Shown here: positions 1 through 64,000 of the stretch, in pieces | Position numbering within the stretch: position 1 is the stretch's first letter | Layout of the letters: each line of letters starts with the position of its first letter | Assembly (NCBI GenBank): GCA_008080745.1 | Contig: SHMX01000005.1 | Location: 31,515 to 95,514, forward strand | Direction: 5' to 3' | Length of the DNA: 64,000 nucleotides | From: Candidatus Thorarchaeota archaeon | GTDB taxonomy: Archaea > Asgardarchaeota > Thorarchaeia > Thorarchaeales > Thorarchaeaceae | Position numbers and translations under genes: made by a program | The notes under the pieces: generated by a model | Database searches by the model: none | What the model saw: the letters and a program-made list of their open reading frames with translations, nothing else | What the model was told of the DNA's origin: nothing

Positions 1-460
1 CATCTTTTCTACCTAGATAGTATCCGGCCAGATATTGGATTGGTATATGTTTCTCAATAGCTTCTTCTTTGGTCATGGGACAACATTCGACTCCCGGACT
101 CTCATAGCTCACTTCTACTATCTCGTGACCATCACAAAAATCCAGACGGGAAAGGTGTTTCGTCCTTCCGTCAATTCTGTCCTTCCCACTTATACTATGA
201 ACAGCACTTGCATCATAATGGAATGGATCTCCTCTCTGCTTGTGAATGCTACTCACTAGATATACCGTTTTGTCCTCCATTGACTCCACTTTGTTACTTC
301 CATCATCAACGAATTTTTTGTCTGTACTCTCGCCAACTACATAACGAATATGATAGTGTTTTGCATCTACCAGCTTTTTACTATCTCCTTCTTTCACAGT
401 TATCATGGTATTATCCCACAATTCTATTGGTTCGAAAGGATTGTTTTCTAATTCACTCAT
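1..460 (-). CDS. Hypothetical protein, partial: start codon at 460-458, 3' end runs off the window start
   Basis: I translated the minus strand of 1..460 by hand. ATG at 460 is followed by about 153 stop-free codons (MSELENNPFEPIELWDNTMITVKEGDSKK...). It is absent from the ORF track, presumably because no stop falls inside the window. It overlaps the short plus-strand ORFs 35..259 and 208..492, which therefore look spurious. Confidence 0.4.
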   Translation of the reverse strand, partial: MSELENNPFEPIELWDNTMITVKEGDSKKLVDAKHYHIRYVVGESTDKKFVDDGSNKVESMEDKTVYLVSSIHKQRGDPFHYDASAVHSISGKDRIDGRTKHLSRLDFCDGHEIVEVSYESPGVECCPMTKEEAIEKHIPIQYLAGYYLGRKD

Positions 461-626
461 CACTGACACCTGATTGTTTTAACTATTGTTAATTATGTTT
501 AGTATGCTTATGAAACTTTCGACTAATGATTTTCAAGAAACAGATTGAACGAAATATGGTCTGTCTATCTTGGAATGTAATAATATCTGATATAAGTCAC
601 CAATCACAGATACGGTACAAATAACA

Positions 627-1349
627 ATGGTATTTCAGGTGGTATATGAAATGGCTTTCGGTTTGCTTCATTATCTATTCCTAGTTTCGGGTGTACTAAT
701 AATAGGATGTATTCTGTTTCTCTCTAGACGCTATAGTAATCAGAAAAACACCTTGACCTTGGTATTCACGCTATTTTTGATTTCCTATGCAATAATTGCG
801 TTTGCGTATGGATTTAGAGGATTATTCGATCCTCAAACTACACCAGAGATTATCCTCTGGATTTTGACAAATTTGATGTATCCCATTATGGTTGTTCCTT
901 TGGCTGTCTTTCTCGCCTATCCTTATCTTCAAGAAAAGATTGGAACCCCTACTGGACTCATAACCCGTATAATTATGATTTTTGCCTTTCTAGTAGTTGT
1001 TTTCAATTGGGGAGTGATTTTCACCTCTGATATCGAGTATACCTACATCGATGTCTTTGGTCTTACTCATTATTCTCTGGTTTCAGATTTTGTTCCCTAT
1101 GCATATTACTTGACCCTCTTTCTAGATATAGTTGTAGCGACTTTTTCAGCAATCTTTTTGGCTATATCATTCAGGAGGGAAACAGATTCCGTATACAAAC
1201 AGAAGGCATTATTCCTCCTTGTCGGTTGGTTGTTAATATCTTATGGACAATTGCTTCTACTGAGTGCAACTCTTGCAATTATTCATCCTCTGACTTCAAT
1301 GAGTGGTGTTATTCTCCTTGTACTTGGAGTTGTACGTAGCGGTTCCTAA
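627..1349 (+). CDS. Integral membrane protein with about 7 predicted TM helices, unknown function
   Basis: 240 aa dominated by long hydrophobic stretches (LLHYLFLVSGVLIIGCILFL, IMIFAFLVVVFNWGVIF). No recognisable catalytic motif. Confidence 0.5.
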   Translation: MVFQVVYEMAFGLLHYLFLVSGVLIIGCILFLSRRYSNQKNTLTLVFTLFLISYAIIAFAYGFRGLFDPQTTPEIILWILTNLMYPIMVVPLAVFLAYPYLQEKIGTPTGLITRIIMIFAFLVVVFNWGVIFTSDIEYTYIDVFGLTHYSLVSDFVPYAYYLTLFLDIVVATFSAIFLAISFRRETDSVYKQKALFLLVGWLLISYGQLLLLSATLAIIHPLTSMSGVILLVLGVVRSGS

Positions 1350-1371
1350 AACGTAATAATATGATTGTACC

Positions 1372-1893
1372 ATGGATGTCAAAGTGAGAACCAATATGAC
1401 CTCCAAGATTGTAAAGATGGCATTGGTGGGTGCTGGTGGTGCTGGTAAAACTACCATTGCCTCTCGTCTAATCACAGGTGAATTCATTGAAACCCTAATG
1501 ACAATTGGGATTAACATTGAAACTTGGACATTAACAGATGAGGAGAGCGATTCTGATGTAAAAGTCGCGCTTTTTGATCTTGGAGGACAACAACAATTTC
1601 GCTTCTTTCAGAAGAGCCTGCTTGCGGGTACCCATGCAGTCATTCTGGTTGTTGATATGACTCGATTAAAGACACTCTTTGAGCTGGATGATTGGATTAG
1701 ACTGATTCGACATGTTCCTACGGACATGTGGTTACTCGTTGGAAACAAATGTGATGACAATCCTATGATGACCGAGGAGGACATCAGAGAAAAAGCTGTG
1801 GAACTTGGAGTTCCATATGTCATCCTCAGTGCAAAGACTGGTGAAGGTTTTCAAAAACTGACAGATATCATTATAGACATGATGCGAAAGTAA
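1372..1893 (+). CDS. Ras-superfamily small GTPase (Rab/Ras/Arf-like)
   Basis: G1 P-loop GAGGAGKTT, G3/switch II DLGGQ, G4 NKCD and G5 SAK are present in canonical order and spacing. The real start may be one of the internal ATGs (1396 or 1417). Confidence 0.85.
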   Translation: MDVKVRTNMTSKIVKMALVGAGGAGKTTIASRLITGEFIETLMTIGINIETWTLTDEESDSDVKVALFDLGGQQQFRFFQKSLLAGTHAVILVVDMTRLKTLFELDDWIRLIRHVPTDMWLLVGNKCDDNPMMTEEDIREKAVELGVPYVILSAKTGEGFQKLTDIIIDMMRK

Positions 1894-1979
1894 CTCTGTT
1901 TATTCTCCTCAATCAACCTTTTTATTGGCATAATGAATTATGATACTTAACCAATATTCAGCTCTCCAGAGGTATTTGT

Positions 1980-2822
1980 GTGTCTAAGTCCGAAAAAGAA
2001 GTGTATGTGTTTTGTGAACAGTGTAAAAAGAATGTTTTACTGAGAGTACCTCTTGATTCTGATGCGGCAACTCGTGGCGGTCTCATGTCGGTGGTATCAG
2101 TTCATGGAGATCCACCCCATGCTCTAATGGCATATCTTGACGCACAATTTAGGGTACGTGGTGTTGAATATCCGGCAGCAGCCCAGACTGGCGATACTGG
2201 TAAAATTGAATCTGTTCCAGAAAGCAAGGTAGAACAATTGGAAGAGAAAGTAGAGCTCGGCATTCCTGCCCTTCTTGGTATGCTTCACTCAAAACAAAAG
2301 GATGCTATCAAAGCACTGTCCATTATTATGGTCAACCTATTGACTAAGAAACGCATTTTTCTAATTCATGATGAGGAACAAATCGGCTCTTCGGTCATTT
2401 CAGCTCTTCATGATATTGTATCCTCTCAGGAAGAATTGATTACCCTGATCAGTCATGAGATTCTATCTCAGAGCGATTTGAATCCTTTCTGTGTTTATGA
2501 TTTACAACAGACCAAATTTATTCACAAAGGGCCTAAGATTGATTCTAAGTATTTTGAGCGTACCCTGGACGATATAACAAAACATGAGAATCCATATTTT
2601 CGATTAAAGAATGAGATGAGCAAAATTGTTTACGCTTTTGAAAAATTACAAGAGATTCTTTCTTCTTTGTCCTCTCCTATTCTCGATACAAAATTAGCAA
2701 TGGATGCATCTATTGATTATGAGCTAATGCCCTTCCTTCTTGAATTGGCCGAGTCGGAGGGCATTGTTGTCCGGTCACTGGTTCAGAAAGATGGCTTGGG
2801 TAGAGCATTACGCAGCATCTAA
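1980..2822 (+). CDS. GTPase-linked partner protein with N-terminal CxxC/His-rich segment; paralog of 8514..9428
   Basis: 280 aa, probably a GTG start at 1980. N-terminus EVYVFCEQCKKNVLLRVPLD...SVVSVHGDPPH parallels QVSTFQCAVCNERVSFNPRD...YRVSHMVGSERH in the 8514..9428 protein. Both genes sit immediately downstream of a small GTPase on the same strand. Confidence 0.55.
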   Translation: MSKSEKEVYVFCEQCKKNVLLRVPLDSDAATRGGLMSVVSVHGDPPHALMAYLDAQFRVRGVEYPAAAQTGDTGKIESVPESKVEQLEEKVELGIPALLGMLHSKQKDAIKALSIIMVNLLTKKRIFLIHDEEQIGSSVISALHDIVSSQEELITLISHEILSQSDLNPFCVYDLQQTKFIHKGPKIDSKYFERTLDDITKHENPYFRLKNEMSKIVYAFEKLQEILSSLSSPILDTKLAMDASIDYELMPFLLELAESEGIVVRSLVQKDGLGRALRSI

Positions 2823-2843
2823 GCAATCTTAGAAATATTAACT

Positions 2844-3461
2844 ATGGTTAACCTTAATAAGGTGGAAACCCAACCTATATTGATGGAAATGTTAGAGTAT
2901 GTTATTATTGTACTTGCAGTCGCTCTTTTTGGATTACAACACAGTGGTTTATCAGCACTCTCTGTGAAGACACGCATTATTGATCGTTGGGGAAAGACTG
3001 GTTATTCAAGACTCTACACCATTTCTGCGGGTATCACACTTCTCCTAGCATTTCTTTCGATGCAATTTTGGGACTGGTTCTATTTTCTATACAGTCCTGT
3101 TAATATTTTCACCTTTATCATCGGTTTAGTCTTAATTGTAATTGGAATGATAATTGCGTATATTGCCACAGGGGTGATATCAGTGAGCACCGTTGCTGAT
3201 ATGAGAACAGATCGAAAGGCAGAACTAGTTACTGATGGTATTTACTCGCGAATTCGTCATCCCTTATATCTAGCTACAATTCTCTTATTCTTGGGTCTCG
3301 CACTGTTGTACTTTCCTTACTTGGAGGTGTTAGTATTCTCATTTGCTATGATTGGATACACGTTGATTGGGGCATATCTTGAAGAGAGAAAATTGGTGAT
3401 TCATTATGGACAGGATTATGAACAATACCGAAAACAAGCTGGTTTCATCTTGCCAAAATGA
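2844..3461 (+). CDS. Isoprenylcysteine carboxyl methyltransferase (ICMT)/NnrU-family membrane methyltransferase
   Basis: Multi-TM protein whose C-terminal region carries the ICMT-family signature: GIYSRIRHPLYLATILLFLG, then EERKLVIHYGQDYEQYRKQAGFILP (RHPxY ... EE..L...G..Y..Y). It lies 22 nt downstream of the partner gene on the same strand. Confidence 0.7.
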   Translation: MVNLNKVETQPILMEMLEYVIIVLAVALFGLQHSGLSALSVKTRIIDRWGKTGYSRLYTISAGITLLLAFLSMQFWDWFYFLYSPVNIFTFIIGLVLIVIGMIIAYIATGVISVSTVADMRTDRKAELVTDGIYSRIRHPLYLATILLFLGLALLYFPYLEVLVFSFAMIGYTLIGAYLEERKLVIHYGQDYEQYRKQAGFILPK

Positions 3462-3467
3462 GATGGT

Positions 3468-3926
3468 CTATCCGAAGTGGTTTCCCTTTGAATCAAGCAT
3501 CTTCTGAATCTTTGATAGATGCCGTCCTCTTTTTACAGCTTTGGGGCTTATTTCATGCACTTTGCCATGCTCAACTACGTAATGTTCAACCTCCAATTCC
3601 GGGATGAAATGACGTTTTACATCCTCTGTGATAAAATGTAATTGGACACAATGAGGGCTGCCATCCACCGAAAGGACCACTATTCGTTTGAGTTGAGAAT
3701 AACGCACAAAAGAGGCAATCTTGAAACCTGCTTGATTAACGTGAGATTCTTCCAAGCAGATATGAAGAACTGCATACCCTTCATCTCTCTGGGCGAATTC
3801 TTCAACTATCTCAGGATATCTCTCCATCATACAGGTTCCTATTAGAAGTAGTTGCCCCTTCTCTCGTATGTATTGAGCGCCTACGTTAGTACTCATTAAT
3901 GGTTGCGATTCATCCATGAAGACCAC
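3468..3926 (-). CDS. Hypothetical protein
   Basis: 152-aa ORF immediately downstream of 3927..4886 on the same strand, with contiguous coordinates. No recognisable motif. Confidence 0.4.
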   Translation of the reverse strand: MVFMDESQPLMSTNVGAQYIREKGQLLLIGTCMMERYPEIVEEFAQRDEGYAVLHICLEESHVNQAGFKIASFVRYSQLKRIVVLSVDGSPHCVQLHFITEDVKRHFIPELEVEHYVVEHGKVHEISPKAVKRGRHLSKIQKMLDSKGNHFG

Positions 3927-4886
3927 CTACCATTTTCTTCTGATTGGTGGTTCTTTTTCTTCTTCTCTTGGTATCCATTGGTCTACCAAGGGTGCAGCAA
4001 CTCTACCTATGATATCTCCTTCAAATACATAGTTCATACGTGCTAAGGATACAATAGCTCCATCATAGGGGCTTTTTACCTTGCCTCTGCCTTGTATCTC
4101 CCCAATGACATCGTTATTTCGAATGACCTCTCCTAGATTCACCTTGGGGACAAAAAATCCTTCATTATCTGCATTGATGTGTTGAAGTCTACCGGTGAAG
4201 ATGCTTGAGGTTTCTATCTTCTCTCCTGGTATCATATCTTTAATTCTCATCAGATTGACAATGGCCTCTCTTACCTCCACTGCAGCCTGACTGTCAATCT
4301 CGTTCTTTGAACCTCTCATTTCGATGGAAACTGTAGGTATACCCTCATGAGCTGCCTCTGTTGTAAGAGATCCCCTAACGCCTGAACTCTCAATTACCAA
4401 CGGAAGGGATATTTGTGAGGCTAAGTTTCTAACATGGATATATTCTCGGTGCATTGCTATGACATGGCTAACGCATGCCTGTAATCCCGTCTTTAGATGA
4501 ATTACAAAGTCGGCCTGGACTGCTCTTCTCCAAATTTCCCATGAAATCCGTTCTGTCACTGTTCCATGTTCATTTCCTGGGAATACTGAATCCATGTCTT
4601 TCGAATCCAGTGGTGATACCTTTGTGCCTAGTCGAAAGGCTAATGGATTACCAACGGGTAGGACCGTTACAGAGCCATCGATTCGGTCGAGTTTCTCAAG
4701 ATGCTGCATTATCAGAAAACTGGCATACATTCCAGTTGCTGAGAGACCGTCCATTGCAGCAAGGATGAGTACATTTGGTCTTTCTCTGCCAAATGTGTAA
4801 AATCCTAAGGTCGTACCTGTCTTGGGGTCGATATCGATTGCATCAACGGAGGCTTTTACCATATTCATCCCTTCTGCTGACTTCAT
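3927..4886 (-). CDS. AstE/AspA (succinylglutamate desuccinylase/aspartoacylase)-like deacylase family protein, possibly non-canonical
   Basis: 319 aa. LILAAMDGLSATG, LPVGNPLAF and DFVIHLKTG resemble the AstE/AspA-family core motifs (GGxHGNE, NP.A, DLHT), but the expected His/Glu zinc ligands in the first motif appear substituted. Confidence 0.45.
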   Translation of the reverse strand: MKSAEGMNMVKASVDAIDIDPKTGTTLGFYTFGRERPNVLILAAMDGLSATGMYASFLIMQHLEKLDRIDGSVTVLPVGNPLAFRLGTKVSPLDSKDMDSVFPGNEHGTVTERISWEIWRRAVQADFVIHLKTGLQACVSHVIAMHREYIHVRNLASQISLPLVIESSGVRGSLTTEAAHEGIPTVSIEMRGSKNEIDSQAAVEVREAIVNLMRIKDMIPGEKIETSSIFTGRLQHINADNEGFFVPKVNLGEVIRNNDVIGEIQGRGKVKSPYDGAIVSLARMNYVFEGDIIGRVAAPLVDQWIPREEEKEPPIRRKW

Positions 4887-4958
4887 TTCAATCTTGTACT
4901 TTTATCTAATAAGAAGCAGTGTATCACTTGGTTGGAAACTAGTGAATCTCTCGATTCT

Positions 4959-5684
4959 CTAGAAATTAAAGAGAAAGACATCTGTACATCGCTCATCAGA
5001 GGAAAACGTGTCATGTCTACTAATTGCATAAGGGCTCCCTACCGATTTATGCTCAAACTCAAATAGGTCAGTATGTCCACAGCGTTCCGGGTTACCAATC
5101 CATATGAGGGGTATTCCGGATTCAACTAAATTGGCGCTTGCCATTGATAGGTATGGTTCCCAACTAACGATTGTCAGTGAGGGTTCGAATGTTTGAATAG
5201 TTTCTATAGCTGTCATTTTTTGTACCCATTTAGGATATCCAATATTATATCGCCCCGTCTTAGCATCTGTAGCTATAATTTTTTGATCAATCTCCCGTTT
5301 CAGGAATTCTGACAATCTGCCATCTCCACTCATGACTTCAGCTATAATGATATTTTGTTTCTGGGGAGTAATGCTCTCTCGTACGATATCTACCAGTTCG
5401 TGTATAAACTCTTGACTATATATTTGAAATATCCACCTTCCTCCAGCATTGGATCCATTACAGTATTCTTTTACGGAAAACTCGTTCTCAATGACTCCGA
5501 AGAGCTCGATAACTTTTGAGAACGGAAGTAGTTCCTCATGGACATCTATGAAGACATCTTCTCGCTCATACATCCATTTGGTAGACATACGCGGCGTTCT
5601 ATCTACTCTCCTTTTTTCACTATCCATTCCGTCATAATCCACAAAGGTGATTACAAACATTATTCGATTTCGAAACTTTCCCAT
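4959..5684 (-). CDS. Hypothetical protein (possible Rossmann-like fold)
   Basis: 241-aa ORF. The IIIAEVMSGDGRLSEFL segment weakly resembles methyltransferase motif I. No firm assignment. Confidence 0.4.
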   Translation of the reverse strand: MGKFRNRIMFVITFVDYDGMDSEKRRVDRTPRMSTKWMYEREDVFIDVHEELLPFSKVIELFGVIENEFSVKEYCNGSNAGGRWIFQIYSQEFIHELVDIVRESITPQKQNIIIAEVMSGDGRLSEFLKREIDQKIIATDAKTGRYNIGYPKWVQKMTAIETIQTFEPSLTIVSWEPYLSMASANLVESGIPLIWIGNPERCGHTDLFEFEHKSVGSPYAISRHDTFSSDERCTDVFLFNF

Positions 5685-5755
5685 GCTTGGTCATACTAAG
5701 TAGGCATGATACAAAAGCAAAAAGACCTATATACTTACTTTACTAATCTATCATA

Positions 5756-6268
5756 GTGGTCCTAATGGCAATCACACGAAGAATACTACTGGTATCAGTA
5801 CTTGTCATGTGTCTGACCTTCGCTTTACCCACGACGGTTCAGGGATGTGATGCTCAGTGCAAATATGATGATTTCAGTGTGGTCGTTGATTATGCCAATT
5901 ATCTGGATCTTGACGGGGATTCTGCGGAAGACGACGTGTTGACCATTGCGCGGGTTTATCGAGATACTCAATATTCATCTGTACTGAAAACAAAGATATT
6001 CTCCTTTGTACAGGTTCCATCAGGAAGGATGTTTCACAGCATCGTGAATGTGAACGGTGATTATTCAAATCTTGTGATCACAATCGAGTGGTTTAACACA
6101 GCAAAAGAAGCTGGTTGGTACGACCTTGATATCTTTGTGATAGTTATCACAACAGATGGGGCTCAGTTCCTTTATACCAGTTTATCCTTTGATCCGCCTG
6201 AAGGCGGCGATCCTGGCCCTCCGTTATATCCGGATGTGGAAATCAACGAAACTGTAAGTCTGTCATAA
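5756..6268 (+). CDS. Small secreted protein with N-terminal signal peptide
   Basis: N-terminus RRILLVSVLVMCLTFALPTTVQG has a charged n-region, a hydrophobic core and an AxG/Q cleavage-like site. The protein is acidic and Asp-rich. 170 aa. Confidence 0.5.
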   Translation: MVLMAITRRILLVSVLVMCLTFALPTTVQGCDAQCKYDDFSVVVDYANYLDLDGDSAEDDVLTIARVYRDTQYSSVLKTKIFSFVQVPSGRMFHSIVNVNGDYSNLVITIEWFNTAKEAGWYDLDIFVIVITTDGAQFLYTSLSFDPPEGGDPGPPLYPDVEINETVSLS

Positions 6269-6294
6269 GATGTGCCTGTGGAAACCCACTCTGG

Positions 6295-7455
6295 GTGAGA
6301 GAGAGTGTGTGTGTAGCGATGACCGGAAAACGACTCAAGGATTATCTGTCCCTTTTAATCGCATTACAGAATAATCCATTTGGGACTACAGATGAACTTT
6401 CCGATGAATCCGATATATCCAAACCCACAGTAATAAAGCGTCTTCGTGTGCTACAGGGTGCAGAACCTATTGTTCCAGAAACCAGTCCGAAAAAATACTT
6501 TACAGTCGAGCCAATTCTGGATTATAGTACATTGGGCCTTGAACCAGTTGATATTCTTGCAGAAACTAAGACTCTTGATGGTGTAAAGGCTTTAGAGCAA
6601 ATTGCACTTGCACATCCCTATACTGTTTACCGCAGTAGGTGTTTTGGTTCTCCCAATGGGATACTACTGCAATTTCGAACCCCGCTTGATACTAGAAAGA
6701 AAATCGAAGAATTGTTCGAATCGTTATGGGATCGAGATATTTTACTTAACTATCAGATACTCCCAACCAATAATTCAATTGTTCGTTATACATCTATGCA
6801 GCTAAAGGGGTGGGATGCCAACGATGCAAGATGGGAATTTGATTGGAAGACATGGTTCAATTCACCGACCAAGAAAACCCTTGAACCGCTTCCCGAATCT
6901 GAGCCAGGGAAATCTTTGGAATGGATGACGAAAAATGATCTTCATATCATTCGAGAGCTGATGATAGACACGAGAAGAAAAAATACTGAAATTATAGATG
7001 AATTAGAATCGAGAGGTATTAGCTTTACGCCTCAGACTTTTGGTCGTCATCTTCAGATAATCAAAGATGAGTGTATTCGAGGCTATCGTGTGGTGATTGC
7101 ACCCGAGCCTTTCGATGTGCTCAATAACATACTAGTTATAGGAAAATCCGAACAATCTCATCTTGAAAAACTGGTTGCTAAGACTCAATTTCGGGACTTT
7201 CCTTTTGAGTCTACGATACGAATTGCTGATGAGAACCTATTCTGGTTTGTCCGGTTAAATCAACATCATATCTCACCATTTTTGAATGGCCTATTCGATA
7301 CTCTCAAAGAAACAAAGATTTGCTTTTTGGACTATGAACACTCATACCTCTACAATATCTGGCCTGATGCTTTTGATGAAGATAAAAAAGAGTGGCGTGC
7401 TGATGACGCCTTTTTACTTGACAGAGTTCTCTCAAGTTTGAAGAATCTTCACTAA
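6295..7455 (+). CDS. Putative winged-helix DNA-binding protein with a large C-terminal domain of unknown function
   Basis: N-terminal segment LKDYLSLLIALQNNPFGTTDELSDESDISKPTVIKRLRVL resembles a wHTH (ArsR/TrmB-like). The remaining ~300 aa were not recognised. Confidence 0.45.
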   Translation: MRESVCVAMTGKRLKDYLSLLIALQNNPFGTTDELSDESDISKPTVIKRLRVLQGAEPIVPETSPKKYFTVEPILDYSTLGLEPVDILAETKTLDGVKALEQIALAHPYTVYRSRCFGSPNGILLQFRTPLDTRKKIEELFESLWDRDILLNYQILPTNNSIVRYTSMQLKGWDANDARWEFDWKTWFNSPTKKTLEPLPESEPGKSLEWMTKNDLHIIRELMIDTRRKNTEIIDELESRGISFTPQTFGRHLQIIKDECIRGYRVVIAPEPFDVLNNILVIGKSEQSHLEKLVAKTQFRDFPFESTIRIADENLFWFVRLNQHHISPFLNGLFDTLKETKICFLDYEHSYLYNIWPDAFDEDKKEWRADDAFLLDRVLSSLKNLH

Positions 7456-8504
7456 CTTGGACCTTTGGTCACTTTGAAGACAGATATGGGAGTAGCAGTT
7501 TCAAAAGCAATAGCTCCTGATTCCATCGCCCACTCTTCCATGTCGTCCTTGGAAAAGAATCCATGGACACCCTCTACGACTTTGAAATGTGCCTCATTGT
7601 ACATGTTTGTATCTGGGTAAAAGTTCTGTGTACCAAATAGGAAACCGCCGGGTTTCAGTACTCGCATCATCTCCGTAATCGCAAGTTTCGGCTCAGTCCA
7701 ATGCAATACTTGCGAGGCAAATACGATATCAAAGGATTCATCCTCATAGGGAATCCGTTCAGCATATCCTGGACGAAATTCTACCGGGAACTCATTCACG
7801 GTATCCTTGATACTTAGATCATGTCCATTATACTCTGAAACCATTTGAGGGAATTCTTCGCTTGCTATACGGAGAAGTTTCTCATTTGGGTCAATACCTA
7901 CTATCTGCATGGGGGACCCAGGGAAGAAAAAGTCGTTCTCATAGTAGTATGACCAAATTGCGGCTGTCCCCCGACCGTTTCCGGAACCAACATCTAAGAA
8001 TCTCACTGGTTCCTTTAGGGCGTCGGAAAAGGCAAAAGCGGCACGTCTGATTTGTTCATAGAGTTTGTTCGATAAAGCGTCATCCCAGTTGAATAAATTC
8101 AACCCTCCAGTAAACTGTAAGCATCGTCCTCTTAATCTATCTGGAATTGCTCTTGCATGGTCAACCCACAATTCTCTCATAGCGTCATCAAAACAACTGG
8201 GACATGTCCAATCAAATTCAATGGGCCCCTCCATGAAAAGTTGACCATCATTTTCTTGAATAACCTCGTCTTCAATCAATATACCAATTAGGTATTCTAA
8301 GAAATCTATCTCAGTATATCTGAACTCTGCAGCAATCTGCATGAGGGTTCGTGGAGACTGTAAATAATCGAACCAACCCTCATTTCTTAGCACTCCAAGA
8401 ATATTGCCTCTGAAGAAGCTGTCAATATCCTTTCGGAGCTTTGATACATTTAATCCAAGTTTCATCAATTCTTTCCATGCTCTCATCTTTCTTATCATTG
8501 TCAA
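7452..8504 (-). CDS. Class I SAM-dependent methyltransferase (O-methyltransferase-like, with N-terminal dimerisation/wHTH-like domain)
   Basis: Motif I FLDVGSGNGRGT, an acidic post-I residue (IVGIDPNE) and the motif VLKPGGFLFG. It lies 10 nt downstream of the GTPase-partner gene 8514..9428 on the same strand. Confidence 0.75.
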   Translation of the reverse strand: MTMIRKMRAWKELMKLGLNVSKLRKDIDSFFRGNILGVLRNEGWFDYLQSPRTLMQIAAEFRYTEIDFLEYLIGILIEDEVIQENDGQLFMEGPIEFDWTCPSCFDDAMRELWVDHARAIPDRLRGRCLQFTGGLNLFNWDDALSNKLYEQIRRAAFAFSDALKEPVRFLDVGSGNGRGTAAIWSYYYENDFFFPGSPMQIVGIDPNEKLLRIASEEFPQMVSEYNGHDLSIKDTVNEFPVEFRPGYAERIPYEDESFDIVFASQVLHWTEPKLAITEMMRVLKPGGFLFGTQNFYPDTNMYNEAHFKVVEGVHGFFSKDDMEEWAMESGAIAFETATPISVFKVTKGPS

Positions 8505-8513
8505 TCACTCCTG

Positions 8514-9428
8514 TTATCCAAGAAGTCCTCTCCTCTCAACGTGTTCCAGCATATCGAACACTTTCTGTATTCTCCCAATCTGCCCTTGTTCTAAGAGGTC
8601 GATTACACTCGCTTTTCCACTGAGAAGTGGGACCAGAATCTCTTCTGCAAAATCGAATTTTCGTTCTACACGATCAACTATGGAAGGTATCCGGGGAATG
8701 TACTGGAAGTCGATTTTTGAAAAAAGGCGGTCATCCCCAACTAGCTTCAAAAGAACTGACGAATCAATCTTAGGGTTGACCGCAATAGCGTGCAGACCAA
8801 GGACAAGGAGTCTTTTGTCGGGGATGGCATCTCGATGTGGTTCTCTTATTGTTTCCTTAAGCAAAGTACTCAGAGAACCAAAAGCTGCGGGGCCTTTGAG
8901 TGCACCACAGGCTATTCTTGAGCCCTTTGTCCACACACGTAGATCCTGGTCAGCGATGGTGAAATTCAATTCATCAGGGAGACTCTCATAGACCCTCTCT
9001 GCCTCCTCAACTCGCTGTGCCAGAAGTCTTGCAAGCTCAAGTATTCTTACCTCGGAACTTGTTACACCTTCTAATACCCATGAGTCGTCTCTATCCATGA
9101 TAAAGACACAATCGAAAAATGGATGTGATTCCAACGTAGCAGGCTTTTGAGATACTAACCAGAGTTGTTGCTCTGCTTTTTCTCCTTTAACCTGTTCAAC
9201 AAAAGCGTCTTTATGTCCGCGAAAGAGATCCATATGATCTACGATTATTGTGTTCACGTGACGCTCTGAACCAACCATATGCGAAACTCTGTAGGTGGTC
9301 AGTTGCATACCAAAGAATTTCTCATGTGGCGTTTTGGATTCGAAGGTGGTGGGATCTCTAGGATTGAAACTCACCCTTTCATTACACACAGCACATTGGA
9401 ATGTGGATACCTGTTTTGTTTGACTCAT
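8514..9428 (-). CDS. GTPase-linked partner protein with N-terminal CxxC/His-rich segment; paralog of 1980..2822
   Basis: 304 aa. The N-terminus FQCAVCNERVSF...RVSHMVGSERHVNTIIVDHMD parallels 1980..2822. It lies 11 nt downstream of the small GTPase 9439..10092 on the same strand. Confidence 0.55.
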   Translation of the reverse strand: MSQTKQVSTFQCAVCNERVSFNPRDPTTFESKTPHEKFFGMQLTTYRVSHMVGSERHVNTIIVDHMDLFRGHKDAFVEQVKGEKAEQQLWLVSQKPATLESHPFFDCVFIMDRDDSWVLEGVTSSEVRILELARLLAQRVEEAERVYESLPDELNFTIADQDLRVWTKGSRIACGALKGPAAFGSLSTLLKETIREPHRDAIPDKRLLVLGLHAIAVNPKIDSSVLLKLVGDDRLFSKIDFQYIPRIPSIVDRVERKFDFAEEILVPLLSGKASVIDLLEQGQIGRIQKVFDMLEHVERRGLLG

Positions 9429-9438
9429 TCCTTATCCC

Positions 9439-10092
9439 TCACCTGTTTGTGAATAGGTTGTTTACCAGCCACTGTCTTACCTCATCTAGTCCTGAGCCAG
9501 TTAAGCAGCTAGTTTCAAAGTATGATACAATCTGTGGATTGCTCTGCAATACAGCTTCAATCAGACCCTTGTCCATCGAACAATTCAAGTCACACTTGTT
9601 TCTAATCAGAACAAAATCGGGTGTATCGAATCGAGTTTGGGACACATAGTATCCGGTCAATAGATCCACCCATTCTGTTAGATCAATCAGAGATTGAATA
9701 TTATCACTGGCGAAAATAAGCAGGATTACATCGACTCCGCCAAGAGCAGTTCGACTGATATCCTTGAGTGCATGAATTGGCGAATTGAGTTGACCTGCGA
9801 TGTCGACCATTTGACACAGCCCTTCAATATCCTCGTCAACAAGGTCTGCTGCAGGAATGACTTCCAAATCTACAAAGAGCGTCCGGTGGTATTCCGCTTC
9901 GTCCTTAAGAAGCTCCTTTAAGCTCTTTCTCTCTCTCAACACGGTCAGCAGACTAGACTTGCCTACGGCCCCAGACCCTGCCATCAGAATCTTTCGTATT
10001 CCTGAATGGAGTTTTATTCTTTCAATTAGGCTTCGTGATGTCTCAGGTTCGGTTTCTTTGGTCTTCAATTCGCTCGTACTCATTGCTATCAC
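9439..10092 (-). CDS. Ras-superfamily small GTPase with ~40-aa N-terminal extension
   Basis: G1 GSGAVGKSS, G3 DIAGQ, G4 NKCD and G5 ETSCLTG. There is no C-terminal CaaX. Confidence 0.8.
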   Translation of the reverse strand: MIAMSTSELKTKETEPETSRSLIERIKLHSGIRKILMAGSGAVGKSSLLTVLRERKSLKELLKDEAEYHRTLFVDLEVIPAADLVDEDIEGLCQMVDIAGQLNSPIHALKDISRTALGGVDVILLIFASDNIQSLIDLTEWVDLLTGYYVSQTRFDTPDFVLIRNKCDLNCSMDKGLIEAVLQSNPQIVSYFETSCLTGSGLDEVRQWLVNNLFTNR

Positions 10093-10198
10093 TCAAGATG
10101 AATCAATCCTATGATAGTATATTAGTAAAAAATACAGATAAATCTTTGTTTTTTATACTATAACTTTATATTCTTTTGGGCTTAGGGCCGAGTGAGGT

Positions 10199-12112
10199 TT
10201 GAAAGTGAGAGGAACTCGATTTCTTTCCCTAATCCTAGTTTTTGCGTTCCTAGCCCCCGCGTTCTTCCCCGCTGGGCTTGCTAGCTACGAGTGTTACGTG
10301 TTTTATGATGCGAATGCAGTTTCTGGTGATTCTATTAATGTCGGATTGGATATGATTCAGACTATCTGCGATGACGATGTTACTCTTCGACTTGTTTCTG
10401 TGGAGTCAAAACGAGATTTGCGAGTGAGTCTAACAGAACGATCTTCTGCAATCTTCCTTTTCCATGGTAATGAGGATGGGTTGAGTCTGACCGATTCTGA
10501 GGATGATTCTCCTCTTATGACATGGTCTGAGCTTGCTGGTTATATCGACAAAACAAGTTTTTCTGAATATATGCTATTGAGCTGTGATTCCTCCGAGGTG
10601 AATGAGCTCACCATGAAAGAGCGTGTCCTCACCTTTACTGGTGAAATTGATTCGAAAGTTGCTACTGCTGTAGCTATATCTAAGATTGGTGAAATTCTTC
10701 GTCACTACAGCTTCCGTGGCTCATATTCTGTTTTCAACAACCTTATTGAAACAATTCAAAATGATGATACCTTCATTCAGCGGTTATTCAATCCCATAGA
10801 TACTCTTGGTGACTATGGAAAAGAAACCTCTGTTCAGCATGGACTACTGGTTGCCCGTCTGAAGGAATTTCGTAAAGAAGTTCATGGCATGGCACAGTTA
10901 GTTATCACGAAGAAATCCTATCAACATCAAGTTGAATTAGCGTTTATCACCATCATGGATCTAGTGACGGGAGATTTGTATAGCCTGATGAAGGATGCAG
11001 GTGAACATTGTGCAGCGTTGTTAGATGACTTGAATAATGTTGCATCAGATATTGTCTCAGGTAGCGTCAGTGTATCCACCATCATGAATGCTGTGGATGC
11101 AGTTCTTGATATCTATGATTTAGCCTCTATCGTGCTTGAGATGGTCACTAATCAAAAAGTTCGATATATTCTGGAATGGATTGATCTTGGAATGTTCATT
11201 GCAGATATCTGCTATGCTTATGTTTCTGTTAAAGCACAAATGGAGGACTCAGACTATGGGGGTCGGAACATAGAATCTGATAGTTTGGCAATGATTATGG
11301 ATGATGAGGCGTATCGTGATATTGATACTGTTCTTTATCTCCCTGATAGAACCAGCGTGGTTAATGCAATTGACAATCTCATTACCGCTCTGGAAGGAAC
11401 TTTCAATTACAATACCATTCGTAACAAGGCTGATCGTCTTTCCGATATATGTGACGATGCTTTGACTATCGCTCCTCACATTGGTGGTGATACAGAGGAT
11501 TATGTCATGTGTTTATTGGAATCCGTAAAAGATGCGGCCGATAGTATCTATGATAGTGGTGCATACCATCTTGACCGCTATGCTAGGGATAACTTCTACT
11601 ACGAAATGGATTGGTCTGTTAACGCGGATTGGTGGGCAGGAAAACTTCACATTAGTTACAGTTTCACCAATCCCTCATGTAATCAAATTCCTATCTATAG
11701 AATTGTGACCGATTTTGAAGAAACTAAGACTGGCAACTCAAGGTATCATTCCAAATACTTTAGTTATTACCTTCTTCCAGGTTCATCTTATGATGATAGC
11801 TTTGATTTAAGCTATGATCGCTGGAAGAGCTGGAACGTTGTATTTACTTGGTCACTTACTTGGAAGTATAATAGCGATCTCTATGGGACCTACAAGGCAG
11901 GGGATGCAGATGGTGACGGTCTAAAAGACTGGCAAGAATTAGAATCAACATTTGGCTACCGTACTTGTCCTACAAAGCGGGATACAGATGGTGATGGATG
12001 GCCAGACAAATACGAGATTGACAATGGCTATAATCCTCTGAACTCTGGAAGTCATCCTCCTGATGGTGGTGGTGGAGGCGGTGGATTACCTGGCCCTATC
12101 ATAGTACGCTAA
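10199..12112 (+). CDS. Secreted protein with C-terminal thrombospondin-type-3-like Ca-binding repeats and a poly-Gly tail
   Basis: TTG/GTG start followed by a signal peptide (KVRGTRFLSLILVFAFLAPAFFPAGLAS). The C-terminus contains DADGDGLKDWQELE and DTDGDGWPDKYEID (DxDxDG) repeats and ends GGGGGGGLPGPIIVR. Confidence 0.65.
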   Translation: MKVRGTRFLSLILVFAFLAPAFFPAGLASYECYVFYDANAVSGDSINVGLDMIQTICDDDVTLRLVSVESKRDLRVSLTERSSAIFLFHGNEDGLSLTDSEDDSPLMTWSELAGYIDKTSFSEYMLLSCDSSEVNELTMKERVLTFTGEIDSKVATAVAISKIGEILRHYSFRGSYSVFNNLIETIQNDDTFIQRLFNPIDTLGDYGKETSVQHGLLVARLKEFRKEVHGMAQLVITKKSYQHQVELAFITIMDLVTGDLYSLMKDAGEHCAALLDDLNNVASDIVSGSVSVSTIMNAVDAVLDIYDLASIVLEMVTNQKVRYILEWIDLGMFIADICYAYVSVKAQMEDSDYGGRNIESDSLAMIMDDEAYRDIDTVLYLPDRTSVVNAIDNLITALEGTFNYNTIRNKADRLSDICDDALTIAPHIGGDTEDYVMCLLESVKDAADSIYDSGAYHLDRYARDNFYYEMDWSVNADWWAGKLHISYSFTNPSCNQIPIYRIVTDFEETKTGNSRYHSKYFSYYLLPGSSYDDSFDLSYDRWKSWNVVFTWSLTWKYNSDLYGTYKAGDADGDGLKDWQELESTFGYRTCPTKRDTDGDGWPDKYEIDNGYNPLNSGSHPPDGGGGGGGLPGPIIVR

Positions 12113-12270
12113 ATTACATTTAGAGAGGGTATGCAACAGCTGATCAAAACGCCTATGAAGAGGAAGTAAGACATCACCAGTCCTCTGTGACAAGTGATGC
12201 AGCCTCGATGAAGCAGGAAACAGACAGTAGATGAGGACTCCTGTCCACCTTTGTCCACGTTCTGTGCAAC

Positions 12271-12300
12271 GGGGGACATCCCCTTCTTTTTTCTTTCTGG
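12271..12300 (+). terminator. Possible hairpin plus oligo-T terminator or 3' end of a small RNA
   Basis: GGGGGACATCCCC hairpin followed by TTCTTTTTTCTTTC, lying within a 357-bp, unusually GC-rich intergenic region. Confidence 0.25.
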
Positions 12301-12469
12301 CCAATCAATCTTAGCCACAGATATAATAGTGTCAACTGCTTGAAGAGTTCTTGAGTGAACCAGGATGGATTATGTTCTTTATTTCTACACATGATTGCGC
12401 ATGCGTGTACTTTATAGCAGACTTCTTTTTCGGTTCCTCTGTCAATAACCATAGTCGAGGTCATATACA

Positions 12470-15373
12470 GTGAGCGAGTTCATTAAGATAGAGAAAAAAT
12501 GGCAAAAACGCTGGAAGAAAGACAAAATCTTTGAGGCTGAACCCAAGCCCAAACAAAAGAAGTTCTTTCTTACCGTTCCCTATCCCTATACCAACGGTGC
12601 ATTACATATTGGTCACGGAAGGACCTATACTGTAGGAGACCTCATTGCACGATACAAACGAATGCGAGGCTATAATGTTCTATTTCCTATGGCATCGCAC
12701 ATGACTGGTACTCCCATTCTTGGTATGGTGGAACGAATAAAGGCGGGTGACCCCCAGGCTATCGAGCAATACAAACGAGATTTACGTCTCTATTTTGACA
12801 CCGAGGAAGAAGTGAATCGGCAATTAGGAAAATTCACTGATCCCTGGGCCACTGCAAAATTCTTCGCTGATATAATCTCTAAGGACTTTGATGCACTCGG
12901 TTATAGTATTGACTGGCGAAGAAAATTTACCACTGGTGATAAGATATACAATGCTTTCATCCGGTGGCAATATCTGAAATTCAAGGATATGGGTTACGTA
13001 AAACAAGGCAATTATCCACTTCTATTCTGCCCGAATTGTAGTAATCCCGTAGGAGAAGATGACCTACTAGAGGGAGAATCAGCTAAAGTCAAAGAATTTG
13101 TCGCTATCAAGTTTCCATTTGAGGATGGTTTTCTGGTTGCTGCAACCCTACGTCCTGAGACCATTTTTGGTATCACCAATATGTGGATCAACCCAACTGC
13201 AACCTATGTCTGGGCCAAGGTTGATGGTGAGAAGTGGCTCGTGGCTAAACCTGCTGCAGAAAAACTGAGGTTACAAGCAAAAGAAGTTGAGATACTTGAA
13301 GAGTTTCCAGGCTCCGAAATCATCGGGAAGACCCACAAGGCAATTCATGATGATCGAGATATTCCTATCCTCCCAGCTCCCTTTGTCAATCCTGAAAATG
13401 CCACGGGTGTTGTGTATTCTGTTCCGGGTCATGCTCCCTTTGATTATATTGCTCTTCGTGATTTGTGGGATAATCCATCAAGTCTGAAGAAATATGGCAT
13501 TTCTGCAGATGAGGTGAAGGCTATCGACATAATTGGAATAATTGACATCAAGGGTTACAGTGAATACCCTGCAAAGGACGCGGTTGAAAAACGAGATATC
13601 AAATCCCAAGATGAAGATAAGAAACTGGAAGAGGCCACTCAGGAGATATACAAGGCTGAATTCTATGAGGGTGTCATGAAGGACAACTGCGGTCAATTCT
13701 CTGGTCGTTTGATTAAAGAGGTCAAAGATGATGTTATTTCTTGGTTGAAAGAGAAAAATCGAAGTGATGCATTTTATGAGCCAGATACTCGTCCAGTAAT
13801 CTGCAAATGTGGTACTGATGTTCAAGTTGGGGTCTTTGCTGGTCAGTGGTTCTTAGATTACCAGAGCGAGGGATGGAAGGAGGAAGCTTGGAAGGCTTTG
13901 AATCAGATGGATATTGTTCCTGAGACCTTTAGGAACCTCTTCGAGGCCACTTTCGATTGGCTGACACAAAGACCATGTGCCAGAAAACGTGGGATTGGAA
14001 CGAGACTCCCCTTTGATGAAGAATGGATTATTGAATCACTGTCTGATTCTACCATCTACATGTCCTTCTATACTATATCACACCATATTAAGCAAAATAA
14101 GATTAAAGCTAAACAACTAATCTCTGCTTTCTTTGACTATGTCTTTCTTGGTAAAGGTAGTGTTACCAAAGTTGCTGAGAAGACGGAAATCGATGCGGAC
14201 CTGCTCAAGGAGATGCGGGAGGAGTTCAAGTACTGGTATCCAAATGATCAACGTCATACCGCTCCCTCTCACATATCCAATCATCTGAGTTTTGCTATAT
14301 TTCATCATGTGGCTATCTTTCCTGAGAAGTACTGGCTGCAATGCATTAGTATCAATGAACATGTCAATCTAGAAGGAATGAAGATGTCTAAGAGCAAGGG
14401 CAATGTTATTCCCCTGGTAGAGATTCCCAAGAAATATGGTGCAGATGTATATCGCACATATGCGATTTCTGCAGCCGAACCGGGTAGTCTTATGGACTTT
14501 CGAGAGAAAGATGTTCCTGCTGTGCGAAATCGGATTAACAACTTCCAAGAGGTCATCAAAAAATTTGTGAAGAAAACACCTAAGGTTTACAAAAAGAAAG
14601 AAAGATCTACTATGATTACTCGCTGGATTTTATCAAAGGTGAATTCTCTTGTGGAGCAATGTACCACTGATCTCGACAACTTTCGACTTCGGGATTATGC
14701 AATACGTGCAACATCCGAGATGTCACGAGCAGTCAATATGTATCTTAATCGACCGGAGGTCCAGAAGGACGAACGTGAGGGTACAATGGCTTATGTGGCT
14801 GATATTTGGGTGCGACTGATGGCACCTATGACCCCTCATATATGCGAAGAACTCTGGCATAAGATGGGACATGAGACCTATATATCGTTGACAGATTGGC
14901 CAAAAGCGGATAAGAAATTAATTGACCCCTCTGTTGAGGCCTCCTTCGAAGTAGTTCGAAACACATTGTCAGATATACGTGAGATAGCACGGCTACTGAA
15001 GGATACAACTCCCAAAAAAGTACACATCTATGTTGCGCCTCAGTGGAAATTCGATGCTATGAACAGTGTCCGTACAGCTGATATTCCCAATATAGTTGGT
15101 CAGATTATGAAACATCTTATGTCTAATCCTGAGTTCCGAAAACATGGTAAAGAAGTCAAGTCCATAGTTGATCGGATTGCGAAAGAGAATGGATTATGGG
15201 TTCACTCCGAGAGTGCTAAGGATGAGCTCCAAGTACTTGAGGGTTCGAAACCTTTCATGGAGCAGGAATTGGGTTTCGAAGTAACTATACATTCTGCAGA
15301 GGGTCCTGAATACGATCCCAAGAATAAGGCTCGATTCGCCTTACCTGGACGCCCCTCTTTGTTGCTTGAGTAG
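12470..15373 (+). CDS. leuS: Leucyl-tRNA synthetase (archaeal/eukaryotic type)
   Basis: HIGH motif (PYPYTNGALHIGHGRTY) and KMSKS motif (MKMSKSKGN). The 967-aa length with editing-domain insertion is typical of archaeal LeuRS. Confidence 0.95.
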   Translation: MSEFIKIEKKWQKRWKKDKIFEAEPKPKQKKFFLTVPYPYTNGALHIGHGRTYTVGDLIARYKRMRGYNVLFPMASHMTGTPILGMVERIKAGDPQAIEQYKRDLRLYFDTEEEVNRQLGKFTDPWATAKFFADIISKDFDALGYSIDWRRKFTTGDKIYNAFIRWQYLKFKDMGYVKQGNYPLLFCPNCSNPVGEDDLLEGESAKVKEFVAIKFPFEDGFLVAATLRPETIFGITNMWINPTATYVWAKVDGEKWLVAKPAAEKLRLQAKEVEILEEFPGSEIIGKTHKAIHDDRDIPILPAPFVNPENATGVVYSVPGHAPFDYIALRDLWDNPSSLKKYGISADEVKAIDIIGIIDIKGYSEYPAKDAVEKRDIKSQDEDKKLEEATQEIYKAEFYEGVMKDNCGQFSGRLIKEVKDDVISWLKEKNRSDAFYEPDTRPVICKCGTDVQVGVFAGQWFLDYQSEGWKEEAWKALNQMDIVPETFRNLFEATFDWLTQRPCARKRGIGTRLPFDEEWIIESLSDSTIYMSFYTISHHIKQNKIKAKQLISAFFDYVFLGKGSVTKVAEKTEIDADLLKEMREEFKYWYPNDQRHTAPSHISNHLSFAIFHHVAIFPEKYWLQCISINEHVNLEGMKMSKSKGNVIPLVEIPKKYGADVYRTYAISAAEPGSLMDFREKDVPAVRNRINNFQEVIKKFVKKTPKVYKKKERSTMITRWILSKVNSLVEQCTTDLDNFRLRDYAIRATSEMSRAVNMYLNRPEVQKDEREGTMAYVADIWVRLMAPMTPHICEELWHKMGHETYISLTDWPKADKKLIDPSVEASFEVVRNTLSDIREIARLLKDTTPKKVHIYVAPQWKFDAMNSVRTADIPNIVGQIMKHLMSNPEFRKHGKEVKSIVDRIAKENGLWVHSESAKDELQVLEGSKPFMEQELGFEVTIHSAEGPEYDPKNKARFALPGRPSLLLE

Positions 15374-15740
15374 CAATATCAACAGTCTGTCGTTCAATCA
15401 AAAAAACCGAGTGAAAGATATTTCAACAACCGAATATATCCTCCAGTTAGGAGCGGAATCATTGATGGATATGATACGAGTTGTTTCACCCCCGCATTGT
15501 AAAAAGGGGCCTGCAAGATGTTCGGGCTGTAGGGAGGCTGCACAAACCAAGAAAATCTGTCATATCCATGTTTATACAACTGAGAGCGAAGAATTCCGAC
15601 CGTTAATCCAGATGGAAATACGTGGAATACCGGGCTTCTATGAATACGAGATAATTGAAGTATTTGAATCTCCCAATGAGGCTATTGAATATGCTAGGGA
15701 AAACAGTATTGATGACATCGACCTCTCTATGGGCCGATAA
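15366..15740 (+). CDS. Small hypothetical protein, possible zinc-binding (start uncertain; an in-frame ATG lies at 15465)
   Basis: The ORF begins by overlapping the last codons of leuS. It contains HCKKGPARCSGC...CHIH, which could be a Zn-binding cluster. Coding potential is not certain. Confidence 0.3.
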   Translation: MSSNINSLSFNQKNRVKDISTTEYILQLGAESLMDMIRVVSPPHCKKGPARCSGCREAAQTKKICHIHVYTTESEEFRPLIQMEIRGIPGFYEYEIIEVFESPNEAIEYARENSIDDIDLSMGR

Positions 15741-15742
15741 CA

Positions 15743-16198
15743 CTAAAAAGTGGTATATCGAGGCTCGTTATCCTCAAACCAACTTGGTACCTTTGCATCA
15801 TCGACTCTATCTGATGATGGCATGTAGGGTTTGATATCAACCACTGGTGTATTATCAAAAGCGTCTATTTGATCGATGATAATCCTTCTTTTTTCAGGTA
15901 AAATTTCCTTAATGGCTACAATCGATACTCCAATAGGAGTGGGTCTTCTGGGGGATCTGGTCGCAAAGACACCGGAAAGTTCCGCATCAGGTTTTGGAGG
16001 AGTACCTGTCAAATTCATTCTGTCTGGTGTTCTATCACGTTCTGTAATCCACCATAATACGATTATGTGTGAAAACTTGTCCATATTCAATGTAGCTTCC
16101 CAGAATTGCTCTTCTATCTGGATGAAGATGGTATCGTCTTCTGGTTTTCGAACTCTTCCCACAATTTTTGCACATAGTTCAGGCTTGACGTCCATCAT
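15743..16198 (-). CDS. TsaA/YaeB (TrmO)-family tRNA methyltransferase-like protein
   Basis: Hallmark motifs GVFATRSPRRPTPIG and TPVVDIKPY of the TsaA-like domain, in a 151-aa protein of the archaeal short-form size. Confidence 0.7.
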   Translation of the reverse strand: MMDVKPELCAKIVGRVRKPEDDTIFIQIEEQFWEATLNMDKFSHIIVLWWITERDRTPDRMNLTGTPPKPDAELSGVFATRSPRRPTPIGVSIVAIKEILPEKRRIIIDQIDAFDNTPVVDIKPYMPSSDRVDDAKVPSWFEDNEPRYTTF

Positions 16199-16265
16199 TT
16201 TTTAACACCAAACAACCGCTATCGACTAGAAGCGAGAAACCACTTCCTCAAGAAGCTTCCTCTTA

Positions 16266-17117
16266 TCAATACGTATCTTCCTGTATGATAGGTAATTGTA
16301 TCTCTGTTAGAAGCTGTTCGGGTGGCACCTCTTGAGGGCTATTCAAATAGAGTTCTGTCAACGGTCCTGAAATCTCATAATTGTTTTCTATAACAAACTC
16401 ATGTACTCTCACATATCCTTGCCCTATCTCGGGATACGGGCCACGATAAGTCGTTGATGCTACTTTTGATTTAGGAATTGTTCGAACTTGAAGATCTTTT
16501 GCTTCAAGCGTTACTCTTCCCGTTATTGGTACCGCTACTTCAAAATCTGCATTCTCAGGAGTAAATTCTTCTCCATGATGAAGGAACATTATTGGTCCGG
16601 TGATACTCACCATATTTCTCTGATTCTCTGGTCGATAGATTTCTTGCATTATCTTCCCTATCATAGGACCAATCTGTTGGATTGGAGCAATCTGTCTGAG
16701 TGAAATCACTCGGATATCCGGAACTTCTTTGATACTGGGCTGAGTGGTTCGAAGGTAAAAGAGCTTGAGCGATTCTTCTTTATTCCGGAGTATCTTTCTC
16801 ACCTGTGTTAGACGTTCAATTTCTTTCTCTGTTTCTTCTAACCTTTCATTGAATAGGTTATCAAGGACGGTTTTGTTTTCGCTCTCGGACGCTTCCAATA
16901 GATCTCCTATTTCTTCCAAACTAAATCCTAACCAGGTTAGTAATTTTATCTTTATACCTGTTTCAAGCTGAGGCATTGTGTAATATCGGTATCCTGTAAG
17001 AGTGTCTTTCTCCTCCGGTACTAGAAGCCCCTTTTTGTCATAGAGTCTAAGGGCTTTTGGAGTAAGCTGAGTGATGATTGAGAATCTTCCTATGGGAATT
17101 CGAGAGAGTTCGGACAT
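16266..17117 (-). CDS. MerR-family transcriptional regulator with C-terminal GyrI-like (BmrR-type) effector-binding domain
   Basis: N-terminal MerR HTH (IGRFSIITQLTPKALRLYDKKGLL), a coiled-coil linker (LEETEKEIERLTQVRKIL) and a C-terminal GyrI-like domain (FEVAVPI...GPLTELYLNSPQEVPPEQLLTEIQLPI). Confidence 0.75.
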   Translation of the reverse strand: MSELSRIPIGRFSIITQLTPKALRLYDKKGLLVPEEKDTLTGYRYYTMPQLETGIKIKLLTWLGFSLEEIGDLLEASESENKTVLDNLFNERLEETEKEIERLTQVRKILRNKEESLKLFYLRTTQPSIKEVPDIRVISLRQIAPIQQIGPMIGKIMQEIYRPENQRNMVSITGPIMFLHHGEEFTPENADFEVAVPITGRVTLEAKDLQVRTIPKSKVASTTYRGPYPEIGQGYVRVHEFVIENNYEISGPLTELYLNSPQEVPPEQLLTEIQLPIIQEDTY

Positions 17118-17179
17118 GTTTCTTTTTCCTCCTTTAGGTCTAAAAAATGATGGGGGAGTACTATGACTCCCATGAGTAA

Positions 17180-17677
17180 TTATTCGACTGGCAGTTGAAG
17201 CTCTGTCTGCAGGTTTTCTGGAGAAACTTCCTGTGGATTATTATGATACAGTTCTCGTAATGGCCCTGATATCCTAAGCCCCTTTTGCTTGGCAAATGCA
17301 AAGACCTGTCCGTAGATATCTTTGCTCAGATCCGAGTAAGGCCCAAAACACATCATCGATACAACTTTCCCACCTGCTATAATATGATATTCGAGATTTC
17401 CATTGATAGTTGGTTCTTTATTTACAGGAACTGCTATCTCGAAGCACATATTCTCAGGATTGAATTCGGTATTGAGGTCGATATACATTGGTGGCCCAAC
17501 AGGATGAATACCATTTCCTGCATTCTCTCGCTTGCCAATTTCTCCAAAGATCTCACCCATTGCTGGACCTACCAATTTAGAGAGGTTGTTTGTACTGACA
17601 CCTTGAAACTTCTTTCCAACGACCTGAATATCTGGTATCTGTTTAATTTCTGGTTCTTCTGTTCTCATTTTTATCAT
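17180..17677 (-). CDS. Stand-alone GyrI-like small-molecule-binding domain protein
   Basis: 165 aa that parallel the C-terminal domain of the adjacent MerR regulator (CFEIAVPV...GPLRELYHNNPQEVSPENLQTELQLPVE). Confidence 0.65.
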   Translation of the reverse strand: MIKMRTEEPEIKQIPDIQVVGKKFQGVSTNNLSKLVGPAMGEIFGEIGKRENAGNGIHPVGPPMYIDLNTEFNPENMCFEIAVPVNKEPTINGNLEYHIIAGGKVVSMMCFGPYSDLSKDIYGQVFAFAKQKGLRISGPLRELYHNNPQEVSPENLQTELQLPVE

Positions 17678-17770
17678 TCCATTGCTTTCAGTAGCTACAA
17701 TTTGCTACAATACCAGACAGAACTCAGAATAATATAATACACAGGAGTCTCACCTAGGTGAAACTTCAGA

Positions 17771-18583
17771 CTAGTCATCAATAATTCTCTCATGCCCAAC
17801 AGGGCAGGTCCCATAAGTACAATCATAGAAACCTTGGTCGTAGACAACTCTTGTTACATAGTGATCCTTACAATAGATCTTGTCACATTTCGGGCAATAC
17901 GCATCAATGCCATCTTCAATGAATGTATTGTTCCTCAAATGCTTGTGAACCTGTCGGATTTTCCCCTCATCAAGCAGACCAAATATGAGTTCATTGAGCT
18001 GATAATCAAGTGTCGTACTCTTGGTTATGCCTTTGTAGTTTATTTTTCCACCACCATCCTCGGATATGGGACCCAACGTAAATGATACTGCTATCTCACC
18101 ACATAGTGAACAAGGGAGATGATATTCCATTGGGCCTGCCTTGATGACATGTTTCTTTGGTGGTGTACCCCTCCTCTCAGGCATATATGATTGGATTGCC
18201 TCTCTTAGAGAATCAGCTACCTGTCTGAAAGCTTCTCTGAGTCTGTGTTCTAGATGTTCCGACTTCTCATCTTGGACTGTTTTAACTTCACTTAGAACCT
18301 GCTGAAACTTCTCTTCAGCAGCCTCTAGAAACTGCATGGCATTTTGAGCACGAGTAACTCTCTCTTTTCCCTCTAGTGATGGGCAGGATTTTAGCAATTG
18401 CCAAGAGGATACTGCACTGAAATAGAGGTCTCGAAGGTCCACTTTCCACATGCTATCAAAAGAAGATGCTTCAGGGTTGGCATCGAATAAATCCAAAACG
18501 TCCTCTTTTACAGATTCTAAATCGTCTAGGAATTTTTTGATTTCCCATATTTGAGGTTCATCGCCTGTGCTACGATTGTTCAT
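17771..18583 (-). CDS. Hypothetical protein with C-terminal multi-Cys/His zinc-finger-like region
   Basis: Helical, acidic N-terminal half. The C-terminus carries CSLCGE...CPKCDKIYCKDH...CTYGTCPVGH. Confidence 0.45.
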   Translation of the reverse strand: MNNRSTGDEPQIWEIKKFLDDLESVKEDVLDLFDANPEASSFDSMWKVDLRDLYFSAVSSWQLLKSCPSLEGKERVTRAQNAMQFLEAAEEKFQQVLSEVKTVQDEKSEHLEHRLREAFRQVADSLREAIQSYMPERRGTPPKKHVIKAGPMEYHLPCSLCGEIAVSFTLGPISEDGGGKINYKGITKSTTLDYQLNELIFGLLDEGKIRQVHKHLRNNTFIEDGIDAYCPKCDKIYCKDHYVTRVVYDQGFYDCTYGTCPVGHERIIDD

Positions 18584-18700
18584 ATCATTTAAACCAGGGA
18601 CATACTCGACTTAAAACCTCTGGAATTACCAGAATTCGCTTCAATAATGATAATAAGAAAGAGAATGAGAAGGTATAATTTCATACCCTCTCATCCCAGA

Positions 18701-20467
18701 CTAATATGGGGCTAATCTTGTAGCACCAAAAGCGTCTCGTATCTTTTTGGTCAGACCCCAAAGTTTTGGCATAGTTTCTCGTTCCAATACCTCCCGTTCC
18801 AGTTTTGGATGATTGAAGAAATAGAAACCTTGGTTCAGCGCTCGAATAGTGAATTCTCTTAGAGCTTTTGAGCTGAGGTCTTTTTCCCGTTGACTGGTAG
18901 GGTCTATTTGCACCACAAATTCCACACATGCAAAGTGGGGACCTGCACCGGGAAGTATCATCAGACCCCAGAGATGCTCTTTCACTGCCTCTGGATAGAA
19001 CTCTTCAAGGGTTGTAGCGAAGAGGTCAATGCATTCCTGTACTCTACTTGGTGCTACTCTTCCTGATTTGAATAGGAGACCTCCCTTCTTCCTCATGAGG
19101 CGGGCTGTTATCTCATTATATTCGAGCATCTTTCCACCTCTAATCAACCAATCGTAGCGATAGTCTTCCATTCCTGAGTTTTTCATCAGGATGTATACGG
19201 ATTCAGGATCTGCATCGGGACTATATGGCCAGAAGAAATGCTTCTGATAATCCGTTGCATCTCTTATCTTCTCAGTATTGAGTTCTTTATTTTCAAGAAC
19301 GTCTTGAAACCTCTTTTCGTCTAGCTTGACTTTTCTCTCAGTACCCATGAGAAATAGGAGGTTCACATACTTGATTCCCTGCAGGGCTAGAAAGCCCTTG
19401 AAGACTTCTTGATAGGATTCTCTATCCTTGTATTTTCGACCCTTTGTCATGACTTTGATGCCTGTCATCAGGGCTTTGAGTTTGCTCTTGATGGTGGCCT
19501 CAACTCTCTCAACATCTTTGTTGGAATGTTGGGCTGCAAGAGCATTGTCTTCAGGAACACCAATCAATCCTCCAAAACCTATCTCTCTCTCAGCTGCCTC
19601 TGTAACGACTCTGACCGAGTTTTCTATGCTTCCAAACCCATGGCAGAGAATCTTGATAACCTCGGGTCTTCTGTATACTTTCACGCACATCTTGGTGACA
19701 ATACCATTTCCACCAACGCTTTGATGTGGAAATCCTGTCAAGTCTGGACCCCATGCCTGAACACTCACTCTTCCCCCATCGAGTTCTGGTTCATTCCTGA
19801 CACCAGGCTCCCGCGATTTGGTTTTCAAATCGGGTTCATTTACTAAGGAACCCGTTCTTACAATTTCCCCATTGGGTAGTACCATCTCCAAACCAACTGT
19901 TTCCATAGCACCATACCCAAATCTGCCAGAGAAAAATTTGAAGCCAGCATAGAGGTTATTTCCCACAACACTTGCAGAACCAGGGGCCCCGGGCACATTG
20001 ATTCTCAAATTGTATGGCTCAAGAATTGCTTGGGCCCTTGCATAACTTACGAAGGGTTCAACGGTGAGAGTGAGACCATCTCTATCAACCTCTAGGACAC
20101 GATTCATCCGCTTGAGATCAATCATAATCCCTCTGAATAGTGCAATAGCCATTGCTGCAGTGTTCACATTGGTTGACATGACATGAACAGGTACATTATG
20201 TTCGGAAGCAACTTTACACACATGTACAATGTCTTCAGCTGAGCCTGGTAGTACCACAATATCGGGTATTCGATACTCATTAACATCATGACTACCACTG
20301 CCTGATGAGTCCTTACTATATGCCACACGAATTGCCCAATCTCTCGAAACATATCGGGGTTCAATTACAGAAGACAGTTTGCTTACAATCTTTGCAGCTA
20401 ATTCCTCTTCCATCTCTTCATGCTTAGCAAGTAGTTTCTTTGACTCCTCGAAAACGTGTTGTTCCAT
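18701..20467 (-). CDS. FAD-linked oxidase (GlcD/D-lactate dehydrogenase-like, PCMH-type FAD-binding domain) with C-terminal extension
   Basis: FAD_binding_4-like N-terminal region (IVVLPGSAEDIVHVCKVASEHNVPVHVMSTNVN...LEVDRDGLTLTVEP). 588 aa. Confidence 0.65.
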   Translation of the reverse strand: MEQHVFEESKKLLAKHEEMEEELAAKIVSKLSSVIEPRYVSRDWAIRVAYSKDSSGSGSHDVNEYRIPDIVVLPGSAEDIVHVCKVASEHNVPVHVMSTNVNTAAMAIALFRGIMIDLKRMNRVLEVDRDGLTLTVEPFVSYARAQAILEPYNLRINVPGAPGSASVVGNNLYAGFKFFSGRFGYGAMETVGLEMVLPNGEIVRTGSLVNEPDLKTKSREPGVRNEPELDGGRVSVQAWGPDLTGFPHQSVGGNGIVTKMCVKVYRRPEVIKILCHGFGSIENSVRVVTEAAEREIGFGGLIGVPEDNALAAQHSNKDVERVEATIKSKLKALMTGIKVMTKGRKYKDRESYQEVFKGFLALQGIKYVNLLFLMGTERKVKLDEKRFQDVLENKELNTEKIRDATDYQKHFFWPYSPDADPESVYILMKNSGMEDYRYDWLIRGGKMLEYNEITARLMRKKGGLLFKSGRVAPSRVQECIDLFATTLEEFYPEAVKEHLWGLMILPGAGPHFACVEFVVQIDPTSQREKDLSSKALREFTIRALNQGFYFFNHPKLEREVLERETMPKLWGLTKKIRDAFGATRLAPY

Positions 20468-20469
20468 CT

Positions 20470-21744
20470 TTATTTACCTCCTATCGCTCTTCTAACCAGT
20501 TCCGTCAACTCAATCACTTCCAGCGGCTTATCTCCTGATTCAGACGCTTCCTTTTTGGCCCCGTCCTCTAGACCACGAACACAAAATGGGCATGCAGTTA
20601 CAAATGTATCCGCTCCCTTGTTTCTTGCCTCACTAACTCTAAGTTTTGCAATGTATTCTGCATATTCAGGAAGCCCTGCTTTTACGCCTCCTCCAGACCC
20701 GCAGCATAGGGTGGCATCCATCTCCCGATCGAGAGTTATTCTTTTTGCTCCAGGTATACTATCTATCACCTTTCTCGGTTCATCATATACGGCATTTGGA
20801 AACATGTGCCTTCCGAGATGACATGGATCATGGTAAGCAATCTTCATGTCCATTGGTTCATTCAGCTCAAGCTCGCCAGAATCCATCTTTTCTGCCATGA
20901 ACTGGGTGACATGTATGGTTTCAAAAGGTAGGTCTTCTCCAAGAATTCTTGGCCAATCTTTCACTACAGTCCTGTAACAGCCTGCGCATGAGAATATGAC
21001 TGTCTTTGCTCCTGATTCCTGAATAACCTTGACATTCTCTCTAACAAGACGTTCAACATCTTCCAGTTGCCCTGTACGAATTAATGGGGACCCGCAACAA
21101 ATCTCCTTGGAGCTGACAGAGTAATCCGTGTCTGTAGTCTCTAAGACTGTAGTGGTTGCTTTAGCAATATCCTGATATCGATATCCCGTTGTACATCCTA
21201 CAAAATAAAAGACGTCTGATTCTAGCTTGTCTCGTCTGGACTGGTCCTCTATCCACATATTTCTCTCACTTGACTCTCCATAGGGATTGTCAACTTTCTT
21301 TACACTCTCTGCAAATTTCTTCTGACTAGGTAGTGGACCAACTCCCTGCTCAACTAACAATGCACGAATACCCTCCGTGACATGTACTGGAAGGACATTC
21401 GTATCATTGACATATCGACAGGTAGCCTCACATGCACCACATGTTGTACAAGAGAATATAATTTCTTCAATAGCCTTGGACTCCTTCAGAGGATATTCCC
21501 CTCTTAGGATCGCACGAGCCAATTCATTTCTTCCTGGTGAATAATATGCATCAAACCCAAAATACAGTCCTGCTGGGCAGGTATCTGAGAATCTCTCTGA
21601 TTCGGTCAGAGAAGGAAGGGTATGATAACACAGACCACAATGCACACAACTTAGTGCGGCGTCCAGAAGACCTTCTCTTGATTGCTTTTCTTCTAATGTC
21701 ATGTTATGCACCTCCCATATTCGACACAATCCCGCCCTCTCCAT
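20470..21744 (-). CDS. CCG-domain iron-sulfur protein (GlcF/HdrD-like)
   Basis: Two ferredoxin-type motifs (CVHCGLCYHTLP, CTTCGACEATC) plus two Cys-rich CCG-like segments (FVGCTTG...CCGSP, FSCAGCY...CCGSGGG). Confidence 0.75.
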   Translation of the reverse strand: MERAGLCRIWEVHNMTLEEKQSREGLLDAALSCVHCGLCYHTLPSLTESERFSDTCPAGLYFGFDAYYSPGRNELARAILRGEYPLKESKAIEEIIFSCTTCGACEATCRYVNDTNVLPVHVTEGIRALLVEQGVGPLPSQKKFAESVKKVDNPYGESSERNMWIEDQSRRDKLESDVFYFVGCTTGYRYQDIAKATTTVLETTDTDYSVSSKEICCGSPLIRTGQLEDVERLVRENVKVIQESGAKTVIFSCAGCYRTVVKDWPRILGEDLPFETIHVTQFMAEKMDSGELELNEPMDMKIAYHDPCHLGRHMFPNAVYDEPRKVIDSIPGAKRITLDREMDATLCCGSGGGVKAGLPEYAEYIAKLRVSEARNKGADTFVTACPFCVRGLEDGAKKEASESGDKPLEVIELTELVRRAIGGK

Positions 21745-23191
21745 TGAACAACATAGAGGGATGCATGATATTTTGTGGATCCATGACGCCCTTCAGACGT
21801 CGTAATGAATGGTAGTATTGTTGAAGTTCGGCTCTTTTATAGACCAATTCCGATACTATTGAGTTTCGAGGGACATTGATTACACCACCACTATCCAAGA
21901 TGACTTCGTACATACCTTTGTAGAGCTCTGACAAGTTCACGTCTCCCATCATTGGTAGATTAGCAGGACTAGCATTAGGTTCTCCATAGAATAGGTCGTA
22001 TTCACAGAAGTAGGTTCTCCCTAATTCTATAGAGTTCATAATGAATCCTATTGATTCGTCCTCATCTACTCCAATACCTCGAAGGTATTCTGTCATTGCA
22101 TCTCTAATTCTTGAGAGCATGCCCGCTGTTGTGTAAAATTCGACCCGAATATGTGGATCGTATTCGAAGTGGTGGATTGCACTCTCTGGTTTCCTGTATT
22201 CCTTCTCAAGTGTCTCATTTATTCCACCTGTGGGTGGTTCCTCTGACAATTCGAGTTTCAATCCGTTTGCAGCTTCCTCTAAATCTTTTTTCTCAACATC
22301 AATAAGTTCTCGACTTCCTCCTAATGCAAAGATTGCAGTCCATTTCGGTAATTGACTTTTTAGAGTTCTATACGAATTTTTGGAGCTGCCTATGAGCCCG
22401 GCAAACATTCTATTATCAACGAGCATAACTGATTGAGCCGCTTCTGTGGAAAGCGTTAGTTTACGGGTACTAGATACAAGCTCATCCAAAGATTCACTCT
22501 GAGAATAGAGGAATTCGTATTCATCCAGTTTGTATTTTATCTTGCAGCTTGCCTGAGTCAAGATTCCGAATGCACCCATCCCTCCCAAAATCAACCTTCC
22601 AACATCCATTCTTGGTGAGAATGGACAGTCACCTTGTGGCGTTCCAGTCTCCAAGCCGTCAGATCCAGTAGAAACCACTGAGCCATCATATGTTGCAAAC
22701 ATGTAGGTTAGAATCATCCAATCTTGTTCGTAACCATGTCGATTGGCCTCAAGCAATGGATACCTTCCATAATAGGTACTAAGTACTGAGGTTTCCCCCG
22801 ACATTCGAATGGGTGTTATTACTCGAAAGCCATCTTTCTCAAGTGTTTCATTTAATTGGTTGAAAGACAATCCTGGCTCAATATCAACACTCATTCCATC
22901 AAAAGATGCATTGATTGAAGTAATCTCTTGTAGTTTACTCATATCAATGATAATACTATCTTTTGAAGATAGCGTACTTCCATGAAAATCATACTTTGAA
23001 CTTGCAGGAACAAGGGACACCTTGTGTTTGGTTGCAATTTTCATTATCTCTGATATTTCTTTTTTATCCGTTGGCTGAATCACAGCTTGAACTGTACTTT
23101 CAGCTATGGGGAAAAAAGGATTTATTCTATACTTATTCAAGATCTGATCATCTATCAACAAATCTTTCAGATCTTCTCTCCAGCTACTCAT
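21704..23191 (-). CDS. FAD-linked oxidase (GlcD/GlcE-like)
   Basis: FAD-binding-domain-like N-terminus (VIQPTDKKEISEIMKIATKHKVSLVPASS...DMSKLQEITSINASFDGMSVDIEPGLSF). It heads a three-gene, same-strand cluster with 20470..21744 and 18701..20467. Confidence 0.6.
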   Translation of the reverse strand: MSSWREDLKDLLIDDQILNKYRINPFFPIAESTVQAVIQPTDKKEISEIMKIATKHKVSLVPASSKYDFHGSTLSSKDSIIIDMSKLQEITSINASFDGMSVDIEPGLSFNQLNETLEKDGFRVITPIRMSGETSVLSTYYGRYPLLEANRHGYEQDWMILTYMFATYDGSVVSTGSDGLETGTPQGDCPFSPRMDVGRLILGGMGAFGILTQASCKIKYKLDEYEFLYSQSESLDELVSSTRKLTLSTEAAQSVMLVDNRMFAGLIGSSKNSYRTLKSQLPKWTAIFALGGSRELIDVEKKDLEEAANGLKLELSEEPPTGGINETLEKEYRKPESAIHHFEYDPHIRVEFYTTAGMLSRIRDAMTEYLRGIGVDEDESIGFIMNSIELGRTYFCEYDLFYGEPNASPANLPMMGDVNLSELYKGMYEVILDSGGVINVPRNSIVSELVYKRAELQQYYHSLRRLKGVMDPQNIMHPSMLFNGEGGIVSNMGGA

Positions 23192-23361
23192 TTCCTAAAC
23201 CTCTCAATGACTAATCTTCAATCTCTCCCAATGATATTGAGTCAAAGTCGTGGACTGTTTTCGGGATGCTCAATCTGATTCCTTATGAAATTTACTCAAA
23301 AAACTAGAATTAATCAAATGGTTACATAATGTAGAAAATAGTTGACGTTTTAGACTGAAAC

Positions 23362-23577
23362 TTAACTTGTGTCATCAGGTCTGTAGGTCCCCATGTAGAA
23401 CTCTTCTAGCTTTCCTTCATCCGAAGCCATTTCTGCAAGCCGAGTTCTCTCCCTCACTTGCTCTTGATTTAGACACCTATGACATTCGCCACAGTACATC
23501 TCCCTGATATGCCATTTGTTGTAGCGTTTGCGCTTTTTGGTACTTCCACAATACGGGCATGGCTCGAAATTTGTCAT
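23362..23577 (-). CDS. Small zinc-ribbon protein
   Basis: 71 aa with CPYCGS...CGECHRC (4 Cys in two CxxC pairs). Confidence 0.4.
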   Translation of the reverse strand: MTNFEPCPYCGSTKKRKRYNKWHIREMYCGECHRCLNQEQVRERTRLAEMASDEGKLEEFYMGTYRPDDTS

Positions 23578-23627
23578 ATCTTCTCATGCGTATAGAAACT
23601 GATAAGTATCTTGTAAACAATCTATAG

Positions 23628-23840
23628 TTGGTAATTTTACGTATTTTTGGAGAAGATGAGTTGCCACTAGACGATTACAAAGATGTGGAATGGTTTTGGA
23701 GTGAATCAGACGAACCGAAAAATACTGTCAAAATTCGTTTTCTGGATTGTGGAGTGATAACATTGTCTATGAAAGCACAACCAGAGAATCCTGAAATTGC
23801 AAAAACATTTGTTCGCTTATACAAGCTACTAGAAATGTAG
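23628..23840 (+). CDS. Small hypothetical protein
   Basis: 70-aa ORF in an otherwise non-coding ~0.9-kb region. No motif. Coding status uncertain. Confidence 0.25.
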   Translation: MVILRIFGEDELPLDDYKDVEWFWSESDEPKNTVKIRFLDCGVITLSMKAQPENPEIAKTFVRLYKLLEM

Positions 23841-24015
23841 ACTATTTGGTAAAACCACATTTGTTTGACATGGTTTTCCACACGGCAGCAAAAAGTAGAA
23901 TTCTTTCGTACAGTTTCAACTGAATACGATTGCGGGCGGTGTGAGTGGTACACTATATAGGGGATGATATTCACGATATGTGACTACAATTCGACTTAGA
24001 ACATCACACTTATAT

Positions 24016-24061
24016 GGTTTGTAACACAAACTGAAATCATATAAGGTTTGTACTACAAACT
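24016..24061. promoter_or_regulatory. Two copies of a palindromic GGTTTGTA-N-ACAAACT motif: candidate operator upstream of the DUF362 gene
   Basis: GGTTTGTAACACAAACT (24016-24032) and GGTTTGTACTACAAACT (24045-24061). Each is an inverted repeat GTTTGT-n3-ACAAAC, and both sit 76-121 bp upstream of the ATG at 24137. Confidence 0.4.
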
Positions 24062-24136
24062 ATTATTTGGAAACGAATGGAATGAATAATGGATTAGTAA
24101 GATTGCTGCTAACCCTCGTCCCTTTCGTTTTAGCCG

Positions 24137-25378
24137 TTGGATGGAGTTCTAAACATGACAGAAAAATCAAAGGTCTACTATGGTTCTGTGATAGCTGGGC
24201 AACCTGAGAGATTTGCAAACCCCTCTGAAAAATTGGATAAGATTCTGGAGAATCTTGATTTGAGTACCATTGAGAAACGTGACAAGGTGGCAATCAAAAT
24301 GCATCTTGGCTTCAATGATGGTTATCAAACAATACCTGTGTTTTTTGTAAGACGAATTGCCAAGGCCATCAAAGAACAGGGTGGTTTCCCGTTTGTAACT
24401 GATAATCCAACTGCTGTGTATAATGCGGCTGCCCGTGGTTATACCTCTGAGACCTGTGGTTGTCCCTTGATTCCTATTGCAGGTGTGAAGGATGGATATA
24501 CAACCCAGAAGGAGATTGGATACAAGGGTGTAGATGACCTGGATGCTGCCGGGGTACTACTCGATGCTGATGTACTGGTCAATCTATCACATACAAAGGG
24601 GCATGGTACTTGTGGTTACGGTGGCGCATTCAAGAATCTAGCTCTTGGTGGATATAGTGGTCCCTCACGTTGGCGAAAAATTCACGGAGTAGAACAATTT
24701 GACACATATTTTGACAAAGATAAGATGACCAAAGAACATATTCTGAAACTTCGTGAAGCTTGTCCTTTGGACGCACCAAATTGGAATGATCAGACAGAGA
24801 CCCCTTCACTAGCTTTCTATGCCTGTGATCAATGTCACGGGGCAGAAAAAAAACCCTGTGAAGAAGCGGACTCTGGATTAACTGGATGGACTATTAAAGA
24901 GGAGAATTTCTACTCTTTCCAAGAACTTATGGCACATGCCACAAAAACAATCTTAGATTCTTTTAAAGAAGATAAGATGTTTCATATCAATGTCATGATG
25001 GATATCACACCCTTCTGTGATTGTATGGGTATGGGTATGCCACAGGTCATTCCTGACGTTGGAATAGCTGGAAGCCGAGATATTGTAGCTGTTGAATATG
25101 CAAGCCTAGACCTCATTGCGGGTGCAGGTCTTATCGAGGGTGTTGTAAAACAGATTCCTAAAAGCTACATGAGAATCAATCCTGATTTAGAAACAGATCT
25201 CCATCCATTCCAAATCTTACATGGCCCATTCAAGAATCCCTACAAGGTTGCAGAATATGGGGAATCCATGGGTCTTGGCTCTCGTGACTATGATCTTGTG
25301 GAGATACTCTCTCCAGAAGAAACTGCTAAGATGGATAGTTCAGGTCATACCTATGAGGGTGGACCAAGCTTTTTCTAA
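24137..25378 (+). CDS. DUF362-family protein with C-terminal extension
   Basis: KVAIKMHLGF and NLSHTKGHGTCGYGGAFKNLALGG match the conserved DUF362 core blocks. There are several Cys clusters. Confidence 0.55.
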   Translation: MDGVLNMTEKSKVYYGSVIAGQPERFANPSEKLDKILENLDLSTIEKRDKVAIKMHLGFNDGYQTIPVFFVRRIAKAIKEQGGFPFVTDNPTAVYNAAARGYTSETCGCPLIPIAGVKDGYTTQKEIGYKGVDDLDAAGVLLDADVLVNLSHTKGHGTCGYGGAFKNLALGGYSGPSRWRKIHGVEQFDTYFDKDKMTKEHILKLREACPLDAPNWNDQTETPSLAFYACDQCHGAEKKPCEEADSGLTGWTIKEENFYSFQELMAHATKTILDSFKEDKMFHINVMMDITPFCDCMGMGMPQVIPDVGIAGSRDIVAVEYASLDLIAGAGLIEGVVKQIPKSYMRINPDLETDLHPFQILHGPFKNPYKVAEYGESMGLGSRDYDLVEILSPEETAKMDSSGHTYEGGPSFF

Positions 25379-25417
25379 GGCTCTTTTGAGATAGCAAGCG
25401 AAAGGTTCGCTTGCTCC

Positions 25418-26323
25418 TCATTCTTTCTCGTCCAAATCTTCAACCTCTTTTGTCTTTACAATCTTCACACTTACTCGTGTAAATACCGCAAAGAGCATGA
25501 GGAAAATAATTACTGCAATGATTCCTGCAACAATATTCTGAACCAAGGTGTTGAAAATGGTATAGATTCCCAACATGACAGCTGCAGTACCTACAGTAGG
25601 GATAAGTCGTTTTGCCTTTACAGAATTAACAAAATATGCTGCAAAGGGTGCAGATAATACCGCTCCTATTAATAGAGGAATTTCAAGCTGTAGGAACAGG
25701 TCTAGACTTAATGTCGTCCTCTCTAGGAGGATGTAGAGCCCGTATGATGTTCCCGTTGTGACTGCTTCTGCTGTTGCTGTGGAAGCAACTGCTTTCTTGC
25801 TCTTTCGTCCTGACAATATCTGACCACCAGCAACTACTGCGCCATAACCTCCACCACTCAAGCTCTTGTTTATAGCAGCAATCAACCCGAACATGGTGAC
25901 ACGTCTGTAGGTGAAATTCCACCTATATCTCTGAGCTACAAGAGATCCTGTGATAATCACGGTTAGTGCAACATAGACTGTGATAATCATTTCAGAAAAT
26001 GAAACTGCTATCGACACACCAATGGCAGCTCCTATCATACCCATAGTTGATAGAATTGCTGAAACCTTGAAGTCCTTTGATTCTGGATCCGAACTGATAG
26101 TACCTGCTAATCTGTGGAGTACGGCGGTAATTGCAGATGAAACAAATTCTGAAAATAATATTGCTGGAACAACTCGATATACCGAATAACCCCCTATTAG
26201 GAGAACGGGGGCCAAGATAGTACCATAACCAAGTCCCAAGGTAGAATCAAAATACTTGCTAATGAAACCGACAATGCACAATAATATGAACAAGAACATG
26301 AAAATGTCCATTCTTCTGCACAC
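25418..26323 (-). CDS. TauE/SafE (DUF81)-family membrane permease
   Basis: About 8 TM helices with the glycine-rich repeat motifs LGLGYGTILAPVLL and GGGYGAVVAGGQIL characteristic of DUF81. Confidence 0.65.
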   Translation of the reverse strand: MCRRMDIFMFLFILLCIVGFISKYFDSTLGLGYGTILAPVLLIGGYSVYRVVPAILFSEFVSSAITAVLHRLAGTISSDPESKDFKVSAILSTMGMIGAAIGVSIAVSFSEMIITVYVALTVIITGSLVAQRYRWNFTYRRVTMFGLIAAINKSLSGGGYGAVVAGGQILSGRKSKKAVASTATAEAVTTGTSYGLYILLERTTLSLDLFLQLEIPLLIGAVLSAPFAAYFVNSVKAKRLIPTVGTAAVMLGIYTIFNTLVQNIVAGIIAVIIFLMLFAVFTRVSVKIVKTKEVEDLDEKE

Positions 26324-26402
26324 TCCATTCTTTATATGGGGATTTCAAACTCGATACCTGCTTGGCTTCACTCCATATCCCTTTATTTTTGTTGCTTTTG
26401 TG

Positions 26403-27716
26403 TTATTCAATCATGGGATCAGGTAATTTGAGCCCTTCATGTGCTTTTTCCTCAAAGACCTGCTTAGCAGCCACCATGAGGCTCTTCTCAATACCTGCAA
26501 TGTTGTGGTTGGTTGCAACAAGCATGTTGACCTTGGTGATGAGACCGTCATCATCTGTCCAGTAGTTGTGGATGAGCGTTCCGCGTGGCGCCTCCACACA
26601 ACCTACACCTTGTCCTTTTCTTGGCTCGACATCGGATAGTTTCACATCTGTACTGACTATCTCTGGGTCCTCAAGTAGCATCTCTATCTCTTCAATGGCT
26701 TGGACCAATTCGATGATTCTAGCCCAGTGGTATGCAAAAGTTGCATGTATCACTCTTCCAAGCTTGTCACGCATCTCTTGTAATGCTTCGTCAGCTAAGG
26801 GTGTTGCCATCTTGTCGACAACATTGCATCGCGCTAGTGAATTAGCTCGCCAAATTCCCTCAGGATATCCTACAGGTTTGTAATAAATGTGGGTTGCATA
26901 GGAGTGGTCGGAAACATATTCGCCCATGTATTTCTTGTAACTCCTTGGTGTGAAATCTTCAACGATTTCTCCCTCGGGGTTCATCACACGCAGCTTACCT
27001 TCGTAGATTTCTAAGTTTCCTTTGTCATGCAGACCGACATAATATGTTGGTGCAATAGCTAATTTTGTAATCGGGTCCCAGTAATCAGTCACAACTTTCT
27101 TTGCTAGGTCTACAGTTTGAAGTGTCCAATCTTTTGCTTCTTTCACCCTCTCAAGGAATATGTCTCTTTTCTCTTCAGAGAATGGATTTAGCATTCCACC
27201 TGGTGTTGCAGTAACTGGATGTATTGCTTTACCACCAACTGCTGTTACCAGATCTTGACCAAACTTCATTACTTGCAGGGCGAGTTTTCCTACATCGGGT
27301 AATTCTTTGATAATTGTGGCAACATTGCGTTTTGCAGGGTCCGCAAAGGGTCCCACAACAAAGTCCGGAGCTGCCAAGGCAAAAAAGTGCAGAGCATGAC
27401 TGCTATATTGTTTTGCATTGATTGCCAATCTTCGTAATTTTATGGCTGCCGGAGGTGGAGTTACTTTCCATGCGTCCTCAACAGCTTTCACAGAGGCAAG
27501 ATGATGTGGAACTGGGCAAATACCACAGATTCGAGGAGCAACTCTTGGTGCCTCCTCAGCAAATCTGCCCTCTAGGAACTTCTCAAAGAATCGTGTGGAT
27601 GACACATTGAATTGTACATCCTTGACTTTACCATCTTTTGTCATCTTTACTGTTAACTCACCATGTCCCTCAAGTCGGGTGACTGGATGAATTTTGATAG
27701 TCTTTTCGTCAGTCAT
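26403..27716 (-). CDS. mvhA: [NiFe]-hydrogenase large subunit (group 3c, MvhA-like) with no C-terminal DPCxxCxxH motif
   Basis: N-terminal RLEGHG...RICGICPVPHH (L1 Ni-binding motif) and an internal EAPRGTLIHNY. The ORF ends ...LPDPMIE then TAA. I found no Cys-containing continuation in any frame within the ~95 bp before the next gene. Confidence 0.85.
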   Translation of the reverse strand: MTDEKTIKIHPVTRLEGHGELTVKMTKDGKVKDVQFNVSSTRFFEKFLEGRFAEEAPRVAPRICGICPVPHHLASVKAVEDAWKVTPPPAAIKLRRLAINAKQYSSHALHFFALAAPDFVVGPFADPAKRNVATIIKELPDVGKLALQVMKFGQDLVTAVGGKAIHPVTATPGGMLNPFSEEKRDIFLERVKEAKDWTLQTVDLAKKVVTDYWDPITKLAIAPTYYVGLHDKGNLEIYEGKLRVMNPEGEIVEDFTPRSYKKYMGEYVSDHSYATHIYYKPVGYPEGIWRANSLARCNVVDKMATPLADEALQEMRDKLGRVIHATFAYHWARIIELVQAIEEIEMLLEDPEIVSTDVKLSDVEPRKGQGVGCVEAPRGTLIHNYWTDDDGLITKVNMLVATNHNIAGIEKSLMVAAKQVFEEKAHEGLKLPDPMIE

Positions 27717-28627
27717 TTCTCTTCTCTCTCCTTGTCACGAATCTTTGAAAGATATGAAGCTCCATAATCTGTAAAGTAAAAGCTACCAATTGGGTCTGGA
27801 AATGCCTTTTCCAATTCCTCTGGGTCCATGTCTGCAATGGCACCCAATGCAGAGATTATCTTTGCTCCGTGATCTTTTATTCCTGGTGGGGGTCCAAAAC
27901 AGCCCTTACAAGGAGTATTCACTGTTGGACATTGAGCACCACACATCCCTATCGTTGCAAAACCTAGACAGAGATATCCCTGATCAAGGAGGCATTTGTC
28001 GGGATCTATATGCCCCTCATGAGCACGTTTGAACTTGGTTATACTCTTCTCTTTCCGTTCCTTTGGGCATTGGTCACAGACGGTCTTTTCTGGAAGATCA
28101 TATGGTTTTCCAGTGAGTAGCGCTGATAATGCCTCTAAGGTATTCTCGCTAGTTGGAGGGCATCCTGGAAACGGGACATCGAACTTTACAATCTCCGTAT
28201 TAGGTACAACACTCTCAGTAAAGCCAGGCATCTCTTCCTCAGGTATACGACCATCTTCTACTGTATCGGCTTTTAGGAATTTTCTCTCTAGTAATTCCTT
28301 GAGTTCCCACTGATTGCCAAGTCCCTGAACACCACCATAACATGAGCAAGAGCCCCATGCAACGAGAATCTTGGCCTTCTTTCTCATAAGTTTCAGTAGA
28401 TGAACATCTTCTTTTGTTCTGCAACTTCCCTCGACTAACCCAATGTGTATAGATTCATCTGGCATTGCCTCAAGGTCCTTCAGTTTGTAATCCACCACTG
28501 CAGGCCAGTAGACAATCTCAAGCTGTGGAAGTACTTCCAACAACGTTAGATGGAGATCTACTAATGATTGGTCACAACCCCAGCATGAGGTGAGCTGTGC
28601 AAGGGCAATTCGTTTAGCCATAATCAA
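27713..28627 (-). CDS. mvhG: [NiFe]-hydrogenase small subunit (MvhG-like)
   Basis: N-terminal LAQLTSCWGCDQSL and GSCSCYGG cluster ligands. The C-terminal Fe-S Cys clusters are CDQCPKERKE and CLGFATIGMCGAQC...CKGC. Confidence 0.8.
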   Translation of the reverse strand: MIMAKRIALAQLTSCWGCDQSLVDLHLTLLEVLPQLEIVYWPAVVDYKLKDLEAMPDESIHIGLVEGSCRTKEDVHLLKLMRKKAKILVAWGSCSCYGGVQGLGNQWELKELLERKFLKADTVEDGRIPEEEMPGFTESVVPNTEIVKFDVPFPGCPPTSENTLEALSALLTGKPYDLPEKTVCDQCPKERKEKSITKFKRAHEGHIDPDKCLLDQGYLCLGFATIGMCGAQCPTVNTPCKGCFGPPPGIKDHGAKIISALGAIADMDPEELEKAFPDPIGSFYFTDYGASYLSKIRDKEREEK

Positions 28628-29166
28628 TCACTCTCTCCTGCAGGATTGGGTCCAAGTCGCTTCACGGTTTCAACCATCGTCTTCACTCCTTCTGTAAAGA
28701 CATCTCCTTCCGCAGCACTTGCCCATTGTAACCTTATTCGTTCTGGTTCAAGTCCAGCAGATTCTACCATCTTCTGAAGCAAGGCAAAACGAGCTTGCAT
28801 TTTCAGATTTCCTGTAGAATAATGGCAGTCTCCTGGATGACAGCCAGAAATTAACACTCCATCTGCCCCTTGATTGAGAGCGTCAAGAATAAACGATGGG
28901 TCGATTCTACCTGTGCAGTTTACTCGGATAATTCTGACATTTGGTGGCATTTGCATCCTACTTGTGCCAGCTAGATCTGCGCCAGCGTAACTGCACCAGT
29001 TGCAACAGAACGCAACAATTCTAGGTTCAAATCCCTTTGCTTTCTTGCGTTTGGATTTCGTTGCCGTCTTTGGTTCTTGTGAAGTTGCTGTCAAGTTCGT
29101 GGGACCTCCCGCGGACAGTTTAGCTCCGGTTTGATGTCGCCCTATTAAGATTGCTGGATTAGTCAT
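28624..29166 (-). CDS. mvhD: Methyl-viologen-reducing hydrogenase delta subunit (MvhD-like)
   Basis: CCNWCSYAGADLAG...CTGRIDPSFILDALNQGADGVLISGCHPGDCHY is the MvhD/FlpD signature. It is the first gene of the mvhDGA-order operon on the minus strand. Confidence 0.8.
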   Translation of the reverse strand: MTNPAILIGRHQTGAKLSAGGPTNLTATSQEPKTATKSKRKKAKGFEPRIVAFCCNWCSYAGADLAGTSRMQMPPNVRIIRVNCTGRIDPSFILDALNQGADGVLISGCHPGDCHYSTGNLKMQARFALLQKMVESAGLEPERIRLQWASAAEGDVFTEGVKTMVETVKRLGPNPAGESD

Positions 29167-29252
29167 GTATATGTTTTATTTTTGGTGAAAGGTATTGTTT
29201 TTATTGGTATAGCAGATTAGTATATCATAGACAGTTTGAGGAGCTAAAAATT

Positions 29253-29486
29253 GTGATAATGGCGTTCATAATGGCAAAAGTAGACTCTCCAAAAGCGAGA
29301 GAAGTATTGGAAGAAGTACGAAATCTGGAAGAAGTCCAAGAGGCTTATCTTATCTATGGTGCATATGACTTGATAGTAAAGGGGAATTTCAAGAACCCTG
29401 AGGACCTGAGCGCATTTGTGGTTGATAGATTACGAGCAATAGAGGGAATCCATGATACAACCACTAATGTCTGTGCTACCTGCTAG
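29253..29486 (+). CDS. Stand-alone Lrp/AsnC C-terminal (RAM) domain protein
   Basis: 77 aa. AYLIYGAYDLIVKGNFKNPEDLSAFVVDRLRAIEGIHDTTT matches the RAM-domain pattern (Y.v.G.yD.......d...l..f....l..i.gV..t.T). Confidence 0.5.
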   Translation: MIMAFIMAKVDSPKAREVLEEVRNLEEVQEAYLIYGAYDLIVKGNFKNPEDLSAFVVDRLRAIEGIHDTTTNVCATC

Positions 29487-29508
29487 AACTGTGGGAGATT
29501 GTGTATAA

Positions 29509-29829
29509 TTGGTTACTGAAGTTCATAGTAAACGTATCTACACTTTCAAACCACGGTTTGGAGCTCAAGTGCATTTGACTGCTGCAGAGATTAGGTCCGC
29601 CATTCTGAATCTGGGGACCAAGATTAAAGGCGCAAAATACACAGTTGAAGTCTTGTCAGAAGATACAGATCAGATTGAGATTTACTGTATCGCACCCACA
29701 GGTGAACTGGTCTATGAGATGGACACGAAGATTATGTACAAGATTTTGAACTTTTGTGAAGCGAATAATCTCGACTTCAGTGTAGGTCCGCTTAAAGCAA
29801 AGACTCCTACAATGGACGAGTGGGAGTAG
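29509..29829 (+). CDS. Hypothetical protein
   Basis: 106-aa ORF. No motif. Confidence 0.35.
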   Translation: MVTEVHSKRIYTFKPRFGAQVHLTAAEIRSAILNLGTKIKGAKYTVEVLSEDTDQIEIYCIAPTGELVYEMDTKIMYKILNFCEANNLDFSVGPLKAKTPTMDEWE

Positions 29830-29856
29830 TTTTAGACTACTCCTTTCTATTTTTAG

Positions 29857-30825
29857 TTATGTGAATCGTTTTCTTGTTTCCGATGCTTCTTGCATTTTTC
29901 CTTGTCCTTCTAGTGATTCAACTAGTCCAGCCCAAAGACGTTTATCCTCTGGGTCATGTCTTATAGCACTTCTATAACAATTCTCAGCGTCTTTGAATTG
30001 TTTTCCGACAAGATAGATTGCTCCAAGGCGAGCCCATGCCTCGGTAAAAGTAGAATCTAGCTCTGTAGCTCTCTTATAGGCCATGAAGCATTCTGGTATT
30101 CGATCAAGATTTAGTAAAACGGTACCACGGTTGAACCAGCCAATGGCATCTGTTGGACGTATTGCTTTGTGGCGGTCCAATGCATCCAATGCTTGTGGAT
30201 AATCTCCTCTACCTGCCAAAATAGCACCGATCTCACGCCATGCTTGTGGATCTGAGGGATTCAGTTCAACTGTCTTCCGAAATGCCCTTTCCGCTTCTTT
30301 CATTTTGCCATCCATTTCATAAGTAAGGCCCAGATTGAACCAACAATCAGAATGAGAACTATTCAATTTCAGAGCCTTCCAATACATTTTGATTGCATCA
30401 CCTAGTTTTCCACTCTCACGATACAAATTCCCAAGATTATACCAGATTGTGTGCATATCCGGTTCTAATTTGCTTGCCCGTTTTAGAATCTCCTCAGCCT
30501 TCTTAACATCTCCCATAGTTTTTAGCAAAGATCCATAGTTCACCAGTATTGGTGCTTGATCCGGGTCGAGCTTCAACGAATGTTCAAATGCCTCAACAGC
30601 TTCATCGTTTCGGCCTAGTTGATACAATGCAACTCCAAGCATCCCCCACGCAAATGGATGTTTGCTTTCAATTTCAGTAGCCTGTCTGTAATATTTCTCA
30701 GCCTCAGGTATATTTCCTTGTTGTATAAGATCTGTGCCTTTGTTTATCAAACGAGAAAATTCCTCAGATATCTCAGGTGCTTTTTTTTCTTTCTTTCCAA
30801 ATCGTACCATATTGATTTCCCTCAC
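29857..30825 (-). CDS. Tetratricopeptide (TPR) repeat protein
   Basis: Multiple 34-aa TPR units (AWGMLGVALYQLGRNDEAVEAFEHSLKLDP..., WFNLGLTYEMDGKMKEAERAFRKTVELNP...). Confidence 0.8.
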   Translation of the reverse strand: MREINMVRFGKKEKKAPEISEEFSRLINKGTDLIQQGNIPEAEKYYRQATEIESKHPFAWGMLGVALYQLGRNDEAVEAFEHSLKLDPDQAPILVNYGSLLKTMGDVKKAEEILKRASKLEPDMHTIWYNLGNLYRESGKLGDAIKMYWKALKLNSSHSDCWFNLGLTYEMDGKMKEAERAFRKTVELNPSDPQAWREIGAILAGRGDYPQALDALDRHKAIRPTDAIGWFNRGTVLLNLDRIPECFMAYKRATELDSTFTEAWARLGAIYLVGKQFKDAENCYRSAIRHDPEDKRLWAGLVESLEGQGKMQEASETRKRFT

Positions 30826-30921
30826 ATTGGAGCGAACATCCTACCTCCAAGTCTAAATGACTCCTCTCCATCTAAAGGGAGTATACCGATATAAGATTGC
30901 CGAGAATCATCAAAATGGATT

Positions 30922-32802
30922 CTATCTTCTTGGTTTGTCATCCAACAATCCGAGTCTTCTCAGTGTGGTATCGAATGGAATGCCAGTTTCTATATCCCAC
31001 CCACGATATTCATAGTATTCGTCAAGCATCTGATTGAGTTCTACCACTTCTCCCTTATTCGGCCCTAATGGTGCTGGCTCGTCCGTAAGTCGTTTTGGTA
31101 ACTGATCATCTTTTCGTGATATTCCCAATCTGATATTGAACAGCCGATTGAGATTTACGATTCTCTCTCCTATGGTCTGTAGTTCTTCCCGGGTAAAAAC
31201 AAGTCCATTATGTATTCGGAGGGCAAGTGCAACATCTTCGTAATAGAATTCTGGAGGGATCTGTGTTCCATATTTACAAAGCCCCACACTCTCAATCATG
31301 ACCATATAGTCTTCACATTCCTTTACCATGATTCCTTTGTAGGTTGGATTCAGACGTTCTGCCATCTCTGGCAAGTATTCCTCACCAAATCGTTCTCTTA
31401 TCTCATCGTCAAATCCCGCCTCATCAAGCACAGGAAACGAATAGAGATGATCAGCTCCTCTTGCAGCTGTTACTGCAGCTAATCCCATAGATTTCTGAGC
31501 TCGTGGTTCTTGTCCGGCTATCTCTTGCTTCTTCACGGTCATAACGAATTTCTCTGTTCCCTTTCCAATCTTTTGAGCTGCGCGATAGCTTCCCTCGGCC
31601 AAGACATCACCAAAACCTTCACGCATTGCTATCATCTTGGTCAGTTTCACCACTGTTTCATGATTCCCCCACGTTAGATCTATCCCTCCTGTATCTTCAG
31701 CAGTTAATAGACCCTCATCCCATGCTTCCATTGCCCAGGATATAGTAGCACCAAGTGATATCGTATCCATTCCATATTGGTTTGCCAAATGATGCGAGTA
31801 GAGTACAGATTCGACATTATCGTTCCCACAACGGGAACCTAATGATGATTGCGACTCAAACTCAGGAGATCCTCCCTCATAGCAGTATGGTCCTGTGGGT
31901 ACAGCAGTAAACCTTCCACAGCGTTGTAGACAACTCCAATCTGCTCTTGGTTTCACAAGATAATCTTTCGTGATGGTTTCACCGCTGATTGCTTCATAGC
32001 CGTCAAATACTCCTTGACGCATATTGTAGCTTGGAAGTCTTCCAATATGATGCATAAGTTCTACAAGATTTGTTGTTCCATATCGCGCACGTTCGGGGGT
32101 GAAGGGATTAGCAAGCATACGTCTGTAGAACTCATCCATATGCCTAAGGTAATCTATTGGTTCAGCTACCTCGATTTTACCCGTTCCCCGTACTGAGATT
32201 GCTTTTATTTTCTTTGAACCCATAACAGCTCCAAGACCCGAACGAGCTGATGCTCTATCTCTGTCATTCATCACTGCTGCAAACCGAACTAGGTTCTCAC
32301 CGGCCTGTCCTATTGCTAAGACGCGGCTCTTTCTACCATATTTCTCTCTAAGATAATCATCCGTTTCAAAGACATCACTACCCCATATATCCTCGGCACT
32401 TTCCAGGGTAACATCAGAATCTCGGATATTCAGATAGACTGGATCTTTTGATGCGCCTGTAAATAATACCGCATCATATCCTGCAAGCTTAATTTCAGTA
32501 CCCCAAAAACCAGCAGAATGACTCTCACCCCAGACATTGGTCAATGGGGATAAGGCTGCGACCACTATTCTTGATGCTTGAGGAAACATGGATCCTGTCA
32601 ATAGACCGGTTGCTATACCCAATACATTCTTGGGCGATAGAGGATCGATATCCGGTGGAATCTCATCGTATAACACTTTAGAGAGATATCCTGCACCTAG
32701 AAGATACTTTTTTACAATATCTTCAGGTATCGGTCGTTTCTCTACTTCTCCTTTGGTTAGGTTGACCCAAAGAATCTCGCCACCTACTCCTTTCATTATC
32801 AA
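30922..32802 (-). CDS. Tungsten-containing aldehyde:ferredoxin oxidoreductase (AOR family)
   Basis: 626 aa with an AOR N-terminal domain (ILWVNLTKGEVEKRPIPEDIVKKYLLGAGYLSK) and family-typical internal blocks. It shows paralogous similarity to 41720..43654. Confidence 0.9.
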   Translation of the reverse strand: MIMKGVGGEILWVNLTKGEVEKRPIPEDIVKKYLLGAGYLSKVLYDEIPPDIDPLSPKNVLGIATGLLTGSMFPQASRIVVAALSPLTNVWGESHSAGFWGTEIKLAGYDAVLFTGASKDPVYLNIRDSDVTLESAEDIWGSDVFETDDYLREKYGRKSRVLAIGQAGENLVRFAAVMNDRDRASARSGLGAVMGSKKIKAISVRGTGKIEVAEPIDYLRHMDEFYRRMLANPFTPERARYGTTNLVELMHHIGRLPSYNMRQGVFDGYEAISGETITKDYLVKPRADWSCLQRCGRFTAVPTGPYCYEGGSPEFESQSSLGSRCGNDNVESVLYSHHLANQYGMDTISLGATISWAMEAWDEGLLTAEDTGGIDLTWGNHETVVKLTKMIAMREGFGDVLAEGSYRAAQKIGKGTEKFVMTVKKQEIAGQEPRAQKSMGLAAVTAARGADHLYSFPVLDEAGFDDEIRERFGEEYLPEMAERLNPTYKGIMVKECEDYMVMIESVGLCKYGTQIPPEFYYEDVALALRIHNGLVFTREELQTIGERIVNLNRLFNIRLGISRKDDQLPKRLTDEPAPLGPNKGEVVELNQMLDEYYEYRGWDIETGIPFDTTLRRLGLLDDKPRR

Positions 32803-33287
32803 GCATCCTCCTTATCATAGAGTATATCTTTATGTTTTTCATGCAGTTCAGAAATCCGCCCCTCCGGATCTTTTTCCTTCAGATCTTCTTCTGAGGTCAA
32901 CCAAATTGCATTTACTGGGCATCTTTCGACACACGCACCGCATTGAATACATTTGAATGCCTTTCCTGTGTCTGGGTGAATCCTAATCGCAAAGTATGGA
33001 CAAGCTTCAACGCATGCTCCAGTTCCATCACACCTCTTGTTGTTAACAATTACAACCCCCTTAGAGGTTCGCATAATTGCCTCATTTGGGCATGCCGTAA
33101 TACAGGGTGCATCTTCGCAGTTTCTACAAAAGAGTGGGAAGTCTAGTCCTGGTTCTATTCTAACAGCTCGTACCCGCGCTCTTTCTGGACTTATCACTTT
33201 GTAGAATTTCATGCTACATACATTCACACAGATCATACATCCAGTACATATATGGGGGTCACCAATAACAAATCTCAATTCGCTCAC
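32799..33287 (-). CDS. 4x[4Fe-4S] ferredoxin (AOR-associated)
   Basis: Four CxxCxxCxxxCP motifs (CTGCMICVNVCS, CRNCEDAPCITACP, CDGTGACVEACP, CIQCGACVERCP). Its stop overlaps the AOR start by 4 nt. Confidence 0.85.
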   Translation of the reverse strand: MSELRFVIGDPHICTGCMICVNVCSMKFYKVISPERARVRAVRIEPGLDFPLFCRNCEDAPCITACPNEAIMRTSKGVVIVNNKRCDGTGACVEACPYFAIRIHPDTGKAFKCIQCGACVERCPVNAIWLTSEEDLKEKDPEGRISELHEKHKDILYDKEDA

Positions 33288-34658
33288 CTATCTCTTCTCC
33301 TCTATTGTTCGCCCTCCCATGGGCTGAAATATTCCATGTCCGGGTTTAACAAGAATTCTGCCCTCTTCATATACTGGTACACCCCTGACCAATGTCATAA
33401 GTGGCACTCCTTTCATCTTCAAACCCTCATAAAGTGTCCAATCGCATTTGGATAGCATCATCTCAGCCGTTATCTTTTCCTCCTTGGTCTGGTCTACAAT
33501 AACGATATCCGCATCCGAACCAACCTGTAATATACCCTTTTTTGGGTAGAGCCCAAATATTTTGGCTGGGTTCTTTGACGCAACTTGGAGAAGTCTTGGG
33601 TATGAGATACGATTTTTATTCAGACCCTCTGAGAGCAAAACACGAAGAATCATCTGAATTCCATCTACCCCTGCCCACGCTTGACGAATGTCATCTCTCC
33701 CCTCTTCCTTTTTTTCTATTGGACAGGGTGCATGGTCGCTTACGGTGATATCAATCATCCCTCGAAGCAATGCGGACCATAATTCCGCCTTATCTTGTTT
33801 GGACCTTAGAGGCGGATTCATTTTGCTTTTGGGTCCGATTCGATTCATCTCATCACGGTGAAACATAAGATGATGGGGACATACTTCCGTTGTGACCATG
33901 ACTCCATTCAACTTTCCTCTCTCCACCTCACGAATGCCTTCTCTTGTAGAGATATGAGCAATATGCAGATGTCCGCCAGTCTTCTCAGCAATTCCAATGA
34001 CATGTCTAACTGCAAGCTGTTCTGCCAAGTTTGGTCTTGATAAGGAATGACTGATGGGGGCATCCCATTCATTGAGCATGTCTTTGCTAAACTCATCTAG
34101 AACTCCTTGATCTTCACAATGGATGGTCACATGTCCTCCATTTACGGATACTTCGCTGAGAAGACGCGATATCACACCGGAGTTAGTATAGAATGGTTCA
34201 CAGGTAAATGCTTTGAATGACGCCGCTCCGCGAGCAATCATCTCGGGAACAATTGGGTAGTTCTCAGCATTCATCATTCCTACATTGAAAGCAAAATCGA
34301 CAATGGATAGGTTGGACCCATCTGCAATCTTTTCCTGTAACATATCTGGGGTATCCATCTGACTTACGAGTGGCATATCTACTATTGTGGTTACTCCTCC
34401 AGCCGCAGCAGCAAAGGAACCGGGGGTAAACTCTTCATGATCAAGCATTCCTCTGTCATGGATATGTGCATGTCCATCAATCAATCCTGGCATCACAATT
34501 TTCTGTTTGGCATCAATTACTCTATCAGCATCAGGTAGATGATTGTCGGTAGCAATTATAGATATGATACCATCACGGATACCTATCCCTGCCTGAACAA
34601 GGCCCGATTCGAATAGCAATCTTCCATTTCTAATAACGATATCCACGGTTCTGCTCAT
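33288..34658 (-). CDS. Cyclic amidohydrolase (dihydroorotase/dihydropyrimidinase/allantoinase family)
   Basis: VMPGLIDGHAHIHDRG...AAAGGVTTIVDMP is the N-terminal metal-binding signature of the DHOase/hydantoinase class. 456 aa. Confidence 0.8.
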   Translation of the reverse strand: MSRTVDIVIRNGRLLFESGLVQAGIGIRDGIISIIATDNHLPDADRVIDAKQKIVMPGLIDGHAHIHDRGMLDHEEFTPGSFAAAAGGVTTIVDMPLVSQMDTPDMLQEKIADGSNLSIVDFAFNVGMMNAENYPIVPEMIARGAASFKAFTCEPFYTNSGVISRLLSEVSVNGGHVTIHCEDQGVLDEFSKDMLNEWDAPISHSLSRPNLAEQLAVRHVIGIAEKTGGHLHIAHISTREGIREVERGKLNGVMVTTEVCPHHLMFHRDEMNRIGPKSKMNPPLRSKQDKAELWSALLRGMIDITVSDHAPCPIEKKEEGRDDIRQAWAGVDGIQMILRVLLSEGLNKNRISYPRLLQVASKNPAKIFGLYPKKGILQVGSDADIVIVDQTKEEKITAEMMLSKCDWTLYEGLKMKGVPLMTLVRGVPVYEEGRILVKPGHGIFQPMGGRTIEEKR

Positions 34659-34673
34659 TCTAAGGTTTTCCTC

Positions 34674-34973
34674 CTATTGTGGATTTCCGCCGCCAATGGG
34701 GGGGAAAATTGCAACAGCATCCCCATCTGAAAGTTTTGTGTCATATCCATCTAGGGTTTCAATCCGTTTTCCGTTTATCATACAAGAGAAGAATCGTTTC
34801 AGTCTTGTAGTACCCTCTTGGAACACTGTTTCTTGAAATTCCTTGTCATATTGTTTCTTCAGCTTTATGAGAAGTTCTCCTACTGTGTCTGCTTCCATGT
34901 CAACCTTTCCTGTTCCTGCTACACTTCGAACAGTTGCAAAGAACTTCACCGTGACTTTAGCCAAATCCAACAC
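34674..34973 (-). CDS. MoaD/ThiS-like beta-grasp (sulfur-carrier/SAMP-like) protein with extended C-terminus ...PPIGGGNPQ
   Basis: VKFFATVRSVAGTGKVDME...INGKRIETLDGYDTKLSDGDAVAIFPPIGGG matches the archaeal MoaD pattern, but three residues (NPQ) follow the Gly-Gly. Confidence 0.6.
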   Translation of the reverse strand: MLDLAKVTVKFFATVRSVAGTGKVDMEADTVGELLIKLKKQYDKEFQETVFQEGTTRLKRFFSCMINGKRIETLDGYDTKLSDGDAVAIFPPIGGGNPQ

Positions 34974-35013
34974 CTACTAGACAAAGGCTTGAAGATGTTT
35001 TAACAGTTCGGAA

Positions 35014-35982
35014 ATGTTATTGAAGTCGTTCCATAGACATATAGGGAATAATCTCTATTTGCTCTACTGTAATTCTGGAGTTGATAGCGTGGAGATAGTT
35101 GTCGTTGGTCATCTGAGCAGGGACCTTATCATTACCCCGGATTTGACAAGAGAGAGTCTCGGTGGTGCTCCAGCATATGCGATGATTGCCCCTGCCATTG
35201 GTGCTCTCGGAGCGGGTATTGTGTCTCGAATAGGTTCAGACTTTGAACAGTCATATTTGAACGCACTTTACAGGTCTGGCCTTGATCTCACGGGACTGAG
35301 AACTAGTCAAGACAAGTCCACCCGGTTTATCAATATCTACAACGCTGAGGGCGAGCGTACTCAACGAATAGAGTCAATCGCACCTCCTATTCATGGTTAT
35401 GATTATTTACCAAAACATCTCTTGGCATCTATCTTTCATTTTTCTCCTCTTACCCCTGATGAGATTCATATCTCCTGTATTGAAACTGCAAAGAGTTCGG
35501 GAGCATTGGTTTCTCTGGATGTTCAAGGATATTTACGGAATATTTCGGGGGAGAATGTCACATTATCTCGTTGGGAGTATCCCGATGAAGTACTGAAATT
35601 TGTCGATATTGTCAAGGCCGAGGAATCCGAGGTGAAGTTCATATTTGAAGCGAAGACGGAGGTTTCAGCCGTATCTCGCATTTTGAGCCTGGGTCCTAGA
35701 GTTGTAATTATTACACGTAGCCAGAAAGGTTCAACTATCTACACCAGAAATAATCACGTTGATATACCACTAGTGTTGGCTGACAAGTTCATTGACAGTA
35801 CAGGGTGTGGGGATGTCTATTCTATCGGATTTCTACTCTCTTACATGCGAACCGGAGATGTAAGTAAGGCTGGACTCTTTGGAGCAACGTGTGCGTCTTT
35901 CAACTTGGAATCAATTGGCCCATATAATCCTCCCTCTATTGAACAGGTGGAGGAACGAATGCGAACCTATCTCCATGGCTGA
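35014..35982 (+). CDS. PfkB-family carbohydrate/nucleoside kinase
   Basis: N-terminal GG motif (LGGAPAYAM) and C-terminal DSTGCGDVYSIGF (the DTxGAGD anion-hole motif). Confidence 0.7.
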   Translation: MLLKSFHRHIGNNLYLLYCNSGVDSVEIVVVGHLSRDLIITPDLTRESLGGAPAYAMIAPAIGALGAGIVSRIGSDFEQSYLNALYRSGLDLTGLRTSQDKSTRFINIYNAEGERTQRIESIAPPIHGYDYLPKHLLASIFHFSPLTPDEIHISCIETAKSSGALVSLDVQGYLRNISGENVTLSRWEYPDEVLKFVDIVKAEESEVKFIFEAKTEVSAVSRILSLGPRVVIITRSQKGSTIYTRNNHVDIPLVLADKFIDSTGCGDVYSIGFLLSYMRTGDVSKAGLFGATCASFNLESIGPYNPPSIEQVEERMRTYLHG

Positions 35983-36124
35983 CAGGTGCTAACCAATTTT
36001 TTGATAGTAACAATTATGTTATTATGCTGTCGTCTTTGTTACGCTACATGAATGCCCTCAGTGTAACTATAATCTTAATTTACACAAATGATTTTTATAT
36101 CATGGTTTATAATCTGTTACTAGG

Positions 36125-38893
36125 GTGTTGTTGGTGCTACGGAGTAAAGGTGTAGTTATACTCATTATTCTTGTTTCAGCTCTTTTCTTGTTTCTATCAA
36201 TAGTTGGGAATAACTGTGATAATTCAATATATTCTTCAGAAGACATTTCTGAAACTGATTCGTTTCCCATGAAACTGAACCATCCAAGTTGGTACACTGA
36301 TGAAGATTTTGATAATATGACCGCTCCAATATGTGATATGTCCGGTAATACTTTGGATGCCAGTGACGATGATTGGCCAACTTATGATGCTATATTTACC
36401 TACTTCTACAATAATCAAAAGCATTTTGCCTTTATTTCTATGGCATGGGATGGACAAGACCTCTATTTCTATATAAGTATAAATGATCCGAATAATTTGG
36501 AAACTGATACGGGATTTATGTTTGCTATCTTTATTCAATTTCCCGATCTATCTACAGACGATTTCTATATTGAGGTTACCGATTTCGAGAATGGTATATA
36601 CAATACTGGAGGTATAAGTTCGGATGAAATTACATACGATAAGGATACAGGGAATCCAAGGATTGAATGTGAATATGATTTGAGCCCCTCTATCGTTGCT
36701 GGAACTGATTTGGGAATTTGTTTCTATTATCACGACTATGAATCAGATATTATAGACACATTTCCTATGTACTATGATGGAGGAACAGAACCGGATCAAT
36801 CGTATGGTACAGAATGGGCGCAATTACATTTGTTAGATGACACAGAGAGCCCACAAGTGGCACTGCAAGAACCTACCACCGAGGGGAACTACAATTATAC
36901 ATACGACACTCGCGAAATTGAATGGACTGCTTCAGATAATTATGCTATCGACCACTTTGATATCTTGAACAATAACAGTCTCCTTCAAGCGGGACTATCA
37001 TCTGGTATACGGAGTTATAACATACCCGATTTGGGAGAGGGCGTACATAACATCACAGTAATTGTTTATGATACAAGAGATAATTGGGATACTAGTTATT
37101 TTTGGTTGGTTGTTGACAAAACCTCTCCAATTATGGATATAATCAGTCCTGTGAATTTATTCAATTGCACCTCACAATACGAATGGTTGAATTGGTCGGT
37201 AAGTGATAGTCTAACTTGGGTAGATTCGATATTTGTTTTTGATAATGAAACCAATGTTTCGGGTCAATTATCTGGAGATGTAACTTCATTTGAGTTGAGT
37301 CTTAGTCAAGGTCTTCATAATATCACAATAGTCGCTTATGATGTAGTTGGTAATATGGATACAGATACCATTTGGATTCGACGAGATGGAATCACTCCCA
37401 ATATTGAATTTCTTACTCCGGTGGAATTCGCATATCTTGATAGTTCTGAGGTTACTGTTTCTTGGATCGTGAACGATTCTAATCCCAGTTCTGATATTTA
37501 TAGGACTCTTGTCTATCTTGATGAGCTTTTAAATAAAAGCAAACTTGGTATTATCTCGGAGGTTGATTGGCTATTATTTGAGGGTGAACATAATGTGACT
37601 ATAGTTGTTGAGGATTATGCTGGAAATATTGAATCTTCAACCATTATGTTCTATGTAGATTTAAGCAATCCAGATATACAAATTATAAAACCCTCTGCTG
37701 ATATATATCTTTCAAATTCGTCTTATTCATTCATAATTGAATGGACTGCTTCGGATAATGTAGCTATTGACTACTTTGAACTATGGATCGGAAGTACTTC
37801 CTATATTTTCGAATCAGATGTTCGCATGTATGAACCAGCGACTATAACATCAACGACCGCCTACACATTGAAGATCTTTGATAAAGCTGGTCATGTTGAT
37901 TCAGATGGATTTGTTGTGTATTTTGATTCTTCTGGAGATACTTCTCCTCCCTTGCTATCAATTGAAAACCCTGTAAACGAAACCTATTGTAATAGTGATG
38001 TTCTACTTAGTTGGGTTGCGAGTGATGCAGAATGCGAGATACGATATGTGAACATTAGCTTAGATGGTACTCTAATTCATTCAACAACTGAATCTAGTGG
38101 TTCATATACTCTTGAATTTGAAGAAGAAGGAGTTCACAATCTATTTGTTATCACATGTAATGATATTGGACTAACAAAGAATAGAAGTATAGTCATTTTC
38201 TATGATATAACCCCTCCAACGATTACTATCCAATCTCCGAACAACAACCAGATTTTGATAAATTCCAATTTTCTAGTCACATGGATAGGTGATGATGAAG
38301 GAATTATTGGCTCAATAGATTACTATGAAATTTTTCTTGGTTCTTTATCTCTTCGTCAGACAGAAAGTAACACTTACGCTTTTTCCGACATTTCCGATGG
38401 AGAATACTCTATTCGTGTAATTATTCATGATAAAGCAGGAAATATCGCTGAAGACTCTGTTACTATATGGGTGGATGTGGGTACACCGACTCTCAGTCTT
38501 GTTAACCCAGCTAATTCTTTCACCCACAAAAAATCTGATGGAAACCTTATCCGGATTTCTTGTTTGGCTCAAGATAGTGCATCGGTATCTTCTGTTGTCT
38601 TATATTTGACTGGGATTGATAATGAATATTCAAAAACATTGAATTTTTCATTTAATCCATCCACTGGTCATTGGGAAGTAACTTGGGACATCACAGAGGT
38701 TGAATATGGTTTATATTATCTGAATGTAACTGTACATGATTTGGCAGGCCATTCGAATTCGATAATTATAACTTCTGAATTAGTACCTCCTACTCCTCTT
38801 GAGATACTGAAGGCAAATGCATTTTTCTTTACAGTAATCGGAGGCAGTGTCACGGTAATCGGTTTCATATTTAAGAGAACCCGAAAAGAGTAA
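36125..38893 (+). CDS. Large cell-surface protein with tandem Ig-like repeat domains and C-terminal TM anchor
   Basis: N-terminal signal/TM segment. At least 7 repeats with a period of ~90 aa, each carrying HN(I/V)T(I/V)...D.AGN...S. (e.g. HNITVIVYDTRDN, HNITIVAYDVVGN, HNVTIVVEDYAGN, IRVIIHDKAGN, LNVTVHDLAGH). The C-terminus reads FFFTVIGGSVTVIGFIFKRTRKE. Confidence 0.7.
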   Translation: MLLVLRSKGVVILIILVSALFLFLSIVGNNCDNSIYSSEDISETDSFPMKLNHPSWYTDEDFDNMTAPICDMSGNTLDASDDDWPTYDAIFTYFYNNQKHFAFISMAWDGQDLYFYISINDPNNLETDTGFMFAIFIQFPDLSTDDFYIEVTDFENGIYNTGGISSDEITYDKDTGNPRIECEYDLSPSIVAGTDLGICFYYHDYESDIIDTFPMYYDGGTEPDQSYGTEWAQLHLLDDTESPQVALQEPTTEGNYNYTYDTREIEWTASDNYAIDHFDILNNNSLLQAGLSSGIRSYNIPDLGEGVHNITVIVYDTRDNWDTSYFWLVVDKTSPIMDIISPVNLFNCTSQYEWLNWSVSDSLTWVDSIFVFDNETNVSGQLSGDVTSFELSLSQGLHNITIVAYDVVGNMDTDTIWIRRDGITPNIEFLTPVEFAYLDSSEVTVSWIVNDSNPSSDIYRTLVYLDELLNKSKLGIISEVDWLLFEGEHNVTIVVEDYAGNIESSTIMFYVDLSNPDIQIIKPSADIYLSNSSYSFIIEWTASDNVAIDYFELWIGSTSYIFESDVRMYEPATITSTTAYTLKIFDKAGHVDSDGFVVYFDSSGDTSPPLLSIENPVNETYCNSDVLLSWVASDAECEIRYVNISLDGTLIHSTTESSGSYTLEFEEEGVHNLFVITCNDIGLTKNRSIVIFYDITPPTITIQSPNNNQILINSNFLVTWIGDDEGIIGSIDYYEIFLGSLSLRQTESNTYAFSDISDGEYSIRVIIHDKAGNIAEDSVTIWVDVGTPTLSLVNPANSFTHKKSDGNLIRISCLAQDSASVSSVVLYLTGIDNEYSKTLNFSFNPSTGHWEVTWDITEVEYGLYYLNVTVHDLAGHSNSIIITSELVPPTPLEILKANAFFFTVIGGSVTVIGFIFKRTRKE

Positions 38894-38972
38894 ACTCTAT
38901 CTGATTCAATGAGTTAACAAAAGGACTTTCAAAGCATTTTTCATTAGTATATCTCTCTGAGATTGTTAGTAG

Positions 38973-40166
38973 GTGACTGTAATGTTCGAAGATCTCGACC
39001 CACTTATGGAAGACGTTGGAATTGACGCATTGGTTTGTGAAGGAAATGCCTTTGAGGTTCCTGATATTGTCTGGCTGACTGGATTTCGCTCGACAGACTC
39101 AGTGATATATTTCAAAAACCAAGGTGAAAAGGGGCTGATTGCAACAGGGTATAATACCCTCGACCGTGCAAAAAAGGAGAGTTCGGTTACAGAATACCAT
39201 GATCTGACTCCAATTTACAAAGATCTAAGACGAGAGAAAAAACGAGCCTATGAACATCCAGATGTCATCTATGGAGAGATTCTCACTAGCCATTTCTCAG
39301 GTACGGTGATAGGTGTGCCAGACCACCTACCCGCAAGAGTACTTGTGGCTATTCAGCAACTTGGATATGACGTAAAAGTCGTTCCAAAACTTGTGAATAA
39401 GGCTCGTGCCACTAAAACAAAAGAAGAGATTGAAATCATCAGAAAGGCTGGTCATGCTACAACCTCAGCTATCAAGCGTGTTGTTGAGATGATTAAAGAT
39501 GCAGACGTGGGTGAGAAGGACTCGCTCGTTCTTGATGGCACTCCTCTGACAGTTGGTCGAATCAAACTGGCCTTGGAACACTTCTTACTCGATCAAGGTG
39601 CCGAGTCTGCAGAAGATGCAATTGTTGCCGTTGGTGACAAGGGGTTTGACTGGCACTATCTTGGAAAGTCCGATGATCATCTCAAAGCAAATGTACCCAT
39701 AATTATGGATGTCTTTCCTCGTCTGAAACATGAGCGGTATGTTGCGGACGTTACTCGTACCATTGTGAAGGGTCGGGTTGACAAAACTCTTCAGAATATG
39801 TTTGACGCCGTACACAGTGCTCTTGCCGCTTCAATAGAGGCTCTAACAGATGGTGCGAAAATCGATGATGTGAATATGGCATGTTTCCAGACCCTAAAAC
39901 GTCATGGATACGATTCTAGTAGGCTGAATCTTGATGCCGAAGAGGGTATGACTCATGGTCTCGGACACGGAATTGGTCTTGAGGTGCATGAAGAACCAAG
40001 TATGTATCGATATGAGGAACATTTTGAAGCTGGACATGTTGTGGCAATTGAACCTGGAGTATATCTGAAGGCAATTGGTGGTGTCCGTATAGAGAACGAT
40101 TATGCAGTCACTAAGAATGGTGCAAAGCGCCTAACAACTGATTTGGAAGACCTGATCTTTGTATAA
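38973..40166 (+). CDS. M24-family Xaa-Pro aminopeptidase/dipeptidase
   Basis: HGLGHGIGLEVHEEP plus the downstream E/E metal ligands (VAIEPGVY...RIEN) are the M24B signature. Confidence 0.85.
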   Translation: MTVMFEDLDPLMEDVGIDALVCEGNAFEVPDIVWLTGFRSTDSVIYFKNQGEKGLIATGYNTLDRAKKESSVTEYHDLTPIYKDLRREKKRAYEHPDVIYGEILTSHFSGTVIGVPDHLPARVLVAIQQLGYDVKVVPKLVNKARATKTKEEIEIIRKAGHATTSAIKRVVEMIKDADVGEKDSLVLDGTPLTVGRIKLALEHFLLDQGAESAEDAIVAVGDKGFDWHYLGKSDDHLKANVPIIMDVFPRLKHERYVADVTRTIVKGRVDKTLQNMFDAVHSALAASIEALTDGAKIDDVNMACFQTLKRHGYDSSRLNLDAEEGMTHGLGHGIGLEVHEEPSMYRYEEHFEAGHVVAIEPGVYLKAIGGVRIENDYAVTKNGAKRLTTDLEDLIFV

Positions 40167-40167
40167 T

Positions 40168-41262
40168 TCACTCATAACCTAATGCAGCAAAGGGGCAGAC
40201 TGATATACACATACCGCAGGCCTGACAATCTTCAGAATTGATCTGCAATATTCCGTCTTCTTTGTTAGCTGTTATTGCGTCATATACACACGATTTCACA
40301 CAGAGACCACAGACAGTACATTTCTCGTGGTCAATACTAGGCGGGGGAGTAAGCTCTGTCAATTGTTTCAGAGCAATCCCTCTGATTTCATTAATTGACC
40401 CGTAACCATGGGTGTCCAACCATTTCTTGGTTTCATCTACTATCTTTCCATAGATAGTATGGCCCTCAAGAATTGCAGCTGTACAGACTTGAACCGCAGA
40501 TGCTCCTGCCATTACAAACTCTATGACATCCTCTCCTGATGTGACCCCTCCAACTCCCATGATGGGTAAGTCTACTGCTTGTGCAATATCTGCTACACAT
40601 CTAAGAGCGATTGGCTTAAGTGCCGGACCGCTCAACCATCCCTGGCCTCCCTCTCCACCTAGCATAGGTCTTGCTGTTTCTATATCGATTCTAAGACAGG
40701 GGCCGTATGTGTTAATAGCAACAATTCCATCCACATGGGGCTCAAGTGATTTTGCTACTTTTGCAACATCTACTTTTGGACTAAGCTTGGCAAAAATAGG
40801 AATATTTACAGAATCTCGTAATGCTTTGGCAATTTCTACATGTCCTCCTACATAGTGTGTACTGAACTCTATTGCCTCTACACCTGCCCTTTCCATCTCT
40901 GGTGCAAGTGAAGAAACCTCTTCTGGTGTATATCCAACACTTGCTACTAACGTTAATCCCGAACTCTTTGCAATTGCATATTCTTTCTCAAACCATTGTT
41001 CAGGTGGCAATTCACTCCATAATTCGGTGTTTAGAATTCCTCTTCTGGAGGATACTCTTCCTCTTCCAATTGCAGCCATATTTGGTCTTGGAATCTGTGC
41101 CCCTTTGACACTGATAGTCTTTGCAACTAGACCACCAACTCCTCCTGTTGCCGCAGTGAGAAGTGTCATTCCATCGCGTGATGTGGGACCAGCTGCTGTG
41201 AGAATTGGATTTCGAAATTTCAATCCTGCAAATTCAACCTGAAGATCTGCCATACATACCAT
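40168..41262 (-). CDS. Dihydroorotate dehydrogenase-family flavoprotein with C-terminal 2x[4Fe-4S] domain (PreA/DPD-subunit-like)
   Basis: DHOD class-1-like TIM-barrel N-terminus (LKFRNPILTAAGPTSRDG...) with two C-terminal ferredoxin motifs (CTVCGLCVKSC, CQACGMCISVCP). Confidence 0.75.
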   Translation of the reverse strand: MVCMADLQVEFAGLKFRNPILTAAGPTSRDGMTLLTAATGGVGGLVAKTISVKGAQIPRPNMAAIGRGRVSSRRGILNTELWSELPPEQWFEKEYAIAKSSGLTLVASVGYTPEEVSSLAPEMERAGVEAIEFSTHYVGGHVEIAKALRDSVNIPIFAKLSPKVDVAKVAKSLEPHVDGIVAINTYGPCLRIDIETARPMLGGEGGQGWLSGPALKPIALRCVADIAQAVDLPIMGVGGVTSGEDVIEFVMAGASAVQVCTAAILEGHTIYGKIVDETKKWLDTHGYGSINEIRGIALKQLTELTPPPSIDHEKCTVCGLCVKSCVYDAITANKEDGILQINSEDCQACGMCISVCPFAALGYE

Positions 41263-41363
41263 ATTGAATTCGACAAAATAAGAATTGTCTATCGTTGCTT
41301 TTAGGTTACAAAATGAAAATGTTTATCTGATTTTAGATTGAGAAGTGTTTCTAGGGGAGAATT

Positions 41364-41717
41364 ATGTCAATTTCTCAAAAAGCACATATGACCATCGGTG
41401 ATGTTGTCACCCGACTAAAGGATGATAGATTAACTCCATCCATGGTGAAGAAGTATATGCGTGTGATTGAGCGCGAAAGGTTCATTTGCGAAGAACGAAG
41501 GGGTGCCTATGACCCTCTCACACTTGACCTGCGAAATCTGCGTCATTTCTTAGAACAAAAGATTCTTCTACTTCTTGAGATGGAAGATGTACATCAAGCT
41601 AATGAAACACCAGAAAAGATTCTGGAGAACTTCATTATAAACCGTATTTCTACTAAGACTTTAGCAAGAATACTGATACATGCCAGTCCTCGTGTGATTC
41701 AGAAGATGCTGGAATAA
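41364..41717 (+). CDS. Hypothetical protein, possibly MerR-like HTH
   Basis: MTIGDVVTRLKDDRLTPSMVKKYMRVIE weakly resembles a MerR-type HTH. 117 aa. Confidence 0.3.
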   Translation: MSISQKAHMTIGDVVTRLKDDRLTPSMVKKYMRVIERERFICEERRGAYDPLTLDLRNLRHFLEQKILLLLEMEDVHQANETPEKILENFIINRISTKTLARILIHASPRVIQKMLE

Positions 41718-41719
41718 AT

Positions 41720-43654
41720 CTATGCCAGCATTCCTCTCTGCTCAAGGTCCTTTACAACGAAGTCGAGATCCAGGTCCTCAAGAACTGATTTCTTAGGATA
41801 GCCTGTTTCTTTGTCACAACCTCGTAGTTCGTAATATTCGTCTAGCATATAGTCTAGATCTGGTAATCCGCCCTTAGATGGACCTGTCGGCATGGGTTCC
41901 TTCAGTAGCCTTCGTGGTAGAGTTTCATCTTTTCTCGTGATTCCAAGCCTGTGATTATACGCACGCCTGAGATGACTGATTCTGTCCGCAGATTGTCGTA
42001 CGTATTTGACATCTCCCCATTCTACCATGCCTGTCAATGCAGGAAGCACATTTGCAAAGGTATCAAAGTAAAATATCGGGGGCCACATAGTTCCATACTT
42101 GCATATGACTGCTGAATCAGTTATTGCATAAAGGTTCTCCATGTCATAGACCACCAAGCCCTTGTGGACTGGCGACATGATCTCCTGAATCTCCTCTGCC
42201 TTGTCCTCTCCAAATCTGCGAATAGATATCTCGGGAAATCCTAATTCTTCGAGACTGGAGAGACTTCGTAAGTGATCAGCACCTCTTACGTTGGTTGCAT
42301 AGGTAAGCCCTATTGATTGATGTGCACGAGGGTCTTGACCTGATGCCTCGAGTCCCTTTGAGTGAACTGCATATTTCCATGCTTCTCCGCCTATAATTTC
42401 TGCAGCTTTTCGAGTTCCGTGAGATAATAACTCGCCAATACCCTTCTCTCGTTTAGCAATTTTTTCAATTAGAGCGTTTATGGCATCAACATTACCCCAG
42501 GACAAATCTAATCCATCAGTGTCCTTCTCGGTAAGTATTCCCTTCTCCCAGAGTTCCATTGCAAAGCTGATGGTCTTTCCACAAGAAATTGTATCCATCC
42601 CAAGTAGATCACAACGATGTCCTTGATGGAATACAGCTTCAATATCACTATTCATACAATTAGATCCGAAAGCCATGAGTGTTTCATACTCGGGTCCACC
42701 AGCAGGGCCACCTGCGAATTTTCCCTCTTTAACACGATAGACGTACTTACAACCTATCCCACAGCCATGACAAGCTTCTTGGGCAATTCGGTATTTTTCT
42801 GCAATAATCTCCGGGCCTATTTTTTCAGCCTCTTCAAAGAAGCCAGTCCAGTGATTCTTTGTCGGTAACCTTCCTATCTCGTTAATCATGGCCACCAAGT
42901 CGGTGGTTCCATAATCTCTAAGGCTCCTGAGGAAATCTTTCCATAACGGGTCGTTTAGTCGCTCCATCTCTCTCTGGTTAGCCTCAAGATATGCATCCAT
43001 ATCATGTGCCTCCAGTCCAAGCGAGCCCCGTGCAGCAATCGCCTTTACATTCTTTGAACCCAATACTGTGCCGAGACCCGTTCTACCTGCCGCACGATAG
43101 TAATCTACAATGATAGCTCCATAGAGTACCCCATTCTCACCTGCAGGACCTATAGTTGCAGTTTCTATAGCTGGGTCTCTATGCTCCTCTCTAATCATAT
43201 CTGTTGTTTCATCAGTTTCTCGTCCCCATAATCTAGAAGCGTCACGAAGTTCCGCTTTTCCATCATTTAACCAGAGATAGACTGGTTTGGGCGATTTACC
43301 ATTAAAAATGACAAAGTCGAATCCCGCATATTTAATCTCGGGACCCAGGAAGCCGCCAACATGACTCTCCGCCCAAATTCCAGTTAGAGGGCTTTTTCCT
43401 GAAAACATCATTCTTCCTGAGGGTGAAAACATTACACCTGTAAGAGGGCCTGTACCGACGATGACTATATTTTCTGGTGAAAGTGGGTCTGTATCGGGAC
43501 CAGTTCTATCCCACAGAATCTTTGATGATATACCAGTTCCTCCAAGATAGAGTCTAGCCCATTCTTTCTCCATCTCCTTTTTGTGAACCTTTCCTAGGGT
43601 AAGATCCACATCTAGATAGTATCCTGCATAACCTTTGTATGGAAAATCAGTCAT
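41720..43654 (-). CDS. Tungsten-containing aldehyde:ferredoxin oxidoreductase (AOR family), second copy
   Basis: 644 aa with an AOR N-terminal domain and conserved internal blocks. Paralogous to 30922..32802. Confidence 0.9.
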   Translation of the reverse strand: MTDFPYKGYAGYYLDVDLTLGKVHKKEMEKEWARLYLGGTGISSKILWDRTGPDTDPLSPENIVIVGTGPLTGVMFSPSGRMMFSGKSPLTGIWAESHVGGFLGPEIKYAGFDFVIFNGKSPKPVYLWLNDGKAELRDASRLWGRETDETTDMIREEHRDPAIETATIGPAGENGVLYGAIIVDYYRAAGRTGLGTVLGSKNVKAIAARGSLGLEAHDMDAYLEANQREMERLNDPLWKDFLRSLRDYGTTDLVAMINEIGRLPTKNHWTGFFEEAEKIGPEIIAEKYRIAQEACHGCGIGCKYVYRVKEGKFAGGPAGGPEYETLMAFGSNCMNSDIEAVFHQGHRCDLLGMDTISCGKTISFAMELWEKGILTEKDTDGLDLSWGNVDAINALIEKIAKREKGIGELLSHGTRKAAEIIGGEAWKYAVHSKGLEASGQDPRAHQSIGLTYATNVRGADHLRSLSSLEELGFPEISIRRFGEDKAEEIQEIMSPVHKGLVVYDMENLYAITDSAVICKYGTMWPPIFYFDTFANVLPALTGMVEWGDVKYVRQSADRISHLRRAYNHRLGITRKDETLPRRLLKEPMPTGPSKGGLPDLDYMLDEYYELRGCDKETGYPKKSVLEDLDLDFVVKDLEQRGMLA

Positions 43655-44136
43655 TATTCGCTTCCCTCCTGAATACCAACTTTAGTTGATACCTGCTTCA
43701 TCCCAATCTGCCTTTCTAAATTTCCCTCTCCTTCAGTTTCCAGTCGGATAACACCATACTCACATGCTTTTATGCAGGCCGGATCACCATCGCACAGGTC
43801 GCACTTTATTGCTTTTCTGGACACAGGGTCTATTACAATTCCACCATAAATACAGGCAGAAACACAATTTCCACAACCTATGCAAACATCATTATTCACT
43901 GTGAGCGATCCAATAGAATTGGGGATTATTGCATTAGTCGGACATGCGTCAGCACAAAGAGGCTCTTGGCACTGAAGGCAGACCATTGGTATAATCAATC
44001 CCTTATGCTCATCTTTGAGAATCTGTATTCTTGCCCTAATAGGATTGAATGTGGATGTCTTTCTTGCTGAGCATGCTAGCTCACAATTTCTACAACCCGT
44101 ACAACTTTTTGCATCGATGACTAGGAGTTTTTTCAA
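43654..44136 (-). CDS. 4x[4Fe-4S] ferredoxin (AOR-associated), second copy
   Basis: CTGCRNCELACS, CLQCQEPLCADACP, CIGCGNCVSAC and CDLCDGDPACIKAC. It abuts the AOR start. Confidence 0.85.
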   Translation of the reverse strand: MKKLLVIDAKSCTGCRNCELACSARKTSTFNPIRARIQILKDEHKGLIIPMVCLQCQEPLCADACPTNAIIPNSIGSLTVNNDVCIGCGNCVSACIYGGIVIDPVSRKAIKCDLCDGDPACIKACEYGVIRLETEGEGNLERQIGMKQVSTKVGIQEGSE

Positions 44137-44315
44137 GGGTGTCGGCTCCTTATTCAGCAGGTTTTCAATAATCCTCTTCTCTCCACTTTAATGTGTTGTT
44201 ATGCTTATTTTGACTAGGTACTAAATTCCTCACGGAAAACTATTAGAGTACCCTTTACCTCATCCCTCTCAAGTCAATCAAAGCTGTTCTTTGACAATAT
44301 TACTTTCGAGTGTAA

Positions 44316-46112
44316 ATGATGAATAAAATTCACTCCATCGACTCTCCCAGAGATTCCTTACAAAGGTCTCAATTCCACAAAGTAGCAGATAGTATGCGGA
44401 TTGCAATACTCGAGTTTAATCTGGATTTGGAATTGATATATGCTAATCCTGTCGCCAAGAGCATCTTTGGTTTAGATGATGTGGATATAACGAATCCCAT
44501 TCCCTATTCTGATTTGGTTGTTTCAGAACAGGTGAAGATAATCAAGTCAGCATTTCAGAGATTTCTATCTGGAGAAAAACCTCGATCAATGACAGTACGA
44601 GTCATTGCGAAACATGGTGTACATATACCCTTCCAAGTTATTCCCGAACTGGTTTTTCATAATGGAGCGCCTGTTGGTCTGGTTGTCTATGCCATGGACC
44701 TCTCTCGAAGGATTGTAATCAACCAACGGATTATGAACCGAGCAGAATACTTCAAGCTTATCGTAGAATATTCTAGCTTCACTGGTATCCTAATTGTTGA
44801 CGATCAATATCGTTTTGACTGGGTGAATGACAAGCTCTGTGACATAATTGGTTACACCCGAGAGGAATTGCTATCTATGGATTTCAGGGAGGTCTTACAT
44901 CCTGATAGTCTGGATCTGACTGCTGATAGGTATAAGCGTCGCCAACAAGGTGAGACCCTACCAGCAACATATGAAATACAAGCAATTTCTAAGGATGGGA
45001 CTATCAAAGACCTGATGCTTACCAGTAGAGTCTACAAGAGTGGAGATGAACTCAAAAGTGTTGCACAGGTATTAGACGTTACTGAGCAAAATCGGCAGCG
45101 TCAAGCACTTGAAAACAGTGAACGGAGATACCGAACTCTTATCGAAACCATAATCGCTGGACTGGGTATTGATGATACTGATGGTAAGATAATCTATGCT
45201 AATGAAACTCTCAGTAAGATGACTGGATACTCTATTGACGAACTGGTTGGGATGAAGGGATCCTCCCTGGTCTATGAACTTACTCCTGATCGAATTCAAG
45301 CTAGACGAGATGGTAAATTCGAACAATATGAGGCACATCTTGTACACAAGTCGGGAGATCTAGTACCAGTAATTGTTTCAGCTTCACCTCTCATGGATGC
45401 TAATGATGATTTTGAGGGTTCTTTTGCAATATTTACCGATATTTCAGAGCTCAAGTCTGTAGAAGATGAAGTACGCTTTCTACTTGATTTGATTCTTCAT
45501 GACATTGGAAATCAATTACAGTTGATAATTGCTGGTAGTGGTCTGATTGCGGAGGATGCTCCAGAGGATATTCTTCTCCGTGCGAAAGAGTACATTTTGG
45601 ACGGGGCACAACGCAGTCTTGATTTAATACGAAAAGTACGTGGTGCTGAGAAGGCAAAAAGCGAAGTTCTGAAACCAGTTGATATATCCGAGGTGATTGA
45701 TGCAGAATCAATGCTGCTTTGGAAACAACACGGAGTTATGCCCGACATCGAGGGCATTCCTGAATCCCTTATGGTCTTAGCGGACAGTGCTGTTAATCAT
45801 CTCATTTGGAACATTCTGGAAAATTCAGTCAAGCACAATCCTGACCCAGAACCGCAGGTGTGGATTCAGGGGGCAATTGAGGACGACCATTTAATTTTAG
45901 AAATAGCCGATAATGGACCGGGATTGGATGAACGCAAGCGGGATCAGCTCTTTGATGTTCAAAGAAGGTATGGCGGGGTGGGCCTGCATTTGGTACGAAG
46001 ACTTGCTAAGAAATACTGTACACTTCCTGAAGTCTGTGACCGGGTAGAAGAGAATCCTGAGGAAGGGCTTTGTATTAGAATACGGTTCCATATAGCGCAG
46101 GCTGAACCATAA
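44316..46112 (+). CDS. Sensor histidine kinase with three PAS domains
   Basis: PAS-like blocks lie around aa 20-120, 140-250 and 265-375. The H-box is HDIGNQLQ. The HATPase_c N and G boxes are NLIWNILENSVKHN, IADNGPGL and GGVGLHLVRRL. There is no adjacent response regulator. Confidence 0.85.
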   Translation: MMNKIHSIDSPRDSLQRSQFHKVADSMRIAILEFNLDLELIYANPVAKSIFGLDDVDITNPIPYSDLVVSEQVKIIKSAFQRFLSGEKPRSMTVRVIAKHGVHIPFQVIPELVFHNGAPVGLVVYAMDLSRRIVINQRIMNRAEYFKLIVEYSSFTGILIVDDQYRFDWVNDKLCDIIGYTREELLSMDFREVLHPDSLDLTADRYKRRQQGETLPATYEIQAISKDGTIKDLMLTSRVYKSGDELKSVAQVLDVTEQNRQRQALENSERRYRTLIETIIAGLGIDDTDGKIIYANETLSKMTGYSIDELVGMKGSSLVYELTPDRIQARRDGKFEQYEAHLVHKSGDLVPVIVSASPLMDANDDFEGSFAIFTDISELKSVEDEVRFLLDLILHDIGNQLQLIIAGSGLIAEDAPEDILLRAKEYILDGAQRSLDLIRKVRGAEKAKSEVLKPVDISEVIDAESMLLWKQHGVMPDIEGIPESLMVLADSAVNHLIWNILENSVKHNPDPEPQVWIQGAIEDDHLILEIADNGPGLDERKRDQLFDVQRRYGGVGLHLVRRLAKKYCTLPEVCDRVEENPEEGLCIRIRFHIAQAEP

Positions 46113-46148
46113 TTGTTATGATGTACTTGTTCGTATAGAATACTCCTA

Positions 46149-47561
46149 TTGGAGGTACATCCTTTGGAATCCTTTGAATCAATTCTTATCAAAAATGGCT
46201 ACATTCTAACCCTTGACCCAAAACGCAGAATTCTCCCAAAGGGCAGCATTCGTATCGAAGGGAACAAGATTGTGGAGGTCTCAAAGACACCCTCCAAACT
46301 GCCCCAGGCTGAATTAGAGATAGATGCCACTGGAAAGATTGTCATGCCGGGTCTAATTGACACCCATGTACATCTGGCACAGGCATTGATTCGAGGATGT
46401 GCAGATGATGTATCACTTGTTGATTGGTTGAAAAACTATGTCTGGGTACTACAAGGAAATTTCACTCATGAGGATGGAAAGGTTTCCGCTGAACTATGTA
46501 TGGCTGAGATGATTCGGACGGGAACTACAGGATTTATTGAATGCATGATCCACTCTCGTTATGGATTTGATGGAATTGCAGAGTCTGTTGAGAATATTGG
46601 TATGCGAGCTGCTCTTTCGAAAATAATCATGGATTCCACTGGTTATGCAGATAGCCCTGATATTATGTACCCTGGAATGATTGAATCTGCAGATGCTTGT
46701 CTAGCAGAAACTGAATCCATGCTAAAGAAATGGCAATGGGCGGCGCATGGACGTATCCAAGTCTGGTATGGTCTGCGGTCTCTTGGTGCTGTCACTCCTG
46801 ATTTGTTCAAGACCGTCGTGGGGCTAGCTGATGAACACGATACCCGAATGACCATGCATCTTGGAGAAGTACAGGATGATGTCAGATATGTACGGGAGAA
46901 TCACAATACAAATCTTGTTGGTTTTGCTCGAAAGATGGGTTTACTGGGTGAGAATATGGTGTTTGCTCATGGTATTCACTTTGAGGATGAAGAGATTCAG
47001 GAACTTGCTGCTACCCAGTCCAATATCTCTCATTGTCCCGCAAGTAACATGAAATTGGCCTCTGGATTTGCAAAGATTCCTACGATGTTAGAATATGGTG
47101 TTCCGGTTTCGCTGGGTTGTGATGGTGGACCTAGTAACAATGCCTATGATATGATTCGAGAGATGCGCTTGGCTGCTCTTATTCACAAACCCCATGCAAA
47201 TGATCCAACAGTAGTCAGTGCAGAAGAAGTAATCGAGATGGCAACTTTAGGTGGAGCAAAAGCATTGGGTCTTGGTGACAAACTTGGTTCTCTGGAAACG
47301 GGAAAATTTGCTGATCTGATTCTGGTTGATATGCACAGACTGAATCTCACACCAAAAACCAATCCTGTATCTAACCTTGTCTATGCTGGTTCTGGCTATG
47401 ATGTCGATACGGTCATTGTTAATGGACGGATACTCTTGCAAGAGAAAAAACATCTGACAGTAGATATAGAGGAAGTTATGGTTAGAGCAGAGAAACATGC
47501 TGCAGAGTTAGTAGAGCGAGCTGGAGTGGAGATAGTACCAAAATGGCCCATCTCCAACTAA
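46149..47561 (+). CDS. MtaD/SsnA-family amidohydrolase (5'-methylthioadenosine/S-adenosylhomocysteine deaminase-like)
   Basis: MPGLIDTHVHLAQALIRG, HCPASNMKL and GCDGGPSNN are characteristic of the TRZ/ATZ-MtaD branch. Confidence 0.8.
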   Translation: MEVHPLESFESILIKNGYILTLDPKRRILPKGSIRIEGNKIVEVSKTPSKLPQAELEIDATGKIVMPGLIDTHVHLAQALIRGCADDVSLVDWLKNYVWVLQGNFTHEDGKVSAELCMAEMIRTGTTGFIECMIHSRYGFDGIAESVENIGMRAALSKIIMDSTGYADSPDIMYPGMIESADACLAETESMLKKWQWAAHGRIQVWYGLRSLGAVTPDLFKTVVGLADEHDTRMTMHLGEVQDDVRYVRENHNTNLVGFARKMGLLGENMVFAHGIHFEDEEIQELAATQSNISHCPASNMKLASGFAKIPTMLEYGVPVSLGCDGGPSNNAYDMIREMRLAALIHKPHANDPTVVSAEEVIEMATLGGAKALGLGDKLGSLETGKFADLILVDMHRLNLTPKTNPVSNLVYAGSGYDVDTVIVNGRILLQEKKHLTVDIEEVMVRAEKHAAELVERAGVEIVPKWPISN

Positions 47562-47569
47562 TCGATTAT

Positions 47570-48772
47570 CTATGCTATTATTGCCTCTCTTTCGAATGCC
47601 TTTGCTCCAATGATAAGAAACGCAATAGTGAATGCTAACAGATATGCTACGTTTCCTATCAGCATTGTAGGGGTTGCTACTCCTGATAGAACTCCATTCA
47701 GAAACATAATCGCATGAGAGAAGGGAATTAGCAGAATAGCAAATCCGAATAATCCTCCGTATTGCAGAATACTACCAGTGAATCCTAGAATACCAATTAC
47801 CATAGTTGGCACCAACAAGACTAGATTATTGATGGATTCAGCTGTTGCTTGGTCTTTTGCAAGGCAAGATATCACTACACCAATTCCAATAGCACAGAGA
47901 AGCACCAAGAACTGGCAGAAGAATATCAATGGCAGAGTTGCCACATCAATGGTATAGAGATTAATGTAATAGTCCTCTGCAGCAGCTGGGAGTGCAGCAG
48001 CTCTCAGGATGATGGATAGATTATAGCTCAGAATTCCGACAATTGTGAAAATAGAGTATATCATGGTCAATAGAAGACCCGCAACCAACTTGGATCCGAG
48101 TATCTTTAGCCTACTCATGGGTACCACTAGAAGTGCCTCCAGAGTATGCCTCTCTCGTTCTCCTGCGAAAGATTTACTCACATAGGGTGCAGGAGCCAAA
48201 ACTGAAGTGAGCATGACCAAAAATATTGCCAGTTGATGACCGTAGGTTGCCTCAGGACTGATGGTATACCAATTAACCTGCACATCTTTAACGATTATCT
48301 GAAGGTTTTGCTTGACAAACATATCTACCCGTTGAGCAGCTGCAGTTGCACGGAAATTGCCTGTGTTGACCCACATAACCATGGTACTTTCATTATTGAC
48401 CATATACTCATACGTAAAATTCTCCGGTATCAATACCCACACTGAGACCGTCTTATTATCCACCAGATTTTGACCATAATCTTTGTCGACTGGGATGAGT
48501 GGATCTATCAACAGTTGTTCTTTGCTTGCATTGAGGGCATCAAACAATGCTGGACCTATGGCTCCGTCATCCTCTACAGTGATATAGACTGCTTCAGGCT
48601 CTTCTGTTGTCTGAGCTACAATAAAGGAGAGAAATGCTCCTTGAAATAGCCAAGCAAACATTGGGCTTATGATAAATCCTAAGAGAAGCCAACGTGATCT
48701 AAGAACTGACTTGATCTCTTTCTTAAGCATCCAGTACGTCTTACTGTCAAGTTTAATTTTTGGTGTATCCAT
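47570..48772 (-). CDS. ABC-2-type transporter permease
   Basis: N-terminal TM helix, a large extracytoplasmic loop, then 5 C-terminal TM helices. It is downstream of the ABC ATPase. Confidence 0.65.
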   Translation of the reverse strand: MDTPKIKLDSKTYWMLKKEIKSVLRSRWLLLGFIISPMFAWLFQGAFLSFIVAQTTEEPEAVYITVEDDGAIGPALFDALNASKEQLLIDPLIPVDKDYGQNLVDNKTVSVWVLIPENFTYEYMVNNESTMVMWVNTGNFRATAAAQRVDMFVKQNLQIIVKDVQVNWYTISPEATYGHQLAIFLVMLTSVLAPAPYVSKSFAGERERHTLEALLVVPMSRLKILGSKLVAGLLLTMIYSIFTIVGILSYNLSIILRAAALPAAAEDYYINLYTIDVATLPLIFFCQFLVLLCAIGIGVVISCLAKDQATAESINNLVLLVPTMVIGILGFTGSILQYGGLFGFAILLIPFSHAIMFLNGVLSGVATPTMLIGNVAYLLAFTIAFLIIGAKAFEREAIIA

Positions 48773-48784
48773 TTGTAACCCTCC

Positions 48785-49552
48785 TTAGCTTTCGTAGACT
48801 CCTTCTCCTGTGATTAATCCTGTGAAGACCTCTTCAAGATTGGCAGCCTTGTATTTCTCCTCAAGTTCATTAGGTTTGCCTATTGCTACCAGTTCTCCAT
48901 TGTTCAGAATTCCTACCCTATCACAGAGTTCCGAGACCTCGTTTAGATCATGAGTGGTTAATATGATGGTACGATTCTCCTCCTCACTGAGTTTCTTGAG
49001 AAGGTTCCGAACCACTCTAGCTCCTATGGTATCAACACCTGTAGTGGGTTCATCCATGAACACAATCTCAGGTTGTATGATGAGCGCTCTGGCAACGAGT
49101 ACTTTTCGTTTCATTCCCCCACTGAACCCTTTCACTTGGTAGTGCTCTTTTTCTTTAAGCTTTACAATCTCAAGAAGTTCATCTGCACGCCGATTTAGCT
49201 CTTTCTCTGGGATTCCGTAGAGACCCCCATAATACACCAAATTTTCTCTTGCTGTTAGCCTCTCGTAAATTCCCGCCTCTTGTGGTAATAGAGTCACACG
49301 TTCACGAATGTGTGCGATGTCCTCCTCTACGTTCTTTCCTAGTACCCATGCCTTACCTTTAGTGGGAGTTAGAAGTCCAACTAGAATACGAATGAGTGTG
49401 GTCTTTCCAGCCCCATTGGGTCCTATAAGCCCAAATACTTCGCCACGTTTAATCTCCAAATCGACCTCTCTAAGTGCAACAACTTCCCGTTTCTTTCCCT
49501 CTTCGAAGATTTTTGTCAAATTTTCGGTCTTAATTACTACCTCATTCAGCAT
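48785..49552 (-). CDS. ABC transporter ATP-binding protein
   Basis: Walker A GPNGAGKTT, ABC signature FSGGMKRKV, Walker B IVFMDEPTTGVD and an H-loop TTHDL. Confidence 0.9.
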   Translation of the reverse strand: MLNEVVIKTENLTKIFEEGKKREVVALREVDLEIKRGEVFGLIGPNGAGKTTLIRILVGLLTPTKGKAWVLGKNVEEDIAHIRERVTLLPQEAGIYERLTARENLVYYGGLYGIPEKELNRRADELLEIVKLKEKEHYQVKGFSGGMKRKVLVARALIIQPEIVFMDEPTTGVDTIGARVVRNLLKKLSEEENRTIILTTHDLNEVSELCDRVGILNNGELVAIGKPNELEEKYKAANLEEVFTGLITGEGVYES

Positions 49553-49579
49553 ATCTATACACCTACTATACTCGTTCTT

Positions 49580-50356
49580 CTATTCTCTCTCTTTCAGATG
49601 TTCGACAAGTGGGAAGATTGGTTCTCCTTTCAGGTCTTTTAGGAACTTGTACGCTTCATCTATCTGTTCGTCATCGCCTTCAACATAGAATGTGACCGAT
49701 CCTTCCGCCCCGTTAATGCCTCCGGCAGAAATTGGGATTGCATATACATCAAATAATGCCTCAAGAGCCTCCATCTCTGTAAATGGAATTCCCTCTGGTA
49801 CCGCAATGACCCCAACGGGCTCACCAATTGCATAATCCCATTGGTCTCTCCCAAACTCGCCAACAAAATCTCCATATTCTGATGGAATACATTTTTCCAA
49901 TCCCGCAGGCATAATTATAGGAATGTTTCGGGCAGCTGCTGTTCCTAAAAATGAACCAACTGTCCCACCAGTACCACTAGCCAATAGAACTAACGGTATA
50001 AGGTTTGCATCCAAAGCATTTGCACTCTTAATGATTACATCATCGGGTCCCATTTCATCGATGACATCTTTCACTTTGGTCTTCTCCATATATTCTCCCT
50101 TGTGAAAGATTGCATCATATGCTCTCATCTTGCTATCTGTGACCCAGAGACCGTGTGGTATTGTGAGACCTGCTATGTGTCTACTCTTATCATATTCTCC
50201 AAGAATCTCTTCTACTAGATATGCACTGGTGGTCCCCAAAGTCACACAGAGGTATCCGTGATGCAAGGCGGCTTGGACAATATCTGTTGCAAGGAGTCCT
50301 TTTGCGATTAGTCGTTTACTCTCTGCAACGGTCAATGTAACGAGAAGTTTCTTCAT
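49580..50356 (-). CDS. Hypothetical conserved protein (alpha/beta; GTGGTVGSFLG motif)
   Basis: 258 aa with no family recognised by eye. It sits between purB and the ABC exporter genes on the same strand. Confidence 0.4.
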   Translation of the reverse strand: MKKLLVTLTVAESKRLIAKGLLATDIVQAALHHGYLCVTLGTTSAYLVEEILGEYDKSRHIAGLTIPHGLWVTDSKMRAYDAIFHKGEYMEKTKVKDVIDEMGPDDVIIKSANALDANLIPLVLLASGTGGTVGSFLGTAAARNIPIIMPAGLEKCIPSEYGDFVGEFGRDQWDYAIGEPVGVIAVPEGIPFTEMEALEALFDVYAIPISAGGINGAEGSVTFYVEGDDEQIDEAYKFLKDLKGEPIFPLVEHLKERE

Positions 50357-50393
50357 CCTTTTTGCTCCTTATTTTCAGTGTCCGTTATTCATT

Positions 50394-51770
50394 TTACTTT
50401 GTCGAACTAGTCAAGTCATCGTGATAAGCAGCGATTGTCTTTCGTACCAGTCCCCATGAGACCGTTCGTATCGTTGAGAAGTATTTTTCCAAGTCCAAAT
50501 CGCTATCTTTGAGAAGCTTTGACAATTCTTTGTCCTTTTTCACCATCTCAAGTAATCCCTTGCCCTTCTTTCCTCCTTCTGATAACATATCTCTGAGTTT
50601 CTCATGAGCCTTAGGCCTCTCCATCCCTGCCTTGGTCAGCTCTGTAATGACATACTCGCTTAGTATCTGATTGTTGGACAATTCGAGATTACGTTTAATC
50701 GCTTCTTCGTCTATCTCAAGACCCTCTATCACTCGTTTCATTTCTCGAACAAGGTAATCCACTAGAATGAATGCCTGTGGAAACACAAAACGTTCTGTTG
50801 ACGAGTGTGATATATCTCGTTCTTCCCAGCTCACCACATTCTCTAATGCTGGTTGCACTAGACTGCGAACAAAACGAGCAATACCACTGATCTTCTCGCA
50901 GGTGACAGGATTCCGTTTATGCGGCATAGCTGATGAGCCAACCTGTTTACCTTTTGCAAAAGGTTCGTAGGTTTCAGCAATCTCGGTTCTTTGAAGATTT
51001 CTCAGGTCGGTAGCAATCTTATCAAGAGATGATGCGAGATTTGCAAGAGTACATACGACCTCAGCATGCCGATCTCGCTGAGTTATCTGGGTTGTAACAA
51101 TAGGAAAGTGAAGTCCCAGTTTTTTCAGAACTTTTTCCTGCATTAACAATCCCTTAGGTCCCAATGCCGCATGGCTTCCGGTGGCACCAGCTAGTTTTCC
51201 GACAATGACTCTTTCCCGGGCAGCTAAGAGTCGTCTTCGATGCCGTCTGATTTCATCAAGCCAGACTGCAAATCTCAGCCCATACGTTATTGGAACCGCA
51301 TGTTGTCCATGTGACCTTCCAACCGCAACCAGATCCTTTGTTTCAACTGCTCGATTCACCACCGCCATGCACAGCTCCTCCACCTTTGGCATAAGCACAT
51401 CGAAGGCATCCTTGAATTGAAGTGCAAGAGCTGTGTCTTTTACATCATTACTGGTTAACCCAAAATGCACCCATCTGGCTCCAGGTCCTTGACACTGCTC
51501 TGCGATGGCTTCAAACAAGGCTGCAATATCATGCCGCGTTCTAGCCTCTATCTCCATTGTTCGTTCCAGTGTCACGGTTTCTGGGATGGCTGCTATGACA
51601 ATATCTCCAGCTGCATCAGCAGGAATTAGGCCAATCTCCGATTGAACCTCTGCTACTGTTGCCTCTATCTTCAACCAGAGTTTGTGTCTGTGTTCCTCTT
51701 CAAAAATCTTGATCATATCAGGATGACCATATCTTCCATAATCAATGGGACATACTGGCATTTGGTCCAA
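50394..51770 (-). CDS. purB: Adenylosuccinate lyase
   Basis: Fumarate-lyase-family signature GSSAMPHKRNP. The PurB-typical N-terminus reads YGRYGHPDMIKIFEEEHRHKLWLKIEA. 458 aa. Confidence 0.85.
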   Translation of the reverse strand: MDQMPVCPIDYGRYGHPDMIKIFEEEHRHKLWLKIEATVAEVQSEIGLIPADAAGDIVIAAIPETVTLERTMEIEARTRHDIAALFEAIAEQCQGPGARWVHFGLTSNDVKDTALALQFKDAFDVLMPKVEELCMAVVNRAVETKDLVAVGRSHGQHAVPITYGLRFAVWLDEIRRHRRRLLAARERVIVGKLAGATGSHAALGPKGLLMQEKVLKKLGLHFPIVTTQITQRDRHAEVVCTLANLASSLDKIATDLRNLQRTEIAETYEPFAKGKQVGSSAMPHKRNPVTCEKISGIARFVRSLVQPALENVVSWEERDISHSSTERFVFPQAFILVDYLVREMKRVIEGLEIDEEAIKRNLELSNNQILSEYVITELTKAGMERPKAHEKLRDMLSEGGKKGKGLLEMVKKDKELSKLLKDSDLDLEKYFSTIRTVSWGLVRKTIAAYHDDLTSSTK

Positions 51771-51871
51771 TCTCCATGTTGAATCCTGAACTACTCCCTG
51801 ATATGGTTTGCTCCCAAGCTATCAGAATAACTCTTCATGATTCTAACATCTAAGAAATCTATTATATTGGA

Positions 51872-52870
51872 ATGATGTTGAATAGATTAGGCTCAATTAA
51901 AATGATTAATTCCTATTCCGATCCCGACATCCTCAAGAGAATACTAGGCGTTGCAAAATCAATCAGGAACCGATCTCTTCCTGAGATTCTAAGAAACCGT
52001 CAAAATATAAAGAATGTTCACAGTCTTCTCTATAATCCTGCACCTTATGAATTACAATTAGCCCAATCTGTATGTAGTTTACTCTCCATTGGGTTGGGCG
52101 AGTTTGGATTACCCACTTTGTTTACTCCCTCTGCAGATGAAATAATCATGGAATTTAATCTAGTCGCTAGAGCCTGTGATTTGCTTCTCAGTTCCTTTTA
52201 CGACCAGTCAAAATTAGGTAATGGACGCTCAATCACTTTGAAATTTGCAGAAAGAACATCTACCCCTCTCATTTCTCTGGGTGACGAGATACACTCTTTT
52301 CAATCAGCACTTGGTTATCTCTTTCCAATTTTTCAACGTCTTGGAGAACTTCAAAATAGAGATATCGTAATCTCTTGGGCTTTTGATAATCGATTCTCAC
52401 TACCTTCTGTTCCTCAGAGTCTGCTTTTGTTGGGATCTATCTTAGGCTCTAATGTTCAAGTAAGGGCTCCACATGATTTTCCCTTACTTCGTCGTGTGGT
52501 CCGGGACTCGAAGGAGGTTGCAAAGGAATCGGGTGGCTCTGTTGAAATTATTCACACTCCACCAGATGATATACAGCAAGCTGATGTGGTATTTGCTTTC
52601 AACTGGTGTAGCTTGAATGAGTTTATTCGTCCTGAGAGAAATGCTGAACTGGCCAAGAGCTATCGTGATTGGCATATCTCTCAAGAGGCTCTTGGGCGCG
52701 CATTATTCATGACCGAACCCCCCGTAAGAACTGGTATTATCGCAGATAGAAGTATCATTGATAGTCCATCTAATCTCACTCCAAATTGGCTGGAGTCTAG
52801 GATTCACATTCTGTTGGCATCCATTGCTACATTATTTGACTCTGATTTTTCTATTAACGCTCTGGTATGA
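51872..52870 (+). CDS. Degenerate aspartate/ornithine carbamoyltransferase-fold protein (probable pseudo-enzyme)
   Basis: The family motifs occur in order but are mutated: STRTR becomes RTSTP (GRSITLKFAERTSTPLISLG), HPxQ becomes HSFQ, GD.NNV..S becomes GSILGSNVQV, DVWxS becomes ADVVFAFNWCS, and HCLP is absent. Confidence 0.45.
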   Translation: MMLNRLGSIKMINSYSDPDILKRILGVAKSIRNRSLPEILRNRQNIKNVHSLLYNPAPYELQLAQSVCSLLSIGLGEFGLPTLFTPSADEIIMEFNLVARACDLLLSSFYDQSKLGNGRSITLKFAERTSTPLISLGDEIHSFQSALGYLFPIFQRLGELQNRDIVISWAFDNRFSLPSVPQSLLLLGSILGSNVQVRAPHDFPLLRRVVRDSKEVAKESGGSVEIIHTPPDDIQQADVVFAFNWCSLNEFIRPERNAELAKSYRDWHISQEALGRALFMTEPPVRTGIIADRSIIDSPSNLTPNWLESRIHILLASIATLFDSDFSINALV

Positions 52871-52876
52871 ATCATA

Positions 52877-54028
52877 TTGTTAGTTCATATGCTTTATCAG
52901 GAAGGATGTTCACTTCTTTGTCGTATGTGGCGTTTCATGCGACCTGATGCAAAACGAGTTTGGAAGGACCCCGAGGTGGTCAAACGGTTATCTCGATACC
53001 GAAAAATTATAGATGATAAGAGATGGGCGAAATATCTTTTGGCCAAAGACATCCCTATATCTGGCGATTTAAGTCGCACAACAGAGGAACTTTGGACATC
53101 TCATAGACCGCATTCTAAAGAATTTAGCAAGTATATTGAGAAGGTAGATTCAGGTGATGATCGACAACCACAACACAATCAATCAACACTAACCTTCCTA
53201 GACCTTAAGATAGAATTAGCGAATAGAATTCTTTCCAATTGCCATTTTTGTGAACGTAGATGTGGAGCTGACAGAACTAAAGACAAGACTGGCTGGTGCA
53301 AATTAGATAGCGTTTCGCGTGTTTCATCGGCATTTCTGCACTCCGGAGAGGAGGCTCCCTTGGTTCCCAGTGGTACAATTTTCTTTTCCTCCTGCTGTTT
53401 TGGATGTGTGTTCTGCCAAAATGACGATATCTCTACCAATCCTCGATCAGGAAGAGCAGTAACTCCTCCTGAATTGGCATCAGTTGCTGAACAGCTCTTC
53501 TCCGATGGTGCTATCAATATCAATTATGTTGGCGGCGACCCCATTCCCAACACTCATACCATCCTTGCCTCACTGCGTTTTCAAGCTTCCAATGTCACAC
53601 AACTCTGGAATTCTAACTTGTATTGTTCAATTGAAACGATGCGTCTCTTATGCGATGTTTTTGATGTCTGGCTTCCAGATTTCAAGTATGGCAATAATGA
53701 ATGTGGAGAACGCCTCTCTGGAGTAAAAGACTATTTTTCCATTGTTTCCAGAAATCATCTCATGGCTTATAACTCGGGTGAGGTAATAATACGGCATCTC
53801 GTTATGCCAAATCACATTGATTGTTGCACAATCCCCATCTTGGAATGGGTGGCTGAGAATATGCCTAATTGCATGGTCAACATCATGGCACAATACCGAC
53901 CAGAACATCTGGTACTTCAGCGACCAGATGAGTTTCCCGAAATTGGGCGGCGTGTATTGAGCGGCGAGATGCATCGTGCCCAAGAGAAGGCTGATGAATT
54001 AGGTATCTGTTGGCGTCCTGTAAGCTAG
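52877..54028 (+). CDS. Radical SAM protein, PflX (COG1313)-like
   Basis: N-terminal CHFCERRCGADRTKDKTGWC (CxxCxxxC...GxC, as in the PflX family) followed by the radical-SAM cluster CCFGCVFCQN (Cx3Cx2C). Confidence 0.6.
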   Translation: MLVHMLYQEGCSLLCRMWRFMRPDAKRVWKDPEVVKRLSRYRKIIDDKRWAKYLLAKDIPISGDLSRTTEELWTSHRPHSKEFSKYIEKVDSGDDRQPQHNQSTLTFLDLKIELANRILSNCHFCERRCGADRTKDKTGWCKLDSVSRVSSAFLHSGEEAPLVPSGTIFFSSCCFGCVFCQNDDISTNPRSGRAVTPPELASVAEQLFSDGAININYVGGDPIPNTHTILASLRFQASNVTQLWNSNLYCSIETMRLLCDVFDVWLPDFKYGNNECGERLSGVKDYFSIVSRNHLMAYNSGEVIIRHLVMPNHIDCCTIPILEWVAENMPNCMVNIMAQYRPEHLVLQRPDEFPEIGRRVLSGEMHRAQEKADELGICWRPVS

Positions 54029-54035
54029 GCCTCTT

Positions 54036-54599
54036 CTAGAACGCACTCGCCTCAATCAGGCTATCATCTATCACGATACACTCATCGCAGACCTCAAGGA
54101 GTTCATCCAGCGTCCTTGTCATTGCTCGGCCTTGACTGTCATAACAATCTCGATAATATATCTTAGTCAAGACGCCAGCGTCTTTTGCGGACTCGATAGC
54201 TGGAACAAAGTCGCTATCGCCAGTTACCATGATTGCAGTACCAATCTGTTTGCCCCAGGCCATTCTCATGAGATCCACAGTAAGTAGAACATCAACTCGC
54301 TTCTGGTAGAATTCACCCGTTGATGCATTATGTGCGGTCTTCCCTAATCTGACCACAAACCGATTGAGCTTGGTGAGACTGCTGGCAAATCGTTCGTGAT
54401 TCTCATGTCTTCTCTCTTCTTCGTCAGTTGGTTCCTGGCTGATATAGGGGGGACAATCATACACGTAAGTCCTAAGACGTTCTTTGTCTTCACAAAGATA
54501 GTTCGAAAATTTTTCAAAATCTATTCTCGGTTCATCAAAACAATATTTCAGAACCTTTCCAAAATATCCAATGTCTATAAATACAGCTGCCCTGTTCAC
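54036..54599 (-). CDS. NYN-domain (LabA-like PIN-family) protein
   Basis: AVFIDIGYF...VDVLLTVDLM...IMVTGDSDFVPAIESAKDAGVLT reproduces the conserved acidic residues of NYN nucleases. Confidence 0.7.
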   Translation of the reverse strand: MNRAAVFIDIGYFGKVLKYCFDEPRIDFEKFSNYLCEDKERLRTYVYDCPPYISQEPTDEEERRHENHERFASSLTKLNRFVVRLGKTAHNASTGEFYQKRVDVLLTVDLMRMAWGKQIGTAIMVTGDSDFVPAIESAKDAGVLTKIYYRDCYDSQGRAMTRTLDELLEVCDECIVIDDSLIEASAF

Positions 54600-54754
54600 A
54601 TCATTTTACCTCCGGCACATTATTACCACAATTTTTACTAGTGATTATCTTTTCCTGAGATATTAATCCTTGTTAACTGTTCTGATTAATTCATTCTCAT
54701 ATCCACTTCACAAGATTATAATGTATTTTCGTATATTTTCAATGGTGAACAATA

Positions 54755-54991
54755 ATGTGTCTTGCAGTACCTGCCTTGGTCTTGAGTATTGAAGGGGACT
54801 ATGCCGAAGTTGACTTTGGCGGTGTTAAGAAGAAGGTCTGTGTATCCTTGCTTCCAGAGTTAGAACCTGGCGAGTATGTGATTATTCATACTGGATACGC
54901 CATCGAGAGTATGAAGCCTGAGGAGGCCAAAAAGACACTTGCACTTTTCGAAGAGATGGCACAAATATCACTTGATGATGAGAAGTCGTAA
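54755..54991 (+). CDS. hypC: HypC/HybG-family hydrogenase maturation chaperone
   Basis: N-terminal MCLAVP motif with the essential Cys2, then ...GEYVIIHTGYAIE. 78 aa. Confidence 0.7.
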   Translation: MCLAVPALVLSIEGDYAEVDFGGVKKKVCVSLLPELEPGEYVIIHTGYAIESMKPEEAKKTLALFEEMAQISLDDEKS

Positions 54992-55011
54992 ATAAGCAAT
55001 CTTTTTGTAGA

Positions 55012-55887
55012 ATGTATTGGCCGTCGTACTGGAGTGCAATGACCGATACACTAGAGTCCATCATGGCAGAAATTCGTTCTAGAATTAATACAGAAGATAC
55101 GGAAACATCAGTATCTTCGGATGAGATTCAATCTCTTATAGAAAACACACAGATTGTAATGCCAGCAGGCGGAAAGGGAACTCGCATCCGTGCTGAAACC
55201 CAGAGTGAAGGCATAAACAAGGTCATGATTGAGATAAATAATGAGAGTATGATTGAGAAGGCGGTTAGCGATTACAGTGATATTGGAATTAAAAAATTTG
55301 CAATCCTAACTGGTTTCTTAGCAGAAGAGGTTGAAGACCATCTTGGTGATGGATCAAAGTGGGGAGTAGAAATCAAGTATTCAAGAGACCCTGGCGGTAA
55401 GAAGGTCGGTAATGCAGGTGCAATTCTGCACGCTCTAAATAATGGTACAATCGATGATTCTATGGTATCTATCGTTCACAATCCCGATGATGTAATAGTT
55501 GGGCTGGATCGCCCGTATGGTGAGATATTCCTTGAAGGTCATGCAAAGGGACGTAAGAATGGTTGTATCGCAACCTTTGTCGTGGTTCCCACATCTCCTT
55601 TCCAATATTCGGGAATGGTTATTGAGAAAGGTATCGTTAAAGATGTGACAAAGTATCCACCTATCGCTATTCCTGCTCACACTGGAATTACCGTATTCGA
55701 CCCTGAAGTCTACACGTATTTCCGAGATTTAGTTTCACTTGAGGTTGAATCTTCTTTTGAGAATGTCGTCTGCCCAGTTATTACTTCAAAGAACAAAATG
55801 TTTGCAATCAATATCTCCTCAGGAAGTTGGATTCCTGTTAATGATTTGAAAGGACTTGAAACAGTGCGCAAAAAACTAAAGGAGTAG
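55012..55887 (+). CDS. Sugar-phosphate nucleotidyltransferase
   Basis: (V)MPAGGKGTRI pyrophosphorylase motif after a ~45-aa N-terminal extension. The left-handed beta-helix region is absent. Confidence 0.7.
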   Translation: MYWPSYWSAMTDTLESIMAEIRSRINTEDTETSVSSDEIQSLIENTQIVMPAGGKGTRIRAETQSEGINKVMIEINNESMIEKAVSDYSDIGIKKFAILTGFLAEEVEDHLGDGSKWGVEIKYSRDPGGKKVGNAGAILHALNNGTIDDSMVSIVHNPDDVIVGLDRPYGEIFLEGHAKGRKNGCIATFVVVPTSPFQYSGMVIEKGIVKDVTKYPPIAIPAHTGITVFDPEVYTYFRDLVSLEVESSFENVVCPVITSKNKMFAINISSGSWIPVNDLKGLETVRKKLKE

Positions 55888-56002
55888 CATCTCTGAAGAT
55901 GTGATTTATGATCAGATTAGTCAATGATGGTCCATCCATCAAATTCTAATATCAGTTTAGGATTGAAAAATACTGCTCCTCAAACAGGAGAACCGATTAG
56001 CT

Positions 56003-56695
56003 TTGAAATATATCATTATTCCTACCTTAAATGAAGAAGAAAATATTGGCGAGCTGATTCATCAGATATACCAATACATGCCCCCATCAGAAACAATGGT
56101 GATTGTGGTAGATGACGATAGTACTGATTCAACTCATCAAGTAGTGAGGAATGTTTCAAAGGAATACCCCCAGGTCAAACTTATAATACGAAAAGATGAG
56201 CGTGGCTTGGGAACTGCTGTTCGAAGGGGTGCAGAAGAGGTTGGAGATGGACCTGTTGTTGTGATGGATGCTGATTTATCCCATCACCCTCGACATTTAC
56301 CATCCATGTTCAAAGCCCTTGCTCAAGGTGCAGATATTGTAGTTGGCTCCCGGTATGTAGATGGTGGTGGAATTAGGGGTTGGCCAGGAAGTAGGATTGC
56401 AGTAAGTAAGGTTGCAACCTTGATTGCTAAGATTATATTTCGTGTCCCAGCAAACGATCCCATGAGTGGGTTTGTGGGTTGTCAGTCTGCGGAAACCCTT
56501 ACAAAGGGAATTGATTATGCAGATTTTAAATTCCTGCTTGAATTAATGGTTAAAAACAGAACCCTGCATATCAGCGAGGTTCCTATCGTTTTTCAGGATC
56601 GTTTGAAAGGAAGTAGTAAACTGAAAGCAAAGACTATTGGACTATATCTATCTTTAGTGATACGACTTATGCTTGAATCCGGTTCTCAAAATTAA
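56003..56695 (+). CDS. GT2 glycosyltransferase, dolichol-phosphate mannose/glucose synthase-like
   Basis: IIIPTLNEEENI, VVDDDSTDST and DADLSHHP (DXD) are typical of the DPM1/AglD-like GT2 catalytic domain. 230 aa. Confidence 0.8.
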   Translation: MKYIIIPTLNEEENIGELIHQIYQYMPPSETMVIVVDDDSTDSTHQVVRNVSKEYPQVKLIIRKDERGLGTAVRRGAEEVGDGPVVVMDADLSHHPRHLPSMFKALAQGADIVVGSRYVDGGGIRGWPGSRIAVSKVATLIAKIIFRVPANDPMSGFVGCQSAETLTKGIDYADFKFLLELMVKNRTLHISEVPIVFQDRLKGSSKLKAKTIGLYLSLVIRLMLESGSQN

Positions 56696-56717
56696 TAGTA
56701 TAAAGGAGACTTGTTGA

Positions 56718-58802
56718 TTGGTCAAGAATTCTCGTACTTATAGAGAAATATCTCTCCTCTATATAATTAGCCTCCTACTCTCTATTGTTACGAATTTCAT
56801 AATCATAATAGTAATGCGCTTTTTTGGAAGTGAAATGTACCCGTTTTTTATTACTCTCTACATATGGATAGCCGCATATATGCTTCTCTTATCGGTTCTA
56901 CTCAGAGGAATCCGGTTTGACTATCTCTCATTTCTTTCCAATAGAAATATGTTAATTATAATATCTATATTGACGATTGGATCTCGTGCTATGTTTTTAG
57001 GCATGAATGAATTCATCTCACTTGATAGTCTTTGGTATCTGGATTTTGGAAACTTTATGGCCAATGGAAATATACCGTATTACGACTTCTATTTTCCTTA
57101 TCCACCTGTTTTTGGATATTTCATCTACCTTATCTATATCCTTGTACCTTCGGTAGATAGTTTTCGGATTCTAGCAATTTCTTTTGATGTACTTGTTGTG
57201 ATACTACTTTGGAGAGTCGTTGTGCGGAAGTCAAGCTCGTCCTGGGGCAATTTCGTTGGATTGGCATATGCAATGCTTCCGATGTCTGTCATTGAATCTG
57301 GATGGAACGGCCACTTTGAGTCAATGGTTGCATTTTTTGTTCTTCTTTCAGTATATTTTCTCTTATGTAATCGTCATGTGCTATCAGGAGTTCTTCTTGG
57401 GCTTGCTACTGCTACAAAATTATTTCCCGGACTCTTGTTACCCGTATTCGTTTTCTACTTTAGGACTTGGAGAAGTCGTATTGAATTCGTCATTTCCACT
57501 GTTATTAGTGCCCTTCTTTCATTACTCCCCTTTTTGGTTCCGATCTGGCTACGTTCAGATGATACTACTGCAACAGCTAGTTTCAACGATACATCAGGTA
57601 TAATAGAAATAATGCTGAAATCAGTATTTGACCCTACTGCACACCCTCTCATAATTACAGTTCTACTATTCACTGGAATTGGTTTTCTTATTCTTGCTAT
57701 AATAATTCAGTTTCTTCGAGATAATGATAATGATAACGTTCTCCCATATAACATAGTTTCAGGGGTGTTTGGAGTTGTACTGATTGCAATGGGTATGATT
57801 GCAGGATGGTACCCTCTCTCACTAGAATCTCGACTTGTCTATTGGAGATACCCCGCAGATGTTGGTATTGTACGGGCAATTACCGCTGGTGCAGCGGGTC
57901 TGGTAATTATTTCTATGGCTTATAGAAGATGGAAAAGGGGGGAGCTTGAATGGGTTTCAAAAGAAACACTGCTGATTCTTGTGTCTACAGTTTTGCTGCT
58001 GATGCTTTCTATGACAAGAGAGGTCTTCTATGGATGGTACCTATTATGGTCAATACCCCTTCTTTTTCTTCTGAATGACCGTCGACTTTTCCTCATGGCA
58101 ATATTAGCACTACTACTCATATATCCGAGCTATACTCATGACAATTTTAATTCCCTGGGTTATGAGGAGGAACGTATTTGGAGTGAAGAGTTCAATTCTG
58201 CCCAAGGATGGAGCAAATACATTAATAGATCAAACTCTGGAATTCCTTCTGGTGTGATAACTGCTGAAACTTATATCGATGAGTCAAGGGGACATTTTTC
58301 TATCGACACTTCTTCTGTTTCAGACGCACAAAAGTTGGATAATGTTAGCATAGTTTTCAAGAAAAATTATGCTTTTCGTGTAGAAAAAGAAACAGAATTC
58401 GTTATTCGTCTGACTTGTAGTTGGGACCCTACATTCGGACAGTATGCTGATATGTCCTTAGACTTCTTTGGAGAAGATACGCAAGGTCATGCAATCAAGG
58501 GAACTATTATTCCAATGACCAGTGCTATTACAAATCTCACAAATTTGCTTTGGCGATTTTCTTTCTCTTCTATTTTGAACTGTAACACAAGCTGCATCAT
58601 TGACGAGTTGGTACTTACTGTTTATCCTGTCAGAATGGGAGAATATCGATACTCGATTGATTATATGTATACTACCCGTGCTGGCCCTCTGAATCCGAGA
58701 TATATTTTGATTTCAATTACATTAGTTACAATTTCTTTTGCAGCATATGTGCTTTTGAATATTGAACTTCACTGGGCAGTTAGTGGGAAACGGCATTGCT
58801 AA
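56718..58802 (+). CDS. Polytopic membrane protein, candidate GT-C-fold glycosyltransferase (DUF2029/PMT-like), with ~230-aa C-terminal soluble domain
   Basis: About 12 TM helices and an early loop with acidic/aromatic residues (DSLWYLDFGNF...YYDFYFPYPP). It sits immediately downstream of the Dol-P-sugar-synthase-like gene. No WWDYG oligosaccharyltransferase motif was seen. Confidence 0.45.
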   Translation: MVKNSRTYREISLLYIISLLLSIVTNFIIIIVMRFFGSEMYPFFITLYIWIAAYMLLLSVLLRGIRFDYLSFLSNRNMLIIISILTIGSRAMFLGMNEFISLDSLWYLDFGNFMANGNIPYYDFYFPYPPVFGYFIYLIYILVPSVDSFRILAISFDVLVVILLWRVVVRKSSSSWGNFVGLAYAMLPMSVIESGWNGHFESMVAFFVLLSVYFLLCNRHVLSGVLLGLATATKLFPGLLLPVFVFYFRTWRSRIEFVISTVISALLSLLPFLVPIWLRSDDTTATASFNDTSGIIEIMLKSVFDPTAHPLIITVLLFTGIGFLILAIIIQFLRDNDNDNVLPYNIVSGVFGVVLIAMGMIAGWYPLSLESRLVYWRYPADVGIVRAITAGAAGLVIISMAYRRWKRGELEWVSKETLLILVSTVLLLMLSMTREVFYGWYLLWSIPLLFLLNDRRLFLMAILALLLIYPSYTHDNFNSLGYEEERIWSEEFNSAQGWSKYINRSNSGIPSGVITAETYIDESRGHFSIDTSSVSDAQKLDNVSIVFKKNYAFRVEKETEFVIRLTCSWDPTFGQYADMSLDFFGEDTQGHAIKGTIIPMTSAITNLTNLLWRFSFSSILNCNTSCIIDELVLTVYPVRMGEYRYSIDYMYTTRAGPLNPRYILISITLVTISFAAYVLLNIELHWAVSGKRHC

Positions 58803-60153
58803 TGACAAAACTGCAATCATTATTTTCTCACTAACAAATATGTTATATGTGGTAGGCGTTCTACTTAGTCTGGTTACTAAATTGAGCGATTCGAGAAAAA
58901 CCAACCGGATAGTTGCTTTTGTTGAGCATTATCCACCGTTTTTAGGGTCTGATCGCTCAATATTTGAATTAGCAAAGCGAGTCGCCAAAAAGGGGAGAAG
59001 AATTCACTTTGTTGCAACACAACCACTGAGATATCTAGTAGGTCAGAGACCTCCTGACTGGGAATACACAAAAAACTGGGAGGGCCCGGTTCCCAAGACC
59101 CATAAGAATATCTCTGCAAAGTACCTCTTATCAAGAAAATCTCTTCTGTCTGCCTGGAGAATATTTCCTCCTCTCGCATTACTTCTGACATTGCTTACTT
59201 TCACCATATCTTCGATACGGGAGATTAATCGTTTCAAACCCGATGTAATTGTTGTTGCTCATGCATCTCCTATTGTTGGCATTGTTGGAACACTTGCTGG
59301 AAAGCTCACAGGCCGTCCGATAGTTATGGGATGTCCTGACTGGATGACTGCATACGGTGCAGAACTAATCAAAGGTGAATTGAATGCACTCGGACGGGTC
59401 TTTCTCCATCTTATAGAGATGACTTTATACAAGTGGTCTGATCGCATATTTGCTGCTACTACTTTTCTAAAACGTCTGTTGATTCAACATGAAATTGAAC
59501 CATCCAAAATAACAGTGATACCCAATGGTGTTGACGCAAGACAATTCAATCCTGATGTAGATTCTAGTGAAATCAAGTCGCAATACGGTCTAATGGATAA
59601 GTCTGTTGTAATCTTTTCAGGACATCTTGAGGAGTGGGCTGGTGTTTCCGTTGTTTACCATCTGGCCGAACGACTTCATCGTGAAGTTCCCAATGCACGA
59701 ATTTTACTGGTGGGTGCAGGAGTGAAGCTCAATCTCCTTTTTGATAGACTCTCAGAAAATGGATTGTCTGAAGTGGTAATTTATGCTGGACTTCATCCTC
59801 ATGAGGCGATTCCAAAATTCACGGCTGCGTCAGATGTAGCTCTCTGTATCTTTCCTGACACTGCAGTATCCCATGCTGCCTCTCCTCTAAAATTGTTTGA
59901 ATATATGGGCTCTGGCAATGCAATCGTTGCGACACGAGTTGCTGGAACTGCAGAAATATTGCGTGATGATGTAGGAATGCTTGTACCCCCTGGTGATACT
60001 GATGCAATATGCGACGCCACCATACATCTCTTCCTTGACTCAACCCTTCGGAAGAAATTAGGGGATCACGCAAGAGAACTTGTTGAACAAAAGTATTCTT
60101 GGACTCTTTTAGCAGACCAATTTTTGGCTTTATGTGATACCACTATTTCCTAA
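58762..60153 (+). CDS. GT4-family glycosyltransferase with N-terminal TM segment (true start probably downstream of 58802)
   Basis: C-terminal GT4 block FEYMGSGNAIVATRVAGTAEILRDDVGMLVPPGD and the EX7E region. The 5' end overlaps the preceding gene. Confidence 0.7.
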   Translation: MNFTGQLVGNGIANDKTAIIIFSLTNMLYVVGVLLSLVTKLSDSRKTNRIVAFVEHYPPFLGSDRSIFELAKRVAKKGRRIHFVATQPLRYLVGQRPPDWEYTKNWEGPVPKTHKNISAKYLLSRKSLLSAWRIFPPLALLLTLLTFTISSIREINRFKPDVIVVAHASPIVGIVGTLAGKLTGRPIVMGCPDWMTAYGAELIKGELNALGRVFLHLIEMTLYKWSDRIFAATTFLKRLLIQHEIEPSKITVIPNGVDARQFNPDVDSSEIKSQYGLMDKSVVIFSGHLEEWAGVSVVYHLAERLHREVPNARILLVGAGVKLNLLFDRLSENGLSEVVIYAGLHPHEAIPKFTAASDVALCIFPDTAVSHAASPLKLFEYMGSGNAIVATRVAGTAEILRDDVGMLVPPGDTDAICDATIHLFLDSTLRKKLGDHARELVEQKYSWTLLADQFLALCDTTIS

Positions 60154-61363
60154 GTGTTATACGATAATTAATCAAAGTCTGTTTTGCACCTTGAATCCAC
60201 GATTGACTCTTCGCACATTGTTTATGAGTATCCCCCATTTTCTTGGCAGTTTCTGGATTTCCAATAATATAATCTATCTTCTCAGCAAGGTCCTTAGCAT
60301 CTCTAGACCTAAAGGTAACAACACTACTATCTAGTGATTCTTGATTATGATATCCTACATCAGATGCTAATATTGGTGTTCCATATCCTGCGAAATTATG
60401 AATTGGACCACTCGCGCCGACACTCTCAGTGTATGGTACAAGAATTATCGAAGCGGCTGAGAAATATTTTGGAATATCTTTGTCTTGGATATATCCTGAA
60501 TCAATGCGAATATTTTCTTCAAGCGAATATTTCTTTACTATGGTTTTGGTATCCTCCAGATATCTTTCTCCTTCAGCTCCTACTGGCTTTCCTGCAATTA
60601 ACAAGAGAATATCAGGATATCGGTTAGAGAGAAGATTTATTGCTTCTATTGCCTGCTCCAGTCCTTTCCCCGGCTTAATGAATCCGAAAACAAGCACAAT
60701 TCTTCTATCGTTTAGACCGAGTTGTGATTTTGCCTCGTCCGGTTCTATCACCTTTTCTACCTTACTACACGGATGTGGAATCTCTAAGATTTTACTTTCA
60801 GGTATTCCATATTCCTTCAAAAAAACTCGTTTCAGTTCAGAGTTTAAACATACGGTACTCAATTGAATGGTATTTGTTCCCAAATCAAGTAATTTCATAT
60901 AGATACTGAAGAATACTTCCGCAAAAGGGGCAAACACTCCAAGTCTTGGATAAGTTCTAACTCGTCGTTGGACTTGATCTTTCATCCAAGTACTATGAGA
61001 AGTCACAGTCGTCCTAATCCCACATAATTGCAGTAAAACTAAAAGAATTAGCATTACTTCTCCAAACATACCCCCATAGATTAGCTTGTCTGGTCCAAAT
61101 TGCACATGAACAAGATGTGGATTTATCTCTCTAATTTTTCTAAGCAGTGTTAGAGGATATGTCACATCTCTTCCATTCCATATTGGAACTGTGTGTACTC
61201 TCCCTCCCATTTCTGGGAGTGGATTTGCTTCTTTGCCCGTGATAGCAAATATCTCGATGTTTGCAATTTCAACCAATTTGTTAATCAGTTTTACAGTGTA
61301 TGTTGATTCCCCTGTCTTTTGGGGTGGTAATGGAGAGATAATTACTAGTCGAAACATCATCAT
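60143..61363 (-). CDS. GT4-family glycosyltransferase
   Basis: Glyco_trans_4-like N-terminus and C-terminal LLIAGKPVGAEGERYLED...ILVPYTESVGASGPIHNFAGYGTPILASDVGY. Confidence 0.7.
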   Translation of the reverse strand: MMMFRLVIISPLPPQKTGESTYTVKLINKLVEIANIEIFAITGKEANPLPEMGGRVHTVPIWNGRDVTYPLTLLRKIREINPHLVHVQFGPDKLIYGGMFGEVMLILLVLLQLCGIRTTVTSHSTWMKDQVQRRVRTYPRLGVFAPFAEVFFSIYMKLLDLGTNTIQLSTVCLNSELKRVFLKEYGIPESKILEIPHPCSKVEKVIEPDEAKSQLGLNDRRIVLVFGFIKPGKGLEQAIEAINLLSNRYPDILLLIAGKPVGAEGERYLEDTKTIVKKYSLEENIRIDSGYIQDKDIPKYFSAASIILVPYTESVGASGPIHNFAGYGTPILASDVGYHNQESLDSSVVTFRSRDAKDLAEKIDYIIGNPETAKKMGDTHKQCAKSQSWIQGAKQTLINYRITLRK

Positions 61364-61455
61364 GATTTGTCATATATATACATCTATAGGATTTCCGGTA
61401 GATTGATTTAGTCTATAGAATTGCATTTCCATGCAATAGTTATGTCTGATGGCCA

Positions 61456-63027
61456 TTGAGTAATGTGGGAGATGCGAGTATGACAACCGATACAATCAGT
61501 GTAGCAAGAGGCACGACCGCCTTTTTTGGCCAGTCCGTTATATCGGGTTTCCTCCGAATACTGAACATTATGATTCTAACCAGATTGCTTTTTCAGGATC
61601 AAATTGGACAGATTGCTCTTATTGGTATCATCTATGGGTTTATGCAATTTCTGGGTGCTCTAGGGTTCAATCATGCTGCCCCATTGGTTGTAGCAGAGGC
61701 TGAAGAGCGTGGAAAACTCGGTATCATTCGTATCTTCTTATCAAGATCACTTGGCTTGATATTATTAAGCTCAATATTCCTAATTGCATTGCTATATTAT
61801 TTCAGTCCTATTTTGATAATTAATGGGTTATTGTCTGAACGTACTCTACAAATACTATTACTAATTGGGCTATTTTCATCCTTAGAGGTGTTTTTGGATT
61901 CGTTTCTCTTAGCACGCTATTCCGTTCGTAATCTAACAATTGGACGGATAATATTTGATACGACAAGAGTTCTCTTGAGTGTAGTATTAGTTCTTACAGG
62001 ATTTGGTGTTGCTGGTGTCGCATTAGGCTGGCTCTTTGCAGAAATATTCGCAGTATTTTTCTATGGAGCTTTTGCAAAACGTGGAATGCCCTCCGATTCA
62101 GAATCAACTATAGAATTTCGTCCTATTATCGTCTTCGCATTGTCAAGTTTGTTATTTCAGGCAATAGATGTAGCAATCCAGAATACTGATCGTTTGATTC
62201 TCCTATATCAGACCGACCTAGTAGCTTTGGGTGTATATGACGTTATGCTCTCAATACTCTTCATGATGAGTTTCGTGTCATTGGCTATCTCCACTTCTCT
62301 TTATCCGATTTTTACCAAAGTACGTGTTTCATCAGATATGGGTGAACAAAATCGTCTTGGCAATGCCACTGGATATACGATTCGATACATTCTGATACTT
62401 TTGATTCCCCTTGCTGTGATTGCAGCCATCAATCCTAATGCAATTCTTACACATGTATTTAGTTCCGCTTATGCAAACTATCCCAATGCATGTTTTGCAT
62501 TCTCTATTCTGGTACTATCGTATGTAGCATGGGGTGTAGTATATGCTCTCCATATTATTCTAAGATCTCTTGGGGAGGCGATATTTTTCGTCATTTCAGG
62601 TCTTGTTGTATTTTTCTTTGAGATATTTGGTGCTTGGTATCTCACATCCTGGTTTGGTTTACTCGGTTCAGCGCTGATTCGTGCTTGCTATATCCATCTA
62701 CTTCTTGTAACTGCATTATGGCGATTAGGTCAGAAGCAGGTCAGTATCAAAATCAATTTATCCAAACGGATTCTAAGGATTATTTTTCCTTCTATTCTCG
62801 CAGGGATACTGGTGTATTGGTCGAACCCGAAATCCCTCTTAGAACTTGGATTATCTGGGATTGTATCACTATTTCTCTATTTCGTGATTTTGCTGTTTTC
62901 TCGAGAAATGATTCCATTCGATATCAGAGTGGCCCGTGCAATATTTCCTTCATATTTTAATAGTCTAATTGATTGGATTGAAGCCAAATTCCTAGATACT
63001 GAACTGATCGAAATCTATGGTTCCTAA
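61456..63027 (+). CDS. Polysaccharide biosynthesis protein/oligosaccharide flippase (MOP superfamily, Wzx-like)
   Basis: 523 aa with about 14 TM helices and the N-terminal region typical of Wzx/RfbX (FFGQSVISGFLRILNIMILTRLL). Confidence 0.65.
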   Translation: MSNVGDASMTTDTISVARGTTAFFGQSVISGFLRILNIMILTRLLFQDQIGQIALIGIIYGFMQFLGALGFNHAAPLVVAEAEERGKLGIIRIFLSRSLGLILLSSIFLIALLYYFSPILIINGLLSERTLQILLLIGLFSSLEVFLDSFLLARYSVRNLTIGRIIFDTTRVLLSVVLVLTGFGVAGVALGWLFAEIFAVFFYGAFAKRGMPSDSESTIEFRPIIVFALSSLLFQAIDVAIQNTDRLILLYQTDLVALGVYDVMLSILFMMSFVSLAISTSLYPIFTKVRVSSDMGEQNRLGNATGYTIRYILILLIPLAVIAAINPNAILTHVFSSAYANYPNACFAFSILVLSYVAWGVVYALHIILRSLGEAIFFVISGLVVFFFEIFGAWYLTSWFGLLGSALIRACYIHLLLVTALWRLGQKQVSIKINLSKRILRIIFPSILAGILVYWSNPKSLLELGLSGIVSLFLYFVILLFSREMIPFDIRVARAIFPSYFNSLIDWIEAKFLDTELIEIYGS

Positions 63028-63051
63028 TTGTGTTCAACTATGACAGATATC

Positions 63052-64000
63052 TTAATTGGTAGTGTTTTGAATCATTTCTACAAATCTATCCACTACCGAT
63101 TCCCAACTTAGATTCTTTTCGACACACCTTCTTGCACAACTTTTCATACTATTGATTCTATCTGGTTCCTCTCTCCATATTCTATGGAATTCTACTAAAC
63201 CTTCAGCCAAGAGTTTCGCACTATTAGGCTTTACAATAAAACCAAATTGCTCACTCATAAAAGACCGAGGACCGGGAATATCGGTTGTTAGAACAGGTAC
63301 ACCTGAGGATAAAGCTTCAACTGCTACAAGCCCAAATGTTTCCCGTCTTGATGGCATCAGAAAAAGATCTGATTTTCTATAATTTTCGAGCAATTCATCT
63401 TCTGTTACATATCCCAAGTATTCAATATAATCCTTTGAAGATGCATATTTCTTTACTAATCCCAAGAGTGGCCCAGCACCTATTATCCGACAGATAATAT
63501 CATCAATCACACAATTATACTTGTGTTCAATATACTCCAGGGCTTGAAGTAATAGATCAATACCCTTCTGCCTATCCAATCTGCCTACGAACAATAATCT
63601 TAGTTTTTGGCTTGGATTGAAATCATCTTGAGACGGATGAAATCTATCTATATCCACACCATTTGGTATGAGGTACACATTTCTCATGCCCCAATGTTGA
63701 TACGTTCTAAAATCTTCTTGATTTAGTACATGATACGTGTCGAATGCCTTTAGAAGAGGTCTTGAAACCAAACGAATGTACAGATTGTGCAATAGATTAT
63801 CTTGAAACATACATGCGTGTTGTGCGCTAATTATTGGTCTATTGCAAGAGGCAATCTTTGCAGCAAATACCTGAAAATCCTGCAAAAAATAGGCATTGAG
63901 AAAATATGTTACATCAAAATTATTCATTTGATGAGATAGATCTTGTAATGCTGTCGGTTTGAGAATTGGTGTATTCACCAGATTTGAAATATTATATGTT
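63052..64000 (-). CDS. GT4-family glycosyltransferase, partial (5' end beyond window end)
   Basis: LLFVGRLDRQKGIDLLLQA and ETFGLVAVEALSSGVPVLTTDIPG. The reading frame stays open to position 64000 upstream of the listed first codon. Confidence 0.7.
   Translation of the reverse strand, partial: TYNISNLVNTPILKPTALQDLSHQMNNFDVTYFLNAYFLQDFQVFAAKIASCNRPIISAQHACMFQDNLLHNLYIRLVSRPLLKAFDTYHVLNQEDFRTYQHWGMRNVYLIPNGVDIDRFHPSQDDFNPSQKLRLLFVGRLDRQKGIDLLLQALEYIEHKYNCVIDDIICRIIGAGPLLGLVKKYASSKDYIEYLGYVTEDELLENYRKSDLFLMPSRRETFGLVAVEALSSGVPVLTTDIPGPRSFMSEQFGFIVKPNSAKLLAEGLVEFHRIWREEPDRINSMKSCARRCVEKNLSWESVVDRFVEMIQNTTN

Follow-up and report, generated by a model that had tools for sequence, protein, structure and literature searches.

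A Rab-like GTPase cassette beside an ICMT-like membrane methyltransferase gene of Thorarchaeota: genomic context, family placement and a probable insertion origin of the adjacency

We describe here the setting of a predicted membrane methyltransferase gene in a 64-kb stretch of DNA (the window, meaning the whole stretch analysed) from a Thorarchaeota MAG, in which genes for a Rab-like GTPase (GTPase1) and a partner protein (partner1) lie immediately upstream on the same strand. The reading that we favour, with a probability of roughly 0.78, is that the gene encodes a stand-alone methyltransferase conserved in Thorarchaeota, that its adjacency to a GTPase is a by-product of an insertion, and that its substrate is likely a lipid or small molecule. 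The first-pass annotation had left open whether this adjacency was coincidental or pointed to carboxyl methylation tied to GTPase signalling; for the ICMT-like gene the coincidence stands, but the functional link does not, as the arrangement occurs in two of 65 related loci and the GTPase genes are found elsewhere without the methyltransferase. With profile scores that favour the PEMT, NnrU and MddA models over ICMT and an adjacency that is not conserved, the linkage is coincidental. An ICMT tied to Asgard GTPases would have been a sign that eukaryotic CaaX processing is in part older than eukaryotes, and that suggestion is removed for this locus; the enzyme becomes one more member, as yet uncharacterised, of the broad superfamily of membrane methyltransferases, and its pairing with a GTPase ordinary. 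The analysis also yields a clear-cut instance of a mobile 7TM-GTPase-partner cassette, a highly specific operator defining a small regulon of a 190-aa gene and the methyltransferase, and a conserved operon of a GTPase, a putative regulator and a methyltransferase.

A GTPase cassette between two divergent genes

The features discussed are collected in Table 1. The ORF listing contains four plus-strand frames, for the 240-aa membrane protein, GTPase1, partner1 and the methyltransferase, and the frames, the motifs and the shared strand of the methyltransferase and the GTPase-partner pair are all as first annotated. The spacing needs correction: close adjacency holds, but the 22 nt originally given is 21 nt from the partner1 stop (2822) to the ATG at 2844, and the orthologues all begin at the equivalent of M16 (ATG 2889, MLEY...), so that the real spacer is 66 nt. 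The ATG at 2844 itself falls within a conserved operator. On the other side of the cassette lies hyp190, which extends beyond the window (7045-7617, minus strand, in the numbering of its own locus, corresponding to window positions -112..460) and has no Pfam or PDB relative. In nearly all of some 68 Thorarchaeota loci the methyltransferase is followed by the three convergent minus-strand genes at 3468..5684. No Rfam families or tRNAs were found in the 64-kb window.

Table 1. Positions of the features discussed, in window coordinates
Feature	Coordinates	Strand	Remarks
hyp190, 5' part (cut by window start)	1..460	-	190-aa gene, ancestral divergent neighbour of the methyltransferase
Distal operator copy TTAACTATTGTTAA	479..492	.	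exact match; repeat family D8; beside hyp190
Multi-pass membrane protein, 240 aa	627..1349	+	first gene of inserted cassette
GTPase1, 173 aa, C-terminus DMMRK	1372..1893	+	second cassette gene
partner1, 280 aa, C-terminus ALRSI	1980..2822	+	third cassette gene
Proximal operator copy TTAACTATGGTTAA	2838..2851	.	directly upstream of the methyltransferase
TATA-box-like element CCTTAATAAGG	2852..2862	+	about 30 nt before ATG 2889
Integral-membrane SAM-dependent methyltransferase (predicted), ICMT/PEMT/NnrU superfamily	2889..3461	+	ORF opens at 2844, 205 aa
AF_0155-family protein, convergent	3468-3926	-	Pfam
AstE/AspA-like deacylase, convergent	3927-4886	-	Pfam
241-aa protein, convergent	4959-5684	-	conserved neighbour
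Class I SAM methyltransferase (predicted), 350 aa	7452..8504	-	third trio gene, 9 nt after partner2
partner2, 304 aa, C-terminus RGLLG	8514..9428	-	second trio gene, 10 nt after GTPase2
GTPase2, 217 aa, C-terminus LFTNR	9439..10092	-	first trio gene

Comparison of the Thorarchaeota loci shows that hyp190 and the methyltransferase are ordinarily close divergent neighbours: in 63 of the 65 loci their starts are 77-174 nt apart. The gap is 2414 or 2428 nt only in the window and in its closest relative (L003), and in these two alone the divergent region is split by a 2.4-kb insert encoding the 7TM protein, the Rab-like GTPase and the partner. Of the other loci, 54 extend 2.5 kb or more upstream of the methyltransferase, and none of these (0/54) has a GTPase, partner1 or 240-aa membrane gene within 5-6 kb on that side. 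The same-strand adjacency of methyltransferase and GTPase is thus real, but confined to two of the 65 loci.

The divergent region contains a TATA box and a palindrome, TTAAC-N4-GTTA (also TTAAC-N4-GTTAA), which we refer to as the operator. Its ancestral form has two operator sites spaced 4-7 nt apart, and the specificity of the element is high: across 964 kb of Thorarchaeota loci there are 55 copies of TTAAC-N4-GTTA, of which 54 lie no more than 200 nt upstream of the methyltransferase gene. In aligned upstream regions from 53 loci, the window's CCTTAATAAGG corresponds to CTTATAAGG of the orthologous promoters. After the insertion the window keeps one operator and the TATA-like box at the methyltransferase, and the other operator is left beside hyp190. 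The 14-nt operator copies are the only direct repeats around the cassette, and neither a target-site duplication nor terminal repeats were seen at its flanks. To judge from the sequence, the operator and TATA region probably acts as a promoter. We propose that transcription of the methyltransferase ordinarily starts at a promoter of its own, within a compact divergent region shared with the 190-aa gene, that a dedicated palindromic operator would control this region, and that a mobile unit of three genes was inserted between the two operator copies in the ancestor common to the window genome and its close relative. The GTPase adjacency is then a by-product of this insertion and no evidence of a functional link.

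A similar cassette is present in two further loci (L082 and L083), where its three proteins are 49, 59 and 49% identical to those of the window and are followed by a FAD oxidoreductase; no such methyltransferase is encoded there, and it is absent from all seven of the other partner1 contexts. The window copy of the 240-aa membrane protein has no Pfam match; its homologue in these loci, 49% identical and likewise preceding the GTPase, has a weak match to HisKA_7TM. GTPase1 matches Pfam Ras (7e-23) as well as Roc and Arf, is closest in the PDB to Sec4, Rab1 and Rab8, and carries the motifs GAGGAGKT, DLGGQ, NKCD and SAK of a Ras-superfamily small GTPase. partner1 was found only in Thorarchaeota (10 clusters among 5.8 billion proteins; alignment A3), has a C-x2-C...H-x4-H motif at its N-terminus, and matches nothing in Pfam or, by sequence, in the PDB. 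We note that partner1 and partner2 both carry a C-x2-C...H...H...RG motif pattern. Tests for homology of the two gave it no support: BLASTP returned nothing, full-length hhalign gave E=0.03 with 1.7% probability, and the match in domain-wise hhalign was confined to the CxxC segment.

A different outcome of the same insertion would be a new operon, in which the methyltransferase has come under cassette transcription and methylates GTPase1, partner1 or something that they control. The common strand and the 66-nt spacer fit such an arrangement, as does its retention in a pair of genomes with about 70% identity between their methyltransferases; moreover, there is no oligo-T terminator between the partner1 stop and the methyltransferase, so read-through co-transcription may occur in this one lineage. 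Nevertheless, we consider this reading very improbable, since it applies to two of the 65 loci, the methyltransferase retains its own operator and TATA box, the cassette exists elsewhere without the methyltransferase, and the methyltransferase of this lineage has no special divergence from its orthologues. Nor is there a Cys-containing C-terminus to prenylate: as the first-pass annotation had recognised, none of GTPase1, GTPase2, partner1 and partner2 ends in a Cys motif, and none has a Cys near its C-terminus. Of the 65 ORFs in the window that reach 100 aa, only one ends in CxxX (40523-40855, CPPT), and there is no credible CaaX ORF within the 64-kb window. Prenylatable cysteines are generally missing from archaeal Rab-like GTPases (PMC4915359).

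Family placement and probable substrate class of the methyltransferase

Membership of the methyltransferase in the ICMT superfamily, as originally proposed, is borne out by Pfam and NCBIfam profiles, but the motif taken for an ICMT signature, although present, serves cofactor binding throughout the superfamily. It comprises RHPLY at residues 138-142 and EERKLVIHYGQDYEQY at residues 180-195 (205-aa numbering), and the positions R138-H-P-L-Y142, E180-E181 and Y188-G189..Y192..Y195 do not vary among the 22 orthologues and align to Ma-ICMT. The Pfam families PEMT, NnrU, DUF1295 and ERG4/ERG24 match in this C-terminal part too, and RHPxY...EE...YG..Y, being common to the superfamily, does not discriminate ICMT.

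The profile scores place the protein with the PEMT, NnrU and MddA-like models rather than with ICMT. In Pfam, PEMT (PF04191; 41.1 bits, gathering threshold 25) and NnrU (PF07298; 36.5 bits, threshold 24.7, residues 22-195) are above threshold and are matched by 22/22 orthologues, although both are broad domain-level families in which membership does not define the substrate. The ICMT family (PF04140) is below its gathering score (23.7 bits against 24), covers residues 120-182 only, and is matched at E<1e-3 by 20 of the 22 orthologues, always more weakly than PEMT or NnrU. The best NCBIfam match is MddA (NF045656), whose alignment spans almost the whole protein (residues 19-204; profile positions 49-238 of 238) and whose score of 55.2 bits is far below the equivalog cut-off of 270. 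The other two NCBIfam matches are isopcys_mtase (NF040696; 43.7 bits against a cut-off of 160, residues 54-205) and the lipid A 1-phosphate O-methyltransferase LmtA (TIGR04571; about 40 bits against 325), which is matched by all 22 orthologues with a best E of 4e-16. All three are methyltransferases, and no curated equivalog threshold is reached. The N-terminal helices carry a Q-H-S-G...K...DRWGK motif of the NnrU/MddA type, and the near full-length alignments of MddA and NnrU, alone among the profiles, cover this H-S...K region.

Orthologues across Thorarchaeota are 60-72% identical and form a discrete subfamily, with scores falling from 273 bits within the group to about 108 bits outside it. 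The nearest 30 of 862 relatives (E<=1e-10) have the same profile pattern, with MddA the best at 2e-23. Ten bacterial relatives, mostly from Bacteroidota and 28-37% identical, had no conserved neighbouring gene that hinted at a substrate.

Structural comparison gives a somewhat different picture, and bears on the possibility that the protein is a bona fide ICMT acting on prenylated proteins encoded elsewhere and unrelated to the adjoining GTPases. The best solved-structure matches of the AF2 model in Foldseek are ICMTs, namely Ma-ICMT (PDB 4A2N) and Tribolium ICMT (5V7P/5VG9), although the structures compared include none of the PEMT, MddA or NnrU-type methyltransferases. The ICMT match has an rmsd of 2.3 A over 84 residues, Ma-ICMT is similar in size and helix count, and the two share the C-terminal cofactor module RHPxY, EE and YG..Y; isopcys_mtase matches a large part of the protein, and many orthologues carry a Ste14-like JGI annotation. 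However, a PDB search with the family profile aligned residues 100-192 to Ma-ICMT (E=1e-9), which is the C-terminal half only, and the N-terminal half is unmatched by ICMT models and has the motif of the NnrU/MddA type. Further differences from ICMT are the sub-threshold Pfam score, ranking below PEMT and NnrU, the isopcys_mtase score of 44 against 160, the absence of CaaX substrates nearby, the lack of GTPase linkage of the gene in 63 of 65 genomes, and the fact that archaeal small GTPases are generally without prenylation sites (PMC4915359). On balance a true ICMT seems to us unlikely.

Less probable than either alternative above is that the protein is no methyltransferase at all, and is instead an NnrU/Z-ISO-like or reductase-like membrane protein with the same fold and other chemistry. 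The above-threshold NnrU match is compatible with this, as are weak matches to ERG4/ERG24 and steroid reductases in both sequence and fold, but the invariant RHPxY...EE...YG..Y positions align with the SAM/SAH-binding C-terminal segment of Ma-ICMT, and the NnrU match is accompanied by NCBIfam matches that are exclusively to methyltransferases.

We therefore return to the stand-alone methyltransferase, for which the activity and substrate class of the 2889-3461 product are predicted by analogy with characterised relatives. LmtA provides a precedent for a lipid-headgroup acceptor, although lipid A itself is not known from archaea. MddA, a membrane enzyme of this group with 4-6 TM segments, methylates H2S and methanethiol (PMC11445057), which establishes that the superfamily includes enzymes acting on non-protein substrates. 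As with MddA, LmtA and PEMT, the substrate would most likely be a lipid of the membrane or else a small compound, lipophilic or volatile, and not a GTPase. We also note a charged loop, D-M-R-T-D-R at residues 119-124, that is invariant and would also be appropriate to an acidic acceptor, for instance a carboxylate or phosphate.

A trio of GTPase, putative regulator and methyltransferase nearby

The idea of GTPase-linked methylation in Asgard archaea fares poorly for the ICMT-like gene and gains some support from a class I enzyme encoded elsewhere in the window: it is the minus-strand trio of GTPase2, partner2 and a class I methyltransferase (7452-10092), conserved in Thorarchaeota and about 4 kb from the gene originally flagged, that gives a lead to methylation connected with GTPase signalling. 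The trio is intact in all 12 instances with enough DNA, a set that includes a tandem duplication and a GTPase-partner fusion, with partner2 identity falling to 33%. It is possible, and we put this forward tentatively, that the trio is an undescribed signalling module in which a Ras-like switch and its regulator control the methyltransferase or are methylated by it; if so, it would constitute GTPase-coupled methylation in Asgard archaea that is independent of ICMT and prenylation. Genes for Asgard GTPases are reportedly seldom found beside those of their regulators (PMC10933270), and the trio thus offers a rare and directly testable GTPase-regulator-effector assignment.

In the Asgard literature we found no report linking small GTPase operons to a methyltransferase, or GTPases to ICMT. 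The word 'methyltransferase' is absent from two papers on small GTPases of prokaryotes and Asgard archaea (Wuichet 2014 and the Asgard Arf preprint) and from Tran 2024, and a search of the Asgard literature for a longin-methyltransferase-GTPase link brought up only an ESCRT preprint, which makes no mention of a methyltransferase.

GTPase2 matches Pfam Ras (1.9e-9) and has the small GTPase motifs GSGAVGKS, DIAGQ and NKCD. The class I methyltransferase joins a distinctive N-terminal region of about 150 aa to a Methyltransf_11 domain (Pfam), and its NCBIfam matches are generic UbiE/BioC-like ones only. partner2 has three parts, namely a C2H2-type beta domain at the N-terminus, a putative longin/roadblock-like domain in the middle and a helical domain at the C-terminus (alignment A2; AF2 pLDDT 87), and in the AF2 model residues 105-193 follow the order beta-beta-alpha-beta-beta-beta-alpha. 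Its top Foldseek matches are Fuzzy-Inturned, Sec22b longin, MK-D1 Roadblock2, MglB, Mon1-Ccz1 and Ragulator, with a probability of about 1 but weak E values (4e-3 to 6e-2) and target TM-scores of 0.4-0.6; at the sequence level nothing matched. The middle domain of partner2 resembles, at these weak E values, the regulators of the MglA-MglB, Rag-Ragulator, Mon1-Ccz1 and Fuzzy-Inturned systems, whereas partner2 differs from those longin/roadblock proteins in its added N-terminal C2H2-type beta and C-terminal helical domains, and the trio differs from those GTPase-regulator systems in having a class I SAM methyltransferase as an obligatory third gene.

A metagenome scan with the single partner2 sequence returned no relative, and the same scan with alignment A2 recovered eight loci. 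In the instances examined partner2 is always directly preceded by a Ras-like GTPase, and in one protein (P0151) a GTPase is fused to a partner2 homologue.

The ICMT-like methyltransferase and its GTPase neighbours

The adjacency of an ICMT-like methyltransferase gene and a Ras-like GTPase near the start of the window is real, but it is secondary and coincidental. At 100% protein identity the window corresponds to a contig of a Candidatus Thorarchaeota MAG (locus tags BAJATHORv1) and to the Logan assembly contig L001. The four plus-strand ORFs of the first-pass annotation are borne out by ORF calling in the window, and so are the minus-strand second GTPase and its partner; neither GTPase and neither partner has a cysteine close to its C-terminus. 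GTPase1 is a canonical Ras-superfamily protein; it matches Pfam Ras at 7e-23 and its closest solved structures are Sec4, Rab1, and Rab8.

Genes and palindromes of the window at the flagged site and in the GTPase2 trio
Feature	Positions	Strand	Remarks
Distal palindrome copy	479-492		beside 190-aa gene; exact match; repeat family D8
240-aa multi-pass membrane protein	627-1349	+	ORF
GTPase1	1372-1893	+	ORF; Ras-superfamily
Partner1	1980-2822	+	ORF
Proximal palindrome copy	2838-2851		between partner1 stop and methyltransferase, CCTTAATAAGG directly after; exact match; repeat family D8
ICMT-like methyltransferase	2844-3461	+	ORF; orthologue-supported start ATG 2889
Class I SAM methyltransferase, 350 aa	7452-8504	-	third gene of trio, 9 nt after partner2
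Partner2	8514-9428	-	10 nt after GTPase2
GTPase2	9439-10092	-	Ras-like; first gene of trio

A one-genome-per-species scan yielded 70 loci with a Thorarchaeota-type methyltransferase, across which the conserved downstream neighbours are convergent and encode an AF_0155-family protein, an AstE/AspA-like deacylase, and a 241-aa protein, and the upstream neighbour is a divergent gene for a 190-aa protein with no detectable family. By tblastn, the cassette of the 240-aa membrane gene, GTPase1, and partner1 lies upstream of the methyltransferase only in the contig matching the window (L001) and in its closest relative, isolate RBin_111 (L003), and a phmmer search of all upstream ORFs of 56 loci at E<=1 again recovered cassette genes only in these two. 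Measured from start codon to start codon, the methyltransferase and the 190-aa gene are 77-174 nt apart in 63 of 65 loci, and 2414 and 2428 nt apart in L001 and L003. Just upstream of the window, the contig (L001 244-4580) carries genes for aSelB, SepSecS, and a KTI12/PSTK-like kinase (selenocysteine machinery) and two TFIIB genes, all syntenic with the methyltransferase in most Thorarchaeota loci.

The three cassette genes recur in L082/L083 (4639-6843) at 49%, 59%, and 49% identity for the membrane protein, GTPase, and partner respectively, in a context unrelated to the window; an FAD oxidoreductase, a ferredoxin, and a radical-SAM protein follow, there is no ICMT-like gene beside the cassette, and the membrane protein has a weak HisKA_7TM match. 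The partner1 family is tiny and confined to Thorarchaeota (10 clusters among 5.8 billion proteins), and its other members are situated after a frameshifted GTPase, near a divergently oriented GTPase, or without any GTPase; none of the seven other partner1 contexts contains an ICMT-like methyltransferase. Whether looked at from the methyltransferase or from the cassette, the linkage of the methyltransferase to a GTPase, which the first-pass annotation read as an apparent operon, is confined to one lineage and is not conserved; this is the outcome that the first-pass annotation had named as refuting its proposal. That the cassette (627-2822 on the plus strand, with a Rab-like GTPase and a Zn-motif partner) turns up at different positions from one Thorarchaeota genome to another suggests that its genes travel together as a receptor-GTPase module. 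We also note that in L084 the GTPase ahead of the partner1 homologue is split in two frames (5405-5892), which may be a frameshift or pseudogene or may come from an error of assembly. In L087/L088 (6001-7696) no GTPase adjoins the distant partner1 homologue (36% identity), and a 257-aa class I methyltransferase comes after it, giving a second and weaker partner-methyltransferase association.

The probable operator region and the cassette insertion point

The ancestral spacer that parts the 190-aa gene from the methyltransferase is short and strongly conserved. It reads ATTAACTATTGTTAAATACACAATAGTTAACTTATAAGG, with two copies of the palindrome TTAAC-N4-GTTAA and then, about 40-45 nt ahead of the start codon, a TATA-like box. 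The only exact palindromes in the window lie one at each side of the cassette, which therefore sits between two operator copies. Within 964 kb of Thorarchaeota loci TTAAC-N4-GTTA occurs 55 times, 54 of them less than 200 nt upstream of the methyltransferase and the other as a split copy in L003, and TTAAC-N4-GTTA(A) is seen in 46 of 67 loci. The palindrome looks like a dedicated operator for the region of the methyltransferase and the 190-aa gene, and we infer the promoter function of the operator and TATA region from its conservation and position.

The three-gene cassette was inserted between the two operator copies, splitting the 190-aa gene from the methyltransferase, which retained its own proximal operator and TATA box. 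ATG 2844 falls within the palindrome and all orthologues start at the equivalent of ATG 2889, such that the earlier placement of the start at 2844, with a short spacer to partner1, gives way to a real spacer of 66 nt. No T-run terminator was found between partner1 and the methyltransferase in the window sequence, and transcription may thus read through from one to the other in this lineage.

Identity and possible acceptor of the ICMT-like methyltransferase

The motifs RHPLY and EE..L.HYG.DYEQY, previously taken as an ICMT signature, are present in the methyltransferase, but they are not specific to ICMT. Pfam bit scores are 41.1 for PEMT, 36.5 for NnrU, 26.5 for DUF1295, 23.7 for ICMT (just short of its gathering score of 24), and 19.6 for ERG4/ERG24, all on one C-terminal stretch. 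Against NCBIfam, MddA (methanethiol S-methyltransferase) ranks first with a nearly full-length match of 55 bits, ahead of isoprenylcysteine methyltransferase (44 bits, residues 54-205) and LmtA (40 bits); the curated cut-offs of 270, 160, and 325 respectively lie far higher. The Pfam and NCBIfam pattern is repeated in all 22 aligned orthologues. When 1.84 billion representative proteins are searched by profile, the Thorarchaeota group stands apart as a discrete subfamily, with scores falling from 273 bits inside to about 108 bits outside, where a cloud of like-sized proteins, each about 195 aa long, numbers 862 at E<=1e-10 and 14,046 at E<=1e-3. Among thirty of the nearest relatives, too, ICMT (19/30, best 5e-7) is outdone by PEMT (30/30), NnrU (27/30), and MddA (best 2e-23); these relatives share an N-terminal H-S...K...R motif (Q-H-S-G...K...DRWGK in Thorarchaeota) in a region covered only by the NnrU and MddA models. 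Ma-ICMT (E=1e-9, over just the C-terminal half) and Tribolium ICMT head the list of solved-structure matches. Foldseek pairs the AlphaFold model (pLDDT 75) weakly with ICMTs, with steroid 5-alpha reductases, and with a sterol reductase, which fixes the superfamily fold and nothing finer. From the Pfam, NCBIfam, relative, and structure matches, the signature is therefore the cofactor-binding motif common to the whole superfamily, and the protein is best described, on sequence grounds, as a new uncharacterised subfamily of a known superfamily and not as a demonstrable ICMT.

Archaeal Rab-like GTPases generally lack prenylatable cysteines (PMC4915359), and there is no credible CaaX ORF within the window. 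Together with the precedent of MddA, where members of the group with 4-6 TM segments act on small molecules (PMC11445057), this leads us to favour, by analogy, a lipid or a small lipophilic or volatile compound as acceptor. An invariant charged loop, D-M-R-T-D-R (residues 119-124), would equally suit an acidic acceptor. The ten bacterial relatives that the genome scan recovered have no neighbour genes conserved among them.

The GTPase2-partner2-methyltransferase trio

In the search for a link between methylation and GTPase signalling in Asgard archaea, the lead to follow is not the flagged pair but the trio 4 kb away. Its order is kept in 12 of 12 instances with enough DNA (L001, L003, L024, L089, two tandem copies in L090, and L091-L096), persisting where identity has fallen to 33-36% (partner2) and 34-42% (methyltransferase), with genes often overlapping and in unrelated contexts; all 22 clusters of the family come from Thorarchaeota. 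Tran et al. (PMC10933270) report that in Asgard archaea GTPase genes do not, as a rule, share an operon with their regulators, and the word 'methyltransferase' was not found in surveys of prokaryotic and Asgard small GTPases (Wuichet 2014, the Asgard Arf preprint, and Tran 2024). In the methyltransferase of the trio a unique N-terminal segment of about 150 residues precedes a Methyltransf_11 domain (residues 170-290); the protein matches generic UbiE/BioC-type models only, and may be an effector of the switch, a modifier of it, or merely co-expressed with it.

In P0151 (478 aa) a Ras-family GTPase domain and a partner2 homologue are naturally fused, which supports direct interaction between GTPase and partner2. 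Partner2 is about 300 aa long, and its AlphaFold model (pLDDT 87) starts with a C2H2-type beta domain that carries invariant C12, C15, H50, and H57, continues with a domain of beta-beta-alpha-beta-beta-beta-alpha order, and closes with a helical domain. Foldseek consistently pairs the model with GTPase regulators of the longin or roadblock type (Fuzzy-Inturned, Sec22b, MK-D1 Roadblock2, MglB, Mon1-Ccz1, and Ragulator), all with weak E-values.

In the four most closely related trios (the window, 5756-7455 on the plus strand, and L003, L024, and L089), genes for a 386-aa protein with two weak winged-helix/AsnC-type HTH matches and a 170-aa protein are convergent to the methyltransferase, and could include a regulator of the trio. 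Divergent from GTPase2 is a gene for a 637-aa secreted or anchored protein (10199-12112, plus strand) that carries a bacterial TSP3-type repeat at its C-terminus and has a Gly-rich tail. Just upstream of the tandem trios in L090 (3383-8806), another class I methyltransferase is encoded on the other strand.

Follow-up and report, generated by a model that had tools for sequence, protein, structure and literature searches.

The stretch of DNA analysed here, referred to below as the window, is 64 kb out of a 224,846-bp contig that belongs to a multi-contig metagenome-assembled genome (MAG). It harbors a vhuDGA gene set encoded on the negative strand. In brief, vhuA (26403..27716) encodes the large subunit, 437 aa in length, of a group-3c [NiFe(Se)] hydrogenase, vhuG (27713..28627) encodes the small FeS subunit of 304 aa (PF01058; 266.8 bits with the VhuG model NF045875), and vhuD, or mvhD (28624..29166), encodes an all-Cys FlpD-type [2Fe-2S] subunit (PF02662). 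There is a 4-nt overlap between vhuA and vhuG and another between vhuG and vhuD. The vhuD gene contains no in-frame TGA. Its true start is probably downstream of that of the 180-aa ORF, since the domain begins at residue 50 and the orthologues, as called, are 110-173 aa long.

Loci orthologous to this one are called type-1 in the following. A gene for a small AsnC/Lrp-type regulator (29253..29486, positive strand) is divergent from vhuD, and its place beside the operon is conserved at every type-1 locus examined. Genes for an aldehyde:ferredoxin oxidoreductase (30922..32802) and a polyferredoxin (32799..33287), both on the negative strand, make up a block that is conserved on the upstream side of type-1 loci. 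On the 3' side of vhuA lies a spacer (26324..26402, negative strand) that in orthologous loci is the site of vhuU, the gene for a small selenocysteine (Sec) peptide, and of its SECIS element. The spacer is followed by a gene for a TauE/SafE-family permease (25418..26323, negative strand). The distance from vhuA is 79 nt to the GTG start of the permease and ~100 nt to the ATG start of another gene caller, close to the 95 bp given in an earlier note on this DNA. The permease gene is the first of an ~11-kb block (about 15.4-26.4 kb) reaching from vhuA to leuS. This block is missing from most orthologous loci and thus marks a rearrangement concurrent with vhuU loss. The leuS gene (12470..15373, positive strand) encodes leucine-tRNA ligase and is the ancestral convergent neighbour; at loci L007, L080, L126, L128, L134 and L135 it lies downstream of vhuA/vhuU, no more than about 1.7 kb away. 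Elsewhere in the window, hypC (54755..54991, positive strand) encodes a [NiFe]-hydrogenase maturation chaperone. The earlier note had asked whether this gene is intact, and it is: the product is 78 aa long, begins with MCLAVP and scores 76.6 bits with TIGR00074 (cut-off 48).

The vhuA ORF starts with ATG, and its last residues are ...EGLKLPDPMIE, followed by TAA at 26403-26405. The claim of the earlier note that the large subunit ends as ...KLPDPMIE-TAA before the second pair of ligands agrees with both this ORF end and the six-frame scan described below. The N-terminal RxCGxC and internal EAPRG motifs named there are also present, the former, with the N-terminal Ni ligands, as RICGICPVPH at residue 62 and the latter at residue 375. 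A Pfam search matched VhuA to PF00374 (E 1.3e-28), and an identical NCBI protein, TXT54818.1, is annotated as 'F420-non-reducing hydrogenase vhu subunit A'. The alignment with MvhA/VhuA structures runs from end to end. Among NCBIfam models, the VhuA equivalog NF041785 (418 positions) scores best by far; VhuA residues 7-421 match profile positions 4-417 and the profile ends where the window VhuA ends. At 478.7 bits the match stays under the equivalog cut-off of 800, a threshold that reflects a Methanococcales training set. The best PDB match is 9sfi_g, a 418-aa VhuA chain aligned over its residues 4-417 (E 9e-125), and the same entry holds a separate 27-aa VhuU chain. When aligned with fused MvhA-type structures, VhuU falls on residues 423-452, immediately behind the part that VhuA covers. 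The model and the two-chain structure both speak for the resemblance to a split VhuA/VhuU enzyme suggested in the earlier note.

The best 120 homologues of VhuA (69-100% identity) are 435-445 aa long, with the exception of one 389-aa fragment. The stop is in an equivalent position in all 120 of them and in all 25 of the aligned Asgard sequences, and the end point is therefore natural and not due to chance. A Logan assembly of run SRR10018917, which is independent of the assembly of the window, gave the same protein and the same gene order. The vhuA gene encodes a naturally split large subunit and is neither truncated nor mis-assembled; as expected of a split VhuA, the chain is without the C-terminal DPCxxCxxH/R motif. 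A scan of metagenome_contigs with VhuA gave just two distant relatives (about 60%).

We did not find the missing nickel-binding tail in the window. A six-frame scan of the 64 kb, with TGA read as Sec, gave no match to DP[CU]xx[CU]xx[HR] or [DE]x[CU]xx[CU]xxH. A relaxed motif, which covers the Cys/Phe variant of locus L134 that is missed by a pattern demanding a terminal His/Arg, and tblastn searches with Sec-type and Cys-type VhuU peptides returned only noise from the window, at most 20.8 bits, where positive controls gave 42-103 bits. With a covariance model of the Thorarchaeota vhuU SECIS, which scores true sites at 80-88 bits, the best site in the window reached 13.9 bits (E 0.15). A degenerate copy was also sought, and the 79-nt spacer and the surroundings of leuS contain no remnant of vhuU or SECIS. 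The stretch free of vhuU and SECIS extends 26 kb to one side of vhuA and 36 kb to the other. A tRNA scan found no tRNA genes in the window, and thus no tRNA-Sec, and no genes of the Sec machinery are among the about 45 window ORFs annotated with Pfam. The earlier note had found no Cys motif in the other frames before the next gene, which holds for every frame of the whole window, and had found no small vhuU ORF at the locus, on which motif scans, tblastn and SECIS model agree. The refuting outcome it named, an indel that would bring DPCxxCxxH back into frame, is excluded, as no such coding sequence lies downstream in any frame.

Split Vhu hydrogenases of Asgard archaea are on record. Published studies describe a roughly 50-aa Sec-VhuU with a eukaryote-like SECIS in Lokiarchaeota (Mariotti et al. 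2016, PMC4989117), give sequences of split Vhu with Sec-VhuU for Thor-, Sif- and Lokiarchaeia (PMC11227280, supplement 74), and extend the VhuU/VhuA selenoprotein system to Atabeya- and Freyarchaeia (PMC11291895). We scanned a genome collection with RC[YF]DCUxxCxAH and obtained 120 loci, ~117 of which are Asgard-type vhuU genes. A vhuA homologue lies directly upstream of vhuU or within ~1.5 kb in roughly 100 of these, and the operon order D-G-A-U is kept in most Asgard loci. The SECIS downstream of vhuU is conserved, with compensatory changes in 12 of 20 pairs; it overlaps the vhuU stop codon, which is embedded in the AUGA core as in the published type. The consensus of Thorarchaeia VhuU is M-T-(D/E)-E-I-P-E-G-L-L-N-L-L-E-M-V-V-R-C-Y-D-C-U-L-S-C-G-A-H, followed by a C-terminal extension, and the partner motif in this lineage is D-C-U-x-x-C-x-x-H. 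The earlier note had expected DP[C/U]xxCxxH, of which the UxxCxxH core is found and the DP is not.

The vhuU gene is missing from the window locus and from 5 of the 14 other orthologous type-1 loci (6/15 in all). Among relatives, a vhuA without vhuU beside it is the exceptional case. In a distance-based bootstrap analysis, 190 of 200 replicates joined loci L029 and L129, and none of the 200 placed all vhuU-less loci in a single clade. The gene was lost from type-1 loci at least two times independently; we claim only this minimum because the deep branching of the type-1 clade is poorly resolved. Locus L024, also of type 1, has kept vhuU and its SECIS without vhuDGA, so the reverse loss also occurs occasionally.

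The sister genome RBin_111 (L130), a MAG from another study, has the gene order of the window and is also without vhuU. Window VhuA is 91.1% identical to its RBin_111 orthologue at the amino acid level vs 79.2% at the nucleotide level, with a dN of 0.05 and a saturated dS. For VhuA, VhuG and VhuD together, the two vhuU-less sister genomes show 91-93% amino acid identity at loci that are ~79% identical in nucleotides. The estimate of dN/dS for vhuD is about 0.05; no numerical value is given for vhuA or vhuG since pairwise dS is saturated. This pattern shows that vhuA has been under strong purifying selection after the loss of vhuU.

A second, paralogous type of operon is linked to hdr genes and organized as hdrCB-hdrA-hdrA-mvhD-x-vhuG-vhuA-vhuU; we call it type-2. 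A type-2 VhuA, P0103, is encoded on contigs of SRR10018917 (L132), the run of the window locus, and of its sibling run SRR10018916 (L131). The vhuU gene that follows it encodes MTDEIPEGLLNLLEMVVRCYDCULSCGAHLVVVDEEDREIVRKELVTGGG and has a SECIS of 87.7 bits. This peptide from SRR10018917 matches the published Thorarchaeia VhuU consensus. The GC content of the type-2 contig is 0.41, its tetranucleotide usage correlates with that of the window at r 0.955, and its identity to RBin_111 (81.7% nt) reflects a divergence similar to that of the window locus (79.2% nt). From the shared sequencing run, the composition and the parallel divergence we infer that the type-2 contig comes from the organism of the window. 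If so, the suggestion of the earlier note that the small peptide is encoded elsewhere gains support from a vhuU with SECIS beside a paralogous vhuA on a contig of the same run.

Two assemblies, RBin_111 (L130 and L119) and GCA_964610875.1 (L124 and L055), contain both a type-1 operon without vhuU and a type-2 operon with vhuU. RBin_111, the closest relative genome, has two vhuA paralogues and one listed vhuU. In a published whole-genome survey, exactly one VhuU is given for RBin_111, identical to the type-2-linked L119 copy, and one also for GCA_021498125, the genome of L129; as MAGs are incomplete, a single vhuU per genome could be an undercount. Where one genome has two VhuU copies, these are nearly identical even though their VhuA partners are only about 68-71% identical, and the copies thus look interchangeable.

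Several explanations for a vhuA gene without vhuU have to be weighed. The source is a MAG and synteny breaks right downstream of vhuA, as might be expected if an indel or chimeric join had taken out the C-terminal coding region. The independent Logan assembly, with identical protein and gene order, argues against this, as do the same order in the MAG of the other study (L130), the stop position shared by the 120 best homologues and the solved structure, and the absence of the motif from every downstream frame. The artefact reading is effectively refuted, and the mis-assembly considered in the earlier note is contradicted by the conserved end point and the independent assembly. That the rearrangement breakpoint falls exactly at the 3' end of vhuA, together with the missing vhuU, could also point to a type-1 vhuDGA that has been non-functional since vhuU was deleted and has yet to decay; L024, without vhuDGA, shows that some lineages can do without the type-1 enzyme. 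We regard such a relic as very unlikely. All three subunits are conserved between the two vhuU-less sister genomes as described above, and all six vhuU-less lineages, resulting from at least two independent losses, have an intact VhuA of 436-438 aa with every motif in place. The intact hypC of the window likewise speaks against decay. The vhuU-less branches are, judged by eye from the tree drawing, not visibly longer than the vhuU-bearing ones. The inactive gene proposed in the earlier note likewise conflicts with the conserved end point and the strong purifying selection.

Nothing direct speaks for a type-1 VhuA that dispenses with a C-terminal ligand peptide, perhaps by acting as a scaffold or sensor and not in catalysis, or by using ligands of another kind; there is just the lack of a locally encoded partner. 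This is highly improbable, as the aligned Asgard VhuA, like catalytic enzymes, show strict conservation of the ligand motif near the N-terminus, of RLEGH in the proton relay and of the EAPRG block, and VhuA orthologues at 81-85% identity keep an adjoining vhuU. To our knowledge, all [NiFe] centres require four Cys/Sec ligands. It is also unlikely that the type-1 vhuU has moved to a third, unlinked site, from where it would serve window VhuA specifically. Orphan vhuU genes do exist, at L024 and at several Loki-type loci where vhuU has no nearby vhuA or is ~1.5 kb away from it, and the sequence examined is 64 kb of this genome. Against such a dedicated copy stand the single, type-2-linked VhuU of RBin_111, the single VhuU of GCA_021498125, and the empty flanks on both sides of vhuA.

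Based on these observations, we consider it likely that the window VhuA is complete and functional, belongs to a cytoplasmic hydrogenase of the Mvh/Vhu type, and obtains its Ni-binding tail in trans from a separate VhuU, most likely that of the type-2 operon on another contig. VhuA would contribute the N-terminal Cys pair (RxCGxC), and VhuU, a separate peptide of ~50 aa in which UGA is recoded to selenocysteine via the eukaryote-like SECIS, would contribute the second Ni/Fe ligand pair. By analogy with the Vhu hydrogenase of Methanococcus, VhuU may dock onto VhuA post-translationally, the NiFe(CN)2CO centre may be put in by the Hyp machinery, and the C-terminal extension after the His may be cut off by an endopeptidase. 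We suggest that a vhuU ancestrally located 3' of the window vhuA was lost along with the rearrangement at the vhuA junction. The type-2 VhuU is predicted to assemble with the window VhuA, and the window hydrogenase is predicted to be active, to which the purifying selection and the intact hypC point indirectly.

We lean slightly towards a more general arrangement, in which a single vhuU, that of the hdr-linked type-2 operon, would supply the Ni-ligand strand of two paralogous hydrogenases in a subset of Thorarchaeia, and the redundant type-1 copy would have been lost repeatedly. Under this arrangement, one of two copies in a genome would be redundant because both are kept nearly identical, and a single VhuU would cross-assemble with two VhuA paralogues that are ~69% identical.

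A close known system is the Vhu [NiFeSe] hydrogenase (vhuD-G-A-U-B) of Methanococcus voltae, M. maripaludis and Methanocaldococcus, for which the complex has been solved (PDB 9sfi/9t1s). The split of the large subunit falls at the same point as in methanogens and leaves a VhuA of about 418-437 aa and a small Sec peptide, VhuU, with UxxCxxH; the partner subunits, VhuG and VhuD, are likewise the same. Unlike the methanogen operon, that of the window is without vhuU and vhuB, its VhuD is all-Cys, and the host is no methanogen. Asgard VhuU has DCU where methanogens have DPU or DIU, and the Asgard SECIS is eukaryote-like (AUGA...GA kink-turn type) and not of the methanogen type. The fused all-Cys group-3c MvhA of Methanothermobacter and Methanothermococcus (PDB 5odc, 9sw2) and VhcA of Methanococcus share fold and sequence with the window protein over residues 7-414 (E 6.5e-105). 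The MvhADG architecture is also shared, and partnering with HdrA through MvhD is presumed. In contrast to the window protein, which is ~35 residues shorter and without the motif, MvhA and VhcA are 472-475 aa long and have DPCxxCxxH in the chain.

The Asgard VhuU/VhuA system of PMC4989117, PMC11227280 and PMC11291895 is the same split enzyme from the same lineage, and these studies catalogue selenopeptides and SECIS elements. The excerpted parts of the three mention neither a pair of paralogous operons in one genome nor vhuA operons without vhuU, nor one vhuU for two vhuA paralogues. PMC13582414, on Sec variants of group-4 hydrogenases, has nothing on split or Asgard enzymes. The split itself is thus ordinary and already published, and the vhuU-less arrangement is modestly new.

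Genes of this kind look truncated or pseudogenised, and hydrogenase classifiers that demand both CxxC motifs may discard or mis-class them. Such mis-classing distorts reconstructions of H2 metabolism in Asgard archaea, a lineage at the heart of hydrogen-based models for the origin of eukaryotes. Identifying the partner peptide also shows that this H2 metabolism depends on selenium. If one vhuU serves two paralogous enzymes, a strand of the [NiFe] hydrogenase catalytic site would be an exchangeable and separately regulated module, with the active-site peptide free-standing and shareable. Near-identical vhuU copies within a genome would then be a signature of selection for interchangeability, and both hydrogenases would depend on the availability of selenium and on one operon being expressed.

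We consider it probable that vhuA (26403..27716, minus strand) is a functional split large subunit, with VhuU, the selenocysteine peptide, provided from elsewhere in the genome. The gene is the third of an operon. In brief, vhuD (28624..29166, minus strand) encodes an FlpD/MvhD-type subunit, vhuG (27713..28627, minus strand) encodes the FeS small subunit, and vhuA, starting with ATG, encodes 437 aa; the genes are tightly packed, successive ones overlapping by 4 nt. Two signatures are present in VhuA, the N-terminal ligand motif RICGICPVPH (residue 62) and the EAPRG block (residue 375); the protein ends in EEKAHEGLKLPDPMIE, and TAA follows. The next gene, 79 nt downstream, encodes a TauE-family permease. 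The vhuD ORF is listed as 180 aa, and its true start is probably further downstream; residue 50 is the first position of the FlpD domain, and gene calls for orthologues give 110-173 aa. Window VhuD has Cys at all Cys positions and no in-frame TGA, whereas the VhuD of Methanococcus and Lokiarchaeota is a two-Sec protein. The hypC gene (54755..54991), singled out for checking in the earlier note, is intact. The window also encodes a second aldehyde:ferredoxin oxidoreductase (AOR) with its polyferredoxin (41720-44136, minus strand), paralogous to the pair beside the hydrogenase operon (30922..33287), and two small Ras/Arf/Roc-family GTPases (1372-1893, plus strand; 9439-10092, minus strand), which are typical Asgard "eukaryotic signature" proteins.

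That the large subunit stops before the second pair of Ni ligands, as the earlier note had claimed, is confirmed by the ORF end and by empty searches of the 64-kb window. Six-frame scans for DP[CU]xx[CU]xx[HR] and [DE]x[CU]xx[CU]xxH, reading TGA as Sec, gave no match, and a looser pattern that did not require the terminal His was equally empty. A tblastn search of the window, using Sec-type and Cys-type VhuU queries, gave only noise (at most 20.8 bits; positive controls 42-103 bits). A SECIS covariance model, trained on 39 Thorarchaeota sites and giving true sites 80-88 bits, reached at best 13.9 bits (E 0.15) in the window. Therefore, vhuU is absent from the window and no trace of a SECIS is left there, and the claim that the locus lacks a small VhuU-type ORF stands.

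An enzyme split in this way is nothing new for the phylum, where it has been both annotated and published. A split Vhu with a Sec-containing VhuU of about 50 aa and a eukaryote-like SECIS was reported from Lokiarchaeota in 2016 (PMC4989117), VhuU was later catalogued across Asgard archaea, Thorarchaeia among them (PMC11227280), and Atabeya- and Freyarchaeia likewise carry the split Vhu/VhuU (PMC11291895). The sequences given in the catalogue read M(T/S)(D/E)EIPEG(V/L)LNL(L/I)EMVVRCYDC-U-LSC(A/G)AH, followed by a C-terminal extension (PMC11227280). A partner peptide on the VhuA/VhuU pattern was rightly anticipated in the earlier note, but not its motif, expected as DP[C/U]xxCxxH: the published Asgard motif is DCU, neither DPC nor DPU.

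We scanned a GTDB-based collection, one genome per species, for RC[YF]DCUxxCxAH with TGA, and at least 120 loci matched. Among the matches listed, all except about three are Asgard-type vhuU, including that of the cultured Promethearchaeum syntrophicum, and roughly 100 have a vhuA homologue as their direct upstream neighbour or no more than about 1.5 kb away. Of the other listed loci, most are at edges of contigs or fetched pieces, while in a few the reachable DNA contains no vhuA. A conserved SECIS-like structure starts at the vhuU end, its AUGA core containing the stop codon, with compensatory changes in 12 of 20 pairs. Typical Asgard vhuA-vhuU-SECIS contigs were also found in MAGs labelled "Bacteroidales bacterium" (SLSH01000336.1, L004) and "Nanopelagicaceae bacterium" (DATKTW010000156.1, L026), and several Loki- or Thor-type vhu contigs are labelled Hodarchaeota or Hermodarchaeota; these labels probably reflect binning contamination or mislabelling.

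Thorarchaeia have two operon types. Type 1, that of the window, is flanked by AOR, ferredoxin and an AsnC-type regulator (VhuA 72-91% and VhuG 74-93% identity to the window); type 2 is flanked by hdrCB-hdrA-hdrA, examined in L131 only (VhuA about 68-71%, VhuG about 50%). L131 (Logan SRR10018916_394916, 1-6004) joins the type 2 operon to a Fer4_8/HdrC-like gene, a CCG/HdrB-like gene and two HdrA-like flavoproteins, and has a 77-aa ORF between mvhD and vhuG. Type 1 is monophyletic in 199 of 200 bootstrap replicates. Among 15 distinct type 1 loci, window included, a Sec-vhuU lies right behind vhuA in eight (L007, L029, L080, L099, L101, L125, L133, L135), a Cys-type variant in one (L134), and no vhuU follows in six (window, L130, L124, L126/127, L128, L129), where tblastn and the SECIS model found nothing in the 17-220 nt spacers after vhuA. 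These six never group together (0 of 200 replicates), and in 190 of 200 the partner of L129 is L029, a locus with vhuU. At least two independent losses of vhuU are thus implied; branchings other than this pair and type 1 monophyly are poorly supported.

In L134 (GCA_013388835.1, JACAEL010000068.1, 3823-3975), the VhuU-like ORF directly behind vhuA, VEEKTPEAVLNLLEMVVRCYDCCLSCSAFMVVVDEDDKVIAKRDFVLGAA, has Cys in place of Sec and Phe in place of the otherwise invariant His at the endopeptidase site; no conserved SECIS-like sequence was apparent by eye in the DNA downstream, and the published list gives Sec-VhuU copies for this genome too. The reverse case is L024 (JAWOEX010000013.1, Thorarchaeota BLK6-1.bin.124, 5742-5906), with the type 1 order AOR - AsnC - vhuU and SECIS: vhuDGA is cleanly gone, and 256 nt separate the AsnC gene from an orphan vhuU that keeps its upstream region and SECIS.

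The convergent downstream neighbour of vhuA in several orthologous loci (L007, L080, L126, L128, L134, L135) is leuS, at most about 1.7 kb away in five; other loci were fetched too short or have other genes there. In the window leuS (12470..15373) is 11 kb away, separated from vhuA by a block of about 11 kb (15400-26400) that encodes TrmO, two MerR/GyrI-like proteins, DUF8328, DUF362, TauE and a cluster of GlcD-like FAD_binding_4 - Fer4_8/CCG (HdrD/GlcF-like) - FAD_binding_4. The block, with TauE as its first gene, sets in exactly at the vhuA 3' end, so the loss of vhuU coincides with a rearrangement. In the sister MAG RBin_111 (GCA_014728035.1) the part running from TauE to the GyrI-like gene is present as well.

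The missing C-terminus might instead reflect mis-assembly or an indel, as the earlier note had considered. The protein is identical to TXT54818.1, [quoted passage not shown], and its 120 best homologues (69-100% identity, from MAGs labelled Thor, Loki and Odin) are 435-445 aa long, with one exception, a 389-aa fragment. Among NCBIfam models the VhuA equivalog (418 positions) fits best, with residues 7-421 aligned to its positions 4-417. The score of 478.7 bits falls short of the cut-off, 800 bits, which is tuned to Methanococcales, but exceeds that of any other family by far. Among solved structures the best match is 9sfi chain g, itself only 418 aa (E 9e-125); in that entry VhuU is matched by a chain of its own, M (27 aa). 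On the fused MvhA structures 5odc, 9sw2 and 7t2r, VhuA reaches residues ~411-420 and VhuU aligns to 423-452; the two pieces therefore abut. An independent Logan assembly of SRR10018917 reproduces protein and gene order. Together, the conserved lengths, VhuA profile, 9sfi and this assembly exclude mis-assembly and an indel, and the VhuA/VhuU-like split is supported.

Inactivity, the other explanation offered, sits poorly with the comparison to RBin_111, the closest relative. Gene order at its type 1 locus (L130) matches that of the window, TauE, DUF362 and the FAD/FeS genes included, and there too vhuU is missing. Identities between the two are 91.1% aa and 79.2% nt for VhuA, 93.1% and 79.3% for VhuG, and 91.0% and 81.2% for VhuD; dN is about 0.05 with saturated dS for VhuA and VhuG, and dN/dS is about 0.05 for VhuD. 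On the simplest reading, this divergence built up after vhuU disappeared. It shows that purifying selection on the vhuDGA genes is strong, which speaks against an operon in decay, and all six vhuU-less lineages keep a VhuA of 436-438 aa with every motif intact.

For a split VhuA supplied from elsewhere, the single vhuU of the type 2 operon is, by a modest margin over even, our specific candidate source. In RBin_111 a different contig (L119) carries a type 2 operon that includes vhuU and SECIS; the only VhuU recorded for this genome in a published whole-genome survey is identical to that of L119. When clustered at 90% identity, the type 2 VhuA of RBin_111 is joined by a single further protein, P0103, found on Logan contigs of SRR10018917, the run that also yielded the window locus, and of its sibling SRR10018916. 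There vhuA is followed by vhuU, MTDEIPEGLLNLLEMVVRCYDCULSCGAHLVVVDEEDREIVRKELVTGGG-UGA, and a SECIS (87.7 bits, E 1e-21). Contig GC (0.41), tetranucleotide correlation with the window (0.955) and nucleotide identity to RBin_111 (81.7%, vs 79.2% for the window type 1 locus) fit the window's organism, as judged from sequence. GCA_964610875.1 shows the same pairing, L124 without and L055 with vhuU. In the survey, one VhuU is listed for GCA_021498125 (genome of L129) and two for GCA_003345595, whose type 1 operon keeps vhuU. About 1.2 kb downstream of the intact type 2 vhuU, L055 (CAZSWP010000028.1, 3312-3405, minus strand) also carries a vhuU 3' fragment, ...DLVLGGG-UGA, with a recognisable SECIS (56 bits), which may be a remnant of duplication or recombination.

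In genomes with both vhuU copies these are almost identical, while the VhuA proteins they accompany share only about 68-71% identity. The L099 and L120 copies share a QEDDDGELHE insertion and 89% nt identity, and the U and U_2 copies listed for GCA_004524445 are identical from the common DDIPEG onward. For L036 and L101, as for L099 and L120, VhuU is far more alike within than between genomes, and lineage-specific insertions are shared within genomes. Gene conversion, or selection that keeps the copies interchangeable, may lie behind the pattern, which fits interchangeable peptides.

The Vhu of Methanococcus is the established model for a separately translated VhuU joining VhuA. By analogy, VhuU would be translated apart from VhuA, with UGA recoded via SECIS, and would dock on VhuA; Hyp proteins would complete the NiFe(CN)2CO site and an endopeptidase would cut off the VhuU extension after His. 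As assembly would already be intermolecular, a vhuU in another operon should change only stoichiometry and co-regulation. What is new, to a modest degree, is how the operon is built: vhuDGA repeatedly lost its vhuU in evolution and stayed under selection, which would imply that one selenopeptide gene serves two paralogous hydrogenases.

What the first reader, a model, noticed from the sequence alone, without database searches (positions are those of the whole stretch)
51872..54028. Carbamoyltransferase-fold protein with all catalytic motifs degenerated, tightly linked to a PflX-type radical SAM enzyme
51872..52870 keeps the order and spacing of the ATCase/OTCase landmark blocks but has RTSTP for STRTR, HSFQ for HPxQ, FNWCS for DVWxS, and no HCLP. 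These are the substitutions expected for loss of carbamoyl-phosphate binding and catalysis, so it looks like a pseudo-enzyme or an enzyme with a new specificity. It is followed 6 nt later by a PflX-family radical SAM gene (CxxCxxxC...GxC, then Cx3Cx2C). The pairing of a 'dead' transcarbamylase scaffold with a radical SAM enzyme is not something I recognise as a described system.
Basis: partly seen in the sequence, partly recalled or inferred. Interest (0 to 1): 0.55.

Follow-up and report, generated by a model that had tools for sequence, protein, structure and literature searches.

The report
Dead transcarbamylase-fold family in Thorarchaeota

Summary
The core observation holds. Window 51902-52870 (+) encodes a full-length transcarbamylase-fold protein (AlphaFold pLDDT 94; TM 0.80 to N-acetylornithine transcarbamylase) with none of the carbamoyl-phosphate or substrate motifs. 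Three details are wrong. RTSTP is not the STRTR position. The His of "HSFQ" is an outlier within the family. The gap to the radical SAM gene is 54 nt, not 6.

The gene is not a decaying copy. About 30 diverged clusters, all Thorarchaeota, share replacement motifs (NWCR, TEPP, YRDW), and dN/dS is 0.06-0.16. The protein nevertheless evolves about 3 times faster than the radical SAM neighbour.

The pairing is common but not tight. The genes are adjacent in 15 of 20 Thor loci, split by unrelated genes in 4, and unlinked in 1. The radical SAM gene carries its own conserved BRE/TATA-like element inside the gap, and it occurs widely in archaea and bacteria without the partner. The junctions with purB and HypC are about as stable.

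Best reading: a Thorarchaeota-specific, non-carbamoylating paralogue of the knotted AOTCase clade with a remodelled, more acidic cleft. It probably binds a ligand or has a new function, and it sits in a conserved gene block rather than a dedicated two-gene system. Its function is unknown. Interest is moderate.

The parts
51902..52870 (+). Transcarbamylase-fold protein (322 aa) that lacks all carbamoyl-phosphate and substrate motifs. It is a member of a Thorarchaeota-restricted family. The mechanical ORF begins at 51872, but orthologs support the ATG at 51902.
   Evidence: PF00185 at 45.1 bits, above the cutoff. AF2 pLDDT 94.2. Foldseek TM 0.80 to AOTCase 3l02/3kzk over 322 columns. Family of about 30 clusters. 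Motif table. Omega 0.06-0.16.
52040..52054 (+). Position homologous to the S-T-R-T-R carbamoyl-phosphate loop. It reads A47-P-Y-E-L51 here. Only the Thr column is conserved in the family, and it holds Glu or Asp in 27 of 29 members.
   Evidence: Profile alignment to 1a1s; column counts.
52283..52306 (+). D128-E-I-H-S-F-Q-S135, the region homologous to HPxQ. D128 is invariant in the family. The catalytic His column holds Ser here and Ala in 19 of 29 members.
52601..52612 (+). N234-W-C-S237, which replaces D-V-W-x-S (A-K-S-W in AOTCase). Asn is present in 28 of 29 members and Trp in 29 of 29.
52712..52729 (+). T271-E-P-P-V-R276, which replaces H-C-L-P-x-R. The family consensus is T-E-P-P-V-Q.
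52886..52899 (+). BRE/TATA-like element 'ttcatatgctttatc' inside the 54-nt gap. It ends 26 nt upstream of the radical SAM ATG and is conserved in every Thor locus examined, including loci without an adjacent OTC-like gene.
   Evidence: 16 of 16 loci; further loci. Background frequency 0.009 per 13-nt window.
52925..54028 (+). PFL-activase-like ('PflX'-type) radical SAM protein, 367 aa. It has an N-terminal C-x2-C-x3-C-x11-C motif, the C-x3-C-x2-C SAM cluster motif, and further invariant Cys residues (C276, C316, C317 in 383-aa ORF numbering).
   Evidence: PF04055 at 35.9 bits. Orthologs are 64-84% identical across Thorarchaeota and all start MWR. Only a weak PDB match, to PFL-AE 3c8f.
50394..51770 (-). 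purB (adenylosuccinate lyase), divergently transcribed. It is the usual upstream neighbour of the OTC-like gene (13 of 16 informative loci).
   Evidence: TIGR00928 at 463 bits against a cutoff of 326. Synteny.
54755..54991 (+). HypC/HupF-family chaperone gene. It is the second most frequent neighbour of the radical SAM gene in Thorarchaeota, lying downstream on the same strand.
   Evidence: PF01455 at 90.5 bits. TIGR00074 at 76.6 bits against a cutoff of 48. Neighbour clustering.

Best explanation
The gene at 51902-52870 encodes a member of a Thorarchaeota-specific family. The family descends from the 'knotted' N-acetylornithine-transcarbamylase branch of the Asp/Orn carbamoyltransferase superfamily.

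SHOWN: It keeps the complete two-domain fold. It has lost every residue that binds carbamoyl phosphate (both Arg and the Ser/Thr of STRTR, Arg106, His/Gln of HPxQ, Cys of HCLP, the following Arg) and the AOTCase substrate Lys. The gene is kept under purifying selection but evolves about 3 times faster than its neighbours.

INFERRED: It therefore cannot carry out carbamoyl transfer. The cleft positions are not random. They carry family-conserved replacements (Glu/Asp at the STRTR Thr, invariant Asp128, Asn234-Trp235, Thr-Glu-Pro-Pro). The net effect is that a phosphate-binding, basic pocket has become a neutral-to-acidic, aromatic one. My commitment is that the protein is a non-carbamoylating binding protein, either a pseudoenzyme acting as a sensor or scaffold subunit, or an enzyme with a different non-anionic substrate. 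Its ligand is most likely a cationic amine or amino-acid-type compound.

RELATION TO THE NEIGHBOUR: The downstream PflX-type radical SAM gene is an older, widely distributed and much more conserved gene with its own promoter. The two lie side by side because both sit in a gene block that is conserved in Thorarchaeota (ABC-unk258-purB <- | -> OTC-like, rSAM, HypC, NTP-transferase, glycosyltransferases). They are not an obligatory two-gene system.
For: Fold: pLDDT 94.2; TM 0.80 and E 7.5e-20 to AOTCase over 322 columns.

Affinity to the AOTCase clade: the best curated model for the window protein and three other members is NF003384, at 55-81 bits. The family shares the SW...P loop insertion that classical OTCase lacks.

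Loss of motifs across 29 members.

Distinct family: an exhaustive search gives 34 representatives below 1e-30, then a gap to canonical enzymes at about 1e-21. All labelled members are Thorarchaeota or Promethearchaeota.

Selection: omega 0.063 (L012/L013) and 0.159 (L016/L067). Median dN is 2.9 times that of the rSAM over 189 pairs. Median identity is 33% against 68%. The gene has the highest dN of 13 syntenic genes.

Independence of the rSAM:
- Its own conserved BRE/TATA-like box.
- Insertions between the genes in L002, L008, L066 and L068.
- An rSAM without the partner in L004/L005.
- No partner in any locus where the rSAM is 50% identical or less.
- Comparable stability of the other junctions in the block.
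Against: The OTC-like gene is still the single most frequent neighbour of the Thor rSAM (position -1, same strand, 15 of 20 loci). A functional link is therefore not excluded. No ligand, partner or activity has been shown. The 'acidic cleft' inference rests on homology of alignment columns, not on inspected coordinates. An internal promoter does not rule out read-through co-transcription. Strong short-term purifying selection (omega 0.06) also fits a real enzyme.
Confidence: 0.6

Rival explanations
1. Functional module. The dead transcarbamylase scaffold is a dedicated partner of the PflX-type radical SAM enzyme, as an adaptor, a substrate-presenting subunit or the protein substrate. This would resemble RaSEA, which works only in complex with ArcS, and PFL-activases, which act on a protein substrate. 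HypC might be a third component.
For: Same-strand adjacency in 15 of 20 distinct Thor loci, despite 27-52% identity among OTC-like members and saturated dS. It is the most frequent neighbour in the clustering. In L074/L075 the insertion falls after the rSAM and keeps the pair together. The RaSEA-ArcS precedent shows a radical SAM enzyme that needs a non-rSAM partner (PMC11298593).
Against: The rSAM has its own conserved promoter box in the gap. In 4 loci the genes are split by unrelated genes, some on the opposite strand, and by a transposase. In L004/L005 the rSAM sits in another context without the partner. rSAM orthologs at 40-50% identity in Sulfolobales, Desulfurococcales, Thermoplasmata, Archaeoglobi and other Asgard archaea lack any OTC-like neighbour, so the rSAM's substrate predates the family. 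Evolutionary rates are discordant by about 3-fold. The purB and HypC junctions are equally stable.
Confidence: 0.22
2. Neofunctionalised enzyme. The fold now catalyses a different reaction that does not use carbamoyl phosphate, on an unknown substrate. The conserved Asp128, Glu272, Asn234, Arg198 and Tyr131 would be the new catalytic or binding residues. The function might relate to the divergently transcribed purB.
For: Family-specific motifs are conserved at cleft-homologous positions. Omega is as low as 0.06. The divergent purB neighbour is conserved in 13 of 16 loci.
Against: Long-term evolution is fast (median identity 33%) and only 9 columns are invariant, which is unusual for an enzyme active site. 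The former CP-binding N-terminal domain is the less conserved half (column entropy 2.31 against 1.91 bits). No described transcarbamylase-fold enzyme works without the STRTR/HPxQ set (my knowledge of the family).
Confidence: 0.15
3. Decaying, lineage-specific pseudogene or mis-called ORF.
For: It has the highest dN in its neighbourhood, and the catalytic motifs are lost.
Against: Intact ORFs of 313-330 aa occur in about 30 clusters that are 50% or less identical to each other. Omega is 0.06-0.16 with unsaturated dS. The replacement motifs are conserved. The fold prediction is confident.
Confidence: 0.01

Closest known systems
N-acetyl-L-ornithine transcarbamylase (AOTCase, ArgF'; PDB 3kzc/3kzk/3l02; NCBIfam NF003384), with the related knotted transcarbamylases SOTCase and YgeW
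   Same: Best structural match (TM 0.80, full length) and best curated sequence model. It shares the two-domain architecture, the invariant Trp of the 'SW' strand, the extended Pro-containing loop that classical OTCase lacks, the Trp of the '..SW..' 240s-loop motif, and the W of 'DW'.
   Different: It scores 80.7 bits against a cutoff of 288. It has no S-x-R-T-R, no Arg106 equivalent, no H-P-x-Q, no H-C-L-P-x-R-R and no Lys252 equivalent. It is not in an arg operon, unlike the true AOTCase P0161, which lies in argG-C-D-F'-B. The conservation pattern is inverted, with the C-domain more conserved than the N-domain.
Ornithine carbamoyltransferase (for example P. furiosus OTCase, PDB 1a1s)
   Same: Best sequence and profile match in the PDB (E 8.9e-24 over positions 3-313). 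TM 0.77.
   Different: All catalytic residues differ (alignment). It scores 54.7 bits on TIGR00658 against a cutoff of 280.85.
PFL-activating-enzyme-like radical SAM proteins: 'PflX'/COG1313-type proteins, labelled 'putative pyruvate formate lyase activating enzyme' by JGI, and the AmmeMemoRadiSam rSAM. These are comparators for the neighbouring gene.
   Same: C-x3-C-x2-C motif and a Radical_SAM domain. There is weak similarity to PFL-AE 3c8f and TIGR02493. Orthologs carry the JGI label.
   Different: It reaches no curated equivalog cutoff: PFLA 27.8 against 231.75, AmmeMemoSam_rS 11.3 against 220. It has an extra roughly 100-aa N-terminal domain and a Cys4 motif. No glycyl-radical enzyme, AMMECR1 or Memo gene lies nearby.
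RaSEA-ArcS (a radical SAM enzyme that is active only in complex with a non-rSAM partner). This is an analogy only.
   Same: It shows that a radical SAM enzyme can be paired with a catalytically distinct scaffold protein (PMC11298593).
   Different: There is no sequence evidence that this rSAM is RaSEA, and no ArcS-like gene is present. The analogy is conceptual.

Membership tests
Asp/Orn carbamoyltransferase superfamily (fold level) | Two Rossmann-like domains (CP domain and amino-acid domain) joined by the N- and C-terminal helices | tested here: met
   AF2 pLDDT 94.2. Foldseek TM 0.74-0.80 to AOTCase, OTCase and YgeW over about 320 columns.
Asp/Orn carbamoyltransferase superfamily (sequence level) | Pfam OTCace (PF00185) C-terminal domain above the gathering score | tested here: met
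   45.1 bits against 29.4.
Asp/Orn carbamoyltransferase superfamily (sequence level) | Pfam OTCace_N (PF02729) carbamoyl-phosphate-binding domain | tested here: not met
   No hit at E<=1. Canonical relatives P0003, P0125 and P0161 carry PF02729.
Catalytically active transcarbamylases | S-T/x-R-T-R carbamoyl-phosphate loop | tested here: not met
   The window has A-P-Y-E-L. Family columns are variable, and the Thr column holds E16/D11 of 29.
Catalytically active transcarbamylases | Arg106 equivalent and the H-P-x-Q motif | tested here: not met
   Arg becomes Ser, Thr or Leu. The catalytic His column holds Ala19/Ser6. The Gln column holds Ser, Ala or Pro.
Catalytically active transcarbamylases | H-C-L-P motif and the following Arg | tested here: not met
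   T-E-P-P-V-(Q/E/R). His becomes Thr16/Ser6, Cys becomes Glu18, Arg becomes Gln16.
N-acetylornithine carbamoyltransferase (NF003384 equivalog) | Score at or above the curated cutoff of 288 bits | tested here: not met
   80.7 bits for the window protein and 55-70 bits for three other members. True AOTCases score 335-476 bits.
N-acetylornithine carbamoyltransferase | Arginine-biosynthesis gene context | tested here: not met
   The neighbours are purB, the rSAM, HypC and glycosyltransferases. The canonical P0161 lies in argG-argC-argD-argF'-argB.
Knotted transcarbamylases (AOTCase/SOTCase/YgeW) | Trefoil knot formed by the Pro-rich loop threading the 240s region | not testable with these tools
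   The sequence keeps the extra loop (SWGFGxxFxLPxxAHS, against the 5-residue deletion in OTCase). Model coordinates could not be inspected for knot topology.
Radical SAM superfamily (neighbouring gene) | C-x3-C-x2-C motif and PF04055 above the gathering score | tested here: met
   C173/C177/C180 are invariant. 35.9 bits against 29.5.
Glycyl-radical-enzyme activases (PflA, TIGR02493) | Score at or above the curated cutoff, and a glycyl-radical enzyme partner | tested here: not met
   27.8 bits against 231.75. No GRE gene in the 64-kb window among the ORFs scanned.
AmmeMemoRadiSam system | TIGR04337 rSAM with AMMECR1 and Memo neighbours | tested here: not met
   11.3 bits against 220. AMMECR1/Memo neighbours occur only next to distant relatives (L025, L042, L048).
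'PflX' / COG1313 | Membership of the COG | not testable with these tools
   No COG library is available. Orthologs carry JGI's label 'putative pyruvate formate lyase activating enzyme'. Literature searches for PflX and COG1313 returned nothing relevant.
Known anti-phage defence systems (PADLOC) | Any model hit for either gene of the pair | tested here: not met
   No hits for the OTC-like protein or the rSAM protein.

The most novel reading that the evidence does not exclude
The dead transcarbamylase scaffold, the PflX-type radical SAM enzyme and the orphan HypC form a Thorarchaeota-specific functional module. The former carbamoyl-phosphate and amino-acid cleft, now acidic, would hold a cationic substrate or metal-bound intermediate for radical SAM chemistry. 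A link to [NiFe]-hydrogenase cofactor maturation is conceivable, because carbamoyl-phosphate-derived ligands and HypC already act there and the anaerobic source of the CO ligand is unresolved (my background knowledge).
Probability: 0.07. Interest if true: 0.8.

Novelty: new variant of a known kind. Interest (0 to 1): 0.42.

Why it matters
Every characterised transcarbamylase (ATCase, OTCase, AOTCase, SOTCase, PTCase, YgeW) keeps the STRTR and HPxQ carbamoyl-phosphate site. A whole family under selection that keeps the fold and has replaced that site would be, as far as I could find, the first natural 'pseudo-transcarbamylase' lineage. It would be a clean case for studying how an anion-binding enzyme cleft is repurposed.

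There is also a practical consequence. Some members are auto-annotated as 'ornithine carbamoyltransferase', which can create false arginine-pathway calls in metabolic reconstructions of Asgard archaea.

The conserved block with a housekeeping-like, uncharacterised PflX-type radical SAM gene and an orphan HypC gives a defined and testable set of candidate partners.

Tried and rejected
(1) The word-indexed homolog searches with the single protein and with a 4-sequence profile found only 3-4 proteins. That wrongly suggested a near-orphan. The exhaustive HMM search corrected it.

(2) The first AlphaFold run used 3 sequences and was useless (pLDDT 45.7). The 73-sequence alignment gave pLDDT 94.2.

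(3) The search for related loci with the 29-member family alignment failed because no stretch was conserved enough. I anchored on the rSAM instead.

(4) Literature searches returned nothing relevant: 'PflX' alone and with 'radical SAM', 'COG1313', 'transcarbamylase + pseudoenzyme', and 'Thorarchaeota/radical SAM/HypC'.

(5) RaSEA identity for the rSAM: the paper gives no sequence, and no curated model supports it. I kept it only as an analogy.

(6) A possible HypE link through the AIR-synthase-family neighbour of the bacterial rSAM relatives is rejected. That gene is SelD (344 bits; HypE 39 bits against 251.6).

(7) AmmeMemoRadiSam membership is rejected.

(8) Defence-system membership is rejected.

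(9) The pseudogene hypothesis is rejected.

(10) The first all-pairs dN/dS script timed out and was redone from one MSA per gene.

(11) I first counted Asp93 as part of a 'charge inversion'. I withdrew it, because in the profile alignment it matches an Asp that OTCases also have.
Full report
WHAT IS THERE

The window matches a Candidatus Thorarchaeota MAG. The protein is 100% identical to the hypothetical protein BAJATHORv1_50094. Two same-strand ORFs occupy 51872-54028.

Ortholog alignments move both starts. The first gene most likely begins at the ATG at 51902, because orthologs start MI[NH]SYSD. The second begins at the ATG at 52925, because all orthologs start MWR. The true intergenic gap is therefore 54 nt.

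purB lies divergently upstream (TIGR00928, 463 bits). A NYN-domain gene lies convergently downstream, and then HypC, an NTP-transferase and several glycosyltransferases follow.

THE FOLD AND THE MOTIFS

The first protein scores above Pfam's gathering threshold on the C-terminal OTCace domain (45.1 against 29.4 bits). It does not match OTCace_N. Its best curated model is N-acetylornithine carbamoyltransferase, at 80.7 bits against a cutoff of 288.

An AlphaFold model built from three sequences was poor (pLDDT 45.7). A model built from a 73-sequence alignment is excellent (pLDDT 94.2, pTM 0.93). It superposes over its full length on X. campestris AOTCase (TM 0.80, E 7.5e-20), P. furiosus OTCase (TM 0.77) and YgeW (TM 0.74). 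Both domains of the transcarbamylase fold are therefore present.

A family profile aligned to 1a1s over positions 3-313 (E 8.9e-24), together with column counts over 29 members, gives this map:

| Canonical element | State in the family |
|---|---|
| S-T-R-T-R | Unconserved, except that the Thr column holds Glu or Asp in 27 of 29 |
| Arg106 | Ser, Thr or Leu |
| Catalytic His of HPxQ | Ala19 / Ser6 |
| Gln of HPxQ | Ser, Ala or Pro |
| D-V-W-x-S (A-K-S-W in AOTCase) | x-(L/F)-N-W-C-R; Asn 28 of 29, Trp 29 of 29 |
| H-C-L-P-x-R | T-E-P-P-V-Q |

RTSTP lies just before the HPxQ region and is not homologous to STRTR. The His of 'HSFQ' is an oddity of this one sequence, since 24 of 29 members have Tyr there.

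A FAMILY, NOT AN ACCIDENT

The word-indexed searches suggested a near-orphan. The exhaustive profile search of 1.84 billion representatives found 34 clusters below 1e-30, about 29 of them full length at 313-330 aa. A clear gap then separates them from canonical (A)OTCases, which begin at about 1e-21.

All labelled members come from Thorarchaeota or 'Promethearchaeota' MAGs. NCBI calls them 'hypothetical protein', and JGI calls some 'ornithine carbamoyltransferase'.

Members are only 27-52% identical to the window protein. They still share their own motifs: TFGxGR, SLxDDxYAxQxAL, ISWGFG, LLxRV, HPERN, YRDWYF, FxTEPP and NLTxxW. The nearest canonical relative, P0161, is a true AOTCase (335 bits) in an argG-C-D-F'-B operon. 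The family shares with AOTCases the extended SW...P loop that OTCases lack.

SELECTION

Against the syntenic genome L001, this gene has the highest dN of 13 genes: 0.40 against 0.04-0.24. In the two genome pairs with unsaturated dS, omega is 0.063 and 0.159. The radical SAM gene gives 0.052 and 0.090 in the same pairs. Over 189 pairs, median dN is 2.9 times that of the radical SAM gene, and median identity is 33% against 68%. The gene is functional, under purifying selection, and evolving quickly over long time spans.

Unusually for this superfamily, the C-terminal domain is more conserved than the former carbamoyl-phosphate domain (column entropy 1.91 against 2.31 bits).

IS IT COUPLED TO THE RADICAL SAM GENE?

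The neighbour is a PFL-activase-like radical SAM protein. It has an N-terminal C-x2-C-x3-C-x11-C motif, the C-x3-C-x2-C SAM cluster motif, and further invariant Cys residues. It reaches no curated family cutoff, and its only PDB sequence match is weak, to PFL-AE. It has more than 7000 relatives below 1e-10.

I anchored a scan of species-representative genomes on this protein and obtained 60 loci. An HMM of the OTC-like family finds the partner only next to the Thor-type rSAM (64% identity or more). It never appears next to relatives at 50% identity or less in Sulfolobales, Desulfurococcales, other Asgard archaea, Thermoplasmata, Archaeoglobi or bacteria.

Combining all contexts gives:
- 15 distinct Thor loci with the genes directly adjacent on the same strand.
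- 4 loci with 1-4 kb of unrelated genes between them. L002 has two small opposite-strand genes. L008 and L066 have a GT4 and other genes. L068 has five genes, including an opposite-strand dehydrogenase and a DDE transposase.
- 1 locus (L004/L005) where the rSAM sits in an unrelated context.

The purB|OTC-like junction is intact in 13 of 16 loci, and the rSAM|HypC junction is similarly stable. In L074/L075 the sugar-gene insertion falls after the rSAM instead.

The 54-nt gap contains a BRE/TATA-like element, TTCATAG-N-CTTTTATC. It ends 24-27 nt before the rSAM ATG and is conserved in every Thor locus examined, including those where the OTC-like gene is absent or kilobases away. The background frequency is 0.009 per 13-nt window. 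The OTC-like gene's own upstream region shows no comparably conserved element.

The rSAM is therefore an independently promoted, older and far more widespread gene. The adjacency is common, but it cannot be distinguished from conservation of a larger gene block.

MOST LIKELY MECHANISM

Shown: the fold is intact, all carbamoyl-phosphate and AOTCase substrate contacts are lost, family-specific replacements are conserved at cleft-homologous positions, and the gene is under purifying selection.

Inferred: no carbamoyl transfer takes place. Five basic contacts are gone (two Arg of STRTR, Arg106, His, the Arg after HCLP, plus the AOTCase Lys). Acidic residues are gained or kept (Glu/Asp at the STRTR Thr, invariant Asp128, Glu272, and Asp/Glu after TEPPVQ in 24 of 29 members). 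This points to a neutral-to-acidic, aromatic pocket suited to a cationic amine-type ligand, or to no small-molecule ligand at all.

I commit, at about 0.6, to a non-carbamoylating binding or pseudoenzyme role that does not depend on the radical SAM gene. A dedicated partnership with the radical SAM enzyme is at about 0.22. A genuinely new enzymatic activity is at about 0.15. A pseudogene is excluded.

COMPARISON WITH WHAT IS KNOWN, AND NOVELTY

The protein works like none of the described transcarbamylases, and it fails every catalytic membership feature that I tested. It belongs to the superfamily by fold and by C-domain sequence only.

I found no description of a transcarbamylase-fold family lacking the STRTR/HPxQ site, and none of this gene pair. 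I rate it a new variant of a known kind. It is a real, lineage-restricted and uncharacterised family. The 'dead scaffold plus radical SAM system' framing that made it look exotic is only weakly supported. Interest is moderate (0.42).

SIDE CHECKS

- The bacterial AIR-synthase-family neighbour of distant rSAM relatives is SelD, not HypE.
- Neither gene of the pair matches a defence-system model.
- The rest of the window is ordinary Thorarchaeota metabolism, including [NiFe]-hydrogenase subunits about 25 kb away.

Noticed in passing
window 52886-52899; same position in L001-L017, L066-L068, L071, L073, L074: A conserved BRE/TATA-like element (TTCATAG-N-CTTTTATC) ends 24-27 nt upstream of the radical SAM ATG in every Thorarchaeota locus. 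The spacing suggests a leaderless or very short-leader transcript.
   Followed up: yes
window 54755-54991 (+): An orphan HypC/HupF-family gene (TIGR00074, 76.6 bits) is conserved just downstream of the radical SAM gene on the same strand in at least 9 Thor loci. No hypD, hypE or hypF lies nearby. The [NiFe]-hydrogenase large and small subunits sit at 26403-28627 (-).
   Followed up: partly
window 54036-54599 (-): A NYN-domain gene sits between the rSAM and HypC only in the window, L001 and L003. It gives weak PADLOC hits (NYN and HEC-09). It looks like a recent insertion into the block.
   Followed up: partly
L002, L008, L066, L068, L074/L075: Glycosylation genes (GT2, GT4, epimerases, formyltransferase, DegT) and a DDE transposase have inserted at different junctions of the otherwise conserved block. 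The region looks like a hotspot for sugar-gene insertion.
   Followed up: partly
L066:2308-4429: A MazE-like and AbiEi/AbiEii toxin-antitoxin cassette is inserted between the conserved unknown gene and purB in one Thorarchaeota genome.
   Followed up: no
window 49580-50356 (-): A 258-aa protein is conserved next to the ABC ATPase in all Thor loci (67-85% identity). It has no Pfam, NCBIfam or PADLOC match.
   Followed up: partly
L033, L036, L038, L040, L041, L055: Distant bacterial relatives of the radical SAM gene (about 35% identity) repeatedly have selD two genes upstream, plus an SLT-domain gene. Other relatives (L025, L042, L048) sit next to AMMECR1/Memo. The wider family has several distinct contexts.
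   Followed up: partly
P0152, P0290, P0291 (JGI metagenome proteins of the family): Members of this motif-less family are auto-annotated 'ornithine carbamoyltransferase'. This risks false arginine-pathway calls in Asgard metabolic reconstructions.
   Followed up: yes
L001:6614-7876 (-): The closest syntenic genome has an extra 420-aa gene between purB and the OTC-like gene that the window lacks. Its only hit is a weak DUF5518 match.
   Followed up: no
window 30922-32802 (-) and 41720-43654 (-): Two aldehyde:ferredoxin oxidoreductase paralogues and a DHODH-like Fe-S protein (40168-41262) lie upstream of the block. These are ordinary Thorarchaeota fermentative metabolism genes.
   Followed up: no
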